In this document: positions 1 to 64,000 of the stretch, in pieces | Layout of the letters: each line of letters opens with the position of its first letter | Position numbering within the stretch: the stretch's first letter is position 1 | Assembly (NCBI GenBank): GCA_965371725.1 | Contig: CBDUZO010000001.1 | Span: forward strand, 13,123 to 77,122 | Length of the DNA stretch: 64,000 nucleotides | Direction: 5' to 3' | Origin: an uncultured Phycisphaerales bacterium | Lineage (GTDB): Bacteria > Planctomycetota > Phycisphaerae > UBA1845 | The notes under the pieces: model-generated | The model's database searches: none | Told to the model about the DNA's origin: nothing | Seen by the model: only the letters and a program-made list of their open reading frames with translations | Position numbers and translations under genes: made by a program

Positions 1-1157
1 TTTTGCTTGATCACGCGAAGGTACACCTCACCTGTTCTGCGAACCAGCGCCTCGACGGAGAATTCACTTACGGAACGATCACGCGCGTTTCGGCCAAACC
101 GTTTCCGCAGCACATCATCACTCACAAGTTGCAGAACCCGATCCGCAAGCCCCTCCCAATCATCCGGCGCGACAATGTAACCCGTCTTCCCCTCTTCCAC
201 CACGCGAGCGTTGTCACCGGCATCGGTGGCTACGACGGGCGTACCACAGGCCATCGCCTCGAGCAGAACGTTCGCCGTGCCCTCGAAGACCGATGCCAGG
301 ACTTTGACATCGCAGATGTTGTACAGGTCCACGACGTCCCTGCGCTCACCCAGGAACTTCACCCGATCCGCAATGCCGCGCTGATGGACAACTCGTCTTG
401 CAGCTGCATAGCGAGAGTCCGGCCCGTCATCATCGAATCGCCCGATGCACAGGAACACGACATCGTCGCGTTGCTCGCACACGCGGGCGGCCGCCTCCAG
501 GAACATGAGGTGGTTCTTGTTGCTACGGAAATGGGCGAACATCCCGACAACTTTGGTGTCGGGCGCGATCCCCAGAGCTTCGCGCGGCGCGGAAGCGTCT
601 CGTGGGTGGAACTTCTTGATATCAACACCGTTCGGGACGACGCAAACCCGCGACAGCTCGACGCCTTGTTTCGAGTGCTCAAAGTCCTGACCGGTCCACG
701 AGTTGGCGATCATAAGATCGAAGCAATCGGAGGTCAGGCGGCTCAACCAGAGCTTGAACCCTGATCGACTAAGGTGCGGGCACCGGTTCGAACAGATCAC
801 AGCCGGCACGCCCGCCCACCGACCGGCCAGGCGACCCACCATCTCCGCATCGAACAGGAATGAATGAACGACCGATACACCAAGCCGCCTCAGCAGCTTC
901 GCAACGCGCGCGATCAGAAGAATGTCATACTTGTGCCGTTTCCGGACGACGCGAAACCTCTCCGGGCAACGCAAGTCAGGAGCAAGCGGGTTGTTGTCCG
1001 ACAGGGAGCAGACATGAACGCGAAAGCGGGACGGATCGAGACCGTTTGCCAGTTCCACGACCTGCCGCTCCGCACCGCCGCGTTCGAGGCTGCTGACAAG
1101 CAGCATCACCCCGATCGGGTCATCCCCCACAGGGTTGTCAAGATCCGCAACGCCCAT
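1..1157 (-). CDS. Glycosyltransferase family 4 (GT-B, group 1); 3' end runs off the left window edge
   Basis: Absent from the ORF track because it has no in-window stop. My reverse-complement translation from ATG 1157 (alternative ATG 1106) reads MGVADLDNPVGDDPIGVMLLVSSLERGGAERQVVELANGL ... LASVFEGTANVLLEAMACGTPVVATDAGDNARVVEEGKTGYIV ... SVEALVRRTGEVYLRVIKQ. The N-terminal GG-AE loop and the C-terminal E-x7-E-type motif are typical of GT4. Listed + ORF 3..764 is its antisense shadow. Confidence 0.8.
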   Translation of the reverse strand, partial: MGVADLDNPVGDDPIGVMLLVSSLERGGAERQVVELANGLDPSRFRVHVCSLSDNNPLAPDLRCPERFRVVRKRHKYDILLIARVAKLLRRLGVSVVHSFLFDAEMVGRLAGRWAGVPAVICSNRCPHLSRSGFKLWLSRLTSDCFDLMIANSWTGQDFEHSKQGVELSRVCVVPNGVDIKKFHPRDASAPREALGIAPDTKVVGMFAHFRSNKNHLMFLEAAARVCEQRDDVVFLCIGRFDDDGPDSRYAAARRVVHQRGIADRVKFLGERRDVVDLYNICDVKVLASVFEGTANVLLEAMACGTPVVATDAGDNARVVEEGKTGYIVAPDDWEGLADRVLQLVSDDVLRKRFGRNARDRSVSEFSVEALVRRTGEVYLRVIKQ

Positions 1158-1216
1158 ACAGCCCAAAGATTCCTGAACGCCAGCGGCCAAACTCAGTGCC
1201 TCCACGAATCACCGCG

Positions 1217-2011
1217 TTATCGGTCCGGCACTCGGTATCGGCCCGCCAGTTCCGCCACGAGCATCCCACAAAACAGTGTGTTGGTCACCAGATATCGTCG
1301 CCACATGCGCCTGGGCTCTTGAACGACGCGATACAGCCATTCCAGCCCCAGACGCTGCCAGCGCTCGGGTGCCCGCTTTACCTTGCCCGCCAACACGTCA
1401 AACGCACCGCCTACGCCGTGGCAAATCGGGACGCCCAACTCGCCCGACCATTTGGCCATGAATACTTCTTTCTTCGGCGGGCTCATGGCCACGAACAAGA
1501 TGTCCGCCTCCGCAGCGCGGATATCGGCCACGATGGCCGGCTCCTCCGAAGCGTCAAAGTACCCGTTGCGCATACCCGCAATCACAATGCCAGGGTAATC
1601 GGACGTTATCCGAGCGACGGCCGTCTGCAGCACCTCCTCGCCGGCACCGAGACAGTAGATCCGATATCCGCGATTCCGACCGGTTCGCAGCATCGCGTGC
1701 ATCAGGTCGATCCCGGGGACGCGTTCGGGAAGGCGTCGCCCCAGCAGGCGCGTCGCCCACACGACGGCCATCCCGTCGGCCAGGATCATGTCGGAACGCA
1801 GCACGGCATCACGCAATCGCTGATCGCTTTGCATGTTGACCATCTTGGCGGCGTTCACCATCCCGATCAGCAGGTGTTGACGCTCCTCGATCGTTCGCTC
1901 CACGGCCCCGATCACCTGTTGCATGGTCAGAGCACGGATCGGGATACCGAAGAGATGGCGCACAGGCCAGTCCGCCGCGAGAGGGTTTGGCGGTGTCTGA
2001 TTCACGTCCAT
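1217..2011 (-). CDS. WecB/TagA/CpsF-family glycosyltransferase (GT26)
   Basis: 264-aa ORF with family-typical strings: ILADGMAVVWATRLLG, RVPGIDLM, GYRIYCLGAGEEV, ILFVAMSPPKKEVF, HGVGGAFDVLAGKVKRAP. Confidence 0.9.
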   Translation of the reverse strand: MDVNQTPPNPLAADWPVRHLFGIPIRALTMQQVIGAVERTIEERQHLLIGMVNAAKMVNMQSDQRLRDAVLRSDMILADGMAVVWATRLLGRRLPERVPGIDLMHAMLRTGRNRGYRIYCLGAGEEVLQTAVARITSDYPGIVIAGMRNGYFDASEEPAIVADIRAAEADILFVAMSPPKKEVFMAKWSGELGVPICHGVGGAFDVLAGKVKRAPERWQRLGLEWLYRVVQEPRRMWRRYLVTNTLFCGMLVAELAGRYRVPDR

Positions 2012-3147
2012 TCCGCAACTCGCTTACGTGGCCAGGCGTACAGCAACCAACCGAGATGGTAGGGACGGCATTCGTAATCAATGCGGTTCGGTCTTAGCAC
2101 GAGCCCCAACCCGGGCACTCTTAAAGACGGATGCACCCGGCTCGCCGCCGCCTGGATGCCGCGGGCAAGCTTACGGGGTTCATGACGTGCCACTTTTCGC
2201 CAGATCACACCGGCTGAGCGGTCGATGAGTGATGAAGCGATTTCCGCGGGCTCGAGCAGCCACTTCAGCCCGGCATCGATCCCACTATGATAATCCCCAC
2301 CGCCCGCCTCCTGAAGATCAAACAGCGCCATCGGCGCCATGGCATCCTGGTGCACGGCATAGACGGGATAACGCTCTACAACGCGCCCCGTTCTCGCGTC
2401 AAAATGCCACCACCATTGTCCCCTCTCGCCCTGCACGGCGCACATGTGATCCGCACACCGACGCGCGGCCAAGAGCACCTCCGTATCGCCCGTTCGCTTA
2501 TGGTAATACGCGAGTGCCTGAATGGGATAGACCAGATCGGCGAAGCACGCCACGTGAGATCGAAACCGTGAGACGCGGGAATCCGACGGCCAGTGTGGAA
2601 ACATGCCCGCCGACGGAACGAAAGACGCCATAAGCCTGTCGGCGATCTTCCCGATCAGGCGGTCCCCATCGCCACTGTCGCCCGGAAACACGGACAAGGC
2701 TGTGACGGCCCAGGCCAACTCGACCGTGGGATGTGGCCCGTCACACGGCGCAAGCTCCCGCAGGCGCTCAATCGCGCGCGATACGTCGACGACCCCCAAT
2801 GCCACTGCGGCCCAGATCGTCAGCGCCACATCACCAAGATTGTCGACCGTATGCACCTCGTCCAGCAATCGACGACAGACAGTCTGTGCATCCTCGCCGT
2901 GAAGAATCTCCCCGCACGCATCCTCGCCCTCACCGGCCAATCCGATCAGCGTGATGGCGGTATACCGGTGGCTGGTGCCCTCGAGCACATCTTCGGTTCC
3001 GTCACGACGCAGGCGAAAGGCGAACATTCCGCGATCAGGAAGGTACATCCGCCGCAGCGCTCGCAGTGCCAGCGCGCGCAAGTCAGTCACGGCCGACGAA
3101 ATCGAGCCGGAACGGACAGGACACTCAGCCATCGCTCCAGGCGTCAC
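2002..3147 (-). CDS. Hypothetical protein inside the EPS operon (function unknown)
   Basis: 381-aa ORF overlapping its neighbours by 10 nt and 4 nt, which suggests translational coupling. It has a Trp/His-rich stretch QGERGQWWWHFDARTGRVVERYPVYAVHQDAMAPMAL. I recognise no catalytic motif. Confidence 0.55.
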   Translation of the reverse strand: MTPGAMAECPVRSGSISSAVTDLRALALRALRRMYLPDRGMFAFRLRRDGTEDVLEGTSHRYTAITLIGLAGEGEDACGEILHGEDAQTVCRRLLDEVHTVDNLGDVALTIWAAVALGVVDVSRAIERLRELAPCDGPHPTVELAWAVTALSVFPGDSGDGDRLIGKIADRLMASFVPSAGMFPHWPSDSRVSRFRSHVACFADLVYPIQALAYYHKRTGDTEVLLAARRCADHMCAVQGERGQWWWHFDARTGRVVERYPVYAVHQDAMAPMALFDLQEAGGGDYHSGIDAGLKWLLEPAEIASSLIDRSAGVIWRKVARHEPRKLARGIQAAASRVHPSLRVPGLGLVLRPNRIDYECRPYHLGWLLYAWPRKRVAEWT

Positions 3148-4370
3148 GGCTGAAGCACGGGCGCAGCGTTGAGCGACTGCAATGTCGTGCCGCGCGTGAG
3201 GAACCCGAACGGGTCAAACGAGTCTTCCAAACTGCCGCCCCTGCCGCCGGATTGCTGGCTGTGGCGGTTCATGAATTCGATACCGCTCACATTGTAGTTC
3301 ACGCTCACGCCCGCCCGCAGGAAGAAATTCCGGTTGACGAAATCCTGGGTCCGCGTTTCCCACGTATGCGGAACCCAGAGGATGTCCCCGGCTGCCAGCA
3401 GAATGTTCGGATCACGCCCGTCGGCGATGCGGTTCAGCTCGAGCTTGACGTGCACATCCTTACCGCCAGGCATCCGGCGGATCAGTGTCCCGTCCTTCGG
3501 GAAGATGTCGGTACGAAGCCCACCCGCTCCCGCGATCGCCTGGAGCACCGTGACCGAGACGCCCGGCGGATAGGCTTGCGGCCGCGGCCCGTTGACCAAA
3601 CCGCCGACGTAGATCGTGTTCGGGGCGGCCGCATGAACACTGATGATGTCCCCGTCCTCCAGCGGGTCCAAGGCAAGCGCCGCCTTCAGCTCCACCGGGT
3701 TGGTCAGATCAAGCGTTACCCCCTCCGTCGGTCGACGGATACGCCGCAACGTCACCTCGCCCGACGCCAACTCCGATGCCCCACCCGCGCCCACGATGGC
3801 GAAGAGAAGATTCTGCTCGGTGCGGCGTAACAGAACCAGACCGGGACTGGTCACCGCGCCGGTCACCATGACGGCCGTGGCCTTAGGTTCCACCAACTGC
3901 ACATGGACGACCGCATCTTTGACGACGCCCGGCACGAACGCGTTGCGCACAGCGTCGTCAACGTCCTCCAATTCGAGACCCGCCACCTTCACCGCACCGA
4001 CGATCGGAAGATCGATCTCGCCGTTGCGATCGGTGCGGACCTGGACCTCTGGGATGACCGTGACCTCATCGGCACTGATCAGCGTAATGAGGAGCACGTC
4101 GCCGGGTCCTGTCCTGTACGGTCCGAGCTTTTGATCGAGCAGGTCCCGAGCGTCCGCCAGCTCCTCCACGGAAGGGGCCACGGCGGCGGCTTCTCGTGTC
4201 TCCTGTTGAAGCTCAAGAAACCTGCCAAGGCTAATGCGGTGATCGCTGCAACCCGTCGAAATCAGGGCAAGCGTGCCCAACAGGGCAAGCGATCCGATGA
4301 TGCAGACGGTCCGATAATATGCCCGTGGAAGAGTCGTGTCCGCGCCAAACATCTCCTCTTCTCCCTTCAA
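3144..4370 (-). CDS. Polysaccharide export outer-membrane lipoprotein (Wza/GumB-like, Poly_export + SLBB repeats)
   Basis: 408-aa ORF. N-terminal signal with lipobox LISTGC. GPYRTGPGDVLLITL matches the Poly_export motif. Repeated G-D-I/V-hydrophobic SLBB-like strings (GDIISV, GDILWVP). Confidence 0.8.
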   Translation of the reverse strand: MKGEEEMFGADTTLPRAYYRTVCIIGSLALLGTLALISTGCSDHRISLGRFLELQQETREAAAVAPSVEELADARDLLDQKLGPYRTGPGDVLLITLISADEVTVIPEVQVRTDRNGEIDLPIVGAVKVAGLELEDVDDAVRNAFVPGVVKDAVVHVQLVEPKATAVMVTGAVTSPGLVLLRRTEQNLLFAIVGAGGASELASGEVTLRRIRRPTEGVTLDLTNPVELKAALALDPLEDGDIISVHAAAPNTIYVGGLVNGPRPQAYPPGVSVTVLQAIAGAGGLRTDIFPKDGTLIRRMPGGKDVHVKLELNRIADGRDPNILLAAGDILWVPHTWETRTQDFVNRNFFLRAGVSVNYNVSGIEFMNRHSQQSGGRGGSLEDSFDPFGFLTRGTTLQSLNAAPVLQP

Positions 4371-4388
4371 GGATCGAGAAACCGGGTT

Positions 4389-6188
4389 TCAGTACTGTAA
4401 TGTCTTCGGCTCGACGCTCTTGGAGAGTACAGCCGTTTCGACGGGAATCGACTCCGCCAGGCGATCGTCCGGCTCGCCATCGCCCCTGACGAACCACGAC
4501 CGCGGCACGCTCCACCTGCCCCCGAGGGTCAGCACCGTCGCCAGCAGGATTTTCACATCCAGCCAGGTCGACAGATTACGCACGTATGCCAGGTCATAGT
4601 AGATCCACTGGTGAAAGTCCCCGCCGGATCGATCATCACGACAGACCTGCCAGAGCCCCGTAATGCCCGGCGCCACGGACAACCTCGCCCGGCGCCACGG
4701 CACGCATATCTGATTCTCCCGAAACGGCGACGGACGAGGTCCCACAAGGCTCATATGCCCCAGCAATACGTTGATCAACTGCGGTAGCTCGTCAATATTC
4801 GTACTCCGCAGGACCCGTCCCAACGGCGTGACGCGCGAGTCGCAGCTTAACTTGAACTGCGGACCGTCGACCTCATTCTGCTCGTAAAGCTCGCGCTGCT
4901 GGAGGTGCGCGTCCGCCGTCATTGTCCGGAACTTCAGGCAGGGGAACTCCTTCCCGTCCTTGCGCTCACGGCGATGGATGAAGAAGACAGGACCGGGCGA
5001 CGCCAACTTGATCAGCACGGCCACAAGAAAACAGAGCGGCGACAGCAGCACCAGTGCAACCGCACTTAGGAGGATGTCTCCGGTACGCTTCAGCACGAGA
5101 TTCAATCGCCGTCGGTGCATCGCCGGGTGCACGGGAAGTGCGATGTTCCCATCCGTGTACTGCTGTTTCAGCGGCGACTGAAACGCCGCCATGCCTGTCG
5201 CTGTGCCGACATCCGCATCAGTAGGGGCGGTTGGGCAACGCCCGGCCATGACGCGATGAAGAACCGTGACACCGGCATCCACGACGCTCTTCGGGGCGAT
5301 GACGGACTGGGCAACGGTCGCGTCTCGATGGATCCGGCTTTCCGAGCCCACGACCGCCGGGCCGACCACGGTCACGCCCTCATCGAGTCTCGCCCGGTCA
5401 TGGATAATCACGGGGCCTACGAGCCGTGCGGACTCGTGGATCAAGCAATCCCGCCCGATCAGGATGTCCTCTTGTCGTCGGGAGAACGCGGACCGGTGGC
5501 CGCGGAAGGGCCTGGCCATCATCCGCTCATTCAGCGCCAGCCAGCCGGCCTCCTCCGTCAGGTCAACCGGATCCAATGCCACCGGAACGTCACGGCTTAG
5601 TACGCCCTTGGTCGACAGAGCCCTTCTAAGCTCGGGAAGCGACGTGAACTTCAGGTCGCCCACGACGCGGGCGGGCACGAGTGAGAAGAGAATGGCCGAC
5701 GTCGCCACCTCCGGCCATGTCACACCGCTGTACAACCGCTGAACACGCTTGACGCGGCCGTTGCCGTCGCACTCGACGCATTCCCGCGTCCCCTCGCGCG
5801 CGGCGCCGATCGTCACGGCATGCGTCACACCGCGATACGAGCCGAGCCCGCGCACGATCGCGGCGATATCGATACCGTCAACCGGCCAACGGCCAGGGTC
5901 CATCACCATCATGTAGTCGGAGAATTCATAGGTACCCAGTACGTCCGGCAGCGTATCGGGTGGAACGATCCTTGGCCTGCGCGTCGTGCAGCTTGTGATC
6001 TCTTGCTCATACGCCCCATCGTACTCGAACCTTGGCATCACCAGCAACTCGCGCCCGGCCACGACTGCCGTGCGCGCAGCGATATGGTCAAGGAATGACC
6101 GCGTCCCAAGCGGAAGGGTCAGCAACGAGATCGACCCTGGCGCCGAGCGCAGGTAGGGAGCCTTTTGATCGATGAGCAGTAGAATCAA
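4389..6188 (-). CDS. Fusion of an N-terminal degenerate nucleotidyltransferase-like + left-handed beta-helix module to a C-terminal bacterial sugar transferase (priming phosphoglycosyl transferase, WbaP/EpsB type)
   Basis: 599-aa ORF. The C-terminal half carries the Bac_transf signature: [81 protein letters not shown]. The middle has hexapeptide-like repeats [33 protein letters not shown]. Confidence 0.85.
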
Positions 6189-6220
6189 AGTCGCCTGTCA
6201 CGGCATGCAGCCGCGTCCCA

Positions 6221-8548
6221 TCATCCCTTCACTTCCCCCTGGTCACCCACCTTTGCACCGCGAGCTGCGATGCTCCGCCGATAATCTCCGTAGTGGCCGT
6301 AGTAGCCGTAGTCGGCGTGGACTCGGGCACCGACCAGAACCGTTCCCAACAGTGTTCCACCACCGGCACTGAGCTCGGCGTACGCCTGAACCACCTCGTT
6401 CCGACGGGAATAAGCCGAGCGCAGAACCATGATCGTGCCGTCGACCTGGCCGGCGAGGATTCGCGAGTCCGCCACGGGCAGAAACGGCGGGCTGTCCAGG
6501 ACGATGTAGTCATACGACTGTTTCCACCGCTCCAAGCACGCAGAGAAAACACCGTTGGCCAACAGCTCGAAATTGAATTCCTCCGTGCGCTCGCCCGCGA
6601 GGAGCACGTCAAAACGGCCACGATCGATTGACCGAATCACGTCACGATCGTCCAGCCCGTCCGTCAACAAACGGGCAAGCCCCGCGTTGGCATCGATCCC
6701 GAGATAGCCTCCCAACGAAGGTTGGTGCAGATCGGCCTCTACCAGGAGCGTGCGCTTCCCGAGTTGCCCCAGGCTCTTGCACAGGAGAATGGCGACAGTA
6801 CTCTTGCCAGCCCGGCTTGAGCTGCTTGTGATCAAGATTACCCTCTTGCCTGATCCCGTGAGACGCTGAAGAAGGGCCGTGCGAACCATGCGCACGTTTT
6901 CCGTGGTGACGGGGTCCCACTCGCCCAGGAGATTGCTCGAATCCGGAAGCGGAGGCAACGCGCCCAGGAAGGGCACACGCACGGTCTGCTCGACGTCCCC
7001 AACCTCGCGGATCTTCTGGTCGGTGATCGCGCGAAGGTAGCCGACACCGACCCCGAGTAGCAACGATCCGACAAGCGCCATCGCGGTCAGCAGGGCCCGC
7101 CGATCCCGGTATGGCCGACTCGGCGCGATGGCGTGTGACGCCACCGTTATGCGCCCAGGCGCCTTACTCTCCACTTCCAGGGTGGTCAACCGTTCGCGAA
7201 TACGATCGAGCAGGTCACGCTTCCGCTTGATCTCCTCGTCGTAATGGGCCATGTCCTGCGCCACGTCTCCGACGTTGGCCACCCTGCTGCGCTGACGCTC
7301 GATGTCATCACCGAGCAGCTTGACTTGATACTCAAGCCTCTGTACGTGCCTCTCCAACGACGTCCGGTCAAGGAACGCGATCTCCCCGTCGGCGGCGGGC
7401 GTGAACTGCGGCACGGTCCCCTGCCGTTGCTCGCCCAGCTGGGCCTCTCGCTCGCGCAGGACACGCTCCGCGAAATCGGCACTTGCCAGAAGAGTCTGAA
7501 TCCGCGGATGGGACTCGCCATAGTGCTGGCGGGCCAGCTCAAGCTGATGCCGGGCCGTCCGCAAGTCCAGATTCAGTCGGCGCCACTCCGGATCGGTGAA
7601 GAAACCCCGGGCAGTTTCATCACCATCCGTGCGATCGGAACCTCCCTCCGGTGTATGGTCCGCGTCACCGGGGCCCGTAAGGTTTCCCAACTCCCACCGG
7701 GCCAGCGCCAGCTCGCGCCGAAGCCCCTCGTATTCCACCTCCAACCCGGTCACGTTCTTGCTGAGAAGGGATCGAAGCTGCTCCGCGGTCATCGTACCGA
7801 GGTGCATCGACGCCTTGTGCTTGATGTCAGCCAGCCCGTCGATCTGCCTCTGAAGGGCGTTGCGCTCGTCGATCAGCGTTCGGGTCCGCTGAATGTCGCT
7901 CTCCGCCGCCGCCTCATCATTGAGCCTCTTATACTCGTCCACGACGGCATCGACGAGAAGCCGCGCTTCATGCGGGTCAAGCGCGGTGATGGCAACGTCG
8001 ATCATCTCCGTGTTTCGGCGGGACCTGACCGTGAGGCAATCCTCGAGTCGGTCCATCGGGCTCGGCGGCGAGCGCAGGTAGGCAAGAGGCCACGGCGGTT
8101 TCTGCTCATACCACTTCGCCGCGTGAACGTCCGAACGATCCAGCACCCGCCGCAACACCGTCGGGCTGCTGATCACAGACACTTGCGTGTTCAGGTAGGA
8201 CCGGTAGAGCGGAACGATTCCGTTGTCCTCGGTCCTGAACACCACACGCGACACGACCGGCGACACCCGCACGACCGCGTTGGCGCGGTACGCCGGCTTG
8301 AGAAACACCCAGATGCACGGGATCGTCACCATGGAGACCAGTGCAAAAACACCGAACACGAGCCAGCGCGACCGACGCAACATGGCGAACCCGTGCGAGC
8401 CCGATGGACCACCTCCGCCAGCCAACGGCGTGCCAAGTGCCCCGGCATCCCCCCGCTCAAGCGAGGTACCCGAAGATCGAAAGCCCAGCCCCAAGGCCCC
8501 GCCGCTTGGATCGGATTCATTGCCCTGTTGTCCTGATTGCCCTAACAT
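6221..8548 (-). CDS. Polysaccharide co-polymerase / chain-length determinant with C-terminal BY-tyrosine kinase (Wzc/GumC/EpsG-like)
   Basis: 775-aa ORF with TM segments near residues 60-85 and 485-510, and a long coiled-coil periplasmic region. P-loop SSSSRAGKSTVAILL, Walker-B-like YDYIVLDSPP, and a Tyr-rich tail HADYGYYGHYGDYRRS. Confidence 0.85.
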   Translation of the reverse strand: MLGQSGQQGNESDPSGGALGLGFRSSGTSLERGDAGALGTPLAGGGGPSGSHGFAMLRRSRWLVFGVFALVSMVTIPCIWVFLKPAYRANAVVRVSPVVSRVVFRTEDNGIVPLYRSYLNTQVSVISSPTVLRRVLDRSDVHAAKWYEQKPPWPLAYLRSPPSPMDRLEDCLTVRSRRNTEMIDVAITALDPHEARLLVDAVVDEYKRLNDEAAAESDIQRTRTLIDERNALQRQIDGLADIKHKASMHLGTMTAEQLRSLLSKNVTGLEVEYEGLRRELALARWELGNLTGPGDADHTPEGGSDRTDGDETARGFFTDPEWRRLNLDLRTARHQLELARQHYGESHPRIQTLLASADFAERVLREREAQLGEQRQGTVPQFTPAADGEIAFLDRTSLERHVQRLEYQVKLLGDDIERQRSRVANVGDVAQDMAHYDEEIKRKRDLLDRIRERLTTLEVESKAPGRITVASHAIAPSRPYRDRRALLTAMALVGSLLLGVGVGYLRAITDQKIREVGDVEQTVRVPFLGALPPLPDSSNLLGEWDPVTTENVRMVRTALLQRLTGSGKRVILITSSSSRAGKSTVAILLCKSLGQLGKRTLLVEADLHQPSLGGYLGIDANAGLARLLTDGLDDRDVIRSIDRGRFDVLLAGERTEEFNFELLANGVFSACLERWKQSYDYIVLDSPPFLPVADSRILAGQVDGTIMVLRSAYSRRNEVVQAYAELSAGGGTLLGTVLVGARVHADYGYYGHYGDYRRSIAARGAKVGDQGEVKG

Positions 8549-8601
8549 CGTAAATCGTTCTCCATCGTGGAGGACCGATGCACGTCCACTGTGGACGCAA
8601 G

Positions 8602-9735
8602 TTAATCCGGCTCCGATCGACCGGCATGCAGCCTGGGAAACTCCACCGCGGGATCCGGCCCGGCACCGCTCGGTCGACGGTCGTCGCCTCCGACAATTCG
8701 AGCACGTTCACGGACGATCCCACACAGCACAGCGAGCCGATTGAGGAACCCCCGACTCCAGCGACGCCGCGGCACAAACACGGTACTACGGGCTACGACT
8801 TCCGACTCCACCGTCGTCCGGTCGATGACAATGCACTGATCCAAAACGGCGCCGCTTTCCACCGTGCACCCGTCCCACAACGCCGAGCGACTGATGACAA
8901 CCTGATTGCCAATTAGACCCCCGCGCCCGATTGTCGTCGGACCGACCATCATCGCGCCTGGGCCGACCACACAATCAGGACCAATCAACACGGGTCCGAC
9001 AAGCCGCGCCGTCGGATCGACCCGGGCCGATTCATGCACCCACGCCTCGCCGACACGAACGTAACCGTCCTGCCTAGCCGCATCCTCGGGCATGGTTCGC
9101 ACGGCCCAATGGTTCACCGCGAGATAAGACTCCGCCCCCGACACGCGCGGGGCCAGGTCGCCGCGCACAACGTGTGGAACCACGCGGAGCCCCTTGGCGT
9201 GCAGGCACGGAATCAGCGTTTCCTTGATGTCCTGGTATCCCGTCGGGGGGATGTGAGGAAGAAGCTCCCGTGAGAATACATAGATGCCGACAGGCTCGAG
9301 CGGGGAGTTTACCCCGGCGCTCGCGTTCTCGGAGCCGGCCACGGCCACCGTCAGCGCCGCCTTCGACTCAACATGGGCATCGAGCAGATCTCGCAGTTCG
9401 ATCCTCGGCACAATCGTGCCCTCGACCACTACGAAGATCCGACCACCGCCGAGAATCGCCGCATCCCGGGCGCAACCGGCGGGACCTCGCGGCATCTGGT
9501 CCTCGTAGTACTTCAAGGAGACGTCCGGTCCCAATCCATCGCCGAGGCAACGACGCAAGATCCTCGTGTGGCTGTTCGCACAGACGTACGCCTCCGAAAT
9601 TCCACTCAGTCCGAGCCAGTCCACGGCGTGGCGAATCAACGGGCGCGACGCGATCGGCAACAAGGGCCTACATGCCACGTTCTCCAGCACGCCCTCACCC
9701 CAACTGTGTACGCCGGCAAGGACGATCCCAGTCAT
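8602..9735 (-). CDS. Nucleotidyltransferase-like + left-handed beta-helix protein with a degenerate NTP-binding loop
   Basis: The ORF track gives 8602..9864. I prefer ATG 9735 (MTGIVLAGVHSWGEG...) because the upstream 43 aa are Gly/Ser low complexity. RPLLPIASRPLIRH resembles the KPLLPVxGKPLI motif, but the GxGTRL loop is replaced by GVHSWGEG. C-terminal hexapeptide repeats read ARLVGPVLIGPDCVVGPGAMMVGPTTIGRGGLIGNQVVI. Confidence 0.7.
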   Translation of the reverse strand: MTGIVLAGVHSWGEGVLENVACRPLLPIASRPLIRHAVDWLGLSGISEAYVCANSHTRILRRCLGDGLGPDVSLKYYEDQMPRGPAGCARDAAILGGGRIFVVVEGTIVPRIELRDLLDAHVESKAALTVAVAGSENASAGVNSPLEPVGIYVFSRELLPHIPPTGYQDIKETLIPCLHAKGLRVVPHVVRGDLAPRVSGAESYLAVNHWAVRTMPEDAARQDGYVRVGEAWVHESARVDPTARLVGPVLIGPDCVVGPGAMMVGPTTIGRGGLIGNQVVISRSALWDGCTVESGAVLDQCIVIDRTTVESEVVARSTVFVPRRRWSRGFLNRLAVLCGIVRERARIVGGDDRRPSGAGPDPAVEFPRLHAGRSEPD

Positions 9736-9909
9736 GTCCGGGCCGGCGAGGGCTTGCCCCCCACCACTACCGGACCGGCTGAGGTGATCCTCTCTCCGGG
9801 CACCTGAAGTTGTACCGCTACCTGCCACTGACCCTCTCCCCATCGGACCGCTGTCGAAGAACAAGTGTCACCAAGCAGCCTTTTCCCAAACGCCTCGCGA
9901 CAGCGATCT

Positions 9910-11946
9910 TCATGACATCGCCCTCTCCAAGGCGATCCGCGTTTCAACCGTCAAGACGCCGGTCCACTCGCAGCATCCGCGCAACGTCACTGCCGGCTGC
10001 TTGCCGTGATACCGACGAGACACCCAACCGAGGATCGGCTCCTCCGATCCTCTCACAAGACTGACGGAGAGACAGGGGTCTACGTGCACCCAGGCTGTTC
10101 CCACGCCAAAGTCCACCTTGAACCGGTTCGAGTCCTCACGACGAATCTCACAGTGTTCAGCCGCGTGCAGCAGAAGGCACGCCCGATGTCGTGTCCTGCC
10201 GGTCAGTTCATCACGAATGACGATCTCGCCGCGTTTTCCATCCAGCGTGATGGTGCGACGGTGAACGACCGGATCGTCAAGACGCGAGTAGCCGTCGTGT
10301 TCACCCGCAACCGTCCCGCCCTGCTCAGCCGGTTCCCATTGAACGCATCGCGCCTGCGCCCGCCGTCCCCACAGAAACGGCCCGAGCGTCTCGGACTGTT
10401 CCCGTTCGTCGATCACGATCGTGTTGTGGGCGCAGGTGCTGCGGAAATAGTCACGCCATTTCGGGTACGTGAAGTAATCATACGTGCCCGGATCCACAAA
10501 GACGTCCGCCCCGAAAGCACGGAGCGTGAAGCTCAAAGCGTCCGCGTGTCCGTGGGCGGCGATCGGTCCGTAACCCAGGTCGCCACAGTCAAAGGCCACG
10601 CTGATGCGGTCCGGTCGGCCAACGTGTCCGGACTGAAGCAAGTAGTAGCCCGAATCCGGAAGCGCCCGCGACCGTATTTCCAGTGCCACGGGTAAGTCAT
10701 CTATCTCCGCCAGCGCCTTGCATCCCGCATCACCCAAGAGCCAGAGAACAGGCTCGCCCGAACCGTCGGAAAACGCTTTGAAATCGGCCCTGTTGAACAG
10801 CGTCGCCCCCACCGCCATAAGACCGCGCAGCCGATCGGGCCCGCCGCCCAGGTCCAGGACGTATCCGTCGTCGCAATCACCGAACATCGGAGGCGCCGCG
10901 CCGCCCTCAGTCAGAGCGGCCAGGAAGTCAAACATCCGCTCCAGGCGTTTCCAGTAATCTTCCGGGAAGTCCTCGCCCCTGTTCCGCGCGACGATCCCCG
11001 CAAGCAGGAAGAGTTCGAGCACGAACCCGTGGTAACCGGTCGCAAGTTCACAGTGCCCGCCGTCGGGATGGACCTGTCGTGCCATCTCCCGGATCAGGAT
11101 GTCGCGGGCTCGGTCGCGCCAGGCATCGGCCATCTTGAGGCTCGTGAAGTAGCCGGTGGCGATGAAGACGCCGGCGGCCTCGCCCACCAGATGGTTGTTG
11201 GCCGACGAATGACGTGAGTATTTCCGAGTGATATCCCACAGATGGCGATAGACAACCGGGAGCAACCGGCCCATCTGCTGTTTCGTCCAGACGCCGGAGG
11301 GCGAGATCATCTCGAGCGAGAAAGCCCAGTTGATCAGCCGTATCGCAAGCTCCAGCGGGCTTCGCCAGTTCATTCCCCGCCCGTAGGGGCACTGCCGCTG
11401 CCAGCTCTCGATCTGCTCGACGACTTTCTCCGCGTAACGCCGATCACCGGTCAACCGATACGCCCGTCCCAGCACGACCAGGTGGTGATGCCGATTCGGC
11501 TCCCAGGCAACCTTCGCGTCACCCGTCACGGTGAAGTCCCGATAATCCACGCGCGGCGCGAAGCACAGGGGCGCACACTTGTTCGACACACACTCGCGAT
11601 TCCAATCGATCTCGGAACCGAAATCGTGATTGTCCAGGTCAAAGAACGACAAGCGGTTATCCAGCAGCCTGTCGGCACGAGCCACGACCGCTTCGCGCCA
11701 GCGCGCCGATTCAGAAGGGACATCGCGCGAGTGGAATGCACCAGGCCACGCGGAACGGATGGCTGCCGAGTCAACCTGCGAGGCCGCCCCGTTCCCATCC
11801 GCGATTCTCGACAAGGAAATCGGCTTTTCTCGGACCGCAAGCGCGCACCGATCAACCGATTCCTGAAGCGTCGTGCCCAGACGCCAGCAGATTTCCCCGG
11901 GCGACATCGCCCGAAGTCTTCGCCAATACCAGGTCAGCGTCTGCAA
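9910..11946 (-). CDS. Heparinase II/III-like (alginate-lyase-superfamily) protein
   Basis: 678-aa ORF with a TTG start at 11946 and an alternative ATG at 11907. Family-typical N-terminal toroid strings: NRHHHLVVLGRAYRLTGDRRYAEKVVEQIESWQRQCP, NWRSPLELAIRLINW. The C-terminal beta-sandwich region contains GHAHADALSF. Confidence 0.8.
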   Translation of the reverse strand: MQTLTWYWRRLRAMSPGEICWRLGTTLQESVDRCALAVREKPISLSRIADGNGAASQVDSAAIRSAWPGAFHSRDVPSESARWREAVVARADRLLDNRLSFFDLDNHDFGSEIDWNRECVSNKCAPLCFAPRVDYRDFTVTGDAKVAWEPNRHHHLVVLGRAYRLTGDRRYAEKVVEQIESWQRQCPYGRGMNWRSPLELAIRLINWAFSLEMISPSGVWTKQQMGRLLPVVYRHLWDITRKYSRHSSANNHLVGEAAGVFIATGYFTSLKMADAWRDRARDILIREMARQVHPDGGHCELATGYHGFVLELFLLAGIVARNRGEDFPEDYWKRLERMFDFLAALTEGGAAPPMFGDCDDGYVLDLGGGPDRLRGLMAVGATLFNRADFKAFSDGSGEPVLWLLGDAGCKALAEIDDLPVALEIRSRALPDSGYYLLQSGHVGRPDRISVAFDCGDLGYGPIAAHGHADALSFTLRAFGADVFVDPGTYDYFTYPKWRDYFRSTCAHNTIVIDEREQSETLGPFLWGRRAQARCVQWEPAEQGGTVAGEHDGYSRLDDPVVHRRTITLDGKRGEIVIRDELTGRTRHRACLLLHAAEHCEIRREDSNRFKVDFGVGTAWVHVDPCLSVSLVRGSEEPILGWVSRRYHGKQPAVTLRGCCEWTGVLTVETRIALERAMS

Positions 11947-12851
11947 GCGTTTCTCCTATCGGCCCTTCCGCAACGAGAGTGGTCGGTCATTCGGAACGGA
12001 ACTCCCAAGGCCGCCTGCGATCATCGATCCAACGGGCGCACCTTCTCCGCACCATGACCTCCCTCCTTTATCGACTGTCAACGCGAGAGCCTGTGGCACG
12101 GCGCACAATCAGATAGGGACGACAGACGCCTTTTGAACCATGACCGAGGCACAAACCCTCGCCAGTTCAGGGGCGCATCCGTGCGCTCATACAACGGAGA
12201 CGGCGACAACTGCTTGTCAGCAGCCCTAAAGATGACTCAAACGTGGTACGTCAATACAGCTTCGCTAACCTCCTCATCCCCTTCCGGTCAATCAAATCGG
12301 CCGCCCGGCGAAGCCGTAACTGAAGCCAGATGTCAGACCAAGATGTCAAGTATATGAAAAGCATATAGTCCGGACGGCGTTTGGTCAAGGCACGGACGGC
12401 AGGCGACACTTTATCGGCCACCGATTCACCACGAGAAATCATGAATCCTACCGGATGGTCCCGGCCGCGCCGGCGTTGTACGCAAGCTCGCGTCCCGATA
12501 TGCGTCGCACGTCAACCACCCTTGCCCCGATCACCCACTTTGCCAAATGGTCCGATCAGATTTCACCACCAAGGGCAACGTTCGCTGCGAATTCCCTCGC
12601 GGATGCGGGATCGCCGCGAAGGACTCACGGTCAGCGCCCATTGCTCTGCCAGGGGTGAGTATCGGGCCCGCTGCCGACACCCACGATCCTGACGCCAACT
12701 GTCACGCTTCCGGACGTTTTCTGCCCGGCCCGATAGGCCCGATTATTCCATTTTTCCCGGCCGATAGATGATTTGTATGGCACCTTATTGTATGGCTGGG
12801 GTTTCTCGCGAAAGAGGCATCTCGAACACCATTCAAAGCTGGATCGGCCTT

Positions 12852-14672
12852 ATGAAGACAAATCGCTCGGCGTGGCACCTGTGGTCCGGATGCGTCGTTT
12901 CCACGATGATCGGGTGCGTGCCCATTGGGACTGGGACGACCAGTTCGACGGATGGAGTCATCCCAACGGCCGTCTTCCCGGACGACGATGATCCCGCTAC
13001 CGCAGCCCTACCCGTCGTCGAGGGTGAGCTGCTCGTACAACCCTTCCCCGGAGCCGACGCAGAAACGCTGGACAATCTCTACGCGCAGGTCGGAGCCGTC
13101 GTCACGGACCGAGTGGATGACATCGACCTCACGGTTCTGGAAGTGCCGGAAGACGAGGTGGACGCGATTGCTGCCTGGTTGGCGGAGAGCCACCTGATCG
13201 AGTCCATCCACAGAACGTACATTCTCCAAGCCCAGGAAGCTCCCGACGACCCACTCTTTGACCGGCAACCTCACCTCGATCAGGTCAACGTCCCTGACGC
13301 ATGGGAGGAAACCGTCGGATCGGATGATATCCTGATCGCCATTGTCGACACGGGGGTCGAACCGGATCACGAGGATCTGTCAGACAGAATCGTGAACGGT
13401 TGGAACATCTACGACAATGACCCCGACTTCGATGACGTCAAAGGGCACGGCACGCAGGTCGCGGGCGTCGCGGCAGCCGCGACCGACAACAACACGGGCG
13501 TCGCCGGCGTGACGTGGGACTGCCCCGTCATCGCCGTCCGCGTGACGAACGATGCGGGCCTGGCCACCAGCAGACAGATCGCCGCGGGAATCCTCTGGGC
13601 CGCCGGACAGGGGGCCAAGGTGATCAACGTCAGCTTCGCGCCGCTCTGGTCCAACGAGATCGTCAAATCGGCTGCACGGCAGGCTTACAATCGCGGCGCA
13701 CTTGTCGTCATCAGCGCGGGCAACGAAGGCGGCACCGCGGGAGCATCCGGTTACGACGAGGCGCTCTTCGTCGGAGCCGTCGAGGCAACCGGTCGAATCG
13801 CCTCGTTTTCCGATCGAGGACCGTTCGTGGACCTCGTCGCGCCCGGCACCGATGTTCGCACGACCGCGGTGGGGTCCGGCTACAGGCTGAGCAGCGGCAC
13901 ATCCTTCGCTGCTCCGATCGTGACGGGCGTGGCTGCGCTCGCCTGGTCCGTCAATCCCGATCTGCGACCGGCCACCATTGTCGAAGCCCTGACCACGAGC
14001 GCCGCCGACCTGGGTGCCCGGGGCAAGGACTCCACGTACGGTCACGGCCTCGTCGATGCGGAGGCCGCTGTCGAAGCCGCACTGGAAGCCTCGTACACGC
14101 CGGACACCACGCCGCCGTCGTTAAGCATCGCTCGCCCGAGGGACGGTGCCTCCTTCTCCGGCCGTTATACGGTTTCGGTCTCAGCCTCTGATCGATGGGG
14201 TGTGGCGGACGTGGTGATGTACGTCGACGACATCCCGTTCGCCACCGACACTCGCACGCCCTACCGATTCGTCATCGACACGTCGGATTTCTCGCGCGGC
14301 GAACATGAGCTTGGCTTCATAGCCACCGACCTTGCAGGCAACGCATCACGCATCGAGACCGTCGGCGTCTCATTCGGGACCAGCGGCGGGTCGACGGCAG
14401 GCGTCGTCTTCGAGTCACCCCGGGCGGGCGCACGCGTGTCGGGAAATGTGACGATCGACGCGACCGTGGCTGCGAACGTGGGATTGGCCACAGTCGAGTG
14501 GTTTGTCGACGGCGAGTCCGTATTCGTAACAACCGTAACCGGAACTTCGTCGCAAGTGAGCTACCTCTGGCGAACCTCCGGCGTGCAGTCGGGAAGCCAC
14601 ACGATCAGCCTTGTCGTGATCGACGCCGCTGGAGGTCAAAACGTCGGCTACCTCGAGTTGGTCAAGCGGTAA
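12852..14672 (+). CDS. Secreted subtilisin-like serine protease (peptidase S8) with C-terminal Ig-like repeats
   Basis: Catalytic triad contexts are IAIVDTGVEPDHEDL (Asp), GHGTQVAGVAAA (His) and SGTSFAAPIVTGVAALAWS (Ser). The ORF opens at 12768, but ATG 12852 gives a signal/lipobox-like start MKTNRSAWHLWSGCVVSTMIGC. Two similar C-terminal about-100-aa repeats (GRYTVSVSASD..., GNVTIDATVAAN...). Confidence 0.9.
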   Translation: MKTNRSAWHLWSGCVVSTMIGCVPIGTGTTSSTDGVIPTAVFPDDDDPATAALPVVEGELLVQPFPGADAETLDNLYAQVGAVVTDRVDDIDLTVLEVPEDEVDAIAAWLAESHLIESIHRTYILQAQEAPDDPLFDRQPHLDQVNVPDAWEETVGSDDILIAIVDTGVEPDHEDLSDRIVNGWNIYDNDPDFDDVKGHGTQVAGVAAAATDNNTGVAGVTWDCPVIAVRVTNDAGLATSRQIAAGILWAAGQGAKVINVSFAPLWSNEIVKSAARQAYNRGALVVISAGNEGGTAGASGYDEALFVGAVEATGRIASFSDRGPFVDLVAPGTDVRTTAVGSGYRLSSGTSFAAPIVTGVAALAWSVNPDLRPATIVEALTTSAADLGARGKDSTYGHGLVDAEAAVEAALEASYTPDTTPPSLSIARPRDGASFSGRYTVSVSASDRWGVADVVMYVDDIPFATDTRTPYRFVIDTSDFSRGEHELGFIATDLAGNASRIETVGVSFGTSGGSTAGVVFESPRAGARVSGNVTIDATVAANVGLATVEWFVDGESVFVTTVTGTSSQVSYLWRTSGVQSGSHTISLVVIDAAGGQNVGYLELVKR

Positions 14673-14750
14673 CGCGTCACTCGAGCACGTTCGTCCAATT
14701 CCATCCGCCAAGCGACTCGTATCGCCACGCGCCCGGCGCCCCGGCAGGGG

Positions 14751-15728
14751 TCAGCCCACCTCGCGTTTCTGGAAGATGAACACGGCAATTCCGAGGGTCG
14801 CAGAAGTGAGAAGCGCTGCGTAACCGGTTACGTACCCGACGTAGCGTAGCGGGATGGCCGTCACCTCCGTCTCGGCGTACAGACCGTCAATGACCCAGAA
14901 GGGCCCGACATTCGGCACGATGCTGTACAGCGACGAGGCGAGCGCCGATCCCTCCGCATGCCGTCCGAAGGCGGCATCCGAGGTAAAGCCAAGTCCGAGG
15001 AAGCATACACAGATCATGAGCGTCATGAGCGTCCCGAACCGCGTGGAGGCCGCCAACGCGACAGCCGCCGTAAGAATCACGACCAACAGAACGAAATACG
15101 CCGCAATCAGCACCTGCCCACCCACGAAATTGCTGGCGAAGGGGATGATCTCCCAGTGCTCATTCAACTTCCCCACGATGAGAACGGCGACGGTCAGAAG
15201 TGGCGTCACAAAGGCAATCGTGGTGGTCGAGAAATGGCTACCGTACAGGTAATTGGCGAAAGTGGCGGCGATCAGCGAGACCGCCAGGCTCCCGAACCCC
15301 AGGGCCAGGACGGGGGCGTCCCACGGATCGGACGAGTTCTGAAGAACCCCGTGCCGCTGGGCGAGGATGAAGACCAGGCAACTCAGGTAGAACGCGAGCA
15401 CAAGGGCCGCCGCCAGCCCCGTGAACTTGCCCAGAATGAACATGGGCCGGCTGACCGGTTTCGAGATCACCGTCAGCACGGTCTTGTTCTCGATCTCGCG
15501 GGCGAGCACCCCGCTGGCGCTGAAGGCACACAAGAACAAACCGCTGAGCAGGAGCGTAGATAGCCCCAGACTGAGGAGCAGCTTGTCGTCGTCCTCGAGG
15601 GTGAAGGCGGCAAGCGAAACGTTCAGGATCAGCATGGCCGCGGTCAGCAGGAGCATGACCCCGTAGATCGGCTGGCGGATCGTCTCCACGAACGTGCTAT
15701 GGGCCAGAGTGTAGAATCGTTGCCACAT
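14751..15728 (-). CDS. ABC-2-type (NosY-like) transporter permease
   Basis: Polytopic membrane ORF. The track start 15794 precedes a basic leader, and ATG 15728 (MWQRFYTLAHSTFVETIRQPIYG) looks like the real start. Motif EIENKTVLTVISKPVSRPMFILGKF is shared with the permease at 21663. Confidence 0.7.
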   Translation of the reverse strand: MWQRFYTLAHSTFVETIRQPIYGVMLLLTAAMLILNVSLAAFTLEDDDKLLLSLGLSTLLLSGLFLCAFSASGVLAREIENKTVLTVISKPVSRPMFILGKFTGLAAALVLAFYLSCLVFILAQRHGVLQNSSDPWDAPVLALGFGSLAVSLIAATFANYLYGSHFSTTTIAFVTPLLTVAVLIVGKLNEHWEIIPFASNFVGGQVLIAAYFVLLVVILTAAVALAASTRFGTLMTLMICVCFLGLGFTSDAAFGRHAEGSALASSLYSIVPNVGPFWVIDGLYAETEVTAIPLRYVGYVTGYAALLTSATLGIAVFIFQKREVG

Positions 15729-15960
15729 GGGCTTGGGTGTCGTGCGAAGCTTCTTTGAGGTTCGAGGTCTCGTCCGCCCCGCCGTTCGGGCCACGGCCCG
15801 GACCGGGCCAGCAACCCGCGTGTTGGCACCGGAACTCGATTATTGTAACCTTCCCTCTCGTTGCGGCAAGCCGCACGAGGCGGCGCGGTCAGCCACCTTT
15901 GCTTACGTCGACTAGTGCATCGAAGTTCGACTCCGCCGGAAGGCGGAGAGGGAAACACGA

Positions 15961-18063
15961 ATGACTGAGTCAGCCACACCGAGTGATCGCCGGGCCCAGG
16001 TCGTGGCGGGTGTCGGTTTCGTCGGACAGTTCGCAACGTGCGCCGTGTTTTGGGGGTTGGCCTACTGGACCAGGTCGGACGCCCTGGCGACCGTTGCCCG
16101 GTTGATGGTGATCGGGCTTCCGGTGTGGCTCGTTCTCTTTTTGGTGTTCAAGCAAATCAGGCGTGTCAGCGCCGAGGCGTTGGAAACTGCCGAGCTGAAG
16201 CGGTCCCGCGAAGCCGGGGCAAGCGAGGGGATCTTCGAGCTGGATGACGAAGCACTCCTGCTCGAACAAAACCGTCTGCGCTGGATGGTCCGGTGGCTTT
16301 TGCCGACCGTGACGATCCTCCTGGCGTTGTTCCTGGTGGTCGGCCATTTCGCGGCGTTTGACTGGACGCTTGAAGGAGCGTTCGCCAAGGAGGGGATGCG
16401 CCGGACGCAGCAGCCCACGTTGGTGATGTGGATCGTCGTGGGGATCGGGTTCCTCTGCTTCCTTTATGAGCGATACTCGATCGCTCTGTCCAGGCTGCCG
16501 CAATGGCGACTGGTGCGGGCTGGTGCCACCTGCATGGCAGCCAACGCCCGGGCCAGTCTCGCCCTGGCCATCGCCCTTATGGCAACCGAGACGACGGCCT
16601 GGGCCGAACCCCTGGCCGCGTGCGTCATCCGCGTGATGTTGCTCATCCTGGGCATCGAGTTCGCCGTGAACTTCATTCTCGACCTGTATCGCCCGCGTAT
16701 TCCGGGTGAGATTCCCAGACCCTCCTTTGACAGCAGGCTCCTCGAGCTCCTGGCCGAGCCCGGCGAGATCGCCAAGTCCATGGCCGGCGCGATGAACTAC
16801 CAGTTCGGGTTCGAGGTCAGCAGCACGTGGTTCTATCAGCTCTTACAGAGGTGGCTCTTTCCGATCCTCGCCGTCACGATCATCGCCATCTTCTCGCTGA
16901 GCAGCCTCGTCATCGTCGAGGCGGATGAGCAGGTCGTCGTTGAGAGGTTCGGAAGTCTGGTGCAGGCACGCCCGGAAAGTCTTCAGCCGGGTATCCACGT
17001 TAAATGGCCTTACCCGATCGATGTGGTCCACCGGGCTCCCGTCAAGCGGATCAGCGAGCTTGTGATCGGTGAGGCCACCGAGGAGGAGGACGAGACGGAC
17101 CCGCGCAGGGCGGTCATCTGGACGGAGCAACACGAGTACATCCCGGAACTGATGCTGCTCGTGGCGGCATCGAAGACGGGCAAGACCGGCTCGTCGGAGG
17201 AACATACGGCTGGAAAGTACGCGCAGACGGGCGAGAGCGTTCCGGTCAGCCTGCTGATGGTTTCCGTGCCGATCGAGTACCGAATCAAGGATATCCACAA
17301 GTACCTTTACAACTACGCCGATCCCGTGAAGCTCATGGAGGGCGTGGCGTATCAGTATTTGTCGGGCTACGCAGCAAGCGTCGACATTGACGAGCTGATG
17401 GGACCTGGACGGGAGCGATTCAACGCGGAGCTGACGGACCTGATCCAAAGCCGCCTTGACGAGCTTGAAGTCGGAATCGAGATCGTCTTCTGCGGCATTC
17501 GTGGGGCCCACCCACCGGTCAAGGAGAAGGTGGCCGCCGCCTTCCAGCAGGTCATCGCCGCTCAGACCAACATGGCCGCCACAATCAACGCCGCGAAAGG
17601 CCAGGTGCAGAAGATGCTGACCGAAGCCGCCGGAACGGAGGCCCGTGCGCGGACCCTTGACGAAGTGATTCGGCAGAGGGATGAGCTGCGCGGGGGCCCG
17701 GCGGGCCACAAGCTCGAACTCGCCGAAGCGGAGGCGGCGGTCGCTCGCCTGCTCATGGGCGATTCCGACGCCGGAATCACGGCGCTGAGCGGTGAGGCGG
17801 CTGCTCTGATCGCCGAGGCTCGCGCCAACGCCAGCCGCAAAATCAGTCTCGCAGCCAGAAAGGTCCGTGCCTTCGGCGCGGAGCTGGCCGCCTTCAAAAC
17901 CGCTCCGGAACTGTACAAACAACGCAAGATTCTCGATGTGTATGAGGCAATGGGCCCCATCCGCAAGTACCTCATCGTGGGAGATCCCTCCAACGTGCTG
18001 ATCGAGTACGAAACCCGGAAGGAACCCTCCCTCGATCGGGTTCTGGCAGAGGATGAAAACTAA
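15961..18063 (+). CDS. Polytopic membrane domain fused to an SPFH/Band-7 (HflK-like) domain and a C-terminal coiled coil
   Basis: 700-aa ORF with about 7 hydrophobic segments in the first ~330 aa. The SPFH core follows: VIVEADEQVVVERFGSLV...PGIHVKWPYPID...VSVPIEYRIKD...GIEIVFCGIRGAHPP...AAFQQVIAAQ. HflK-like tail APELYKQRKILDVYEAM. Confidence 0.75.
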   Translation: MTESATPSDRRAQVVAGVGFVGQFATCAVFWGLAYWTRSDALATVARLMVIGLPVWLVLFLVFKQIRRVSAEALETAELKRSREAGASEGIFELDDEALLLEQNRLRWMVRWLLPTVTILLALFLVVGHFAAFDWTLEGAFAKEGMRRTQQPTLVMWIVVGIGFLCFLYERYSIALSRLPQWRLVRAGATCMAANARASLALAIALMATETTAWAEPLAACVIRVMLLILGIEFAVNFILDLYRPRIPGEIPRPSFDSRLLELLAEPGEIAKSMAGAMNYQFGFEVSSTWFYQLLQRWLFPILAVTIIAIFSLSSLVIVEADEQVVVERFGSLVQARPESLQPGIHVKWPYPIDVVHRAPVKRISELVIGEATEEEDETDPRRAVIWTEQHEYIPELMLLVAASKTGKTGSSEEHTAGKYAQTGESVPVSLLMVSVPIEYRIKDIHKYLYNYADPVKLMEGVAYQYLSGYAASVDIDELMGPGRERFNAELTDLIQSRLDELEVGIEIVFCGIRGAHPPVKEKVAAAFQQVIAAQTNMAATINAAKGQVQKMLTEAAGTEARARTLDEVIRQRDELRGGPAGHKLELAEAEAAVARLLMGDSDAGITALSGEAAALIAEARANASRKISLAARKVRAFGAELAAFKTAPELYKQRKILDVYEAMGPIRKYLIVGDPSNVLIEYETRKEPSLDRVLAEDEN

Positions 18064-18104
18064 GGCAGGTAGAAAGCGTTTCGGACACAGGGAGTCGTCT
18101 GGTC

Positions 18105-19070
18105 ATGAAAAACGTCGGCACGATCGCAGCCGCGGTGTTCCTCGGCATCATCCTGCTTCTGTACATGTGCTCGTTCAAGGTGCGCTTCACCGAGGTCGCC
18201 GTTGTGACGACGTGGGGCGAACCCACGGACGCCGCGATCATGGAACCGGGGTTGAAGTTCAAGTGGCCGATCCCAATCCAAGACGTCGCCATCTACGACA
18301 GGCGCGTCCGCGTCCTCGAGGACAGGACGGAGGAGACGCGAACCAAGGATAGCAAGAACCTCATCGTTACCACGTTCACGCTCTGGCGCATCGGTAACGC
18401 CACGGACGATCCGATCAAGTTCCTCACGAACTTCCCTGACGGTGAGCAGGAAGGCGAGGATAAGCTGCGCACTACGATCATCACGCAAAAGCACGCGGTA
18501 ATCGGGAAGCATGAGTTCATCGAGTTCGTCTCGACCGACGCAGCCAAACGTAAGCTCAGGGAAATCGAAGTGGAGATCAAAAACGGCGTCGCCGCAATCG
18601 CGCGGGAGAAATACGGCATCGAGATTGTCGATTTCGGCATCAAAAAGCTCGGCCTGCCAACGAGTGTCACCACCGCGATCTTCACCAGCATGAAGTCCAA
18701 CGAGGAGACCAAGGCCCAAAGATACCGGAGCGAAGGCGAGGCGCAAGCGCGCGACATCCTGGCCGACGCACGGGCGGTCGAAGCACGCATCATGGCCACC
18801 GCCAGGGAGAAGGTCGCCGACATCGAGGCGGAGGCCGAAAGGAGAGTCAGCGAGTACTACCGCGAGTTCAACGAGCATCCCGAACTGCGTATCTTCCTGG
18901 ACACTCTCAGGACGTACACCAGAGCCCTGAGAGGACGGACGACCTTGATCCTCGATACCGAAACCAAACCGTGGGACATGTTCACGATCGACGGCCGCAA
19001 CCAGGTCCGCCCCGCCGGAGCGGAGGATGCGGGCGAAGTAACGAAGGCGGAATCGGACTCGGTTCAATAG
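18105..19070 (+). CDS. SPFH/Band-7 protein, HflC-like
   Basis: 321-aa ORF with a single N-terminal TM (IAAAVFLGIILLLYMCSF). Other matches: EPGLKFKWPIPIQDV, GIEIVDFGIKKLGLPTSV, Ala/Glu-rich coiled coil. HPELRIFLDTLRTY resembles the HflC DPDFYAFIRSLRAY. Confidence 0.85.
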   Translation: MKNVGTIAAAVFLGIILLLYMCSFKVRFTEVAVVTTWGEPTDAAIMEPGLKFKWPIPIQDVAIYDRRVRVLEDRTEETRTKDSKNLIVTTFTLWRIGNATDDPIKFLTNFPDGEQEGEDKLRTTIITQKHAVIGKHEFIEFVSTDAAKRKLREIEVEIKNGVAAIAREKYGIEIVDFGIKKLGLPTSVTTAIFTSMKSNEETKAQRYRSEGEAQARDILADARAVEARIMATAREKVADIEAEAERRVSEYYREFNEHPELRIFLDTLRTYTRALRGRTTLILDTETKPWDMFTIDGRNQVRPAGAEDAGEVTKAESDSVQ

Positions 19071-19091
19071 ACTGGCGGGTGAATAAGGACA

Positions 19092-20363
19092 ATGCATCAG
19101 CATCACGATCCAAATGGGCATCACGACGGCGAGCCGCCCGAGGAGCCGCTGGATGCCGCGAATCAATCGCTGGCGGACGCCCTCAGGGCGAGCTTTGGAA
19201 TCCTCAAGGGGATCATGGTTGTCCTCGTCGTGCTCTACCTGGTCTCAAATATCCGCAGCATCGAGAGCCACGAGCAGGCCCTGGTACTGCGTCTCGGCCG
19301 GCTGCTTCCCGGGGTGCACAATCCGGGACTGGTCTGGGCCTTGCCGTTCCCCATCGACGAGATCGTTCCCCTACCGACTAAGAAGAGCAACACGATCAAG
19401 ATCGACAGCCACACATTCCACCGCCGCGAGAAGGAGGTTGGCAAACCGCTCTCCTACGTCACGCGGGGTGTGAATTCGGGCCTCAACCCATCGCTCGACG
19501 GCGCCCTGCTGACCGCGGACACGGGGTTGGTCCACGCGCGATGGAAGGTCACATACAAGATTGACGACGTTGCGAGTTACGTGAGTCACTTCGCCGGCAA
19601 GGAGATCAAAGCCGCCGAGGTGCTCATCCGCTCGTTGATCGAGACGGTCGGTATTCAAGTCGCCACCGAGTTCCATGCCGATGAGGTGATTCGCACGCGC
19701 GTCGACGATGTGCAGAGGGAGATGGTCGAACGCATCAGACAACGCCTTGCCCAGCTCAACAGCGGCATCGCCATCGAAGACATCGAGATGTTTGAACCCA
19801 CACCGCCGATTCAGATTCGGCATGCATTCGACCAGACCCAGCAGGCGGAGAACTACTACCTGAAGACCGTCCGCGATGCGAAGCAGGAGAAGACAAAGAT
19901 CCTCACCGAAACGGCCGGTGCGGGGTATGAAGCCATCATCAGGCGGTTGGATGATTTGGAGCGACGGGATACACCGGATCATCGTGCGAAACTGGATGCG
20001 GAACTCGCAAAGGCCGAAGGCCGCGCCGGCGAGATCATCAAAGATGCCAGCGCCTATATGTCCGTGGTCATCGGTCAGATAGAGGCCGATGTGCAGGAGT
20101 ATCGCACGCTCGTTCCGGAATACGAACGCAACGCCGCTTTGCTGATCGAACGGCTCTGGGAGCAGGCTCGCCAGCAGATATACGCGAACCCCGGGGTCAG
20201 GAAAATCTATCGGCCGCCCGGGCTCCGAGAGTTCCGCGTCATGATCGGGCTGGACGAGGACCAGGAGCGCCTGGAAGAGGAGCAACGGTTGCAGGAGCAG
20301 GAGTTCGACATCGAGAAGCTGCGTCCCCCGCAGTATCGCATCGTGGGGCCTGATTTCGATTAG
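19092..20363 (+). CDS. SPFH/Band-7 protein, HflK-like
   Basis: 423-aa ORF with an N-terminal TM (IMVVLVVLYLVSNI). Other matches: HEQALVLRLGRLL..PGLVWALPFPIDE, GIAIEDIEMFEPTPP, AFDQTQQAEN. VPEYERNAALLIERLWEQ resembles the HflK LPEYKAAPEITRERLYIE. Confidence 0.8.
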   Translation: MHQHHDPNGHHDGEPPEEPLDAANQSLADALRASFGILKGIMVVLVVLYLVSNIRSIESHEQALVLRLGRLLPGVHNPGLVWALPFPIDEIVPLPTKKSNTIKIDSHTFHRREKEVGKPLSYVTRGVNSGLNPSLDGALLTADTGLVHARWKVTYKIDDVASYVSHFAGKEIKAAEVLIRSLIETVGIQVATEFHADEVIRTRVDDVQREMVERIRQRLAQLNSGIAIEDIEMFEPTPPIQIRHAFDQTQQAENYYLKTVRDAKQEKTKILTETAGAGYEAIIRRLDDLERRDTPDHRAKLDAELAKAEGRAGEIIKDASAYMSVVIGQIEADVQEYRTLVPEYERNAALLIERLWEQARQQIYANPGVRKIYRPPGLREFRVMIGLDEDQERLEEEQRLQEQEFDIEKLRPPQYRIVGPDFD

Positions 20364-20424
20364 GCGGACGCGGGTTCATATGAGGATCCCCGCTCTGAAG
20401 GCTTGCGCAAGATGGTAAGGACAT

Positions 20425-21666
20425 TTGATGGCTGAGCGACAGATGCCCGTGGTGCAGACCGCGGGCTTGTGCAAGACCTTTAAGGACTTCTGGCAACGGC
20501 CGCGCGTCGAGGCGGTCAAGGACCTCGACCTTGACATCAAACCCGGCGAGGTGTTCGGGCTTCTCGGTCCGAACGGTTCGGGGAAGACCACGACCATCAA
20601 GTTGCTGCTCGGGCTGCTTTACGCCACGAAGGGGCGAATCTCCGTCTTCGGCAAGGCGCCGACGGACGTTTCGGTCAAGGCACGGATCGGCTTCCTCCCG
20701 GAAGAGTCCTACCTGTATCGCTTTCTCGTTGCGCGCGAGACGCTTGACTACTATGGCCGCTTGTTCCGTCTGCCCAAGCGTGTGCGAGAAGACCGGACCG
20801 AGCGACTGCTCGATCTGATCGGTCTGAAGCACGAGGCCAAGCGTCCCATCGGCGAGTACAGCAAGGGCATGGCCCGGCGCATCGGACTTGCGCAGGCCTT
20901 GATCAACGATCCCGAGTTTCTCATCCTCGACGAGCCTACATCCGGTCTTGATCCGATCGGCGCCCGCCAGATGAAGGACATCATTCGAGACCTGGGCAGA
21001 CGAGGCAAGACCATTCTCTTATCGAGCCACGTACTGTCGGACGTGGAGGACGTGTGCGACCGGGTGACGATCCTCTACGGTGGGCAACAGCGGGCAGCCG
21101 GTGACATCAACGAGCTTCTAAAGCGGCGCGACGTAACGGAAATCACCACGCCGCCGTTGAGTGAAGAAACGCTGTCACAGATCCGAGATCTGATCCAACG
21201 ACTGGAGAAGAAGGACATCCTCAACATCTCCAACCCGCGCGTGAAGCTCGAGGACTTCTTCCTTCGCATTGTGGAGGAGGCCCAGGCCCAAAGGATCAGT
21301 ACGTCGGGAGCACGGGCGGGCAGTAGCGTGCCGGACTTCCTCAAGGCACCGGCGCAGACCACGACCGAGGAGTTGGTCGAGTCGCTGGTGGCGGCCGCGT
21401 CGAGCCCCGTCAAGCCGCTCCCCGTAAAGACACCCCTACCAACCCGTGTCAAACCCGTAGCGGAACCGGCCCAAGACGTGCTCAAGCAGTTGATGGACGT
21501 CGACCGGACGCAGGATGAGACCGAACCGCCCGAGCCCGAGCCCACGCCGCCGGTGGAGCCTGGGCATCCGCGTAAGAAGACCGCCGCGGATGCAGGCGTC
21601 ATCGACTCGCTGCTCCGCCGCGCGGAGGAAGACAAGCCCTCCCAGAACGGGGAGAAACAAGAGTGA
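20425..21666 (+). CDS. ABC transporter ATP-binding protein with a long Pro/Glu-rich C-terminal extension
   Basis: Walker A GLLGPNGSGKTTT, signature YSKGMARRIGLAQAL, Walker B FLILDEPTSGLD, H-loop LSSHVL. About 160 extra C-terminal residues (..TEPPEPEPTPPVEPGHPRKK..). TTG at 20425, ATG at 20428. Confidence 0.9.
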   Translation: MMAERQMPVVQTAGLCKTFKDFWQRPRVEAVKDLDLDIKPGEVFGLLGPNGSGKTTTIKLLLGLLYATKGRISVFGKAPTDVSVKARIGFLPEESYLYRFLVARETLDYYGRLFRLPKRVREDRTERLLDLIGLKHEAKRPIGEYSKGMARRIGLAQALINDPEFLILDEPTSGLDPIGARQMKDIIRDLGRRGKTILLSSHVLSDVEDVCDRVTILYGGQQRAAGDINELLKRRDVTEITTPPLSEETLSQIRDLIQRLEKKDILNISNPRVKLEDFFLRIVEEAQAQRISTSGARAGSSVPDFLKAPAQTTTEELVESLVAAASSPVKPLPVKTPLPTRVKPVAEPAQDVLKQLMDVDRTQDETEPPEPEPTPPVEPGHPRKKTAADAGVIDSLLRRAEEDKPSQNGEKQE

Positions 21667-23063
21667 GCACGATCTGGGCCGTCGCGCGACAGATGATCGC
21701 CGAGGGCATCCGCATGAAGATCGCCCTGGTCTTCCTGGTGCTCCTCGGTCTGGTCGTGCTCGGACTGCCCTTCTCGATCAGGGGTGACAGCTCACTGACC
21801 GGCGCGGTTCAGAGTTTCATGTCGTACGGTCTCAACGCAACGGGCGTACTGCTTGGGATGCTCACGATCTTCATGTCCCGCTCGCTCTCCGATGAACTGG
21901 TCAACCGTCAGATCTTCCTTATCACGACCAAACCCGTTCCGCGCTGGCAGTTCATTCTGGGCAAGTGGTTGGGGATGGTCCTGCTCAGTGCCGTTTTCCT
22001 GGCATTCTCCGGAGTAGCAATCTTCGGGATGGTGCAGTACATCAAGCACACGCACCCACCGCTTGACGACCGCTATGACAAGGCCGAGCTGAACAACGAG
22101 ATACTGGTCGCGCGGCATGCGCTGAAGATGCAGCTTCCCGACTTCACGCGCAACGCGGAGCGCGAGTTCCAAAAGAACCTCGAACAGGGAATGTACGCGA
22201 ACGTGCCCGATTTCCATCCGAGCAAGGAGCGTGCCCGCCTCGCCAGGAAATACGAGGCAAGATGGCGCGTCGTCGGACCGCTCGAGATGCGCACGTTCGA
22301 GTTCGAGAACGTGCTGTGCGATCGATCCGCCGAGAACCGTGTGCAGCTCCGATACAAGACAAACGTCAGCGCCTATCCGCCGGATGAGATCTTCCGGGCC
22401 GTCTGGGAGTTTGGGGACTCGCTGAAGGACACGCCCGTCTACCGGTTTCGGGCACGTCATGTGGTCGATCGGTTTCACACTGTCCAGGTGCCCGCCGACG
22501 CCATCGCGCCCGACCACACCCTTGTCGCCACCTTCTACAACCAGAACCCGTTCGAGGGTGAACCTCAGTATCGCAACGTGATTGAGTTTCGCACGTCGGA
22601 CGAGGTCGAGATTTTGTTCGTCGTCGGATCCTTCGAGTGGAACCTGATGCGTCTGTTGATCCTGATGATGTGCAAGTTGATGTTTCTGGCGGCGGTCGCG
22701 CTGTTGATGACGACGCTCTTCTCGTTTCCCGTGGCGTGCCTCGTATCCTTCACGGTCTACATCCTGGCCGGTGCCAGGGCGTTCATCGCCGAATCGCTCG
22801 AGCTGGCGACGAACCCCTTTGACGAGGCCTGGCTCGTGGACGTCCTCATACAGGTGATCGGATTCGTTTTCGGCGTATTGAAGTGGATCATACCCGACTT
22901 CACTTACTACGACGCAGTCGAGGGATTCGTGAACGGCCGCAACGTCAGCCTTGTGTGGGTGCTCCAAGCCATCGGTGAGCTCGCCATGCTGAAGACCCTG
23001 ATCATCCTGGGCCTGGCGATGCTGCTGTTTCATCGGCGCGAGGTGGCGGAGGTCTCGGTATGA
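21663..23063 (+). CDS. ABC-2-type (NosY-like) permease with a large extracytoplasmic loop
   Basis: 466-aa ORF overlapping the ATPase stop by 4 nt. Motif ELVNRQIFLITTKPVPRWQFILGKW. A roughly 200-aa hydrophilic insert sits between TM clusters (residues ~130-330). Confidence 0.75.
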   Translation: MSTIWAVARQMIAEGIRMKIALVFLVLLGLVVLGLPFSIRGDSSLTGAVQSFMSYGLNATGVLLGMLTIFMSRSLSDELVNRQIFLITTKPVPRWQFILGKWLGMVLLSAVFLAFSGVAIFGMVQYIKHTHPPLDDRYDKAELNNEILVARHALKMQLPDFTRNAEREFQKNLEQGMYANVPDFHPSKERARLARKYEARWRVVGPLEMRTFEFENVLCDRSAENRVQLRYKTNVSAYPPDEIFRAVWEFGDSLKDTPVYRFRARHVVDRFHTVQVPADAIAPDHTLVATFYNQNPFEGEPQYRNVIEFRTSDEVEILFVVGSFEWNLMRLLILMMCKLMFLAAVALLMTTLFSFPVACLVSFTVYILAGARAFIAESLELATNPFDEAWLVDVLIQVIGFVFGVLKWIIPDFTYYDAVEGFVNGRNVSLVWVLQAIGELAMLKTLIILGLAMLLFHRREVAEVSV

Positions 23064-23101
23064 TCACGGCGTTACCGATACGAAAGGTGGTGTGAGACGA
23101 C

Positions 23102-25087
23102 ATGACCAGACCCGTCGCACAACGCCTGCCCGAGTACCTGGCTGCGAGGCTTTCCGCCAAGCGCCGCGAGTGGGGCGTACAGTTGATCGCCGCCATCGTG
23201 GCGGTCGCCTGCCTCGCCGGCGCGGCGGTGCTCATGCGTCCGACCGGCCCGATCAACGAAATCCGGAGGGAGCACCAGCTCGTCCCCGACCCGGAGACTC
23301 TCGGCTCGCTCCCGCCCGACATCGCGCTGTTGGGCAAGCTCGGGACCTTCCGGGCGCTGGCCATCGACTGGGCATCCATTCGGGCCGATCGATTGCAGGA
23401 GCAAGGCAAGACCTACGAGGCTTATCAACTTCACATGACCGTCTGCAACCTCGCGCCGCGGTTCCCGACCGTTTGGGTCAACGCGGCCTGGAACATGGCC
23501 TACAACATCTCCGTCGCACAGTATACGCCCGAGGCACGATGGCAATGGGTTCAGAACGGGATCAAGCTCCTGCGCGGCCGCGGCATCAAGTACAACCCCA
23601 AGTCGGTCGCCCTCTACAAGGAGCTTGCCTGGATCCTCTGGCACAAGATCGGCGGTTACCTCGACGACGAGCACCTGAACTACAAAAAGGCCTTTGCCGT
23701 CGAGATGGAACTTGTCCTGGGCGCGCCGCCCGTGGTAATCGAAGATCGTGAGTATTTCGACTGGTTCCGCAAGATCGTCGACGCGCCGCGCAACCTCAAA
23801 GTGCTGATCGCGGATGATCAGGACATCGCGCGGCTTGTGGCGCGTTTGGACGACGTGAAGCTCAAGCCCGATGACTCACTCCTGGAGTTCGTCGCCCGGA
23901 ACCTGCGACCGGAGCTTCGGATTGAGGACTTGCTCAAAAGCGCGCCCAGCGAGGGCGCACTCCGGGCACGCCGGCTCCAGATCGTGACTGACCCGGAAGA
24001 GGAAAACTCGCTGCATCGGTTGCTGGCTGCCGTTCGGTCACACGTCCTTCGCGAGCGGTATCGTTTCAATCTCGACTACATGATGGGTATGATGGAGAAC
24101 GAGTACGGCCCGCTCGATTGGCGCAATGCATTTGCCCATGCGCTGTACTGGTCAAGCTGGGGTGACAAGCAGTGCCGCACGCACGAGGCCTCCGGCATAT
24201 CGGACAAGATGAACACCGCGCGCTTCGTCTTCTTCTCGCTTCAAAGCCTGATCGGCCGGGGGAAGATCATTCTATGGCCGAACTTCGACGATCCCTTCTC
24301 CTCTTACATCGAAATGACGCCCGACACGCGCTTCATCCCATACTTGTACGACACCTACCTGCGGCTGGGCAAGGAACTCTTCAGCGATCACCCAAAGTTC
24401 AAGGAAGGCACGCCGGGGCCCATCTACATGAACGGGTTCGTCACGAACATGCACAACTGGATCGAGCTGCTCTACCTCAAAGGCGGCCGGAAAAACATCG
24501 AGCAGGCGGAGAACTACTACGCATGGCTGCGCGAGAACAATCCACACCCGGACGGATCGACACAGGAGCAATACCTCCTATCCCTCAATGAGTTCGTCGT
24601 CGGTCATACACGCGATCAGCTCCTCACGTACAAAGCCGTCAGCGCGATCATCCGAAGCTTCATCGAGCGAGCGTTGAAGCAGTACAGCCTCGGAGATTCA
24701 GAAGCCGCCCTTGCGTCGCTGAGACGCGCCCGACTCGCCTACGAATACTGGATGAAAGACACGCGAGTCGATCCAAACGAGCGTCGATGGCTGCAACCAC
24801 CCGAGGTCATTCTTCGCGATCAGATCGAGGCGTATCTCAAGAGGCAGGACATCGCGACGCTGTTCAAGGCAAAACTCTGGCGAGCGCTACCGCTCAAACA
24901 GAGGCAGCAAACATACGACCGCCTGCGCTCGTACTTCGAGCGTCTGTGTGAATCGCGCGAACCGCCCTGGTCAACAACCCGCGCCTTTCCAGAACCACCC
25001 GGTATGGAGGAGTTCCGCACACAGGATACCAAACACCGAGGTGAACGCCGGGAGGACATCGAACAGGGCGAGCGCTACAAGCGCTAG
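23102..25087 (+). CDS. Hypothetical N-terminally membrane-anchored 661-aa protein; last gene of the SPFH/ABC operon
   Basis: Single TM (VQLIAAIVAVACLAGAAVLM), then a Trp/Tyr-rich, probably alpha-helical-repeat region (WVNAAWNMAYNISVAQY, ALYKELAWILWHKIGGY, HALYWSSWG). I recognise no motif. Confidence 0.6.
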   Translation: MTRPVAQRLPEYLAARLSAKRREWGVQLIAAIVAVACLAGAAVLMRPTGPINEIRREHQLVPDPETLGSLPPDIALLGKLGTFRALAIDWASIRADRLQEQGKTYEAYQLHMTVCNLAPRFPTVWVNAAWNMAYNISVAQYTPEARWQWVQNGIKLLRGRGIKYNPKSVALYKELAWILWHKIGGYLDDEHLNYKKAFAVEMELVLGAPPVVIEDREYFDWFRKIVDAPRNLKVLIADDQDIARLVARLDDVKLKPDDSLLEFVARNLRPELRIEDLLKSAPSEGALRARRLQIVTDPEEENSLHRLLAAVRSHVLRERYRFNLDYMMGMMENEYGPLDWRNAFAHALYWSSWGDKQCRTHEASGISDKMNTARFVFFSLQSLIGRGKIILWPNFDDPFSSYIEMTPDTRFIPYLYDTYLRLGKELFSDHPKFKEGTPGPIYMNGFVTNMHNWIELLYLKGGRKNIEQAENYYAWLRENNPHPDGSTQEQYLLSLNEFVVGHTRDQLLTYKAVSAIIRSFIERALKQYSLGDSEAALASLRRARLAYEYWMKDTRVDPNERRWLQPPEVILRDQIEAYLKRQDIATLFKAKLWRALPLKQRQQTYDRLRSYFERLCESREPPWSTTRAFPEPPGMEEFRTQDTKHRGERREDIEQGERYKR

Positions 25088-25096
25088 TGCCATCGC

Positions 25097-25642
25097 TCAA
25101 CGTCGCCGCAGCGCGGTCCGCATCAGAGTTGACAATCGCGAGCAGATAAACTCACGAAAGACGTTGGCATCCAGGTTCCGAAGCCGCAACATGGGCCCGC
25201 TTGTGAGCTCGCCGCGGATATTGGGTGCGTAACGCGTCTCGTGAAAGGCGATCCCCTCGGTTGTGGCTGTGCCATGAAGCTCCGACCTGTACTCGCCGAC
25301 GACGAACTCAAACTTGAGTTCCCGCCCTCCCTGCAACAGGTTGGAGGCGTCCATCTCCAGGTTCACCCCAGCCGCCGCGTACTTCTCCACAAGCTCCACG
25401 AAAACGGGAATGAACTCCTTGACGACCATCTCGCGGAGCCGGTCGATCGGATCGGGGGCCGGGGCGGGGGCTTTCTCGGGGTCGGCATCTTTGCGTCGGT
25501 CCATCAGCCTGATGAGCTTGTCAAGCTCACTCTCCGAGGTCGCCGGCTCAGCCGGCGGAGGCTGCGTCTTACGCACGAGCTTCCCGTAATGGGTTGGTCT
25601 TCGCGAATCGCTCAAGGTCGCGCCCCCCAAGGTACGGTCCAC
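25097..25642 (-). CDS. Hypothetical protein (181 aa)
   Basis: ORF convergent with the previous gene. It has a Pro-rich N-terminal third followed by a compact domain. No recognisable motif. Confidence 0.45.
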   Translation of the reverse strand: MDRTLGGATLSDSRRPTHYGKLVRKTQPPPAEPATSESELDKLIRLMDRRKDADPEKAPAPAPDPIDRLREMVVKEFIPVFVELVEKYAAAGVNLEMDASNLLQGGRELKFEFVVGEYRSELHGTATTEGIAFHETRYAPNIRGELTSGPMLRLRNLDANVFREFICSRLSTLMRTALRRR

Positions 25643-25814
25643 GCGTTGGCCGTATCTGCAACGCCGCCCCAGTCAAAAGTCCAGTCTACTATTGTGAATG
25701 TCGGTGCGCACGCCATCGCGCTTGAACCGGCAAGCCGCGTAACCACGACTTTCCCGCCCTTGCACCGCAACACGCCCCGTCCGATAGCCCTCCGGCGCTG
25801 AGGCAATCACCTGA

Positions 25815-25843
25815 TTGACAGGCGTGCCGTTCAACGGTATCCT
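25815..25843 (+). promoter_or_regulatory. Possible sigma-70-type promoter for the FHA-GAF kinase gene
   Basis: TTGACA (25815-25820), 17-nt spacer, TATCCT (25838-25843), about 100 nt upstream of ATG 25944. Confidence 0.3.
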
Positions 25844-25943
25844 TGGCAAGGACGAGTTGACTGGCTCAATCGCGGTACATCTCGGTCGATAACGTACTAA
25901 CACCGAACGGCGGATCCGGCGTAGCACTTGCCTGTCCGCACGA

Positions 25944-27635
25944 ATGGCTGTTCTTTCGGGGGCGACTGGTTTGCCCACGCTGCACGTTCTACAGGGTCCG
26001 GATAAGGGACGCACTTACGAGGCGCTCAACGAGCCCACGCTGATCGGGCGCTCGTCCGACCAGATCCAGCTCTCCGACGACAGTACGTCACGTCTTCACG
26101 CTGAGATTCGGCCGGGCAACGGGGCATGGGTCCTCGTCGACCTCAAGAGTGCAAACGGGACCTTCCTCAACGGGTTGCGCATCACCAACCCCACCCCGCT
26201 CAAGCACGGAGATCAAATCAAGGTAGGAAGCACACTCCTGGTCTTCAGCGGCCAGGACGAGCTCGTGGGATTCGCCAGGGCCCAACAGGCGGAGGACCTT
26301 GTCGACCTGGACCCGGACGGCGTAGCCGCGGGTTCATCCATTTTGTCCGCCGTGGATGGATCGGAAGACAGCGTCATCCTTCAGGCACCGGAAACTGCCG
26401 ATGCCGTTGCGGCCTGGAACGTCGTCTACAAGGTCGCCGAGATGGTCGGAACGGTGGATTCGGCCGACATCCTGCTCGAACGCGTGGTTGACATCATGTT
26501 CGCCCATCTGATCGTCGACCATCTTGTCCTGCTCCTGTACGACCCCGAGCGCAAGCACCTAAAACCCCGCGCCGTGCGCTACCGCGCCCGCCCGCGCGTC
26601 GCCCCGCCCAAAATCGTCGCATCACAGACCATCATGCAGCATGTCGTCGAGAAGAAGGAAGGCGTACTCTGCGCCAACGCGATGACCGACGACCGCTTCA
26701 GCGGGGACAACTTGCAGGACAGCATTCACCGTCTTGGCCTGCGAAGCGTCATATGTGTTCCCATCCTCGCTCACCATGAAGTACACGGCGTCTTCCATTT
26801 GGACTGTTCGATGTCCTATCACACGTATACACATGAGCAGTTGCGCCTCGCCGTCGCCATCGGCCGGCTCGCCGGTATGGCGCTGGAGAACACGCGCCTG
26901 CTCGAAACGCGCATGCGCACGGCCCGCCTGGCCGCCGCCGGTGAGACCGTCGCCAACCTCTCGCATCACATACGCAACCTCCTTCAAGGCATGCAGGGCG
27001 GAGCCGACGTTCTCGAACTCGGGTTGCGAAGGGAGAATCTCGAAACGGCCGAGTCAGGCTGGGCACTGGTGAGGAGCAACCTCGACCGTGTCTACCACCT
27101 CACCCTCAACATGCTTACCTTCAGCAAGGAGCGGCAACCTCGGATCGAGCCCGCCGCCTTGAACCCCATCATCGAGGATGTCATAACCCTGGCACAGAAG
27201 CGGGCCGATGAGAAAGGGGTCATCCTGCTTCCCGAACTCGGCGAGATCCCGATCATCCCCCTCGACCCGGACGGCATCCATCAGGTCGCGCACAACATCC
27301 TGCTCAACGCGATCGAAGCCGCCCCCGCAGACGGCGGGCGCGTCAACATCCGCACCGCCGCGCCCTCCGAAGCGACCGGGGTTGTCCTTTCCATCACGGA
27401 TGACGGGGCCGGAATCCCCGAGGACCAGCGCGAGCTCATCTTCGACGCTTTCCATTCCTCGAGAGGCCACGGCGGAACCGGGCTGGGGCTCGCTGCCGCC
27501 AAGAAGATCGTCAATGAACTCCAAGGCCGTATCGAAGTGGAAAGCACGCTAGGCAAGGGCACAACCTTCCACATATACCTCCCCGCCTCCGACAGCCCAC
27601 TCACCGAACCCGACGCGACCGTCGCTCCGGCGTAA
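25944..27635 (+). CDS. Cytoplasmic sensor histidine kinase with N-terminal FHA and central GAF domains
   Basis: FHA: TLIGRSSDQIQLSDDSTSRLHAEI..VLVDLKSANGTFLNG..GDQIKVG. GAF-like middle region. H-box ETVANLSHHIRNLLQGM. HATPase N/G boxes HNILLNAIEA, ITDDGAGIP, GGTGLGLAAAKKIV. No TM segment seen. Confidence 0.85.
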   Translation: MAVLSGATGLPTLHVLQGPDKGRTYEALNEPTLIGRSSDQIQLSDDSTSRLHAEIRPGNGAWVLVDLKSANGTFLNGLRITNPTPLKHGDQIKVGSTLLVFSGQDELVGFARAQQAEDLVDLDPDGVAAGSSILSAVDGSEDSVILQAPETADAVAAWNVVYKVAEMVGTVDSADILLERVVDIMFAHLIVDHLVLLLYDPERKHLKPRAVRYRARPRVAPPKIVASQTIMQHVVEKKEGVLCANAMTDDRFSGDNLQDSIHRLGLRSVICVPILAHHEVHGVFHLDCSMSYHTYTHEQLRLAVAIGRLAGMALENTRLLETRMRTARLAAAGETVANLSHHIRNLLQGMQGGADVLELGLRRENLETAESGWALVRSNLDRVYHLTLNMLTFSKERQPRIEPAALNPIIEDVITLAQKRADEKGVILLPELGEIPIIPLDPDGIHQVAHNILLNAIEAAPADGGRVNIRTAAPSEATGVVLSITDDGAGIPEDQRELIFDAFHSSRGHGGTGLGLAAAKKIVNELQGRIEVESTLGKGTTFHIYLPASDSPLTEPDATVAPA

Positions 27636-27716
27636 CCGGACCGCCGGACAAGATGACCGACGCCCCCGGCCGGCCGGGTCCGTGACAGAATCAGTGCGTG
27701 GGGTCACAGGCTGAAA

Positions 27717-27825
27717 GCGTGCCTGAAAGTAACACGCTGAAAGACCCGGGAATTGCAGGCTGAAAGGCCTGTTCTATAGTGCCGGGTGGGTTGCAGGCTG
27801 AAGGCCTGCTCTAAAGTAGACGGGG
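27717..27825. repeat. Cluster of short hairpin repeats with CTGAA(A)G loops (REP-like family)
   Basis: Five CTGAA(A)G-containing units, including the hairpins GCAGGCTGAAAGGCCTG (27755-27771) and GCAGGCTGAAGGCCTGC (27793-27809). They are related to the elements at 49631-49792 and 63647-63695. Confidence 0.7.
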
Positions 27826-27948
27826 GCAAGCGTAGCGCCGCCCCCGGAGGACGCCGCGGCGTGTGCGACGGGACGTCCTGTTTGAGCACGCCGCGCAGGT
27901 ACGATACGATCCGGCATTGCCCAACGAAAGAATGACCGGAGCACGACC

Positions 27949-30018
27949 TTGGCCACATTTGAGCTTATCAGCCCTTTCGAGCCGCGCGGGGATCAGCCCG
28001 CCGCCATCGAGAAGCTCACCGCCGGCTTTCGCGGCAAGGCCAAGCACCAATGCCTCCTCGGCGTGACCGGCTCGGGCAAGACCTTCACGATGGCCAACGT
28101 CATCGCGACCCTCGGCAAGCCGACGCTCGTGATCTCGCACAACAAGACCCTCGCGGCCCAGCTTTACGAGGAGTTCCGCGGGCTGTTCCCCCGCAATGCC
28201 ACCGAGTATTTCGTCAGCTACTACGACTACTACCAGCCCGAGGCTTACATCCCACAGCGCGACATCTATATCGAGAAGGACGCCTCGCGGAACGACGACC
28301 TCGACCGCTTGCGACTCAGCACCACCAGCTCGTTGGTCTCGCGGGACGATGCGATCATCGTGGCCAGCGTCTCCTGCATCTTCGGACTCGGATCGCCGGA
28401 GGACTACAAGGCCAGCGTCATCGTGCTGGAAACGGGCCAGACCATCGAGCGGGATGATCTGCTCAAACGATTCGTCGACCTTCAGTACGCCCGTAGCGAC
28501 TTCGATTTCAAGCGCGGGACCTTCCGCGTTCGCGGGGACGTGATCGAGCTTCACCCGGCTTATGAGGAATTCGCCTACCGGATCGAGATGTTCGGTGATC
28601 AGATCGAGAAGCTCGAAACGATCAACCCGCTCCACTCGGAATCGCTCGGCGTGATGGACAAGGTGTTCATCTACCCGGCTGTCCATTATGTAATGCCGGA
28701 GGATCGCATCGCGCGGGCGACCGCCGCGATTCTCGAAGAGCTCGATCTTCAGGTGAAGAAGTTCCGCCGATTGGGCAAGCTGCTCGAGGCTCAACGTCTG
28801 CTCGCCCGGACGAAGTATGACGTCGAGATGCTCCGCGAGGTCGGGTACTGCTCGGGGATCGAGAACTATTCAAGACACTTGAACGGCACCGACCCCGGCG
28901 CGAAACCTTACACGCTGATTGATTACTTCCCAAAAGAGTTCCTGCTCATCATCGACGAGTCGCACGCCACGATCCCTCAGATTCGCGCCATGTACAACGG
29001 TGATCGCGCCCGCAAGGAGACCCTCGTCGAGCACGGCTTCCGCCTGCCGAGCTGTCTGGACAATCGCCCGATGCGGTTCGACGAATTCGTGGGGATGTGG
29101 GACCAGGTGCTGCTAGTCTCGGCTACCCCGGCGCCGTATGAGCTCGAGCTGTGCAGCGGCGAGGTTGTCGAGCAGGTGATCCGGCCCACCGGGCTCGTCG
29201 ACCCACCGATCGAGGTGTTGCCCGCCCAAGGCCAGGTGCAGGACCTGCTCCAACGCATCCGCGAACGGGCGGCTGTCGGGCAGCGTGCCCTGGTCACAAC
29301 GCTCACAAAGCGATTGGCCGAGGACCTGTCACGGTATGTCGATCAGGAGGGCATTCGATGCCGCTACATGCACGCCGATATCGACACGCTCGAGCGCGTG
29401 AGCATTCTCAAGGAGCTGCGCGAGGGCAAGTTCGACGTGCTCGTCGGCGTCAACCTGCTCCGCGAGGGCCTGGACCTTCCGGAAGTCTCGCTCGTTTGCA
29501 TTCTCGATGCGGATAAGGAGGGGTTCCTCCGAAGCGAGACGTCATTGATCCAGACCATCGGTCGAACGGCGCGTAACGTCAACGCCGAGGTCAAGCTCTA
29601 TGCCGACAGGGTCACACGGAGCATGCAGCGGGCCATCGACGAGACGGACCGCCGCCGCAGGGTCCAGCTCGCCTACAACGAGGAGCACGGGATCACACCC
29701 GAGACAATCAACAAGGAAATCCGATCATCGCTCGAACAGTTCGCCAAGTCGCACAAGGTCGCCGCCGAGGCGATCCGCGCCTCCGAGGAGGAGCTTGACC
29801 GGACCGAGCTGATCGGGATGTTGGAGAGGGAGATGCTCGAAGCCGCGGAAGCCCTCGAGTTCGAGCGGGCAGCCAAACTCCGCGACCGGATCAAGGAACT
29901 CAACGACCTGCCCGAGCTTGTCGTGAAGGATGCCTCACGCGCGCCGGTCGACACGCAACCCGCCAAACCAAAACGCACAGGCCGTCGCCGAGGCGGCTCG
30001 AGCCGTCGCGGAAAGTGA
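27949..30018 (+). CDS. uvrB: Excinuclease ABC subunit B
   Basis: 689-aa ORF. Matches: FELISPFEPRGDQPAAIEKL, Walker A GVTGSGKTFT, YYDYYQPEAY, DESH box IIDESHATIPQ, helicase motifs, and the C-terminal UVR motif EFERAAKLRDRIKEL. Confidence 0.97.
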   Translation: MATFELISPFEPRGDQPAAIEKLTAGFRGKAKHQCLLGVTGSGKTFTMANVIATLGKPTLVISHNKTLAAQLYEEFRGLFPRNATEYFVSYYDYYQPEAYIPQRDIYIEKDASRNDDLDRLRLSTTSSLVSRDDAIIVASVSCIFGLGSPEDYKASVIVLETGQTIERDDLLKRFVDLQYARSDFDFKRGTFRVRGDVIELHPAYEEFAYRIEMFGDQIEKLETINPLHSESLGVMDKVFIYPAVHYVMPEDRIARATAAILEELDLQVKKFRRLGKLLEAQRLLARTKYDVEMLREVGYCSGIENYSRHLNGTDPGAKPYTLIDYFPKEFLLIIDESHATIPQIRAMYNGDRARKETLVEHGFRLPSCLDNRPMRFDEFVGMWDQVLLVSATPAPYELELCSGEVVEQVIRPTGLVDPPIEVLPAQGQVQDLLQRIRERAAVGQRALVTTLTKRLAEDLSRYVDQEGIRCRYMHADIDTLERVSILKELREGKFDVLVGVNLLREGLDLPEVSLVCILDADKEGFLRSETSLIQTIGRTARNVNAEVKLYADRVTRSMQRAIDETDRRRRVQLAYNEEHGITPETINKEIRSSLEQFAKSHKVAAEAIRASEEELDRTELIGMLEREMLEAAEALEFERAAKLRDRIKELNDLPELVVKDASRAPVDTQPAKPKRTGRRRGGSSRRGK

Positions 30019-30081
30019 CCACCGCTCGCCACACGACTGTCAGACCAGTTCTAGTAAGAATCTGCCGATACCTCCTGTTCT

Positions 30082-30124
30082 GAGCCGCGGGCTGCCGCAA
30101 GGCGGCTTTGCCGCGCCCGCGCGG
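30082..30124. repeat. REP-like palindromic element just downstream of uvrB; possible terminator or mRNA stabiliser
   Basis: GAGCCGCGGGCTGCCGCAAGGCGGCTTTGCCGCGCCCGCGCGG. Its reverse complement recurs at 49719-49761 with one mismatch by my alignment. It contains the inner hairpin GCCGC-AAG-GCGGC followed by TTT. Confidence 0.7.
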
Positions 30125-30192
30125 AGCTACGGATGACGATTGAGTCCGCCTCGGCGAATCGGTATTGTCAAACTAGATCTGGTATCAGACTG

Positions 30193-30320
30193 ACCTGGTG
30201 CCGCTTCCAGAAAGGTAATGGTGTCGCTTCCTCCCCTCCTTGACAAGGAAGGGTTGGGGGAGGTTCTTCTCCGTCTGCACGAACCCCCCTCGTCCCCATC
30301 TTCGTAAGGGGGGAAGAAAG
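30193..30320 (+). repeat. 128-bp double-hairpin dispersed repeat, copy 1
   Basis: Aligns base for base without gaps to 40418-40545; I count about 110 of 128 identical. Hairpin cores are CCCCTCCTTGACAAGGA(A/G)GGG and CCCC..CTT-NGT-AAGGGGGG. Confidence 0.8.
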
Positions 30321-30351
30321 TCCGGCGCTCTTCGTGACGAGTCGACGTTTC

Positions 30352-30981
30352 CTATTCGATGATCCGGTGCCCGATGAAGCTGAACGTCTCCTCCATGTGA
30401 ACGTACTCCTCAGGCACGAGGTCAAACGCGTTCGTCGTGACGTCGGAGACGAACTCGAACGTTCCGCGGATCGTGTCGATGTCATCGCCGTCGAACTCTC
30501 CGCTCGCTATGGCTGTGGCCTCGGCCACCTGCCCCAACACAGGCACGAAAGCCGCCAGCCGGCTCTCGAATGCGAAGCCTTGTGCGTCGGACGTCTCGGC
30601 CCCATACGTCGCGGCGGAGTATGAGAGTCCCGACTGGGTCGTATCGTGCTGCTCACCGTCAAACAGGAGCTCCGAGCCGAAGATCTCGGAAGCGAGCGTA
30701 TTGTTCTCAAAGGCCTCCAGCTCTCCATTCGGCCCGAACCTGACGACCATGAACGCCAACCCCTGCGCGTTGCTGCCCGGGCCGCGCATGAGTTGCCATC
30801 TGCTGTCGGCGAACGCCAGCACACCGCTGCCCATCGTCGTCTCGACTTCGGTGCCGTCAGGGAGCTCTACCGTGACCGTGTCCGGAAGGGCGTTGCTGCC
30901 ACTACAGCCAACGGTCATCAGCAAAGCGACGGCGGGAAGGACCGTCAACAAACCAACCGCACGAAATGCGTATCCAAACAT
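30352..30981 (-). CDS. Hypothetical lipoprotein
   Basis: The track ORF is 30352..31146. ATG 30981 gives MFGYAFRAVGLLTVLPAVALLMTVGCSG, a signal peptide plus lipobox. The rest is Asp/Glu/Gly/Thr-rich with no recognisable motif. Confidence 0.55.
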   Translation of the reverse strand: MFGYAFRAVGLLTVLPAVALLMTVGCSGSNALPDTVTVELPDGTEVETTMGSGVLAFADSRWQLMRGPGSNAQGLAFMVVRFGPNGELEAFENNTLASEIFGSELLFDGEQHDTTQSGLSYSAATYGAETSDAQGFAFESRLAAFVPVLGQVAEATAIASGEFDGDDIDTIRGTFEFVSDVTTNAFDLVPEEYVHMEETFSFIGHRIIE

Positions 30982-31904
30982 CACTTGTCTGCTCCTTCGG
31001 TTAATAGAAAAGGACCGACTTGTCTTCCAACGAATACCCAACCTCTCAATCGGAAGTTCGCGCGGGTCTCTTATGCCAAAGACCGGCACGAAAACACGGC
31101 CGGTGGCCTGATAACAGAAGGCCCTGAGAGAACGGGCCGCCCCCAAACGGGAGCCTCACTACGCAAAGCATGTGTCGGTGATCCGTGCGATATTATCAGC
31201 CCGTATGAGCGATCCCCGTACTCGATGCTCCGACAGCGGCGGCACGTCCGGTATCCTTTCCTCCGGTATGCGTATCTCTTCCGACGCGACGATAAGTGTC
31301 ATGCACATGACATCCCAGGCGGACGAATGCGACGTCGCCAGCCGCCTGATCGGCGTAAGACGCGTCGCCGGGCGTACGCGCGGCTACGCCTCCCGCTCAA
31401 CCGCAAGCTGGACACGATGACCACGAGGCCGTGCGGACTTCGTCGCCAGCCGGTGGGGAACGACACGACGGACCGGGCTCACCTCACGTGTCGAACGCCA
31501 CGAACAGGGCTACATCAAGCATCGCTGCATATTTGTCAGCATGAAAGCACGAAGTTAACTTGTGTCCCCGGGGCTCCTCGTCCGATACATCATTTAAATG
31601 CTATGGTGGTTTAGGAGGTTAGCGATTCGCCCACGGGGTTGCGTGGTTGTCGTGTGTGGCGTCCTTAGGGCTGGAATCCGGGTTTCGGAATCTCGCCTTA
31701 ATTGTGCGAAAATACATTGACAACGACCTGCGGGTCCGGACAATACCGCCCCAACGTGACATCGCCGTGGGGCTCGGTGGCAGCGGTCAACCATCGGCTG
31801 GCGATGCAGGGACAGAATGAATCCATACCTCGAGCGCTTGTGTTCTTCCCCAGCGGGGTGCGGGGCACGAGATTTCGTAGGATAGTTGGTGGGCTTAACG
31901 CATC

Positions 31905-33416
31905 GTGATGAGCGAACGATCGATTGAGCGAACCAGGCGAGCGTTGCAGTTGGGGCTGGTAGCGGTCTGCCTTGCCGGTGGTTCCGTAGCGTGCGCATGG
32001 CTGATCCACACGAGGCCGGAAGCCAGAACCTACAAGGAGCCGAACCGTGTGCGCGAGGTGGCCGTCACACCGGTCATCGGCTGTCTCCATCGGACTCCGG
32101 TCGTTGGATACGGCACGGTCCGCCCGCGCAACCAGGTCAACGTCGTTCCTCAGGTTAACGGTAAGCTGATCTACGCTCACTCGGATCTGGCCCAGGGCAA
32201 CGTGATTCCGGCCGGCGAATTGCTCTTCGAGGTTGATCCGGTTGTGTACGAGTCGCGGGCTCAGCAGGCGAGCGCCGAGGTACGTCGGCTCGAGGCGGTG
32301 CTCAAGCGTCAGGATCAGGAGGCCGTCAATCTCGACGACCGGATCGTCAACGCCGGCGAGATGCTGGCTATCGAGGAGCGGGATTACCTCACCTCGAAGC
32401 GGTTGTACGAGGTGGAGCAGGTCGGCACGCAGCGTGAGGTGGATCAGGTCAAGCAGAAGTACCTTCGGCAGAAAGACGCGCTGGCTGAGTTGACCTCGCG
32501 GCGCTCGATGATCCCGCACCTGAAGCTCGACACAGAGGCCCAGCTCGTGGCGGCCCGAGCACGGCTGAAGCACGCCAATTACGATCTGGACGGTACGAAG
32601 ATCCACTGCCCGTTCACGGCCCGCGTCGAATCGGTCCATGCCCGTGCTTCACAGGTGGTCACGGCGTATCTGTCGATTGCCACGCTCACGGACATGGAAG
32701 CGTTTGAGATTCCGGTGGGTATCGACCCGCGGGACCTGCAATGGCTTAGCGAAACCGTTCGCCCCGCAGGGCTCGAGCGGGCCGATGGCCAAGACGGTCC
32801 GGCTGTGACGGTTCGCTGGCTGCTTCGCGGTCGGCAGTTCACGTGGACGGGGCATGTCACGCGGTTCGAACGTGTCGATGAGCGGACGCGCACGGCGCAG
32901 TTGGTGGTTGAGATCCGCGATATCGACATGGTCGCCACACCCGAGGACGGCGGAACGCAGCCGGGTCCGGCGTTGTCGATCGGGATGTTCTGCAGGGCCG
33001 AGCTTCCGGCGCGGGAGCTGACAAACGCCCTGCTCGTTCCGCGCCACGCCGTGTACGACAATCAGTGGGTCTACGTGTTCGAGCCGGATTCCGCCACGGC
33101 CGACGATCGGCTGGGACAGCTCGGGCGGCTCGCCCGTCGTCGCGTCCCCATGCTCCGGTCGGTCGGAGACTCCGTCCTTGTGGACTATGAGGGACGCGAG
33201 GGAACGGAGCTCTGCGAACTGCGACCTGATGAACAACTTGTTATTTCCCCGCTACTCAAACCTGTCATCGGGATGATGGTCAGGGTCGCGAACGAGCAGG
33301 TGGCTTCGGGCGATCCGGTTCTTCCCACCTACCCCATTGAGGCGGCGCCGCGCAGGATCGAGGCGGTCCGAACGGCCTTCCTCGGTCAAGTCGGTCACGT
33401 GCACGGAGGCGGATAG
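31905..33416 (+). CDS. RND efflux periplasmic adaptor (membrane fusion protein, HlyD family)
   Basis: 503-aa ORF (GTG 31905 / ATG 31908) with an N-terminal anchor LQLGLVAVCLAGGSVA. Lipoyl/barrel strings VVPQVNGKLIYAH, GELLFEVDP, and a coiled-coil hairpin. The stop abuts the RND start. Confidence 0.85.
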   Translation: MMSERSIERTRRALQLGLVAVCLAGGSVACAWLIHTRPEARTYKEPNRVREVAVTPVIGCLHRTPVVGYGTVRPRNQVNVVPQVNGKLIYAHSDLAQGNVIPAGELLFEVDPVVYESRAQQASAEVRRLEAVLKRQDQEAVNLDDRIVNAGEMLAIEERDYLTSKRLYEVEQVGTQREVDQVKQKYLRQKDALAELTSRRSMIPHLKLDTEAQLVAARARLKHANYDLDGTKIHCPFTARVESVHARASQVVTAYLSIATLTDMEAFEIPVGIDPRDLQWLSETVRPAGLERADGQDGPAVTVRWLLRGRQFTWTGHVTRFERVDERTRTAQLVVEIRDIDMVATPEDGGTQPGPALSIGMFCRAELPARELTNALLVPRHAVYDNQWVYVFEPDSATADDRLGQLGRLARRRVPMLRSVGDSVLVDYEGREGTELCELRPDEQLVISPLLKPVIGMMVRVANEQVASGDPVLPTYPIEAAPRRIEAVRTAFLGQVGHVHGGG

Positions 33417-36400
33417 ATGCGTCCGCTCCGCGGGTTCATCGCGGCCGGTGTTCACAATCCCGTTCTCGTCAATCTCCTGATGGTCTGCATGCTGGCGTGC
33501 GGTGCGTTCGCCGTGTCCGACATGGTGCGCGAGGCCTACCCCGAGTGCGCGGTGGACTATCTCTCGGTTGACGTAACCTATCCGGGTGCCAGCCCGGAGG
33601 ACGTCGAGCGGGCAATCTGCATTCCCATCGAGGAAGCCGTGATCGGACTCGAGGGCGTCCGGGAGGTTATGTCGCGGTCCTACGAGAACTACGGGACCGT
33701 CTGGATCTCGCTGTTCTATGACGTCAAAAACCCTCGCAAGGTCCTCGACGAGGTCAAGCAGCGCATTGACCAGATCACGACATTTCCACCGGACGCGGAA
33801 AAGCCCGTCGCCGGCGAGATGGTGCTGCGATCCGAAGTGATCAACATCGCCGTCTACGGTGACGTGCCCGAGCGCAGCTTGAAGAGATTCGCCCAGGAGG
33901 TCGAACGTGAGCTTCTCACGCGCCCCGAGATATCGCAGATCGTGCTGTGGGGCACGCGGGAAGACGAGATCATCATCGAGGTCTCGGAAGAAGTACTACT
34001 GGCGTACGGCCTGTCCATGACGCAGTTGATGGACGTGGTCGCCAGGAGCAGCCTGGATCTACCGGCCGGGGTGATACGAACCGCCCACGAAGAAGTGACC
34101 TTACGTATCACCGGTCAGCGTTACGCGGCCATCGATTACGAAAACCTCGTCGTGATCGAGGACCCCAATGCGGTCGTCCGGTTGGGCGATATCGCGACCG
34201 TGCGGGAGGGATTCGAGGAAGAGTATCGGCACGGGCGTTTCAATGGTGAGCCGGCCGTCACCGTCGCGGTTTATAAGACGCCGGACCAGGACAGCACGAC
34301 CATCGCCGGGATCGTGCGGGAGTATGTCGACGCCCGCCAGGCAGCGCTTCCCAGCGAACTTCACATGACCTGGTGGGGTGACACCTCGGCGACCATCGAC
34401 TCGATGATCCACATCCTGCTGAAGAACGGCGCCGCCGGGATCCTGCTGCTTTTCCTCACGCTGCTGATCTTCCTGCAGCTTCGCCATGCGGTGTGGGTGG
34501 CTGTCGGCATTCCGATTTCCTTCGCCGGCGCCCTGGTCATCACGCACGTGCAGGGTGGAACGATCAACCTCATCAGCCTGTTCGCACTGATCATGGTCAC
34601 GGGCATCATCGTAGACGACGCAATCGTCATCGCCGAGAATATCCACTCGCGCCAACGTCACGGCGACCCGCCGGAGTTGGCTTCCATCGAGGGTGCCTAC
34701 CGGATGTCACTTCCGGTGCTCGGCGCGTCGCTCACGACGATCATCGCCTTCGTGCCCTTGCTGTATATCGTCGGCGTGATGGGTCGATTCATTTACGTGC
34801 TGCCGGTAGTGGTGATCGCCGCGATCGTGGCATCGGCGGTCGAAGCGTTCTTCATTCTGCCGTCACACTTGTGCTACCGCAAGCCAGTGGGCGTCGAGAT
34901 CAAGCGTCGTGGCCCCAACCGTGTGCGACAAGCGATCAATCGGGGGATCGAGCATGTCATCACACGCTGGTACAGACCCGTGTATCGTCTTGCCCTTGAC
35001 CACCGCGGCGTAACCCTCTCGATCGCCACGGGTGCTTTTCTCGTGACGATCGGTCTTATCCTGGGCGGTCGGACGTCCATCGTGATCCTGCCCAAGGAGG
35101 ACTCGAACATCATCTACGCGCGGGTTCGCTTCCCCGAGGGCTCACCCGCGAGCGTGACCGAGCAAGCCATCGAACGGATCGAGGCCGCCGCGCTTCGCCT
35201 CAACGATGATCCGCTCTGCAAACCGGCGACGGAAGGTGATCTGGTTCGTAACGTCTACTCGATTGCCGGCGCGTTTCCCGACTTCGTTCCGCTGAGCGGT
35301 ACGAACCTGTGTGAGGTCCGGCTCGAAATGATGCCGGCTGAGCAGCGTCTCGTCACAGCCGAGCGGATCATGGAGCGATGGCGGGACCGGATCGGCACGA
35401 TTCCGGACGTGGTGGAGCTGACCATCGAGCCGAAGCAACTCGGTCCGGCCGAGCGCCCGATCGAGATTCGTTTGATGAGCGACAGCCTCGACGATCTGGC
35501 CGAGGCATCACGGCGCATCCAGGCGAAGCTTCGTGAGTTCGAGGGTGTGACCGACGTCCACGACGACCTTATTCCGGGAAAGAGGGAGCTCCACGTAACG
35601 TTGCGGCCGGCTGCCCGCTCGCTCGGGCTGACGCTCGACACCGTTGCCAAGCACTTGCGCCACGGATTCTTCGGTGGCGAGGCGGTCCGGCTCCATCGCG
35701 GGCGCGATCAGCTCAAGGTTCGCGTACGGTATCCGCCGGAGCAGCGTCGGAGCATCACCGATATCGAAAACGAACGCATCGCCACGCCCACCGGGGACGT
35801 GGTCCCGTTCCTTGAGGTTGCCAATGTCACCTGGGCGCGCGGTTACTGGAGCATCGGTCATCAGGAGGGGAAACGGCGGGCGCGCGTGCAGGCGAACGTT
35901 GACGAACGGCTGGCGAACGCCGAGCGAATCATCCGGACGCTCGAAGCCGGTTTCCTGGACACGGTGATCGGTGACTTTCAAGGCATGAGCTACACGTTCG
36001 GCGGCGACCGGAAGCGTATGACCGAATCGATTGATAGTCTCTTTGGCGGTTTCATCCTGGCTGTCATCGCCATCTACACCGTGCTGGGTGCCCTGCTGCG
36101 CTCCTACATTCAACCGCTGGTGATCGTGATCGCGTTGCCCTTCGGGATCATCGGCGCGGTGTTCGGCCATCTGCTGTTGGGGTATGACTTGACCCTCATG
36201 AGCCTGTTCGGACTGGTGGCCCTTTCGGGTGTAGTGGTCAACGACTCGCTGGTCCTCGTAGACGCCATCAACTCCGCGATCCGAGAGGGCAAAGACGTCG
36301 TGACAGCCGTCCGCGAGGCGGGCGAGTTGCGGTTTCGCGCCGTGGTGCTAACGTCGATCACGACCGTGGCGGGCCTGCTGCCGCTGTTGCTCGAACGCAG

Positions 36401-36620
36401 CACACAGGCGAAGACGGTGATACCGATGGCGATCTCGCTGTCGTTCGGGGTGGCCTTTGCCACGCTGCTGACATTGTTCGTCGTGCCGTCAAGCTTCCTG
36501 CTGGTCAACGACGCGCGTCGGTTGATCCGATGGCTTCACTACGGCGGTTCCTACCCGACGCGGGAAGTCGTCGAGGAAGCGACGCGCGACCGGTTAACGG
36601 CTGCTGAGCGAGCGGTGTGA
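33417..36620 (+). CDS. RND efflux transporter permease (AcrB/CzcA superfamily)
   Basis: 1067-aa, 12-TM-type ORF. Matches: FIAAGVHNPVLVNLLMV, LIMVTGIIVDDAIVIAENI, GLVALSGVVVNDSLVLVDAI. Confidence 0.95.
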   Translation: MRPLRGFIAAGVHNPVLVNLLMVCMLACGAFAVSDMVREAYPECAVDYLSVDVTYPGASPEDVERAICIPIEEAVIGLEGVREVMSRSYENYGTVWISLFYDVKNPRKVLDEVKQRIDQITTFPPDAEKPVAGEMVLRSEVINIAVYGDVPERSLKRFAQEVERELLTRPEISQIVLWGTREDEIIIEVSEEVLLAYGLSMTQLMDVVARSSLDLPAGVIRTAHEEVTLRITGQRYAAIDYENLVVIEDPNAVVRLGDIATVREGFEEEYRHGRFNGEPAVTVAVYKTPDQDSTTIAGIVREYVDARQAALPSELHMTWWGDTSATIDSMIHILLKNGAAGILLLFLTLLIFLQLRHAVWVAVGIPISFAGALVITHVQGGTINLISLFALIMVTGIIVDDAIVIAENIHSRQRHGDPPELASIEGAYRMSLPVLGASLTTIIAFVPLLYIVGVMGRFIYVLPVVVIAAIVASAVEAFFILPSHLCYRKPVGVEIKRRGPNRVRQAINRGIEHVITRWYRPVYRLALDHRGVTLSIATGAFLVTIGLILGGRTSIVILPKEDSNIIYARVRFPEGSPASVTEQAIERIEAAALRLNDDPLCKPATEGDLVRNVYSIAGAFPDFVPLSGTNLCEVRLEMMPAEQRLVTAERIMERWRDRIGTIPDVVELTIEPKQLGPAERPIEIRLMSDSLDDLAEASRRIQAKLREFEGVTDVHDDLIPGKRELHVTLRPAARSLGLTLDTVAKHLRHGFFGGEAVRLHRGRDQLKVRVRYPPEQRRSITDIENERIATPTGDVVPFLEVANVTWARGYWSIGHQEGKRRARVQANVDERLANAERIIRTLEAGFLDTVIGDFQGMSYTFGGDRKRMTESIDSLFGGFILAVIAIYTVLGALLRSYIQPLVIVIALPFGIIGAVFGHLLLGYDLTLMSLFGLVALSGVVVNDSLVLVDAINSAIREGKDVVTAVREAGELRFRAVVLTSITTVAGLLPLLLERSTQAKTVIPMAISLSFGVAFATLLTLFVVPSSFLLVNDARRLIRWLHYGGSYPTREVVEEATRDRLTAAERAV

Positions 36621-38305
36621 GGGAACCGCTTGTACAAACGAGAAGAACCATGCGAAACGGATCAGGCAACGTACCGGGAAGCGCGGATCGTTACGGGTGT
36701 TCCTTCGTGGCCTTGCTGGCGATCGTGTTCACCGCCTGCTGCGGCTGCCGGGCACGGTTCGATGAGGTCCAGATGATCGTGGATCGGCACGCCGCAGCCG
36801 TGTCCAGGTTGCCGGAGGAGGAACGTGCCCTGCTGATGCCCTACGAACCACCGGTCGCCGGTGAGCAGGTTGAGACGGTGTTGCCCGCCGGGACGCTCGA
36901 TCTGGACGAGGCGCGGGCGATCGCGGTTCGCGCCAACCCCGACATTCACGCCGCGCAGGCGCGTCTCAGCGGTGCGCTGGCGCGGATCATGGAAGCCCGG
37001 TCCCGGTACTTCCCATCGCTCACGTTCACCCACACTTCGACGCGCACGTTCCACACACCCGCAAGCCGTAACCGCCTCAACACGGCGTTGCAGCCGAGCC
37101 AGCCGGTCCCAACCGACACCAGCGTCAACGAGTTCACAGTGACAACACTTATCAACGCGCTTCGCAGGCCGCTGATGGGTGATGATAAGCCCAAGGGAGA
37201 CAGCAACGCTTTCAGCGAGCACTCAACGGCGCTGACCGCAAGCTGGACGCTCTTTGACGGGTTCGTAAGGGATGCGAAACTCCTGGCTTCAAAGCACATG
37301 TATCACGCCGCCGGAGCTTCGCTCGCGGACATCGAGCGGCTCATCGTGCAGGCTGTTGATGCCGCCTATTATCAGATCCAATTGGCTGATGAGCGGCTCC
37401 GTATCGCCAAGGCCGACGAAGCGTTCAGCCAGGATCAACTGATCGAGACAGGCAAGCTCCGCGACGCGGGCCGTGCAACCAAGGCCGATGTCGACAACTT
37501 CCGTGTCCGGGTCCTGGCAGCCCAGGCCAACGTAACCGAAGCCGAAGGCCTGTGGGAAACCGGGCGGACGATCCTCGCCGAACTCATGGCCCTTTCCAGA
37601 CGGCTGCCTGATGATCTGACATTCTCTCCTTTGGCGGATGAGACGGAGGAGGAGATGGCTCTGCCCGATGCCGAGCCCTGGATCCGCCGGGCGCTGGAGA
37701 ATCGGCCCGATCTGGTCCAGCTTGAGCATCTACTGAAAAGCACTCGTGAGAACCTGCGGGCAACTCAGGGATTGTACATGCCAACGATCACCGTGAGCGC
37801 GTCTTGGGGCTTCGACCACGGCTCGAACCTGCGATACTCGGTGCAGGACCAGTCGTCAGCCGCCGTCCTGGAATGCCGATGGGACCTGTTCACCGGCGGG
37901 GCCCGCCAGGCACGGGTCCGGGTAGCGCAGTGCGATGTCCTCGAAACGGGGGCGATCCTCAAGAGGTTCCGGTTGGCTGTGGAATCTCAGGTACAACGCG
38001 CGATCATCGACTTGAACGACACCCAACGACAGATCCGCCTACGGCGAGAAAGCCTCGACACTTCCTTCGAAAACCGCCGGATCATCCAGGCCCGATATCT
38101 GGCTGGAAAGGAAACCCTAACACGGCTGAATGAGTCCCAGCGCGATTACATCGCAGCCGACGCCGATCTGGCGTTGGCCCGCATCCGCCTGCGCCTCGCC
38201 TGGAGCGATCTCCACGCCGCGGCGGCGACATACCGTGAGACCATCGGGAAAACAAACGGGACCTCAAGCGAAACTTCCGTTGACGACTCCGATAACTCAG
38301 GATGA
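36617..38305 (+). CDS. TolC-family outer membrane efflux protein
   Basis: 562-aa ORF (GTG 36617, alternative ATG 36650). Two OEP-type repeats with typical strings: ARAIAVRANPDIHAAQARL, YFPSLTF, LFDGF, LFTGGARQARV, RYLAGKETLTRLNESQ. Confidence 0.85.
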   Translation: MREPLVQTRRTMRNGSGNVPGSADRYGCSFVALLAIVFTACCGCRARFDEVQMIVDRHAAAVSRLPEEERALLMPYEPPVAGEQVETVLPAGTLDLDEARAIAVRANPDIHAAQARLSGALARIMEARSRYFPSLTFTHTSTRTFHTPASRNRLNTALQPSQPVPTDTSVNEFTVTTLINALRRPLMGDDKPKGDSNAFSEHSTALTASWTLFDGFVRDAKLLASKHMYHAAGASLADIERLIVQAVDAAYYQIQLADERLRIAKADEAFSQDQLIETGKLRDAGRATKADVDNFRVRVLAAQANVTEAEGLWETGRTILAELMALSRRLPDDLTFSPLADETEEEMALPDAEPWIRRALENRPDLVQLEHLLKSTRENLRATQGLYMPTITVSASWGFDHGSNLRYSVQDQSSAAVLECRWDLFTGGARQARVRVAQCDVLETGAILKRFRLAVESQVQRAIIDLNDTQRQIRLRRESLDTSFENRRIIQARYLAGKETLTRLNESQRDYIAADADLALARIRLRLAWSDLHAAAATYRETIGKTNGTSSETSVDDSDNSG

Positions 38306-38355
38306 ATCACGCGCGGTCGCACGGTGAGTCCCCCAAGCAACCTGGCGGCTTCGTC

Positions 38356-39036
38356 TCACGCCGGAACGATCGCATCCAGGTTGTCCAACGTGTTGATCAC
38401 GTGGATCGCCCTGCCACCAACAGCAGGCGGGACGCCTTGGTAGACGCCGTCCGGGCGGATGACCTGGACCGTGATCCATCCGAGCTTGTTCGGTGCGATA
38501 AAATCTTTAGCGGGGTTGTCCGCCACGTAGACGCATTCGGCGTGCTCGGCGCCGAGGTTATCCGCCATGCGCTCGAAGGCAAGCGGGTGCGGCTTCTCGA
38601 ACCCCGGCCCCAGCTCACTCGTGATGATGATCTCATCAAGGCGAGGCCCCAGCTTCAACGCAGCGAGCTTCAGGGATTGCGTGATCACGCGGCCGTCGGT
38701 GATCACGCCGAGCTTGAAGTCGCCGCGAAGCCTCGTCAGGGCTGCGTCGGCGTCGGGATAGAGCGAAAGCGCGGGGACATGCTCGCGGTACGTCTCAATC
38801 ATCCGAGCGATGAGCTGCCGATCCTCCTTCAAGTTCCGCTCGGCAAGCAGCGCGTCGAACACGCTCAGGCGATGCTCCGTGTCGAACAGGGCCCTGAACT
38901 CTGCAATCGTCTCCTCGGGATCACCGAGAATCCCACGAAACGCCGCAGCCACGGCGGCAAAACCGCTGAAGGCGTACTCCCGCTCGGGATAAAGCGTGTC
39001 GTCGAGATCAAAGATGACAGCCTTGGGGGTGCACAC
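38356..39036 (-). CDS. HAD-superfamily hydrolase
   Basis: 226-aa ORF. Motif I VIFDLDDTLY, motif II GVITDG, motif III/IV K..VYVADNPAKDF. Confidence 0.85.
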   Translation of the reverse strand: MCTPKAVIFDLDDTLYPEREYAFSGFAAVAAAFRGILGDPEETIAEFRALFDTEHRLSVFDALLAERNLKEDRQLIARMIETYREHVPALSLYPDADAALTRLRGDFKLGVITDGRVITQSLKLAALKLGPRLDEIIITSELGPGFEKPHPLAFERMADNLGAEHAECVYVADNPAKDFIAPNKLGWITVQVIRPDGVYQGVPPAVGGRAIHVINTLDNLDAIVPA

Positions 39037-39042
39037 GGAGAC

Positions 39043-40020
39043 TCAACCACCTTGACGTTTCGAGGCGTTTGGTAGGAACACCGAGTCGTCAAATCGTAGC
39101 AAGGCCACGTCGTCACGAAAGCCGGTCGGGTTGATCCGCGGTCGACGGCCGAGCGATTCCATCAGGATCCATTTGGGGAAGTTCGCTCCGGCGTGGATCG
39201 AGAGGGGTACGCCGCCGCCGAAACGCGGGTTGATCTCGATCACGCGGATGCGCTTGTCTTCGGTGATGATGCACTGCACCGTGATAACGCCGCGACACGC
39301 GCCGAGCATCTCCACGACCGACCGACCGACAGCCATGATCTCCGTGTCCTTGACAATCAACCCCTTGCTGACCTCGCCCGTTCGTACCTCGATACGCTTT
39401 CGAGGCACGACACAGCGGGGCTTTCCATCGAACCCGGTGTAGACGTCAAGCGTGTGCTCAGCCCCTTCCACGAATTCCTGAACGATGGGGTCATGGACAC
39501 GGCGGCCGAAGATCTTCAACTCGTCGGCAGTTCGCACGACAAAGTTGCCCATCGCCGCACTACCACACCGAGGCTTGAGGAAATAAGGGAACCGATGCCG
39601 CTTGCGCTTGATCGCCTCCGCCCACGGCCAAGTGCGCGGCGTATCGATGCCGGCCTTGGTCAAGGCCGCGTGGGTCAGAAGCTTGCACCGGCACGTGTGA
39701 ACGACCTCCTCGGACGAGATCAGCGCCGCGCAGCCAAGCTCGGCGAACCGCTCACGGGCACAGGCAATCAGCGGGAGATCATTGTCGATCAGGGGGATGA
39801 GCAAGCCGATCTTCCGACGTCGCACCAGACGCACGAGCGCATCGATGTATTCGCCGCTCGCAATCGGCGGTACGACGTGGGCCTTGTCCGCATGGTGCAG
39901 CGCCGGCGAAAGCCAGGTCGCGTCGGCGCCGTGAACCTCCAGGTCAATCGAGAGGTCGGCCCCGGCCCGCTTGAAGGCCCGGAGTAGCTCCACCCGCCGC
40001 CCGATGCAGGTGAAGAGCAT
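39043..40020 (-). CDS. ATP-grasp domain protein (carbamoyl-phosphate-synthase-L-like / PylC-like ligase)
   Basis: The track ORF extends to 40752 across repeats and is over-called. ATG 40020 (MLFTCIGRRVELLRAFK, the typical ATP-grasp pre-domain start) or ATG 40092 is more plausible. ATP-grasp strings: FPYFLKPRCGSAAMG, EFVEGAEHTLDV, VIEINPRFGGG. Confidence 0.8.
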   Translation of the reverse strand: MLFTCIGRRVELLRAFKRAGADLSIDLEVHGADATWLSPALHHADKAHVVPPIASGEYIDALVRLVRRRKIGLLIPLIDNDLPLIACARERFAELGCAALISSEEVVHTCRCKLLTHAALTKAGIDTPRTWPWAEAIKRKRHRFPYFLKPRCGSAAMGNFVVRTADELKIFGRRVHDPIVQEFVEGAEHTLDVYTGFDGKPRCVVPRKRIEVRTGEVSKGLIVKDTEIMAVGRSVVEMLGACRGVITVQCIITEDKRIRVIEINPRFGGGVPLSIHAGANFPKWILMESLGRRPRINPTGFRDDVALLRFDDSVFLPNASKRQGG

Positions 40021-40198
40021 CCGGACGCGCTCCCTGCCCGTCGGCCTTCGTCGAGACAATCCACCTGAACCGTGCATCCGACCTCCACTCATGGGCGCCG
40101 CGAGGATTGACGATGCGGCCCGCGACCCGACTATATCGCGCCGAGCGGCGGCGTACCACTTGTCGAATCGCCCGACCGGCAACACGGCCCGCTGACCC

Positions 40199-40265
40199 GA
40201 TCGCACAGCGATTCCACGATCGCACAGCGATTCCGCCATTGCCCAGCGATTCCACAATTGCCGGG
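40199..40265. repeat. 19-bp tandem repeat, about 3.5 units
   Basis: GATCGCACAGCGATTCCAC / GATCGCACAGCGATTCCGC / CATTGCCCAGCGATTCCAC / AATTGCCGGG(partial). It lies 107-245 nt upstream of the ATP-grasp start candidates, on the gene's upstream side. Confidence 0.85.
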
Positions 40266-40417
40266 AGCCCTTGTGACAACCGCCGTGCCGTGATACGCTG
40301 GATATGCAGGATCGGGGCACCGGCCGCGCCACCGTCCGAGGTGCGTCACGGAACAACCCGCCGGGATTCCGGAAAACCCGAGGGGGTTGGGACTTACCGG
40401 GCTGGGTGTAGTACGGA

Positions 40418-40545
40418 ACCTGGCGCCGTGTCCAGAAAAGTAATGGAGTTTCCTGCTCCCCTCCTTGACAAGGAGGGGTTGGGGGAGGTTCTTCTCCGTT
40501 TGCATGAACCCCCCTCTGTCCCCCCTTGGTAAGGGGGGAAGAAAG
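40418..40545 (+). repeat. 128-bp double-hairpin dispersed repeat, copy 2
   Basis: Same orientation as copy 1. Perfect hairpins CCCCTCCTT-GAC-AAGGAGGGG and CCCCCCTT-GGT-AAGGGGGG. Confidence 0.8.
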
Positions 40546-40730
40546 CGGAACAACCTCTGTTGAAGCGGCACGAGTGCATCGCCATACCCGAAACCGCGGG
40601 TTGCCGAAGACGTTTGCGGAACCGAACCGCGACCGTGAGGGAGCGGAGACGCAGGAGATAACAGCCGCAGCGGACGGCCGCTTCCTGATGGGCGCGGTTT
40701 GGATAACCCGCAAGTTTAGGTGTGGCACGG

Positions 40731-40748
40731 CACTGCTTGAAAGCAGTG
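40731..40748. promoter_or_regulatory. 18-bp perfect palindrome CACTGCTT-GA-AAGCAGTG followed by GCACAC
   Basis: Lies 47 nt upstream of the GNAT ATG 40795. A sister copy is at 41518-41535. It differs only at the paired innermost stem positions (T:A here, C:G there) and in the two central bases (GA here, AA there). Confidence 0.55.
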
Positions 40749-40794
40749 GCACACGATACGGCGTGTTTCAACTGGTCCCAATGTGGAGCGAACG

Positions 40795-41409
40795 ATGCGC
40801 GACTACCCAAGAACTACAAAGCTGAAGGACGGCCGTACGGTTCAATTGCGACCGCTCGCCAAGGGGGATTTTGAGGAGTTGCACGCCTTCTTTCTGGGCC
40901 TGACGGACGATGATCGGCTGTTTCTTCAGAACGATGTGACGGACCCCGGCCTGGTTCGAAAGTGGACCGAGAATATAAACCTTCAGCAGGTCATCCCAAT
41001 CGTCGCTTTGGACAATGCGAAGATCGTGGCCGACGGAACACTCCACATCCCGACGCACGGCTGGTCACAGCATGTGGGGCTCGTCCGCCTCGTGGTTGCC
41101 AGAACGCACCGCGACGTGGGGCTTGGCACGCTGGTCGCCCGTGAGTTGGTCGCACTTGCGGAGGAACGCGGCCTTGAAAAGCTCCAGGCCAGCGTCATCG
41201 AGGACGACGAGAGCACGTCCAAGATGTTTGAGGCCATGGGCTTCTGCAAGGAAGCTGTCGTAACCGGTATGGTCAAGGACCGCCAGGGCAAGAAACACAA
41301 CCTCGCCATCATGATTAACAACGTGGCCGATCTCGAACGGGCCATGGAGGACTGGATTCACGACACGATGATTCCGGCCTTTCGAGTCCCAGGGGCCGGC
41401 AACTCATGA
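40795..41409 (+). CDS. GNAT-family acetyltransferase (Pat-like N-terminal string)
   Basis: The ORF opens at GTG 40783. ATG 40795 is preceded by GGAG at 6-nt spacing. LKDGRTVQLRPLAKGDFEELHAFF resembles the start of protein-acetyltransferase GNAT domains. The CoA-binding loop region is VARTHRDVGLGTLVARELVALA. Confidence 0.75.
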   Translation: MRDYPRTTKLKDGRTVQLRPLAKGDFEELHAFFLGLTDDDRLFLQNDVTDPGLVRKWTENINLQQVIPIVALDNAKIVADGTLHIPTHGWSQHVGLVRLVVARTHRDVGLGTLVARELVALAEERGLEKLQASVIEDDESTSKMFEAMGFCKEAVVTGMVKDRQGKKHNLAIMINNVADLERAMEDWIHDTMIPAFRVPGAGNS

Positions 41410-41517
41410 ACACTCTTGAAATGGCGTGGACTCGCCGGTGCGATCGGGCGCGCGATGTTGTGCTTGGCGACCGCTTCCGCTGAGACACGATGGGGAGCGG
41501 ATTCCGTAGGGCTCGTA

Positions 41518-41535
41518 CACTGCTCAAGAGCAGTG
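41518..41535. promoter_or_regulatory. 18-bp perfect palindrome CACTGCTC-AA-GAGCAGTG followed by GCACAC; candidate upstream activator/operator site
   Basis: Sits 164-181 nt upstream of the sigma-54-type element at 41699, a distance typical for enhancer-binding-protein sites. Confidence 0.45.
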
Positions 41536-41698
41536 GCACACCCGCAAACTTAAGTGTGGCCATGCTCTAAGCCCCTGAATCGCGTGTCGACGGGCCAAAG
41601 TGACCCGCCACCAAGCACATCGGGTCCCGGGCTCTGGAGCCGGGAGAAGTGCTCCATGGCGGGCCTGCTGCGACCTTTTTCCGCTTGGCACGGTTCTA

Positions 41699-41714
41699 TG
41701 GCGCGGTAATTGCT
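41699..41714 (+). promoter_or_regulatory. Sigma-54 (-24/-12) type promoter upstream of the 2-oxoacid:ferredoxin oxidoreductase operon
   Basis: TGGCGCGGTAATTGCT versus the canonical TGGCACG-N4-TTGCW: GG and GC are at the correct spacing, with one mismatch (A to G). It lies 42 nt upstream of ATG 41756. A second TGGCAC sits at 41686-41691. Confidence 0.45.
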
Positions 41715-41755
41715 TGCAGGGATGGCGGATCGGCTTCCGGGAGAAAGGTCCGAGG

Positions 41756-42052
41756 ATGACAGTGGATTCGACGGCAGTCCCCGACAGCGCCGGCAAGACG
41801 GCCCCATCGCGAGCTAAGATCCGCGGGGTCGTTTCGATTGATACCGAGCGCTGCAAGGGCTGCGGTTATTGTATTGAATTCTGCCCGACGAACGTCCTGG
41901 TGATGTCGGCCCGTTTTAACTCGAAGGGCTACCACTACCCGGAGGTCGCCGCGCCCGACAAGTGCACCGGGTGCGACCTTTGCGGTATCTACTGCCCCGA
42001 TTTTGCCATCCATGGGACACGCCTTCCCGACCCCGGTTCCTTGAAGGAGTGA
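41756..42052 (+). CDS. 2-oxoacid:ferredoxin oxidoreductase delta subunit (2x[4Fe-4S] ferredoxin)
   Basis: The track ORF starts at 41600. ATG 41756 follows an AGGTCCGAGG purine-rich tract. Two Cys clusters: CKGCGYCIEFCP and CTGCDLCGIYCP. Confidence 0.8.
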   Translation: MTVDSTAVPDSAGKTAPSRAKIRGVVSIDTERCKGCGYCIEFCPTNVLVMSARFNSKGYHYPEVAAPDKCTGCDLCGIYCPDFAIHGTRLPDPGSLKE

Positions 42053-42058
42053 GCTTGA

Positions 42059-43213
42059 ATGTCGCGTAACAACAGGCCGCTTGCCGCCCCCCTCTACATC
42101 GACGGGGACCAGGCTGCCGCCGAGGGGGCGATCGCCGCCGGGTGCAACTTCGTGGCCGGGTACCCCATCACGCCTTCCACGGAGATCGTGGAACGTCTGG
42201 CGTGGCGGTTCACGGACACGGGCGGGACGTTTATCCAGATGGAGGACGAAATTGCGTCGTCCATCGCCATCCAGGGGGCGGTCTGGGGCGGCGCCAAGGC
42301 CATGACCGTCAGTTCCGGTCCGGGTTTCTCGCTGATGATGGAACACATTGGGCTGGCGGCGATGACGGAGGTGCCGTGCGTGTTCGTCAACGTGCAGCGT
42401 GGCGGGCCGTCGACCGGGCTTCCCACGCTACCCGCCCAGGCGGACATGATGCAGGCGCGGTGGGGCTCGCACGGCGACTATGAAATTATCGCCATCTCAC
42501 CCAACAGCCCCCAGGAGTGCTTCGACCTGATCATCCATGCCTTCAATCTCTCGGAGCAGTATCGCGTACCGGTGATGTTCATGATGGATGAGAGCGTGGG
42601 GCACCTGACCGAGAGGGTCATGATTCCGCCCTCCGACCAGATCGAGATTATCCCTCGGCGGTACACGAAACTCCCACCGGGCGAGTACAAGCCGTACCAG
42701 GTTGACGGTGACCTTATCCCCGAGTTCGCACCGGTGGGTCGCGGCTACCGGTTCCACGTTACGGGGCTGACGCATGACGAAAGGGGCTACCCTGCGGCGA
42801 CCCCCGAGTACCAAGATCAACTCGTGCGTCGGTTGGTGGATAAGATCAACAAGAATGTGGACCGGATATCCCTTCGCCACGAAGACGGGATTGACGATGC
42901 CGACGTCGTCGTGGTGACCTACGGGATCAGCTCCCGCACGGCCATGCCCGGTATCCGGCAGGCTCGTAAGGAAGGTGTTAAGGTCGGTCACCTGCGTCTG
43001 GTCGTGGTGTGGCCCTTCCCGGAGGCGTACATCCGCGAGTTGGCCGGTCGGATCAAGGCCTTTGTCGTTCCGGAGCTCAACCTCGGGCAGGTCGTGCTCG
43101 AGGTCGAACGGTGCGCCGCGGGGCAGTGTTCGGTTCGCTCCGTTCCGCACGCGGGAGGTGCCGTACACGACCCACAGACAGTCAAAGAAGCCATCATGGA
43201 GGTGGCCCGATGA
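42059..43213 (+). CDS. 2-oxoacid:ferredoxin oxidoreductase alpha subunit (KorA/VorA/PorA type)
   Basis: 384-aa ORF. Matches: GDQAAAEGAIAAGCNFVAGYPITPSTEI, QMEDEIASSIAIQGAVWGG, TVSSGPGFSLM, NVQRGGPSTGLPT. Confidence 0.9.
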   Translation: MSRNNRPLAAPLYIDGDQAAAEGAIAAGCNFVAGYPITPSTEIVERLAWRFTDTGGTFIQMEDEIASSIAIQGAVWGGAKAMTVSSGPGFSLMMEHIGLAAMTEVPCVFVNVQRGGPSTGLPTLPAQADMMQARWGSHGDYEIIAISPNSPQECFDLIIHAFNLSEQYRVPVMFMMDESVGHLTERVMIPPSDQIEIIPRRYTKLPPGEYKPYQVDGDLIPEFAPVGRGYRFHVTGLTHDERGYPAATPEYQDQLVRRLVDKINKNVDRISLRHEDGIDDADVVVVTYGISSRTAMPGIRQARKEGVKVGHLRLVVVWPFPEAYIRELAGRIKAFVVPELNLGQVVLEVERCAAGQCSVRSVPHAGGAVHDPQTVKEAIMEVAR

Positions 43214-44118
43214 GCACGGAAGCCGTGAAGGAAAACCCCGTCGAGCAGCTCCTGCGTTCCGACCGCATGCCGCATCTCTGGTGTTCGGGTTGTGGCATTG
43301 GAACAACCGTGAGCTGTTTTGCGCGGGCGATCGAGCGTTGCGGTATTGAACAGGACAAGCTCGTGGTTGTGTCCGGTATCGGGTGTACGGGTCGCGTCGC
43401 GGGGTATGTCAGGCTTGATTCGTTTCATACAACGCACGGCCGGGCCATTCCTTTCGCCACGGGTTTGAAGCTGGCCAATCCCGAGCTGAAAGTCGTGGTG
43501 TACAGCGGAGATGGCGACCTGATTGCCATTGGCGGTAACCATTTCATTCACGCGGCCCGGCGAAACGTGGACATTACGGTCATCTGCGTGAACAACTTCA
43601 ACTACGCCATGACCGGTGGGCAGATCGGCCCGACGACGCCGGTTGACGGAGTGGGGACAACGGCCCCCCACGGAACCTGCGAGCGCCCCTTCAATCTTCC
43701 ATTCCTGGCCGAGTCCTGCGGCGCCGTGTATGTGGCGCGCTGGACGACGTATCACGTTCGTCAACTCACGCGGTCGATGACCGAGGCGATGAACAAGAAA
43801 GGATTCGGCTTTGTCGAGGTGATTGCCCCCTGTCCGACACTGTACGAACGGCGTAACAGGCTCGGTACGGGCCTGGACCGCATGAAGTGGTTCAGGGACA
43901 ACAGCCTAGTGGACGGTAGCCTGGACACCCGCTTGTGCGACATTGGGTTCCAGCAGAGAATCGTGTGCGGCAAGTTCGTCGACGTCGACCACCCCTCCTA
44001 TCTGGAAGTCGTGGGGGCCAAAATGGCAAGCGTCAGCGGCCAGCAACGCTGGGAGAAGATGTTGAAGGAGCAACGCAAGCCGATCGGGCAGTGGGGTGAG
44101 GGGGAATTAGGCGGATGA
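43210..44118 (+). CDS. 2-oxoacid:ferredoxin oxidoreductase beta subunit (TPP-binding)
   Basis: The ATG at 43210 overlaps the alpha stop (ATGA). Matches: WCSGCGIGT, GIGCTGR, SGDGDLIAIGGNHFIHAARRN, INNFNYAMTGGQ. The track's upstream extension from 43009 is out of context. Confidence 0.9.
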   Translation: MSTEAVKENPVEQLLRSDRMPHLWCSGCGIGTTVSCFARAIERCGIEQDKLVVVSGIGCTGRVAGYVRLDSFHTTHGRAIPFATGLKLANPELKVVVYSGDGDLIAIGGNHFIHAARRNVDITVICVNNFNYAMTGGQIGPTTPVDGVGTTAPHGTCERPFNLPFLAESCGAVYVARWTTYHVRQLTRSMTEAMNKKGFGFVEVIAPCPTLYERRNRLGTGLDRMKWFRDNSLVDGSLDTRLCDIGFQQRIVCGKFVDVDHPSYLEVVGAKMASVSGQQRWEKMLKEQRKPIGQWGEGELGG

Positions 44119-44684
44119 GCACGACCGAGATCAAAATTGGGGGGCTCGGCGGTCAAGGTGTCATCCTCGCCGGAATCATCATCGGGCGGGGCGCCTCGAT
44201 CCATGAGAACAAGTACGCCAGCTTGACGCAGAGCTTTGGTCCCGAGGCGCGCGGCAGCGCGTGCAGTGCGCAGATCATCATCTCGGACGAGCCTGTGGAG
44301 TACCCCTACGTCACTCACCCGGACATTCTCGTAGTCATGTCACAGGAGGCGTGCAACCGTTTCATGCCGGAACTCGCACCTGGCGGCATGTTGATCCATG
44401 AGTCCGATCTGGTCAGCCCCAAGCAGGTTCAAGACGGGACCCGGCTGTGCGGGATTCCGACCATGCGGATTGCCGAGAAGCTGGGCAGGCGAATGGCTGC
44501 GAACATCGTCATGATCGGCTTCTTCGCGGCTGTCACCGATGTTGTGGCCGTCGACGCCCTCCGCCGATCCGTCGAGACCTCCGTCCCCGCAGGCACGCAA
44601 TCCATGAACCTCGCCGCCTTTGAACAAGGCTACGCCTACGGCGTGAAGTCAATGTCAGCCAGCACCACGGCCGCGGCAAACTGA
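44115..44684 (+). CDS. 2-oxoacid:ferredoxin oxidoreductase gamma subunit
   Basis: 189-aa ORF with a 4-nt overlap onto beta. Matches: IKIGGLGGQGVILAGIIIGRGA, SFGPEARGSAC. Confidence 0.9.
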   Translation: MSTTEIKIGGLGGQGVILAGIIIGRGASIHENKYASLTQSFGPEARGSACSAQIIISDEPVEYPYVTHPDILVVMSQEACNRFMPELAPGGMLIHESDLVSPKQVQDGTRLCGIPTMRIAEKLGRRMAANIVMIGFFAAVTDVVAVDALRRSVETSVPAGTQSMNLAAFEQGYAYGVKSMSASTTAAAN

Positions 44685-44705
44685 TCCAACCGCGGCTCCG
44701 GGACC

Positions 44706-44720
44706 GCATCCGGGGGATGC
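44706..44720. terminator. Weak GC hairpin between convergent genes
   Basis: GCATCC-GGG-GGATGC with no U-tract. It lies between the kor gamma stop (44684) and the giant-gene stop (44767). Confidence 0.2.
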
Positions 44721-44766
44721 CGCGTATGGACCCCCGACCACAGATTCGACTCGACCGCCCCACCCG

Positions 44767-47700
44767 TCAACGACCGTCGCGGATCTCGTAGACGACGCCG
44801 GCGTGCCGGGGGTGGGATTTGAATCCGAACTGGGTGAGCCAGGCGGCCCGGATGAACTCGGCCGACACGATGGCAGCCCCCTCCGCAGCCTGGCGGCGGA
44901 GGAACTCGTGCAGCAAAAGCTTCCCGATTCCTCGTCCGCGGCATCGCGGCAGAACGGCGATCTTCTCGAGCAGCACATGGTTCGGCGTACGCCGGATATA
45001 ACCCACACCGCCGACCACGTAGCCCATCGGATCCACGGCGACCATGAACTTCTCGTGCTCCAGGTAACCACCGCCAAGCCCGCCCACGTAGAAGATGCGG
45101 TGAAGCTTGTCCACCTCACGGGGGCCTGCCAGCGGGCGTATCCGGAGTTCCACGCCGGTGCGATCGACGTGAGCCGTCACGAGCTCCGCCCGACCCGGAC
45201 CCGCCTCGGACGTCGTGACGAGCTCAGCCTTCTCGTCAAGCTCGAGGTGCGGGTAGGCGGCGCGGGTCAGGAAGTATTGCTGGTCGTGCGAAGGCAGCTT
45301 GTCCTTCAGATCGCGGTAAAGCCGGCCGAGCACGTCCTTGATGTCGGCCCCCTCCCGGAGACGGTCGATGGCTTGCTCGATGACCTTCCGCCCACCAGGC
45401 GGGCTATCCCTCAGGACCGTCTCCGCATAAAGCCACAGCCGTGAACCGGGGAAGCGTCGCGTAACGGTGTCGATGTGATAGTTGCTCTGGAGTTCCCGCA
45501 ACTGGGCCGCTCGCGTATGGGTCCGAGCATCCTGGACCTGCACCGCCCACGCGCGATAACGGGCGATCGCGAAGAACAGCGCCTTGGGCATGTAACCCGA
45601 TTCCTCGATCTCGCCCATCCAGACCTTCATCCGTCGACACAGTTCGACCGTTTCGTCCGTCGGAGAATCCTCGCCTTCCGCTTCGGCGATCGCACCGCTG
45701 AGAAACGCGATTCCCTCGCCAAGCCCGAGCGCCTCGACCGCGGCTGCGAAGAGCATCTCGTCTTGCGTCTCCGAAGCCAGCGTGGGGAAATGGAACCGAA
45801 TACGATCCAGGAACCCGTGCTTCAAACCGAGAATCATATCGAGCCTACCGCTGATCGGGCGCCAACCGGCCACCGAGAAGACACGCGTGCTCTCGTCAAA
45901 GTCGTTCAACGGCACAGAAATCACACGGGCAAGGGAACCGGTCAGCATCCACCGCCCCTCCGTTCGCCGATGAAACTCGAAAGCCGCAGTCAAAGCTGCC
46001 CAGCAGAGGTGGCGCCAGGATGCTTTCAGACGCTGCCTGACCTCGCTGTCGGGGTGTTCGTGCATGTGGCGGAGCATGGCTTCGACGGACTCAGCCGGGA
46101 TGTACGTGACCGTCGCGAGGCCATACTCAGGCCAGTACCCGCCAAGCTGCGGTGCCAACGCCGTTTCACCCTCGACGCCGGCGGCCAGACACATCAAACG
46201 AAGGTCCGTAAGGAATGTCTCGATAACAGCCGCACCCCTGACGTGGAGCATGAAATCGCATCGCTCGCCGCCGCGAAGCCGGACCCCCACCTGATACACG
46301 CTGCGCCCAAACCGCATTCCGATCATGCTGACCCAAACGCTGCCCGGCGCAAGGTCATCAAGATCGATCTTACGATTCTGATGGAGAAGATAGACCGCTT
46401 CGCGAACGAGATTCGTGCGACAAAGGGCACCGGTTATCCTACTGAGCTCGTCCGGATTGATCCCCTCGTCAAACCGCAGCGTATCGTTCCACGTGTAGCG
46501 GCGGTGTGATTCCGGGTCGACGGCCTGCATCTGTCGATTGCCCAGGCGGCGCCGGAGCGACGCGGTCAACTCCTCAATCACCTCAGCCGCCGCGTCGTGG
46601 ATGGAATCCGAAACCGGTGCGAGCATCCACGCCATCAGCTCACGGCGAATGGGCAGGTAGAAGCTCTCCCGCGAACCGGCAATCCTGCCCAGCGAACGAA
46701 TGAGGTGAAGCACAAACTCAACGGCGTTGGAACCCCAATCACCGTTGCCCATCAGACTCATGGGGCAGTTGGCGATCTCCATCCCGCCGATGCTCCGGCG
46801 AAGCGACGAGAAGGCCCGGCTGAGCGCTTGCCAGCGCTGCGGTGTGAACCCCAAGCTCGCCATGCGACCACAGGCTTCGTCGCTCAGGAAATCGAGCGAC
46901 GATTCGCAGAACACCGAAGCCGTCTCGTCAAATGAGTCAACGGCCTGATGTTCCAGAAGCGCTGCGAACGCCCGGCCTCTCACGGCGAGATTCTCATGTC
47001 TTGAAGCGTATCGCAGGTGTGATTCCGCCAACTCCTGATACCGTACCCACCCCGCCGCGATCACGCGCGTGAGACAATCCACCGCTCGCAACGCAACTTC
47101 CGGCGAGCCACCGAACAGACACACGGCTGCCGCATGTACGGTCAACAGGCTGGGCGCGGTGTCATGGACGGAGTCGAGCCGGGTCACGCAGTCCTCCAGA
47201 TCAACATCTGCCGGACCCACGCAAACCATTCTGCTCACCGGCGCCCTGTCAGCCGTGGACAGCGACCAGAGTAGAATGCTATCCCCGGTCATCCGTGTCA
47301 GCTCGGCGTTCCCGACCCACAGTTTCGGGAAGCGAAGCCAGTCGTTCAGCTCGATCACCGGACCGACACCCTCATAGCAGCAGTTACCGATCCAAACGCG
47401 GTCGGCCGCCGCCGGGTCACGCCGGATGCACAATGTCTGATCGGTTGCGAGGAACACCAGCCCATCGGCGTTGGTTCGCGTACCGCTCTCCGTAGCGCCG
47501 AGGTGTTGAAGAAACGTGATGGGAATCTTCACGCGCAAGCCGTCCACGACCCGATCAATCGTGGACGAGGCGTACATCGGCTCGATCACATCACGGAAGT
47601 GTTCCTCCACGACAGCCCGGCGAAACGAACCCTTCGGCGTAAGCTCCCCTTTCTCGACGGTGAAGTCACGATCGATCAGCGAGAAGTTGACCACGCGCTC

Positions 47701-49569
47701 GAACGGCGCCAGGAATCGGTTGCATGGAACAACCAGACCGCGGAAATACTCATGCATCGCGGTGTCGGACATCTTGCCGAACTCAGCTTCCGTGTATTCG
47801 AGATTCGGTCGGATGAGCAGGGTAACATGGTCTCGTCCATCGCCTACCGCAAAGACCCTCGACACCTCCGGGAAATCCGCAAACAAGGCCTCCACGCGCT
47901 GGGGTGCGATCGTTCGCCCGCTGGCGTTCTTGTAAATGTCCTTCTTCCGGTCCACGTGCCTGAGGAGGCCGACCTCGTCCGTACTCACGATGTCACCCGT
48001 GCAGAACCACCCGTCTTGAAAGGCGGCTGCGTTGTCCTCCGGGTTGGTATAGCCATCGCTTACGTAAGGCCCTCGCAGCTTCAACTCGCTGTCCTCGCCA
48101 AAGCCAAGCTCAATCGCCGGGAGCGCTTTGCCGATCGAGTCGTCAACATATTGACCAGGCGGCGTCATGGTGATGCCGCCCGTGGCCTCGGTCATGCCGT
48201 ACCCGCTCAACAGATCAATGCCATAACGCTGAAAGAAGCGGAAGATCGCCGGATCAAGACGCCCGGCCGCGCTCAATCCCCAGCGCAACCGACCGCCGGT
48301 CAGCTCTTGAAGCGCCCCCACCACCTCGGGGTCATCCGGTGGTTCGTCCGTCGCGACAATCCTGCGGTGGAGATCGGCCCACTTCTTAGGCACGGAAATC
48401 ATGGCGGTCGGGTGGAACCGCCGCATGTGCTGAATCAGCGTTTCCGTCGAGGCACTCTCGGCAAAGATATACGTGGCCGCCAAATGCACGGCGCCCAGCA
48501 TCTCAAGGTATCGCCCGAACGTGTGATACAACGGAAGGAAGCAGAGGAAAACCTCGTGCTCATCGATATCCGGCAGGGCGGACACACGCGCATAACGCTT
48601 GCTCACCAGGTTCAGATGAGAAAACTGAATGCCCTTGGGCGTGCCGGTTGTGCCCGATGTGTACATGGTCGTCGCAATGTCGGACGACCGAACTCGCGCG
48701 AGCCGGTCCTCCAGTACATCCGCGGGAACCCCGGTTGCACGGTCGAGCAAGCGCGACAGTGCCATGGTTCCGCCACCCGGAGCGGTCGGTAGTTCGTCCA
48801 GCGTGATGATCCACTCGAGGGACGGTAGAGCTTCACGGGCAACCACGGCCTTTTGAAGCTGTTGTGAGCCGGACACAACCAGCATGCGAGCCTTCGACTC
48901 GGCGAGAATGTGCTGAAGCTGTGACTCGACGGCGTTGGCGGGGACCATCGTGTTGAAGATCCCATTTGTCAGACATGCCAGGTCAACAAGCGCTCCCTCG
49001 ATTCGATTGGGCGTGTAGATCGCAACAACCGGATCATCTCCCAAGATCGCCAACAGAGCACGAGCAATCCGCTCCGTCATTTCCGCCACCTGCTCCAGCG
49101 AGTATTCGGTTACCTGGTCGCCGTGGGGCACGATGAAAAGCGTCTTGTCCGGGAATTGCGCGACGCGCTGCCTGAACATTCGACCGACCGTGAAATCCGT
49201 TCGGTCAATCAGTTGCATGACGCACGCAAGCCAGTCGCCGCCAGGCCGCCCGGACTCGGCAGGATAGGCCGCCCGACGCACCGGTTTCAATCGGGCCAGG
49301 TCAATGAACTGATGCGCGACGGAGGCAAGCGCCACGCGTGAGGAGCTACCCTCGACCTCAGCCTCGAACGCCGCAAGCAAAGCTTCGCCCGCTCGCGTGA
49401 GTCCGGACAGGTCAACGGTATCGGCACAGACTTGACGAGCGACTTCCAGCAGTACACGGGAACTGCGTGTGCGCGCATCGCCCGAGCGCGCGGACTTGAG
49501 GTCACCGGCTGCACCCGCAAGGTCCACGGTTCCCGTCGTTGTTGACGACTCCACATCTTGACCGCTCAT
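44767..49569 (-). CDS. Giant multidomain protein: N-terminal AMP-forming acyl-CoA/acyl-AMP ligase, about 750 aa of unknown sequence, and a C-terminal GNAT acyltransferase
   Basis: The track ORF is 44767..49614 (TTG start). ATG 49569 follows GGGAGA. Adenylation motifs: MYTSGTTGTPKG (nt 48631-48666), GYGMTEATG, WFCTGD, ELTPKGSFRR. C-terminal GNAT: VLLEKIAVLPRCRGRGIGKLLLHEFL...WLTQFGFK. Confidence 0.85.
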   Translation of the reverse strand: MSGQDVESSTTTGTVDLAGAAGDLKSARSGDARTRSSRVLLEVARQVCADTVDLSGLTRAGEALLAAFEAEVEGSSSRVALASVAHQFIDLARLKPVRRAAYPAESGRPGGDWLACVMQLIDRTDFTVGRMFRQRVAQFPDKTLFIVPHGDQVTEYSLEQVAEMTERIARALLAILGDDPVVAIYTPNRIEGALVDLACLTNGIFNTMVPANAVESQLQHILAESKARMLVVSGSQQLQKAVVAREALPSLEWIITLDELPTAPGGGTMALSRLLDRATGVPADVLEDRLARVRSSDIATTMYTSGTTGTPKGIQFSHLNLVSKRYARVSALPDIDEHEVFLCFLPLYHTFGRYLEMLGAVHLAATYIFAESASTETLIQHMRRFHPTAMISVPKKWADLHRRIVATDEPPDDPEVVGALQELTGGRLRWGLSAAGRLDPAIFRFFQRYGIDLLSGYGMTEATGGITMTPPGQYVDDSIGKALPAIELGFGEDSELKLRGPYVSDGYTNPEDNAAAFQDGWFCTGDIVSTDEVGLLRHVDRKKDIYKNASGRTIAPQRVEALFADFPEVSRVFAVGDGRDHVTLLIRPNLEYTEAEFGKMSDTAMHEYFRGLVVPCNRFLAPFERVVNFSLIDRDFTVEKGELTPKGSFRRAVVEEHFRDVIEPMYASSTIDRVVDGLRVKIPITFLQHLGATESGTRTNADGLVFLATDQTLCIRRDPAAADRVWIGNCCYEGVGPVIELNDWLRFPKLWVGNAELTRMTGDSILLWSLSTADRAPVSRMVCVGPADVDLEDCVTRLDSVHDTAPSLLTVHAAAVCLFGGSPEVALRAVDCLTRVIAAGWVRYQELAESHLRYASRHENLAVRGRAFAALLEHQAVDSFDETASVFCESSLDFLSDEACGRMASLGFTPQRWQALSRAFSSLRRSIGGMEIANCPMSLMGNGDWGSNAVEFVLHLIRSLGRIAGSRESFYLPIRRELMAWMLAPVSDSIHDAAAEVIEELTASLRRRLGNRQMQAVDPESHRRYTWNDTLRFDEGINPDELSRITGALCRTNLVREAVYLLHQNRKIDLDDLAPGSVWVSMIGMRFGRSVYQVGVRLRGGERCDFMLHVRGAAVIETFLTDLRLMCLAAGVEGETALAPQLGGYWPEYGLATVTYIPAESVEAMLRHMHEHPDSEVRQRLKASWRHLCWAALTAAFEFHRRTEGRWMLTGSLARVISVPLNDFDESTRVFSVAGWRPISGRLDMILGLKHGFLDRIRFHFPTLASETQDEMLFAAAVEALGLGEGIAFLSGAIAEAEGEDSPTDETVELCRRMKVWMGEIEESGYMPKALFFAIARYRAWAVQVQDARTHTRAAQLRELQSNYHIDTVTRRFPGSRLWLYAETVLRDSPPGGRKVIEQAIDRLREGADIKDVLGRLYRDLKDKLPSHDQQYFLTRAAYPHLELDEKAELVTTSEAGPGRAELVTAHVDRTGVELRIRPLAGPREVDKLHRIFYVGGLGGGYLEHEKFMVAVDPMGYVVGGVGYIRRTPNHVLLEKIAVLPRCRGRGIGKLLLHEFLRRQAAEGAAIVSAEFIRAAWLTQFGFKSHPRHAGVVYEIRDGR

Positions 49570-49630
49570 CTTCACGGATTCTCCCGCCTGGCGGGCCGTG
49601 TGGCAAGCGGTCAATGTGGGGGCTTCTTAG

Positions 49631-49792
49631 TATGACAGCGCTAGAACGAGTTTTACGAGCCGCGGGCTTCAGCCTGCGCGGTCTCAAAAGCGGCTTGAGA
49701 CTTGCCGAAACCTGGGCCCCGCGCGGGCGCGGCAAAGCCGCTTTGCGGCAGCCCGCGGCTCGCTTCGTTTTCAGCAATCTATCGCTGTCATA
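49631..49792. repeat. 162-bp composite palindromic element with 15-nt terminal inverted repeats (MITE/BIME-like)
   Basis: Left end is TATGACAGCGCTAGA; the right end reverse-complements to TATGACAGCGATAGA (14/15). Two inward-facing REP units contain GAGCCGCGGGC. The central hairpin is GTCTCAA-AAGCGGC-TTGAGAC. Confidence 0.75.
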
Positions 49793-49803
49793 TTAGACGG
49801 GCA

Positions 49804-50304
49804 TTACGAGGGGTTTGCATCACGGCGGGCGTGCAGCCAGCACCGAACATCGCGCTCGATCCGGTCGATGACCGTCTCGATCCCACGCGCCACCGGTACG
49901 CCGAGCTTCAACCGCCGCTCGAAGCTGCTGCCGAAGACAGCATAGACCCAGACATCTTTCGGCAACTGCCCGAGTGCGTCCGCGAGCTGAAGACCGCTGC
50001 ATACGCCGAGACCGTGGGTACCACCCTGCGCCCTTTCGGTAAGGGCATCGGGGTGTTCGTGATAGTCAATCCTCTCGAATGAGCCGGATGGGTGAGACAC
50101 ATCCGCGGCGGCGGCGTCCACGACGATGAGCAGCCCGATGGTACCGTCGAGTCCGGAGGCCAGCTCGCTGCCCGGTGTCTCCGTGCGGGCGATGACCGTA
50201 TCCGGTAGATGTCGCTCGAGAAGACCGTCCGCCACCGCGAGTCCGGCCAAGTCATCACCCATGGACGATCGCCCGCATCCGACGATTCGCACGGCGGTCG
50301 ACAT
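49804..50304 (-). CDS. Hydrogenase maturation endopeptidase (HycI/HoxW/FrhD family)
   Basis: 166-aa ORF directly downstream of the large subunit. Matches: VRIVGCGRSSMGDDLAG, LLIVVDAA, GTHGLG. Confidence 0.85.
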   Translation of the reverse strand: MSTAVRIVGCGRSSMGDDLAGLAVADGLLERHLPDTVIARTETPGSELASGLDGTIGLLIVVDAAAADVSHPSGSFERIDYHEHPDALTERAQGGTHGLGVCSGLQLADALGQLPKDVWVYAVFGSSFERRLKLGVPVARGIETVIDRIERDVRCWLHARRDANPS

Positions 50305-50309
50305 GACGA

Positions 50310-51614
50310 CTACACCCAGTCGATATCGAGGAAGTGGGTCGCGCAGGAGATGCAGGGATCGTAGGCCCGCATCAGCATCTCCAACCGAAGCGTCATTTCC
50401 TCCTTGCTCATGCCCGAGTCAAGAAGGCCCGGCATCATGGCCCGCATGTCGGCTTCGAGGTTGGCCAGGTTCTGCGCCGTGGGGATAATCAGATTGGAGC
50501 CTACGATAATGCCTTTCTCGTCGAGCTCGTACTCGTGAAACAGAATCCCACGCGGTACCTCACTCGATCCGACACCCCTTCCGAAATGGGTCGGCTCGAC
50601 AAGCGATTCTTCCTTCAACCCTCGCGTGAGCAACGTATCAATCAGTTCGATCGAGTTCTCCGTTACGTGTACACACTCCACGATCTGAGCGGTGTTGTTG
50701 TGGAACGGGTTATGGCAGATCGGCTCGAGTCCAAGCAAACTCGCCACCTTTTTCGCTTCCGGATGCAATTGATCGTAGTTGTTGTTAACGCGGGCCAGCG
50801 CGCCGACCATGTAGCTTGCCGATTGCGGCGAGCGCGAATGCTTGGCCGTTGAGTGTTCCACTACCGTTTCGATCACCCGCTCACGGTAGTTGGAGACCGC
50901 AGTTGGGGCGGGCTGAAGCGTAGAGACAATGTTGCCGTTGTAGAAAGCGTACTCGCCTTCATCCGTTGCCTTGAGTGACACGAACTCCGTTTCGCGGGTG
51001 AAGTCCGGAATCTCGAACGTAAGGAGGGTTTTCGCGGTTTCCTGTAAATCCGCTCGGGACTCCTCGAGACGACGCTTGAGGGCAAGCAGTTCCTCCGCTC
51101 GCGGCAGGTGCGTCAATCCCCCGGGATGAACGGCGATCGGGTGAATATGCCGGCCACCTACGGCACCGCAGATGTCATTGGCCAACTTCTTCATCCTCAA
51201 TGCCCGCTTAACGACATCAGGATGGGTCGTGGCCAACGGAATGACCGACCCTACGCCGAGAAAGTCCGGAACGGCCAGGAAGTACACATGGAGAATGTGG
51301 CTTTGCAACTCCTCTCCGTTAAGAAGCAGCCTGCGAAGGATCGTTGCCTGCTCGCTGATCTCGATGCCGGTCGCGGCCTCGATGGCCTGAACGGAAGCAC
51401 ACGTGTGCCCAACGCTGCAAATCCCACAGATACGACATGTGATGTGCGGCGCCTCGAACCAGCGCCGGCCGCGCAAGAAAGCCTCGAAGAACCGCGGGCT
51501 CTCGACGATCTGAAGCTCGATCTTCGTAATCTCGCCATCCTCGACGTTGACGAGGATGTTGCCGTGCCCCTCGACGCGGGTCACATGCCGGACGTCAATC
51601 GTGACGTTCTTCAC
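50310..51614 (-). CDS. [NiFe]-hydrogenase large (alpha) subunit, group 3b-like
   Basis: N-terminal Ni-binding RICGICSVGH and C-terminal DPCISCATH. I place the start at GTG 51614 (VKNVTIDVRHVTRVEGHG), preceded by GGAGG at 6-nt spacing. The track's start at 51746 overlaps the delta gene. Confidence 0.9.
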   Translation of the reverse strand: MKNVTIDVRHVTRVEGHGNILVNVEDGEITKIELQIVESPRFFEAFLRGRRWFEAPHITCRICGICSVGHTCASVQAIEAATGIEISEQATILRRLLLNGEELQSHILHVYFLAVPDFLGVGSVIPLATTHPDVVKRALRMKKLANDICGAVGGRHIHPIAVHPGGLTHLPRAEELLALKRRLEESRADLQETAKTLLTFEIPDFTRETEFVSLKATDEGEYAFYNGNIVSTLQPAPTAVSNYRERVIETVVEHSTAKHSRSPQSASYMVGALARVNNNYDQLHPEAKKVASLLGLEPICHNPFHNNTAQIVECVHVTENSIELIDTLLTRGLKEESLVEPTHFGRGVGSSEVPRGILFHEYELDEKGIIVGSNLIIPTAQNLANLEADMRAMMPGLLDSGMSKEEMTLRLEMLMRAYDPCISCATHFLDIDWV

Positions 51615-51663
51615 ACAGGACCTCCCCTCACGACGCACAAGCGGGAATCTCGACAGCGCATGG

Positions 51664-52407
51664 TCATGGCAGCGTCTTCTCCTGGTAGGCACCGAACATT
51701 CGCAGGTCCGCCAACACGTCCTGAAGGTCGACGTCGTACTGTTCACGCAGGTTAATACCCGCCGCTTTCAACGCCTCGTCATGGACGATACCGCGGCATC
51801 CTTCGCACTTCGAGCCATAGGCTGGGCAGATGGCGTTGCAGCCGCCTCGGGTAACAGGACCGAGACAGATGATGCCCTTCTCGTACAGGCACGGGATTCC
51901 CTGCCTTTTGCACTCCACGCAGACCGGGTCGTCCGGAAGGCGCCAGGTCCGCCCGACCAATAGGGCCTTGACGAACTCGAGAAACTCCTCCTTGACCATG
52001 GGGCAGCCGGGAAGCTCGTAGTCGACATCCACGGTGGCGGAAAGGGGACGGGCCGGGTTCGTTGGGAACCATTCGGCGTGATCGCCATACACATACTTGC
52101 GATAGTCCGCCTCATCCTGGTAGTTCTTCAGTGTGTTCAGCCCACCCTGGCAGGCACACGCCCCAATGGCAACCAGCACCTTGGAGCACTCACGGAAATG
52201 CTCGAGGTCCTTCACGTCCTCCGGCGTGGAGACCGCACCATCGACGAAACCGATGTCGATGTCCCAGCTTCGCTCGGTCATGCCCTCGCGGAAATTCACG
52301 ATCTCGACAGCGCTGAGGATATCGAGCAGACAATCCTCCAACTCGAGGATCGCGAGCGAGCACCCCTCGCAACTCGTGAGGCTGAAGATCGCTATCCTTG
52401 GCTTCAT
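51664..52407 (-). CDS. [NiFe]-hydrogenase small (delta) subunit, NuoB-like Fe-S protein
   Basis: 247-aa ORF. Matches: IAIFSLTSCEGCSL, AIGACACQGG, GCP, and distal cluster cysteines CVECKRQGIPC...GGCNAICPAYGSKCEGC. Confidence 0.9.
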   Translation of the reverse strand: MKPRIAIFSLTSCEGCSLAILELEDCLLDILSAVEIVNFREGMTERSWDIDIGFVDGAVSTPEDVKDLEHFRECSKVLVAIGACACQGGLNTLKNYQDEADYRKYVYGDHAEWFPTNPARPLSATVDVDYELPGCPMVKEEFLEFVKALLVGRTWRLPDDPVCVECKRQGIPCLYEKGIICLGPVTRGGCNAICPAYGSKCEGCRGIVHDEALKAAGINLREQYDVDLQDVLADLRMFGAYQEKTLP

Positions 52408-53261
52408 TCGATCGCCTCCCGAAGCGCCTTGAGCTCACCGTAACGGAACACGGGCCCTTCAAGACAGACGTACACGTTGTTCGCCTGACAATGCCCGCAC
52501 TTCCCCACGCCGCACTTCATGCGACGTTCGAGAGAGCAGTAGATGTGTCTCTGATGAATCCGCCGCGCGAGCACTTCGAGCACGACGAATTTGAACATGA
52601 CGGGCGGGCCGACAATGACAACCCGCGTCCTCGCCGGGTCGAGCTTCGGCACCTCGCTGAAGAGCGTCGTCACGACGCCGCTTCGACCGCGCCACTGCTC
52701 ATCGGGTCGGTCCACGGTCATATGGAAGTTGACGTCATCACTTTCGCGCCAGAGTGTCAGATCGTTACGAAAGAGAAGTTCGCTCGGCGCCCTGGCACCA
52801 TAAAGCAGGTGAAACTGCCCGAATCGCGCACGCTCATCCAGGATGTATTGGATGAGTGAGCGGACGGGAGCGAGCCCGAGACCGCCGGCCACGATCAGGA
52901 TATCCCTACCGTGCAGGTCGTTTACGTCGAACCCGTTCCCCAACGGACCGCGAACACCGATGGTATCTCCCTCGCGTAGCTTGTGGATGTGCTCGGTCAC
53001 CTCACCTACGCGCCGAACGCAGAGTTCAAAAGCATCGGGCCTGGTCGGGGAGGAGCAGATCGAGATGGGGCATTCGCCGATGCCCAGCAAGGCCACCTGC
53101 ACGAATTGCCCGGGCGCGTGCCCGAGCGGTTGACCGCTTGCAAGCCGAAGTGTGTAGACGTTTTCGAGATCCGTCATCTCGTTCACGGAGACCACCTCAG
53201 CCGCTTCCGGCTCGTACAGGCTTTTCGGTCCGTCGACGTGCTGTTGCCCGAGCGCGGTCAT
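52404..53261 (-). CDS. Hydrogenase gamma subunit: FAD/NAD(P)-binding ferredoxin-reductase-like protein with a C-terminal [2Fe-2S] site
   Basis: 285-aa ORF, PyrK/sulfite-reductase-B-like. Matches: GQFVQV, ISICS, IVAGGLGLAP, CGVGKCGHCQ. Confidence 0.85.
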   Translation of the reverse strand: MTALGQQHVDGPKSLYEPEAAEVVSVNEMTDLENVYTLRLASGQPLGHAPGQFVQVALLGIGECPISICSSPTRPDAFELCVRRVGEVTEHIHKLREGDTIGVRGPLGNGFDVNDLHGRDILIVAGGLGLAPVRSLIQYILDERARFGQFHLLYGARAPSELLFRNDLTLWRESDDVNFHMTVDRPDEQWRGRSGVVTTLFSEVPKLDPARTRVVIVGPPVMFKFVVLEVLARRIHQRHIYCSLERRMKCGVGKCGHCQANNVYVCLEGPVFRYGELKALREAIE

Positions 53262-53263
53262 GA

Positions 53264-54316
53264 TCAGATCTCCTCCGCGAGCTGGTTGTAGATCTCGACC
53301 GAACTGATCTTGGCCGTACAGGCACGATCACATCGACCGCACCCCACACACCCGGGCAGGCCTTCCCGCTCCTTTACCCATTTCGCCTTTCGGTAGATGC
53401 GATGACGAAGACGGGCAGCCGCCTTCTCCCGGAAGTTGTGATCGCCGGCGACAACGGCAAAATTCCGAAGCTGACAGCCATCCCACTCTCGCTTGCGCGT
53501 GCCGGCCACAAGCGACATCTCCAGCTCGTCATACGTGTTGAAACAGTAGCAGGTCGGGCAACTCAGGTTGCAGCTCCCGCACGAGTAGCATCGTCGGGCC
53601 GTTGCCTCCCAGAGGAGTGAGTCGTAGCTGCGGTCCAGCAGATCGGGCAAGGTATTCACGTCATAAGGGATTTTCGCCGGAAACGCCCGGTCCTTGTCAG
53701 CCAGGTATTGTTCGAAGCTGCGTTCGTCCTCAACCGTGGGCGGCCCGCCCGCCTGGGAGTAAAGGACGAACTCCCGTCCCGCGTCGGTCCCGAAGACAAT
53801 CCCGTACCGGACGTCGTCCGATCCGCCATTCGGTGGCAGCGGATGACACATCAGGTCGGACCCCTCGGGGGCCTTGTTGGCTCGCATGTCGCGGCAGAAA
53901 ACACCGTCGGTGCACGGTGCAGAGCAGTCGATCCCGACGATGAATGTCTGCCTTCGTCGAGAAAGGTAATGCTCATCGCGGTTCGTGTTGGCGAAGACGT
54001 GGTCCAGCAGGCGAATCGCATTGATATCGCAAGGGTGCACGCCCACGAGCGCCAACGGGGTTTCGTCGTACACCGGGCTCGTTTCGAACGCACCCGGCCC
54101 CGTCTTGAACGTAAACAGGGCCTGATGGGCGGGAAACAGCGCCGCCTTGGGGCTATAGACGCAGTACTTGAAGTCAAGGTCCAGCTTGCTCGCTCGATCA
54201 ACGGGCTCGTAGAGATGGCGGTCGAACCGCTTTACCGGACCAACAATCCGGCGGGAAAGCGCAAGCTCATCGACAAGTTGGAGAAGCCGGTTTCGCGATA
54301 CAACGCGGTCGAGCAT
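53264..54316 (-). CDS. Hydrogenase beta subunit: 4Fe-4S dicluster protein (AsrA/HydB-like)
   Basis: The start is moved to ATG 54316 (MLDRVVSRNRLLQLVDEL, with AGGAG 10 nt upstream). Cys motifs: CYSCGSCNLSCPTCYC and CVGCGRCDRAC. Confidence 0.85.
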   Translation of the reverse strand: MLDRVVSRNRLLQLVDELALSRRIVGPVKRFDRHLYEPVDRASKLDLDFKYCVYSPKAALFPAHQALFTFKTGPGAFETSPVYDETPLALVGVHPCDINAIRLLDHVFANTNRDEHYLSRRRQTFIVGIDCSAPCTDGVFCRDMRANKAPEGSDLMCHPLPPNGGSDDVRYGIVFGTDAGREFVLYSQAGGPPTVEDERSFEQYLADKDRAFPAKIPYDVNTLPDLLDRSYDSLLWEATARRCYSCGSCNLSCPTCYCFNTYDELEMSLVAGTRKREWDGCQLRNFAVVAGDHNFREKAAARLRHRIYRKAKWVKEREGLPGCVGCGRCDRACTAKISSVEIYNQLAEEI

Positions 54317-54474
54317 CGGTCTCTGCTCCTGAGTAACCGGTTTGGCCGTCGTTGAACGAACACACCACGATGGACGGTAGAACCGGGGCTGCCAACGCCC
54401 GCGACCCACGATCACGGAAGGTCACGCCGACCGCCACACGCCCTTGGCCACATGAAAGGCAAGGATCCCTGCCG

Positions 54475-55974
54475 TCAATCCTGTGTCTCGGCGGCAGGTG
54501 ACGTGGGTTTGCGCAATGTCGTCGTCCGAGTCCCACGTACCGCCGAATTTGGCGTGTCGTGCCTCGGGAACCTCAGCGTAAACTCAGATCCTTCACCCAG
54601 GACGGATCGCACGTCAATCCGTCCGTGCGCCTGCTCGACGACCTCCCGGACAATCGCCAAACCCAACCCTGATCCGGGGATACCGGCTGCCAAGGCCAGG
54701 TTGCCCCGCCGAAACGGGTCGAAGAGGTCGTCCGCCGAACCCTCTGCAATTCCCATTCCAGTGTCCTTCACGGAGATGACCACGGTGCCCAAATCGCCCG
54801 AAGTGGTGATCAGGACGGAGCCGCCCTGCGGCGTGTATTTGATCGCGTTGTCGACAAGGTTGGCCAGGCAATCTTCGAGATCACGTGCCTCGACCGCGAC
54901 GCGTGCGGGACCCGTGACGGTCGAGTCGGCGCGCATGTCGATGTCTTTGGCACTCGCGTGGTCCGCGAACTGCTCCGCCACCTTTGCGACAACCTGGTGG
55001 ACATCGGTGGACGCCTGCCGATGCTCGGAAACGGGCACGTCCTGGACACGAGCCAGCGTGAGCAACTCGGTGACCTGCACGATCGCCTGTCGACAACGAG
55101 CGATAATCCTCGCCACAATGCCCTGCACCGCGTCCGCGTCGACCACACGGTCGCGAATCAGCCCGGCGAGGGTCTCAATGCCGGCCAGGGGCCCCTTAAG
55201 CTGATGGGCGGCTGTCAACATGAACCGCGATCGCCGCCCTTGGAGATCCTGGATCGCCGTTTGGCTACGCATGAGGTTCGCGTTCGCAATCTGCAGGTCC
55301 CGTTCCTGGGCGTCGAGTCGATGCGATATCTGGTACGTGAAATACAACGTTCCCGCCACGCCCGCCGCCAGCACGCCGATCCCGCACAGGACGTAGGTCC
55401 AATCCGTGTGCAACTGGGAATCCGCAGTCGAGGCCAAAAAAGGATAATGAGGCTGTATCAGGCCCACGCACTCCCCCACCCCCAGCGCACTGTACAACAG
55501 AAGTGCCCAGCACCCCTGGAGCGAGGCATTCCAGGGCGTCAGCAGGAGCACGGAGATCAGCATGTGGAACAGGTAGAAGACCGACATCGGGTTCTCGATG
55601 CCGCCTGAGTAGCGAAGGATCACGGTCAACAGCAGGAGATCGACCGTCATCTGGGCGTTGGCGAACAATGTGACGCGACGCACGACCGCCGGTACGATCG
55701 CGTCATCGTCCATGTCCTCCGTCAGCACAGTCCGCCCGACAACCGTCCACGCCAAGTTCACCAGCGCGAGCACGATAATGCACAACGGAAGCTGCGCGGG
55801 TCTATGAAAGTCGGGAACCTGAAGCGCTTCCACCACCAGAAATGGGATCGTGGCCAGGGCGACGAGCCACCGGACGCGGATGAACCAGTGATGGCGCACC
55901 ATCGCAAGCAGAACGCCGATGCGAAGCGTCCCATAAGGAAGGAGGCGAGGAGTCAGGCTTCTGTTGCCATGCAT
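54475..55974 (-). CDS. Membrane sensor histidine kinase
   Basis: 499-aa ORF with about 6-7 N-terminal TM segments. H-box LTAAHQLKGPLAGI. HATPase boxes LVDNAIKYT, VKDTGMGI, GSGLGLAIV. Confidence 0.85.
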   Translation of the reverse strand: MHGNRSLTPRLLPYGTLRIGVLLAMVRHHWFIRVRWLVALATIPFLVVEALQVPDFHRPAQLPLCIIVLALVNLAWTVVGRTVLTEDMDDDAIVPAVVRRVTLFANAQMTVDLLLLTVILRYSGGIENPMSVFYLFHMLISVLLLTPWNASLQGCWALLLYSALGVGECVGLIQPHYPFLASTADSQLHTDWTYVLCGIGVLAAGVAGTLYFTYQISHRLDAQERDLQIANANLMRSQTAIQDLQGRRSRFMLTAAHQLKGPLAGIETLAGLIRDRVVDADAVQGIVARIIARCRQAIVQVTELLTLARVQDVPVSEHRQASTDVHQVVAKVAEQFADHASAKDIDMRADSTVTGPARVAVEARDLEDCLANLVDNAIKYTPQGGSVLITTSGDLGTVVISVKDTGMGIAEGSADDLFDPFRRGNLALAAGIPGSGLGLAIVREVVEQAHGRIDVRSVLGEGSEFTLRFPRHDTPNSAVRGTRTTTLRKPTSPAAETQD

Positions 55975-55998
55975 GGCTGCTGCGGCAGATCAAGGAAC

Positions 55999-56400
55999 CT
56001 ATGGGTTGTCCCGCTTCGCAAGGGCTTCCCGGACCGCTTCGAGCACGACGTCGACCTTGAGCGGTTTGTCCAGGAACTTCTCAGCCGGGACGTAGTCGCT
56101 TCCAAGCTCCTTGGCATAGTCCATCCCCATGGTCTGGCCTATCGCCGAGATCATGATGATCGGAATCTTCGCGATCGCCTCGTCCTTCTTCAGCTCATAC
56201 GCGAGGTGAAACCCCTCCGTGGGAGAGGCCAGCATGATGTCCAAAAGGATCACATCAGGAGGCTCAGCCTGAATGGCCGCCGTCCCTTCAGGCCCGGTCG
56301 AGCAACAGGTCAACCGGTAGCCGGCCGGTTCCAGCATGAGCGTTAGGGCTTCACGCACGTCCGGATCATCGTCGATGATTATGATATGTTCACCCGCCAT
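55999..56400 (-). CDS. Stand-alone response-regulator receiver (CheY-like)
   Basis: The start is moved to ATG 56400 (MAGEHIIIIDDDPDV). Phospho-acceptor context VILLDIML, IIMISA, KFLDKP. No output domain. Confidence 0.85.
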   Translation of the reverse strand: MAGEHIIIIDDDPDVREALTLMLEPAGYRLTCCSTGPEGTAAIQAEPPDVILLDIMLASPTEGFHLAYELKKDEAIAKIPIIMISAIGQTMGMDYAKELGSDYVPAEKFLDKPLKVDVVLEAVREALAKRDNP

Positions 56401-56520
56401 TGCTCGAGTCTCCCGGCAGGAGGATCGCACGGCTTCCAACTGCGCCGGACGTTCCATCGCGCCGGCCAGCCGCTCCGACATCATAAGCGCACGCCCGCCC
56501 TCTGGCGAGCAAGAATCCGT

Positions 56521-56537
56521 TGGCACGGCACGTGCCA
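56521..56537. promoter_or_regulatory. Palindromic TGGCA-N7-TGCCA site readable as a sigma-54 -24/-12 element on both strands
   Basis: TGGCACGGCACGTGCCA. The plus strand reads TGGCAC-N5-GTGC and the minus strand TGGCAC-N5-GTGC, each with GG/GC at canonical spacing. It lies between the divergent receiver genes (starts 56400 and 56674). Confidence 0.4.
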
Positions 56538-56673
56538 CCCCACTTAGTGAGTGCGGAGACCCTGTCCAAAGAGCCTATCCTGCCGGCACCGGGCAACGAC
56601 GGGCCGCCGCAGAGGTTGGACAGACGCCCCGAAGGCGCCTGGCGGCGGGGATTGTCAGCCGAGCTGGAAGGCG

Positions 56674-57108
56674 ATGAGCAAGATGGACAAAGTCCTCGTA
56701 ATCGATGACGACGACGACTATCGCGCGTCGGCGCGGGCGTTGCTCGAAAGCGAAGGGTACGAGGTGGTCGAGGCCTGCGGCGGTCGAGAAGGGCTGGCCG
56801 CCGCGCTTACACACCGCCCCGATGTGATCGTATTGGACGTCATGATGGAGGGCCTGCAAGACGGGTACTCAGTCAATCAGGCGATCAAGTTCGCACCGGA
56901 GTACCGCGACTTGGCGAACACACCGATCCTCATGGTGTCGTCGATGGAACTGCCCCCGGATAGGCTCCTTGGTTGGATCGGCGATACGTCCCGGATCACG
57001 CCGGATGCTTATCTGGCCAAGCCCATCGACATCCCGGCGTTCCTTGACTGTATCCGAAGATTGCTGGCGGGATCGGGGCGGCCGACGCCCGCAGAACCGG
57101 CGGATTAG
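56674..57108 (+). CDS. Stand-alone response-regulator receiver (CheY-like), paralog A
   Basis: The start is moved to ATG 56674 (or 56683). Matches: VLVIDDDDDYRASARALLESEGYEV, VIVLDVMM, ILMVSS, AYLAKP. Confidence 0.85.
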   Translation: MSKMDKVLVIDDDDDYRASARALLESEGYEVVEACGGREGLAAALTHRPDVIVLDVMMEGLQDGYSVNQAIKFAPEYRDLANTPILMVSSMELPPDRLLGWIGDTSRITPDAYLAKPIDIPAFLDCIRRLLAGSGRPTPAEPAD

Positions 57109-57336
57109 ATGCAACGGGACCCCCCGGAAGCGGATGTCCGGGTTCGTGTCGGTCCAGGTTGACGTTCTCAACTTCCAGGGCTAGGGTGCCTTGAACCTGG
57201 GAAATGTGCGCGGGGTTGAGCTTGCCCATGACGGATCATCGCTGTTGGCGGGTTTCCTCCCTCATCGTACCGCGTGATGCCCGATCATCGGCGAGGCCCC
57301 CCCGCCGCTTGGATGCTGATTCTTGACACGGAGACC

Positions 57337-57756
57337 ATGCCCATGTCGGCAGAGGCAGAATCCAAAACCAGAATCCTGATCATCGACGACGATGCCGATT
57401 ACCGCGCCTCGACTCGCGCGTTGCTCGAAGGCGAGGGGTACGAGGTGGCGGAGGCGAACAGCGGCCGCGCAGGCCTCGAAGCCGCGCAAACGAACCGGCC
57501 CGATCTGATCGTCCTTGACGTCATGATGGAGAGCCCGGTTGAAGGATATTCGGTCGTCCAGGCGCTCAAATCCCACAACGGAGACGACAGCGCGCGCCAG
57601 GTTCCCGTCATCATGGTCTCCTCGATTAGCGATGACCCCGCCAGCCGGTATCCGATGGCCGGCGAGGTCGGCATGATTACGCCCGATGCGTACATGACCA
57701 AACCACTCGATATCCCGCAATTCCTGCAATGCGTGCAACGTATGTTGGACACCTAG
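57337..57756 (+). CDS. Stand-alone response-regulator receiver (CheY-like), paralog B
   Basis: The start is moved to ATG 57337 (or 57343). Matches: ILIIDDDADYRASTRALLEGEGYEV, LIVLDVMM, VIMVSS, AYMTKP. It is clearly similar to paralog A at the nucleotide level too. Confidence 0.85.
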   Translation: MPMSAEAESKTRILIIDDDADYRASTRALLEGEGYEVAEANSGRAGLEAAQTNRPDLIVLDVMMESPVEGYSVVQALKSHNGDDSARQVPVIMVSSISDDPASRYPMAGEVGMITPDAYMTKPLDIPQFLQCVQRMLDT

Positions 57757-57922
57757 GCGTGCAGCCCTCAGCGGCCTGGAATCAGGCACCGGGCTCGAGC
57801 GCAGTCACGTCTTACGGTCTGACGGCCCGACGCGGCGTATTCACGGCCGTCCGAGGCGTAGACCGCCGGCGTCCATTCCGGAGGCCGAGACCCCAAGGGT
57901 CGTTGGAGCGGAGTCAGCGGAC

Positions 57923-59044
57923 ATGAGTGCGGGGATCACGGACGACACACCCATCATCGTCATCGACGACGATCCAGCCATGCGCCGCGCCTGTGAGGCG
58001 GCACTGAAGCGTGCGGGCTACAAAGTCGAAACATTCCCGGATGGTCCCTCGGGATTAGCGCGGATTCAGGAGGCAAACCCTGACCTGATCATCGTTGACC
58101 TGAAGATGCCGGGGATGGACGGCATGGAAGTCATCGAGAAGGTCAAGCAAAGCAACCCGGATGTGGTCGCCATCGTGATCACAGGCTTTGCGACGGTCAC
58201 CACGGCCGTCGATGCGATGAAAGTCGGCGCCTACGACTTCCTCCCCAAACCGTTTACCGCCGAGGAGCTCCGCGTCATCCTCTCGCGCGGTATGGAGCAC
58301 CGACGGCTCGTGATGGAGACCCAGCGACTGCGCAAGGAGAAGGAGACACAGGCCCGCAAGTTCGTCACCTTCGTTTCTCATCAGTTGAAGTCCCCCCTCG
58401 GAGCGGTTCAGCAATATCTCGATGTGCTGTGTTATCAGTCTGGTGATGAGCTTCCGGAGCGGCAGCGTCAGTGGATCAGCCGCTCGAGCGCAAAGATCGC
58501 CGGGATGCTGCAGGTAATCAATGACTGGCTGACGATCTCCAAGGTCGAGGGAGGACAATTGGCGACGGAGCGAAAGCCGGTACGATGGCAGGAGCTTGCG
58601 CCCGACGTGGTGGAGACGGTTGCGGCCGCCGATGACCGAAACGTTGTGATCCGCAACGAGCTGTCGGATGACCTTCCACCTGTGATTGGAGATGCCATAG
58701 CCCTTCGAATGTTGTTGGCCAACCTGGTCAACAATGCCGTCAAATACAATCATCCGGACGGCCAGGTATGGATCAAAGGTGACAGCGACGATCGGACGGT
58801 CACTCTGTCGGTCACTGACAGCGGCCCGGGCATCAGCGCCGAGGACCGGGAGCACATTTTCGAGGAGTTCTATCGTATCCAGGGCGGGGGTGCGGGCGGT
58901 ACGGGCATGGGGTTGCCCATTTGCCGAAAGATCGCCGAGGAGTTGGGTGGACGGATCACGCTCACCAGCAGCCCCGGTGAAGGCTCGACCTTCACTGTTG
59001 CGCTTCCGCAAGCCACAACCGACGACGCGGCCGACGGACAATGA
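57923..59044 (+). CDS. Hybrid protein: N-terminal receiver + histidine kinase (HisKA + HATPase)
   Basis: REC: IIVIDDDPAMRR, LIIVDLKMPGMDG, VIVITG, DFLPKP. H-box FVSHQLKSPLGAV. HATPase boxes LVNNAVKYN, VTDSGPGI, GTGMGLPICRKI. Confidence 0.9.
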   Translation: MSAGITDDTPIIVIDDDPAMRRACEAALKRAGYKVETFPDGPSGLARIQEANPDLIIVDLKMPGMDGMEVIEKVKQSNPDVVAIVITGFATVTTAVDAMKVGAYDFLPKPFTAEELRVILSRGMEHRRLVMETQRLRKEKETQARKFVTFVSHQLKSPLGAVQQYLDVLCYQSGDELPERQRQWISRSSAKIAGMLQVINDWLTISKVEGGQLATERKPVRWQELAPDVVETVAAADDRNVVIRNELSDDLPPVIGDAIALRMLLANLVNNAVKYNHPDGQVWIKGDSDDRTVTLSVTDSGPGISAEDREHIFEEFYRIQGGGAGGTGMGLPICRKIAEELGGRITLTSSPGEGSTFTVALPQATTDDAADGQ

Positions 59045-59051
59045 TACTCTG

Positions 59052-61100
59052 ATGGAACCCGCACGCTGGACACATTCACTGACGTCTCGCATCGTAATCA
59101 GCTACTCGCTGATCCTGATTCTGGGCGGTCTGTCCACGTCAATCATCGGAATCCACGTGACCGGTCAGGCCTTGCTGCAACAGGCCGGACAGCAAACCGC
59201 GTTCGGATTATCGCTCGCGCGGACCATTTATTCCCACCGCACGGAAGAGCTGCGCCAGGTCGTCGACATGGTAGCCTCGAGCACGCGGCTTCAAGACGCG
59301 ACGACAGCCGGTGATCCGTCAACTGCCGCGGGATACTTGGATCAGGTCCGACGAGAACATGGTCTGGACTTCCTATCGGTCACCGATGCAGCCGGTGAGG
59401 TGATCCTGCGAACGTCCGGCCTCGGCAGCACGGGTGACAACGTAACCGGTGTTACGCCGATCGATCGCGCCCTTCAAGGTGATCCGGCATCCGGGACGGA
59501 ACTCATTCCTCTGCGAATCCTTCAGATGGAAGGACCGGACCTGGCAGAACAGACGGTCGTCAGACTCTCGTCCGACGCCGAGTCGCGCTCTACCGCTCAG
59601 GGTGTGAATCCGGCGAGCAAGGCGGGGATGGCGCTGCTCGCGGCGGCGCCGGTCAGGAACGAAGACGGCCGGATCATGGCGGTCGTCTACGCCGGTCAGG
59701 TTCTGAATGAGTCGAACGTCCACCGCCGCAAGGGAAAGACCCGAACGCTTGTCGATCAGATTGACGCAGCCATGGCACCCAACTCGAACACTCCGACGCG
59801 GTATCGTGTTACGGCCACGGTCTTTCAGGATGATGTGCGCGTTTCCACGACGGTTGTCGGCGCGGACGGGCGAGCGGTTGTCGGTACACAAGCGACACCG
59901 GAAGTCTACGCTGCCGTGATGAGGCAAGGCGGACCGCGGAGTGAGCGGGCACTTATCGCCGGCGAATCGTACATCACGGCCTACGAACCGATCACGAACC
60001 TGGCCGGCGAGCGGATCGGAATGCTCGCGGTCGGGTTGTCGACGCAACCGTTCACGGCCGTCCGCGACAGAGTAACCCTCAGTTTTGCCGGCATCGCGCT
60101 GTTCTGCTTCCTGTTGATTGTCGTCGTGACCTACTTCCTGACGCGTAGCCTGGTCCGCCCGGTCGAGGAGATGGTCTCCGTTTCGCAAAGCATCGCAGCC
60201 GGCGACCTGAGCCGACGCGTGCGAGCAACCACCGATCGAAGTGAGCTGGGGTTGCTGTCCGCTTCCTTTAACAACATGCTCGATCGCATCAGTCGCATGA
60301 AGGTCGAGCTGGAGGAGTGGGGCAAGACCCTCGAGCAAAAGGTCCAGGAGCGATCGGAGCAGTTGTCCAGCGTTCAGGCACAGGCAGCCCGTCAGGAACG
60401 ATTGGCATCGGTCGGCCAGCTCGCAGCAGGTGTGGCCCATGAAATCAACAATCCTCTCGGCGGCATCTTGACCTTCGCATCGCTTGTGGCGGAGGACCTC
60501 CGGCCGGACGATTCGCATCGCGAGGATCTCGAGGAGATTGTCCGACAGGCGGTCCGGTGCCGCAAGATTGTCACCGGACTGCTTGAGTTCTCCCGTCAGC
60601 GCGAGACGGACATGGCCCCGGCGAACGTCAATCAGGTCCTCGCCCGCACGCTCGCGCTGCTGGAGACCCAGGCCATTTTCCATGACGTGAAGGTCGCCCG
60701 AAGGTTCGATCCGAACATGCCAACGACCGTCATGGACGAGTCACAGATGCAGCAAGTCTTCATGAACATCATCCTCAATGCGGTTGACGCCATGGATGGA
60801 CACGGTTCCATCACGATCGAGACACGTCACAGTAAGGAACGCGGGGAGCTACTTGTCCGAATCAGCGATACTGGATGCGGGATTCCCGACGACATCCGCG
60901 AGTCGATCTTCGATCCGTTCTTCACGACCAAGGACCCGGGGAAGGGCACGGGTTTGGGATTGGCGGTTGCCTGGAAGATCGTCCAGGCCCACGGCGGGCG
61001 GACCGAAGTTGAGAGTACGGTCGGGAAGGGAACCGTGTTCACCATACTCCTGCCGTTCGACGCTGAGAATGCCTCGACTGAGACATCGCCCAATACCTGA
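59052..61100 (+). CDS. Sensor histidine kinase with a periplasmic (Cache-like) sensor, HAMP, HisKA and HATPase domains
   Basis: The start is moved to ATG 59052 (MEPARWTHSLTSRIVISYSLILILGG), 8 nt after the previous stop. The second TM is IALFCFLLIVVVTYFL. HAMP: LVRPVEEMVSVSQSIAAGDLSRRV...SFNNML. H-box GVAHEINNPLGGI. G-boxes SDTGCGIP, GTGLGLAVA. Confidence 0.9.
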   Translation: MEPARWTHSLTSRIVISYSLILILGGLSTSIIGIHVTGQALLQQAGQQTAFGLSLARTIYSHRTEELRQVVDMVASSTRLQDATTAGDPSTAAGYLDQVRREHGLDFLSVTDAAGEVILRTSGLGSTGDNVTGVTPIDRALQGDPASGTELIPLRILQMEGPDLAEQTVVRLSSDAESRSTAQGVNPASKAGMALLAAAPVRNEDGRIMAVVYAGQVLNESNVHRRKGKTRTLVDQIDAAMAPNSNTPTRYRVTATVFQDDVRVSTTVVGADGRAVVGTQATPEVYAAVMRQGGPRSERALIAGESYITAYEPITNLAGERIGMLAVGLSTQPFTAVRDRVTLSFAGIALFCFLLIVVVTYFLTRSLVRPVEEMVSVSQSIAAGDLSRRVRATTDRSELGLLSASFNNMLDRISRMKVELEEWGKTLEQKVQERSEQLSSVQAQAARQERLASVGQLAAGVAHEINNPLGGILTFASLVAEDLRPDDSHREDLEEIVRQAVRCRKIVTGLLEFSRQRETDMAPANVNQVLARTLALLETQAIFHDVKVARRFDPNMPTTVMDESQMQQVFMNIILNAVDAMDGHGSITIETRHSKERGELLVRISDTGCGIPDDIRESIFDPFFTTKDPGKGTGLGLAVAWKIVQAHGGRTEVESTVGKGTVFTILLPFDAENASTETSPNT

Positions 61101-61196
61101 ATCGTTCGGGAATCCACCACCTCTGGCGGTAAGAATTGAAAAGCCGCTTCGCCGTTCTTCATTCGGCGCTGATACGTCCCCACAAGTCGCCATGCG

Positions 61197-62207
61197 CTAT
61201 TCGCATCGTCCCACGGCCAGGACGGCCGCCCCGGAGATCCCGCCCGTCTTAAGCGCCAGCAAGGCCTCATTGGCCCGTTCGAGAGGGAAAACCGTTGTCG
61301 ATGTACGAATCGGAATCTCGGCTGCCAGCGCCAGAAGCTCCTCACCATCGCGGCGCGTGGAGTTGGCTACACTGCGGACGCATCGTTCGTCATAGAGATG
61401 ACGTGTGTAGTCCATCGGCGGGATATCGCTCATGTAAATGCCGGCGAGCGCGAGCGTCCCGCCTCGTTCAAGAACCTCAAGGGCAGCAGGAACAAGCGGT
61501 CCCGCCGGCGCGAAGATGACAGAGGCATGCATCTTCGCACCCGGATCATCATCAGCACCGCCGGCCCATACCGCGCCAAGTGACCGGGCCAGTTCGCGGT
61601 TGGCCTCGCTACGAGTGAAAACGTACACCTCACAACCCCAATGTGTCGCCACCTGAATCGCGATGTGGGCGGAAGCGCCGAAACCGTACAAACCGAGACG
61701 TTGCCCCGGCTGAATCCCGCTCAATCGCAATGCTCGATAGCCGATGATGCCACCGCACAGCAACGGCGCCACCTGCTCGTCAGGGAACCCGTCGGGAACC
61801 GCGTAGGCAAACGCCTCCGGGACCGTGGCGTATTCCGCATACCCACCGTTGGCGTTCCATCCGGTGAACCGGGCCTGGCCGCACAGGTTCTCTCGATCCG
61901 TGGAACAGAAGTGACAACTTCCGCACGTTTCGTGAAGCCACGCGACCCCAACACGATCACCGATCTTGAACCGACCCGCCGCCGCACCAAGGTCGGCAAC
62001 GGTCCCGACGATCTGATGCCCCGGAATGACCGTCGAGCGCTTCATCGGCAGCTCACCTTCAACTTCGTGCAAGTCCGTGCGACAGACGCCGCACACATGC
62101 ACCTTCACCAGAAGCTCATTGGCTTGTGGCTTGGGTGTGTCGAGCTCCACGTGGCGGAGCGGCGCCGTTTCGATGGGACCGGGGTTTTCAAGCAGCATGG
62201 CGTTCAT
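61197..62207 (-). CDS. Zinc-dependent alcohol dehydrogenase family oxidoreductase
   Basis: 336-aa ORF. Catalytic Zn string VCGVCRTDLHEVEG. Structural Zn cysteines CGSCHFCSTDRENLC. Rossmann loop GLYGFGASAH. Confidence 0.9.
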   Translation of the reverse strand: MNAMLLENPGPIETAPLRHVELDTPKPQANELLVKVHVCGVCRTDLHEVEGELPMKRSTVIPGHQIVGTVADLGAAAGRFKIGDRVGVAWLHETCGSCHFCSTDRENLCGQARFTGWNANGGYAEYATVPEAFAYAVPDGFPDEQVAPLLCGGIIGYRALRLSGIQPGQRLGLYGFGASAHIAIQVATHWGCEVYVFTRSEANRELARSLGAVWAGGADDDPGAKMHASVIFAPAGPLVPAALEVLERGGTLALAGIYMSDIPPMDYTRHLYDERCVRSVANSTRRDGEELLALAAEIPIRTSTTVFPLERANEALLALKTGGISGAAVLAVGRCE

Positions 62208-62217
62208 GGGAGAGTCA

Positions 62218-62252
62218 TCAGTTGTCAGTTTTCAGTAATCAGTCGTCAGTAG
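62218..62252. repeat. Five phased heptamers (TCAGTNN)x5
   Basis: TCAGTTG TCAGTTT TCAGTAA TCAGTCG TCAGTAG. On the ADH sense strand this reads ..ACTGA every 7 nt, spanning -11 to -45 relative to the ADH start codon (62207). Confidence 0.85.
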
Positions 62253-62473
62253 CGGGTCGTTCGCAGCCTGCACGGCCACATGGTCGGTCGAAGCGGCGTG
62301 CGTCGGACCTCGTTTCGCATTATAAGCCTACTGGTCGGATTGGTCTTCCAGACATATTCTCCCGCCTGGCGCCTGGTTCCCAATCCCGAGGGACGAACCA
62401 AGGTCCGGCGGCGGCCGACGCCGTTGCTCGCAAGACGGTCGCCATCGTTCGCTTATCGACGGGCATAACGCCT

Positions 62474-63511
62474 ATGTCGTACGCTCGTGACAATCGATTC
62501 ATTGTGGAGCGCTCCGCGGCGTGCTACCTCGAGCCGGACGTCCGGAAGAGCCTGCCCCATCGCGTCGAGACAGCACTGAACGAGCTGCGCGTGTGCGATC
62601 GTGACACAGGATCTCCGCGGTGCCGCGCCTGCCCGCGCGAGTGCCGGGTAGATCGCATGGCCGACCAGCCCGGCAACTGCCGCATCGGCCGGCGTGCCCG
62701 CGTCTCCTCCGCATTCGCCCACATGGGCGAGGAGAACTGCCTTCGCGGGCGGCGTGGATCGGGCACGATCTTTTTCTCCGGATGCAATCTGCACTGCGTC
62801 TTCTGCCAGAACGCGGACCTCTCACAAGCCCCGGACGGGCACGAGGTTGATGCGAACGAACTCGCCGGTTTGATGCTGGCCCTCCAGCGGGAGGGGTGCC
62901 ACAACATCAATCTGGTCACACCGGAGCACATCGTCCCTCAGATCGTCGAGGCATTGGCCCTCGCCATCGACCTGGGATTGACGTTGCCGATCGTCTACAA
63001 CACCAGCGCCTATGACGCCCTGTCATCTCTCGGGCTGATGGACGGTTTGGTGGACATCTACATGCCGGACTTCAAGCTCTGGTCCAACGCCGCATCGGCG
63101 CGGCTCTTGAAGGCCGAGGACTACCCCCAACGCGCCCGCGAAGCCATCCGCGAGATGCACCGACAGGTAGGCGACCTTCGGTTCACGCCCGATGGCGTCG
63201 CTTGTCGCGGCGTTCTGGTCCGCCACCTGGTCATGCCCGGGATGCTCGAAGACAGCCGAGATATCTTCCGCTGGTTGGCAGCGGAGGTGTCGAAGAATAC
63301 CCACCTCAACATCATGGGGCAGTACCAGCCGTCGCATGAGGTGGGCGCGGTCCCGGCGCGGCAGAAAAACGGAGCGAGTGTTGGCCTACCCGCGGACGAG
63401 GTTGCGTATGACGAGATCAATAGACGCCCAACGCCCTCGGAGATAGAAATCGCCTACGAAGCGGCTCGCAAGGCCGGTCTGTGGCGGTTTGACGAACGCC
63501 CGATCCTATGA
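62474..63511 (+). CDS. Radical SAM protein, PflX-type (PFL-activase-like, COG1313-like)
   Basis: The start is moved to ATG 62474 (MSYARDNRF). Matches: CPRECRVDRMADQPGNCRIG, HMGEENCL, GSGTIFFSGCNLHCVFCQNADLS (CX3CX2C), NLVTPEH. Confidence 0.85.
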   Translation: MSYARDNRFIVERSAACYLEPDVRKSLPHRVETALNELRVCDRDTGSPRCRACPRECRVDRMADQPGNCRIGRRARVSSAFAHMGEENCLRGRRGSGTIFFSGCNLHCVFCQNADLSQAPDGHEVDANELAGLMLALQREGCHNINLVTPEHIVPQIVEALALAIDLGLTLPIVYNTSAYDALSSLGLMDGLVDIYMPDFKLWSNAASARLLKAEDYPQRAREAIREMHRQVGDLRFTPDGVACRGVLVRHLVMPGMLEDSRDIFRWLAAEVSKNTHLNIMGQYQPSHEVGAVPARQKNGASVGLPADEVAYDEINRRPTPSEIEIAYEAARKAGLWRFDERPIL

Positions 63512-63602
63512 GTCCATGCGATGGGCGTGGATCGGATATCAGGGCACGGAGTCATGGCTAACGGGCTAACGAGCTTGGACGATGGTCAGCCATGGGCTCG
63601 GG

Positions 63603-63617
63603 TGGCACGCGGCTTGC
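63603..63617 (+). promoter_or_regulatory. Sigma-54 (-24/-12) type promoter upstream of the MFS transporter gene
   Basis: TGGCACGCGGCTTGC matches TGGCACG-N4-TTGC exactly. It is embedded in a TGGCA-N7-TGCCA palindrome, about 125 nt upstream of ATG 63742. Confidence 0.45.
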
Positions 63618-63646
63618 CACACCTGTGCTCCAAGTAGGACAGTCCG

Positions 63647-63695
63647 CGCAGGCTGAAGCCTGCGGCTCGTCAGGGTGGTTCTATCGCCGTCATAC
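63647..63695. repeat. REP-like element (perfect hairpin CGCAGGC-TGAA-GCCTGCG plus conserved tail)
   Basis: Its reverse complement GTATGACGGCGATAGAAC...ACGAGCCGCAGGCTTCAGCCTGCG matches the left arm of the composite element at 49631-49681. Confidence 0.75.
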
Positions 63696-63741
63696 CGGCC
63701 GAGTCCTGGATGGCTTACTCACGGTTGCAGGAGATGGATTG

Positions 63742-64000
63742 ATGGACAATGCGAAGGTCATGAACCGGTGGTTCGTGGTGGCCGGTGCCATTCTGATTCA
63801 ATTGTGCCTTGGGGCGATCTATGCCTGGAGTGTGTTCACCACATCTCTAAAGGCCAGCCCAACCGACGGGGGATATGGCTTCACCGCCACCCAGACGCAG
63901 TGGATCTTCTCGGCCGGGTTGGCGACCTTCGCGTTTGTGATGCTGTTCGCGGGGCGCTGGCAGGCCAAAGTCGGCCCGCGCACGGTGGCGGCCGTCGGCG
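63742..64000 (+). CDS. MFS transporter, oxalate/formate antiporter (OFA)-like; 3' end truncated by the window edge
   Basis: Not in the ORF track because it has no stop. My translation is MDNAKVMNRWFVVAGAILIQLCLGAIYAWSVFTTSLKAS...TQTQWIFSAGLATFAFVMLFAGRWQAKVGPR. The LGxIYAWSVF string is typical of the OFA family. Confidence 0.7.
   Translation, partial: MDNAKVMNRWFVVAGAILIQLCLGAIYAWSVFTTSLKASPTDGGYGFTATQTQWIFSAGLATFAFVMLFAGRWQAKVGPRTVAAVG

Follow-up and report, generated by a model that had tools for sequence, protein, structure and literature searches.

The six consecutive signalling genes in the 64-kb stretch of DNA analysed here (the window), from a Phycisphaerae-like genome, are two two-component modules, A (RR1 and HK1) and B (RR2, RR3, RRHK, and CacheHK). 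Both modules recur beside or inside group 3b [NiFe] hydrogenase operons in three bacterial phyla. The explanation that we favour, tentatively and with a probability of about 0.4, is that both serve the adjoining NAD(P)-linked group 3b [NiFe] hydrogenase and that their receivers act by protein binding.

Domain content of the six genes

Module A lies on the minus strand. HK1 (54475-55974) has HisKA and HATPase_c domains in Pfam after a membrane domain of ~240 aa without a Pfam match. RR1 (55999-56400) is a stand-alone receiver, which matches Response_reg only (aa 6-123 of 133). Module B lies on the plus strand and is opened by RR2 (56674-57108; RECa orthology group). RR2 is followed by RR3 (57337-57756; RECb orthology group), and both proteins match Response_reg only. 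The soluble kinase RRHK (57923-59044) has the Pfam architecture REC-HisKA-HATPase_c with an NtrC-like N-terminal receiver, and the sensor of the module, CacheHK (59052-61100), has the architecture dCache_3/sCache_3_3-HAMP-HisKA-HATPase_c. The public gene calls are identical for HK1 (499 aa), RR1 (133 aa), and RRHK (373 aa). The positions and domains given in a preliminary description of this DNA agree with these results, as does its view that none of the six proteins has an output domain. Scans with Pfam and NCBIfam found no DNA-binding, AAA+, GGDEF/EAL, or Hpt domain in the six proteins, and the domain matches leave no space for an output domain. No conserved additional ORF was found in the intergenic gaps of the cluster.

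The preliminary description had also treated the six genes as one cluster encoding one branched phosphorelay. The genes are indeed consecutive, but they form two separable modules with distinct evolutionary histories. The elements of a classical His-Asp-His-Asp phosphorelay, Hpt and a kinase with a C-terminal receiver, are absent among them.

The phospho-acceptor pockets of RR1, RR2, and RR3 are intact, and residues D11, D12, D54, S85, and K112 of RR1 do not vary across 17 orthologs. All of the 120 closest database relatives of RR1 are receiver-only proteins of 111-163 aa, and the closest solved relatives of RR1-3 include RR468, FrzS, and DivK. An orthology matrix placed the receivers in three groups that are specific to modules A and B and are kept across phyla. 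RR1-3 are receiver-only like DivK, FixT, LovR, CpdR, and CheY, which act by protein contact or feedback. Unlike these regulators, they form module-specific orthology groups, and their genes stand beside hydB in several operons.

Linkage of module A to hydrogenase genes

We examined synteny in other genomes, and the proposed hydrogenase link proved real and extends well past adjacency. Hydrogenase or hyp genes were found at 14 of the 17 loci that pair an HK1-type kinase with an RR1-type receiver, and their arrangements are of at least five kinds; many of the loci compared in this analysis are phylogenetically related, and the counts therefore overstate the number of independent events. The order RR1-HK1-hydBGDA is present in the window and in L001, L002, L003, L005, L007, L033, and L104, and the order in L029 is hydB-RR1-HK1-hydGDA. 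Module A adjoins HoxEF-type hydrogenases in L026 and L028 and an Hdr/Mvh-type hydrogenase in L021, and it is flanked by hypF/D/E/B in L006, L026, and L031. No hydrogenase was found at the five kinase-only loci.

In the window, RR1 and HK1 share the minus strand with the hydrogenase genes downstream, as had been described. These are hydB (53264-54316; AsrA-like Fe-S subunit; Pfam Fer4_22, NCBIfam ShyB 201 bits), hydG (52404-53261; FAD/NAD(P)-binding subunit with an Fe-S domain; FAD_binding_6, NAD_binding_1, DHODB_Fe-S_bind), hydD (51664-52407; small subunit; Oxidored_q6), and hydA (50310-51614; large subunit of group 3b type; NiFeSe_Hases). The last gene of the unit (49804-50304) encodes a HycI-like hydrogenase maturation protease with a weak match to PF01750 (HycI), and its orthologs hold the equivalent position in L001, L003, L005, L007, L029, and L104. 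In NCBIfam the hydrogenase subunits match sulfhydrogenase ShyA/ShyB and HydA/HydB best, without reaching the equivalog cut-offs; for hydA, ShyA (298 bits) and HydA (254 bits) are both under the cut-off. The hydA product carries an N-terminal RICGICS motif, a C-terminal DPCISCATH motif, and a 7-aa tail. Known regulatory hydrogenases are without the C-terminal tail.

The spacer between HK1 and hydB (54317-54474, minus strand) is 158 nt long, as given by the start of the HK1 stop codon at 54475 and the position of the hydB ATG, 54316. This length confirms the earlier figure. In alignments with L001, L007, and L104, conservation of the spacer was limited to GGAG and the start region, and no conserved element was found besides the ribosome-binding site. 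The RNA fold z-score was +1.3, the single weak hairpin is no more than chance predicts, and there was no Rfam match. The HK1-hydB junction is 0-30 nt or overlapping in L002, L003, L005, L029, and L033.

HK1 and its membrane domain

HK1 had been described as a membrane kinase. It is one, yet not a generic one; it is rather a six-transmembrane, RegB/PilS-like kinase. Six hydrophobic segments form a sensor domain that is fused straight to HisKA-HATPase_c, and in the AF2 model (pLDDT 79.9) TM6 continues into the DHp helix. HK1 matched the NCBIfam ActS/PrrB/RegB model over aa 26-472 with 88.5 bits, against a cut-off of 350, and hhalign with a RegB-like kinase gave a probability of 99.7. The membrane domain is remotely RegB-like. 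The invariant residues of the HK1 family are R35 W36, G124 G125 P129, H257, and R293 C294.

RegB/RegA (PrrB/PrrA, ActS/ActR, RoxS/RoxR) is a global redox system of Proteobacteria, and we compared HK1 with its published features (PMC3000548). Both kinases carry the six-helix domain directly on the kinase core and have GGxxNP in the TM3-TM4 loop (GGxENP in HK1). Both have a conserved Arg in the 'LRW' motif of TM1 (RLRW in HK1) and a basic-flanked Cys ~37-40 residues past the phospho-histidine, which in HK1 belongs to an invariant Arg-Cys. However, the loop of HK1 ends in Met, where RegB has Phe, and the equivalent of RegB Q38 is not conserved in the HK1 family (Thr or Ala). The kinase core of HK1 is PhoR-like, and HK1 is partnered by a stand-alone receiver, whereas RegA-type partners add a Fis-like HTH to the receiver. 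Nor is the wider six-helix family RegB proper. HK1/RR1 is dedicated to one hydrogenase operon, whereas RegB/RegA acts globally; RegB/RegA is reported also to control hydrogen utilisation in Rhodobacter (PMC5359404).

A redox-box-like Cys is kept in at least 112 of 120 members of the HK1 family and in ~98 of 108 members of the CacheHK family, compared with 7 of 64 generic kinases. However, [RK]-Cys occurs at the matching DHp position in ~11% of generic kinases, which weighs against the redox-box reading. The suggested redox input is plausible given the RegB-like features of HK1, and module A probably reads the membrane redox state. Since the six-helix domain is like that of the redox kinase RegB, reading of the quinone pool is most likely. 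Planctomycetes use menaquinone, not ubiquinone. HK1 would sense inside the membrane, most likely the quinone pool via the GGxENP loop, may also read thiol redox through the Arg-Cys of the dimerisation helix, and would set the phosphorylation level of RR1.

The control region upstream of RR1

A conserved control region lies upstream of RR1 (56480-56537). It contains a perfect inverted repeat, TGGCACG-GCA-CGTGCCA (56521-56537), which on either strand also fits a sigma-54 -24/-12 element, and beside it TCGCCA-N17-TATGAT (56508 to 56480, minus strand). L104 has the repeat conserved, with another spacer, and L001 has it in degenerate form. Sigma-54-like matches point to RR1 in the window, L104, L001, L002, and L033. 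At a threshold of at least 10 of 12 positions, five intergenic matches were found in 16 upstream regions, where ~0.26 were expected (background, 0.041 per kb per strand). Since such an element stands before RR1 in several lineages, transcription is probably initiated by a regulator whose gene lies elsewhere. The preliminary description had considered a regulator of this kind, and the putative sigma-54-like promoter fits it. RR1-HK1 and hydBGDA-hycI would be transcribed together; their promoter is probably of the sigma-54 type and would require an activator encoded elsewhere. Alternatively, the palindrome could serve as an operator for a transcription factor, next to a promoter of the sigma-70 type.

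The same region bears on the strongest alternative, in which nothing changes about the sensors or their tie to the hydrogenase but the output is transcriptional. An unlinked DNA-binding regulator, most plausibly an NtrC-type enhancer-binding protein, would act at the sigma-54-like promoter, and the receivers would be phosphate sinks, shuttles, or kinase feedback modulators (FixT, LovR, DivK) instead of enzyme effectors. Some single-domain receivers are known to exert feedback on their own kinase, for example FixT (PMC7078487). Another canonical sigma-54-like site, at 63603 in the window, suggests that the organism uses sigma-54. The kinase core of CacheHK is AtoS/ZraS/NtrB-like, the usual partners of such kinases are NtrC-family activators, and the conserved 7-N3-7 repeat could be an activator-binding site. 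On the other hand, no enhancer-binding protein or other DNA-binding regulator was found in the 64-kb window, and no DNA-binding regulator beside the modules at more than 25 loci in three phyla. Promoters of the TATAAT type, without a sigma-54-like site, precede the acidobacterial operons, and the upkeep of three receiver groups across phyla exceeds the needs of a simple sink. We consider a transcriptional output possible but doubtful, and our best guess for the output is protein-protein control of the hydrogenase.

Linkage of module B to hydrogenase genes

The link to group 3b hydrogenases was also found for module B, which is interleaved with 3b genes at three distant loci, L109, L110 (Bryobacterales), and L111. 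The order there is REC-RRHK-REC-hydBGDA-CacheHK, with overlapping stop and start codons. Four non-Planctomycete loci were sampled, picked by the length of their contigs and regardless of content, and these are three of them. The four-gene order is preserved in L104-L108 and L112, and the RR2 orthologs keep the first position in L104-L108. L104 repeats the six-gene-plus-hydrogenase layout of the window at ~65% protein identity.

These arrangements argue against a second alternative, which we regard as unlikely, namely that only module A is hydrogenase-related. Module B would then be a general carboxylate-sensing system with targets elsewhere, and a neighbour as a leftover or by chance. In Phycisphaerae, module B frequently stands alone. 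It is on the opposite strand in the window and free-standing among unrelated genes in four of the six complete Planctomycetota copies outside it (L105, L107, L108, and L112). In L001, the closest relative, module B has been deleted save for a 123-aa remnant and RR1-HK1-hyd is retained, so module B is dispensable for the enzyme in close relatives. In L106, module B and the HK1-family kinase directly before it adjoin a molybdopterin oxidoreductase, not a hydrogenase; yet this locus is also a second link between A and B.

CacheHK and the proposed order of the module B relay

CacheHK consists of a TM segment (14-32), a double-Cache periplasmic domain, a second TM segment (341-359), HAMP, and an AtoS/NtrB-like HisKA-HATPase_c. 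Pfam matched the full length of sCache_3_3 (93.9 bits) and gave a partial Cache_3-Cache_2 match, and the kinase core matched NCBIfam AtoS with 273 bits. An RCR motif is present at H+40. The AF2 model of aa 30-343 had a pLDDT of 87.8, and Foldseek matched it to DctB, LuxQ, KinD, and formate sensors. In the PDB, CacheHK had significant sequence matches only to 8py0 and 8py1, formate-binding Cache domains of the PacF/Atu0526 type (PMC11804620). The sensor module is homologous to such domains. R263, T266, and T279 correspond to the formate triad Arg/Thr/Thr with identical spacing and are kept in 25-28 of 28 sequences; the pocket Phe and Tyr are conserved as well. In PacF/Atu0526, however, the module is on a chemoreceptor, whereas in CacheHK it is on a histidine kinase and is the second of a two-module domain. 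The Phe at the pocket bottom, which excludes ligands larger than formate in the PacF/Atu0526 type, is Ala in CacheHK, and this weighs against a match in formate specificity. Most Planctomycete members have Gly or Ala at this position, and the acidobacterial ones that are embedded with a hydrogenase have Tyr. Module B probably reads formate-like acids, and CacheHK would bind a small periplasmic carboxylate, either formate or a slightly larger acid.

In NCBIfam, the RRHK receiver is NtrC-like (TIGR01818, 107 bits) and its kinase core matched TorS/PhoR/PnpS-type models. HK1 and the RRHK kinase have PhoR/PnpS-like affinities, CacheHK has AtoS/NtrB-like ones, and RR1-3 are PhoB/CseB-like. These affinities suggest the relay order CacheHK, RRHK receiver, RRHK kinase, RR2/RR3. 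CacheHK would phosphorylate RRHK at its NtrC-like receiver, and phosphorylation of RR2 and RR3 by the PhoR-like RRHK kinase would follow.

Comparison with known systems and proposed mechanism

Dedicated two-component systems encoded with hydrogenase genes are known from H2 sensing for uptake hydrogenases, HoxJ-HoxA/HoxBC and HupT-HupR/HupUV (PMC2974642). The window shares this dedicated arrangement with HoxJ-HoxA/HoxBC but has no group 2b regulatory hydrogenase, soluble PAS kinase, or NtrC-type DNA-binding regulator. Modelled on HoxBC/HupUV bound to HoxJ/HupT, the 3b-type enzyme could be the sensor instead of the target and signal the status of H2 or NAD(P)H to RRHK or the receivers, but despite the overlapping, interleaved signalling and hydrogenase genes of L029, L109, L110, and L111 and the lack in RRHK of a sensor domain besides its receiver, this is very improbable, given that the large subunits keep all catalytic-enzyme motifs including the C-terminal tail, a HycI-type protease gene is present, the PAS domain used by HoxJ is absent from these kinases, and each of the two membrane kinases has a credible sensor domain itself. 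H2 had been proposed as a possible signal, and nothing tested indicates it; quinone/thiol redox and a small carboxylate (formate, for example) are the best candidates.

The mycobacterial group 3b hydrogenase Hyh is controlled by DosS/DosT-DosR. There, too, a redox- or hypoxia-sensing two-component system is coupled to a reductant-disposing 3b hydrogenase. DosR differs in being DNA-binding, global, and encoded away from hyh, and DosS/DosT are soluble GAF-haem kinases.

In the explanation that we favour, the three phosphorylated stand-alone receivers would deliver the output through binding other proteins, and their likeliest target would be the hydrogenase complex itself or its assembly. H2 production or uptake would thereby track the redox state and the level of fermentation products.

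Signaling Proteins and Hydrogenase Genes

The six signaling genes formed two divergent modules. On the minus strand, module A consisted of RR1 (55999-56400), a stand-alone receiver, and HK1 (54475-55974), a six-helix membrane kinase. On the plus strand, module B began divergently from RR1 with two further stand-alone receivers, RR2 (56674-57108) and RR3 (57337-57756), and continued with RRHK (57923-59044), which carries a receiver at the N-terminus of a HisKA-HATPase_c kinase, and CacheHK (59052-61100), a Cache-HAMP kinase. The coordinates of HK1, RR1, and RRHK were identical to public gene calls. The G+C content of the window was approximately 62%, and the nearest relatives of its genes were found in metagenome-assembled genomes of Phycisphaerae or Planctomycetota.

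The preliminary description had proposed a single branched phosphorelay of these six proteins with no output domain. Pfam and NCBIfam, whose matches spanned the six proteins nearly end to end, agreed with its domain assignments, and the scan for output domains bore it out, as no DNA-binding, AAA+, or GGDEF/EAL domain was found. A cryptic output domain was detected neither in any of the six proteins with these libraries nor in the N-terminus of HK1 by a permissive scan. The best 120 relatives of RR1 were all receiver-only and offered no fusion partner as a clue to the output. The intergenic gaps contained only unconserved noise ORFs, with no extra small gene or Hpt, and Hpt was also absent from all six proteins in Pfam and NCBIfam. 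The locus departs from a classical His-Asp-His-Asp phosphorelay in that Hpt is absent and the receiver of RRHK is N-terminal rather than C-terminal. The single phosphorelay was replaced by two modules.

A spacer of 158 nt separated HK1 from the hydrogenase genes on the same strand, namely hydB (53264-54316; Fer4_22), hydG (52404-53261; FAD_binding_6, NAD_binding_1, and DHODB_Fe-S_bind), hydD (51664-52407; Oxidored_q6), and hydA (50310-51614; NiFeSe_Hases), followed by a HycI-like protease gene (49804-50304). According to Pfam, the four-subunit set of group 3b was present: HydB (Fe-S), HydG (FAD/NAD), HydD (small), and HydA (large). The best NCBIfam matches were ShyA/ShyB and HydA/HydB of Pyrococcus-type sulfhydrogenases, with scores below the curated equivalog thresholds (298 bits against a cut-off of 700 for ShyA, and 201 against 690 for ShyB). 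Subunit architecture and best family matches together point to a hydrogenase of the group 3b type.

Other genes were observed nearby. After the hydrogenase genes, the minus strand encoded a 1615-aa protein (44767-49614) with an N-terminal AMP-binding, acyl-CoA-synthetase-like region and a C-terminal GNAT acetyltransferase domain, separated by approximately 800 unassigned aa. This protein was kept in L001, the closest relative of the locus, and in L104, which repeats the layout of the window; a Pat-like CoA-ligase/GNAT protein adjoined the hydrogenase operon of L109. A two-subunit 2-oxoacid:ferredoxin oxidoreductase (POR_N/PFOR_II and TPP_enzyme_C) was encoded at 42059-44118 (+), 6 kb from the hydrogenase, and an FHA-GAF-HATPase_c kinase was encoded at 25944-27635 (+) without a neighbouring receiver gene.

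Sensor Domains and Predicted Wiring

HK1 contained six hydrophobic segments (residues 30-48, 62-80, 101-119, 130-148, 155-173, and 195-213). In its AF2 model (pLDDT 79.9), TM6 was continuous with the DHp helix (residues 192-274), and neither a HAMP nor a PAS domain separated the two. A six-TM N-terminal domain joined straight to the kinase core is also a trait of RegB, the proteobacterial redox kinase. The NCBIfam ActS/PrrB/RegB model NF033792 aligned with HK1 over nearly its full length, at 88.5 bits against a cut-off of 350. In RegB, the quinone-binding loop motif GGXXNPF and R31 have been implicated in quinone binding, and Cys265, 40 residues after His225, in thiol redox control (PMC3000548). 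In a 34-member alignment of the HK1 family, the invariant residues were R35-W36 (helix 1), G124-G125-x-x-x-P129 (helix 3-4 loop), H257, and R293-C294. The HK1 loop reads GGIENPM (residues 124-130, at the TM3-TM4 position); position 128 varies between Asn and Ser, and the final position among Met, Leu, Val, and Phe. A GGxENP-type loop was common to the wider six-helix kinase family (91/102 members).

A profile comparison of HK1 with a RegB-like kinase of Azospirillum, whose gene adjoins cyoBCD and a RegA-like regulator, gave a probability of 99.7 over 390 columns and brought together the LRW, GGxxNP, and Arg-Cys positions. R35, within RLRW, aligned with LRW of that kinase; of the two fully conserved TM1 residues of RegB, R31 and Q38, HK1 has the Arg but carries Thr or Ala instead of the Gln. 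R293-C294, at H257+37, matched DRCK of the Azospirillum kinase, is the putative counterpart of the RegB redox Cys, and is shared by at least 112 of the 120 family members. The membrane domain alone retrieved 792 cluster representatives, most of them with GGxENP, and among these relatives Arg-Cys was confined to the HK1 subfamily. Canonical RegB membership was rejected, since the score was below threshold and no canonical RegB occurred among the second-tier membrane-domain relatives sampled. From these features and scores, we infer RegB-like working of HK1 but not membership of the RegB family; HK1 probably reads quinone or thiol redox state. The partners also differ, as RegA joins its receiver to a Fis-like HTH, whereas RR1 is a receiver only. 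Beyond its ATPase domain, HK1 has a C-terminal tail with a family-conserved motif, [VI]R[GND]TR[AST][ST], which reads AVRGTRTT in the window (54475-54570, residues ~470-499).

In CacheHK, two TM helices flanked a 308-aa periplasmic domain, which was modelled as a double-Cache fold (pLDDT 87.8) like those of DctB, LuxQ, and KinD. The second Cache module was a full-length sCache_3_3 (PF17202, 93.9 bits, residues 231-338, profile positions 7-104 of 107), and the PF17201 match was partial (profile positions 100-185). Either a full-length sCache_3_3 match or a Cache_3-Cache_2 match marks formate-Cache domains of the type found in PacF, a formate-binding chemoreceptor (PMC11804620), and CacheHK bears the former. 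The only significant PDB sequence matches of this module were the formate-binding domains 8py0 and 8py1. Formate is bound in PacF by R142, T145, and T158 (PMC11804620); R263, T266, and T279 of CacheHK have the same +3/+16 spacing and aligned with IRTLTT...VVGT of 8py0. They were kept in 25, 27, and 28 of 28 family members, respectively, as were Phe and Tyr residues of the pocket. PacF-type domains have a Phe at the pocket bottom that admits no ligand larger than formate, whereas the counterpart in the window is A326. Across the family, this residue was Tyr in 11 members, Gly in 9, Ala in 4, and Phe in 2; most members from Planctomycetes carry Gly or Ala here, and the acidobacterial orthologs embedded in hydrogenase operons carry Tyr. 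The probable ligand of CacheHK is a small carboxylate. Formate is the likely ligand of the Tyr-bearing forms, and in this genome the ligand may be slightly larger. CacheHK also had a near-invariant Arg-Cys-Arg exactly 40 residues after the phospho-histidine (~98/108 members); the matching position was Ser in RRHK, and such a motif occurred in 7 of 64 unrelated kinases.

All receivers retained the acidic pocket, phospho-Asp, Ser/Thr, and Lys, and their closest solved relatives were ordinary CheY-like proteins (RR468, FrzS, DivK, and the RpaA receiver). At the level of family similarity, the kinase cores of HK1 and RRHK were PhoR/PnpS/WalK-like and RR1-3 were PhoB/CseB/MtrA-like, while CacheHK was AtoS/ZraS/NtrB-like and the RRHK receiver NtrC-like. 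These affinities suggest that HK1 signals to RR1, and that CacheHK signals to the RRHK receiver and the RRHK kinase in turn to RR2 and RR3. Most RR1 orthologs had a Cys-Cys or x-Cys pair, not invariant, at the end of strand 2 (TCCSTGPEG; residues 33-34, 56299-56304 in the window). The pair is reminiscent of FixT, a cysteine-bearing, Fe-S-binding receiver, yet comprises two cysteines only.

Conservation of the Modules and Candidate Outputs

HK1 relatives were collected by scanning one genome per species with HK1 and metagenomes with the HK1 family alignment. Contigs encoding HK1 and CacheHK homologs provided further loci, which were compared by tblastn and clustering of neighbouring genes. An RR1-type receiver gene was immediately upstream of an HK1-type kinase gene in 16 loci and beside the kinase in L021. 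The survey was a sample, not exhaustive; many loci are related, so such counts are not independent events. Hydrogenase or hyp genes were present in 14 of 17 receiver-kinase loci and in 0 of 5 kinase-only loci. The hydBGDA genes directly followed RR1-HK1 in the window, L001, L002, L003, L005, L007, L033, and L104, and in L029 the pair sat between hydB and hydG. RR1-HK1 was found beside HoxEF-type hydrogenases in L026 and L028 and beside an HdrA/FlpD/[NiFe] operon in L021, and was flanked by Pfam-confirmed hypF, hypD, hypE, or hypB in L006, L026, and L031. A single-chain pyruvate:ferredoxin oxidoreductase was encoded downstream of the HK1-family kinase in L006, L019, and L030.

The L021 operon (9668-16156, minus strand; HdrA-like, FlpD, [NiFe] small and large subunits, HycI) ends with the RR1-type receiver and a 148-aa cNMP-binding protein without a DNA-binding domain, and converges on the HK1-family kinase. 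In L026 (16790-17065) and L028 (8782-9156), the HoxEF-type hydrogenases next to RR1-HK1 come with yet another type of stand-alone receiver, the fourth, which has ~31-35% identity to RR3.

The kinase-hydB junction was 0-30 nt or overlapping in L002, L003, L005, L029, and L033, which implies an ancestral tight operon. The spacer was 140-160 nt in the window, L001, and L104, with the ribosome-binding site as its sole conserved part. An RNA element was rejected, as there was no Rfam match, no sequence conservation, and ordinary folding. An independent promoter was not found as conserved sequence in this gap; the gap may hold an internal promoter.

The receivers fell into three orthology groups, RR1, RR2, and RR3, in a BLAST matrix, and the order RR2-RR3-RRHK-CacheHK was retained in L104, L105, L106, L107, L108, and L112. 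L104 contained the entire layout of the window including the hydrogenase, at ~65% identity. L001 had only a 123-aa remnant of the CacheHK ATPase domain (8865-9236, minus strand; 67% identical to residues 556-680), implying that module B was recently deleted while RR1-HK1-hyd was retained. In L109, L110 (from a Bryobacterales genome), and L111, the order was REC-RRHK-REC-hydB-hydG-hydD-hydA-CacheHK, without the first REC in L111, and stop and start codons overlapped throughout these operons. From these contexts, modules A and B are each independently and recurrently linked to soluble [NiFe] hydrogenases.

Across more than 25 loci in three phyla, neither module was ever accompanied by a gene for a DNA-binding partner. 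A divergent kinase with a NarL-type regulator in L112 was rejected as a clue to the output, as that kinase is not HK1-like. The lack of a DNA-binding partner, the stand-alone relatives of RR1, and the receivers repeatedly abutting hydB together favour output by protein contact. Since the hydrogenase is the only constant neighbour, the leading candidate, with a probability of roughly 0.4, is that the receivers directly control the enzyme or its assembly.

A second, doubtful reading is that an unlinked regulator acts at a sigma-54-like promoter. The RR1/RR2 intergenic region contained a perfect 7-N3-7 inverted repeat with half-sites TGGCACG and CGTGCCA around GCA (56521-56537, TGGCACGGCACGTGCCA), which fits the sigma-54 -24/-12 spacing on both strands. 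L104 retains the repeat around a different spacer, and L001 has a degenerate form of it. A sigma-70-like element, TCGCCA-N17-TA(T/G/A)GAT (TATGAT in the window, 56480-56508), abutted the repeat toward RR1 and was conserved in L104 and L001. In 16 loci, the 400 nt preceding RR1 were scored by a simple count of matches to the sigma-54 consensus TGGCACG-N4-TTGCW (-24 GG, -12 GC). In the window, TGGCACGTGCCGTGCC, 137 nt upstream of RR1, matched 10 of 12 positions; this site is the perfect palindrome that abuts the sigma-70-like element. Intergenic matches of at least 10/12 toward RR1 were found in the window, L104, L001 (GGGCACGGGGTTTGCA), L002, and L033 (CGGCACGGCTCTTGCT), that is, in five loci compared with ~0.26 expected from the background rate for the 16 regions. 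A sixth match, in L026, was not counted because it lies inside the hypE coding sequence, and a weaker site 56 nt upstream of RR1 in the window was not conserved in L104 or L001. In L003, L007, and L026, RR1 closely follows hypE and is probably co-transcribed with it. Neither free-standing module B nor the acidobacterial operons are preceded by a sigma-54-like site; the promoters there are of the TATAAT type. No rpoN, enhancer-binding protein, or other regulator was encoded in the 64-kb window. Sigma-54 dependence of the RR1-HK1-hyd operon is plausible but unproven, and the inverted repeat could just as well serve a dimeric regulator as its operator. Two further sequences were observed: a conserved promoter-like CTATAATCTTAA(A/T)T ~30 nt before the first receiver gene in the acidobacterial-type operons of L109 and L110, and a canonical sigma-54-like TGGCACGCGGCTTGCCA at 63603-63619 (+), downstream of a radical-SAM gene near the window end.

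Third, module B could be functionally unrelated to the hydrogenase in this genome, which we regard as quite improbable. The preliminary description had tentatively linked the whole cluster to the hydrogenase; this linkage recurred for both modules, but module B stood free amid unrelated genes in L105, L107, L108, and L112. Among distant CacheHK orthologs (41-43% identity), picked for long contigs only, 3 of 4 were interleaved with a 3b hydrogenase. In L106 (6246-12073), an HK1-family kinase without RR1 immediately preceded module B and shared its strand. L106 thus shows a second, hydrogenase-free way of joining a module A-type kinase to module B; a Psr/Phs-like molybdopterin oxidoreductase (Molybdopterin, Fer4_11, NrfD) and a multihaem cytochrome come next (12578-17820).

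Last and very improbable, the hydrogenase would itself be the sensor, as in the H2-sensing HoxJ/HupT systems; none of their group 2b regulatory hydrogenase, PAS kinase, and NtrC-type regulator was among the domains and genes of the locus, and a special sensory hydrogenase was rejected because hydA still encodes the metal-binding cysteine motifs at both termini as well as a short tail at the C-terminus, and a protease gene is also present.

Discussion

The output question arises because every receiver lacks an effector domain. Receivers that are direct partners of the hydrogenase would explain the absence of an encoded DNA-binding output. In the fullest form of direct control, the receivers would be phosphorylation-controlled partners of the 3b hydrogenase, and CacheHK-RRHK-RR2/RR3, responding to formate-like carboxylates in the periplasm, and HK1-RR1, responding to quinone or thiol redox state, would jointly gate the soluble enzyme at the protein level, conserved from Acidobacteriota to Planctomycetota. 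All parts taken together, this combined scheme is unlikely.

The locus resembles several known systems in part. The likeness to RegB/RegA lies in the sensor logic, and that to PacF-type formate sensors in the Cache module. With HoxJ/HoxA, the locus shares only a hydrogenase-linked two-component system. For each of these families, one or more defining tests placed the proteins of the locus outside it. Two-component genes inside group 3b hydrogenase operons were not described in the full-text literature searched, which does not in itself prove novelty.

Many environmental bacteria carry group 3b hydrogenases, but, to our knowledge, the bacterial control of these enzymes has been described in very few organisms. 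The locus and its relatives point to a dedicated signaling set, conserved across phyla, that is physically woven into the hydrogenase operon. Its two concrete candidate inputs are a carboxylate of the formate type and the redox state of the membrane or of thiols. Such cross-phylum, operon-level coupling of output-less signaling to a poorly understood hydrogenase class was unexpected, although its parts are ordinary two-component proteins and its mechanism is one that we infer, with ligand, redox sensing, and kinase-receiver pairing predicted from homology. Whichever output applies, defined proteins, candidate ligands, and a promoter element are now available to experimenters. Receivers that act on the enzyme would make this one of few examples in which two-component signaling controls a metabolic enzyme complex at the protein level. 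Should an unlinked sigma-54 activator mediate their action, the locus would represent a new circuit regulating fermentative H2 metabolism in the Planctomycetota and the Acidobacteriota.
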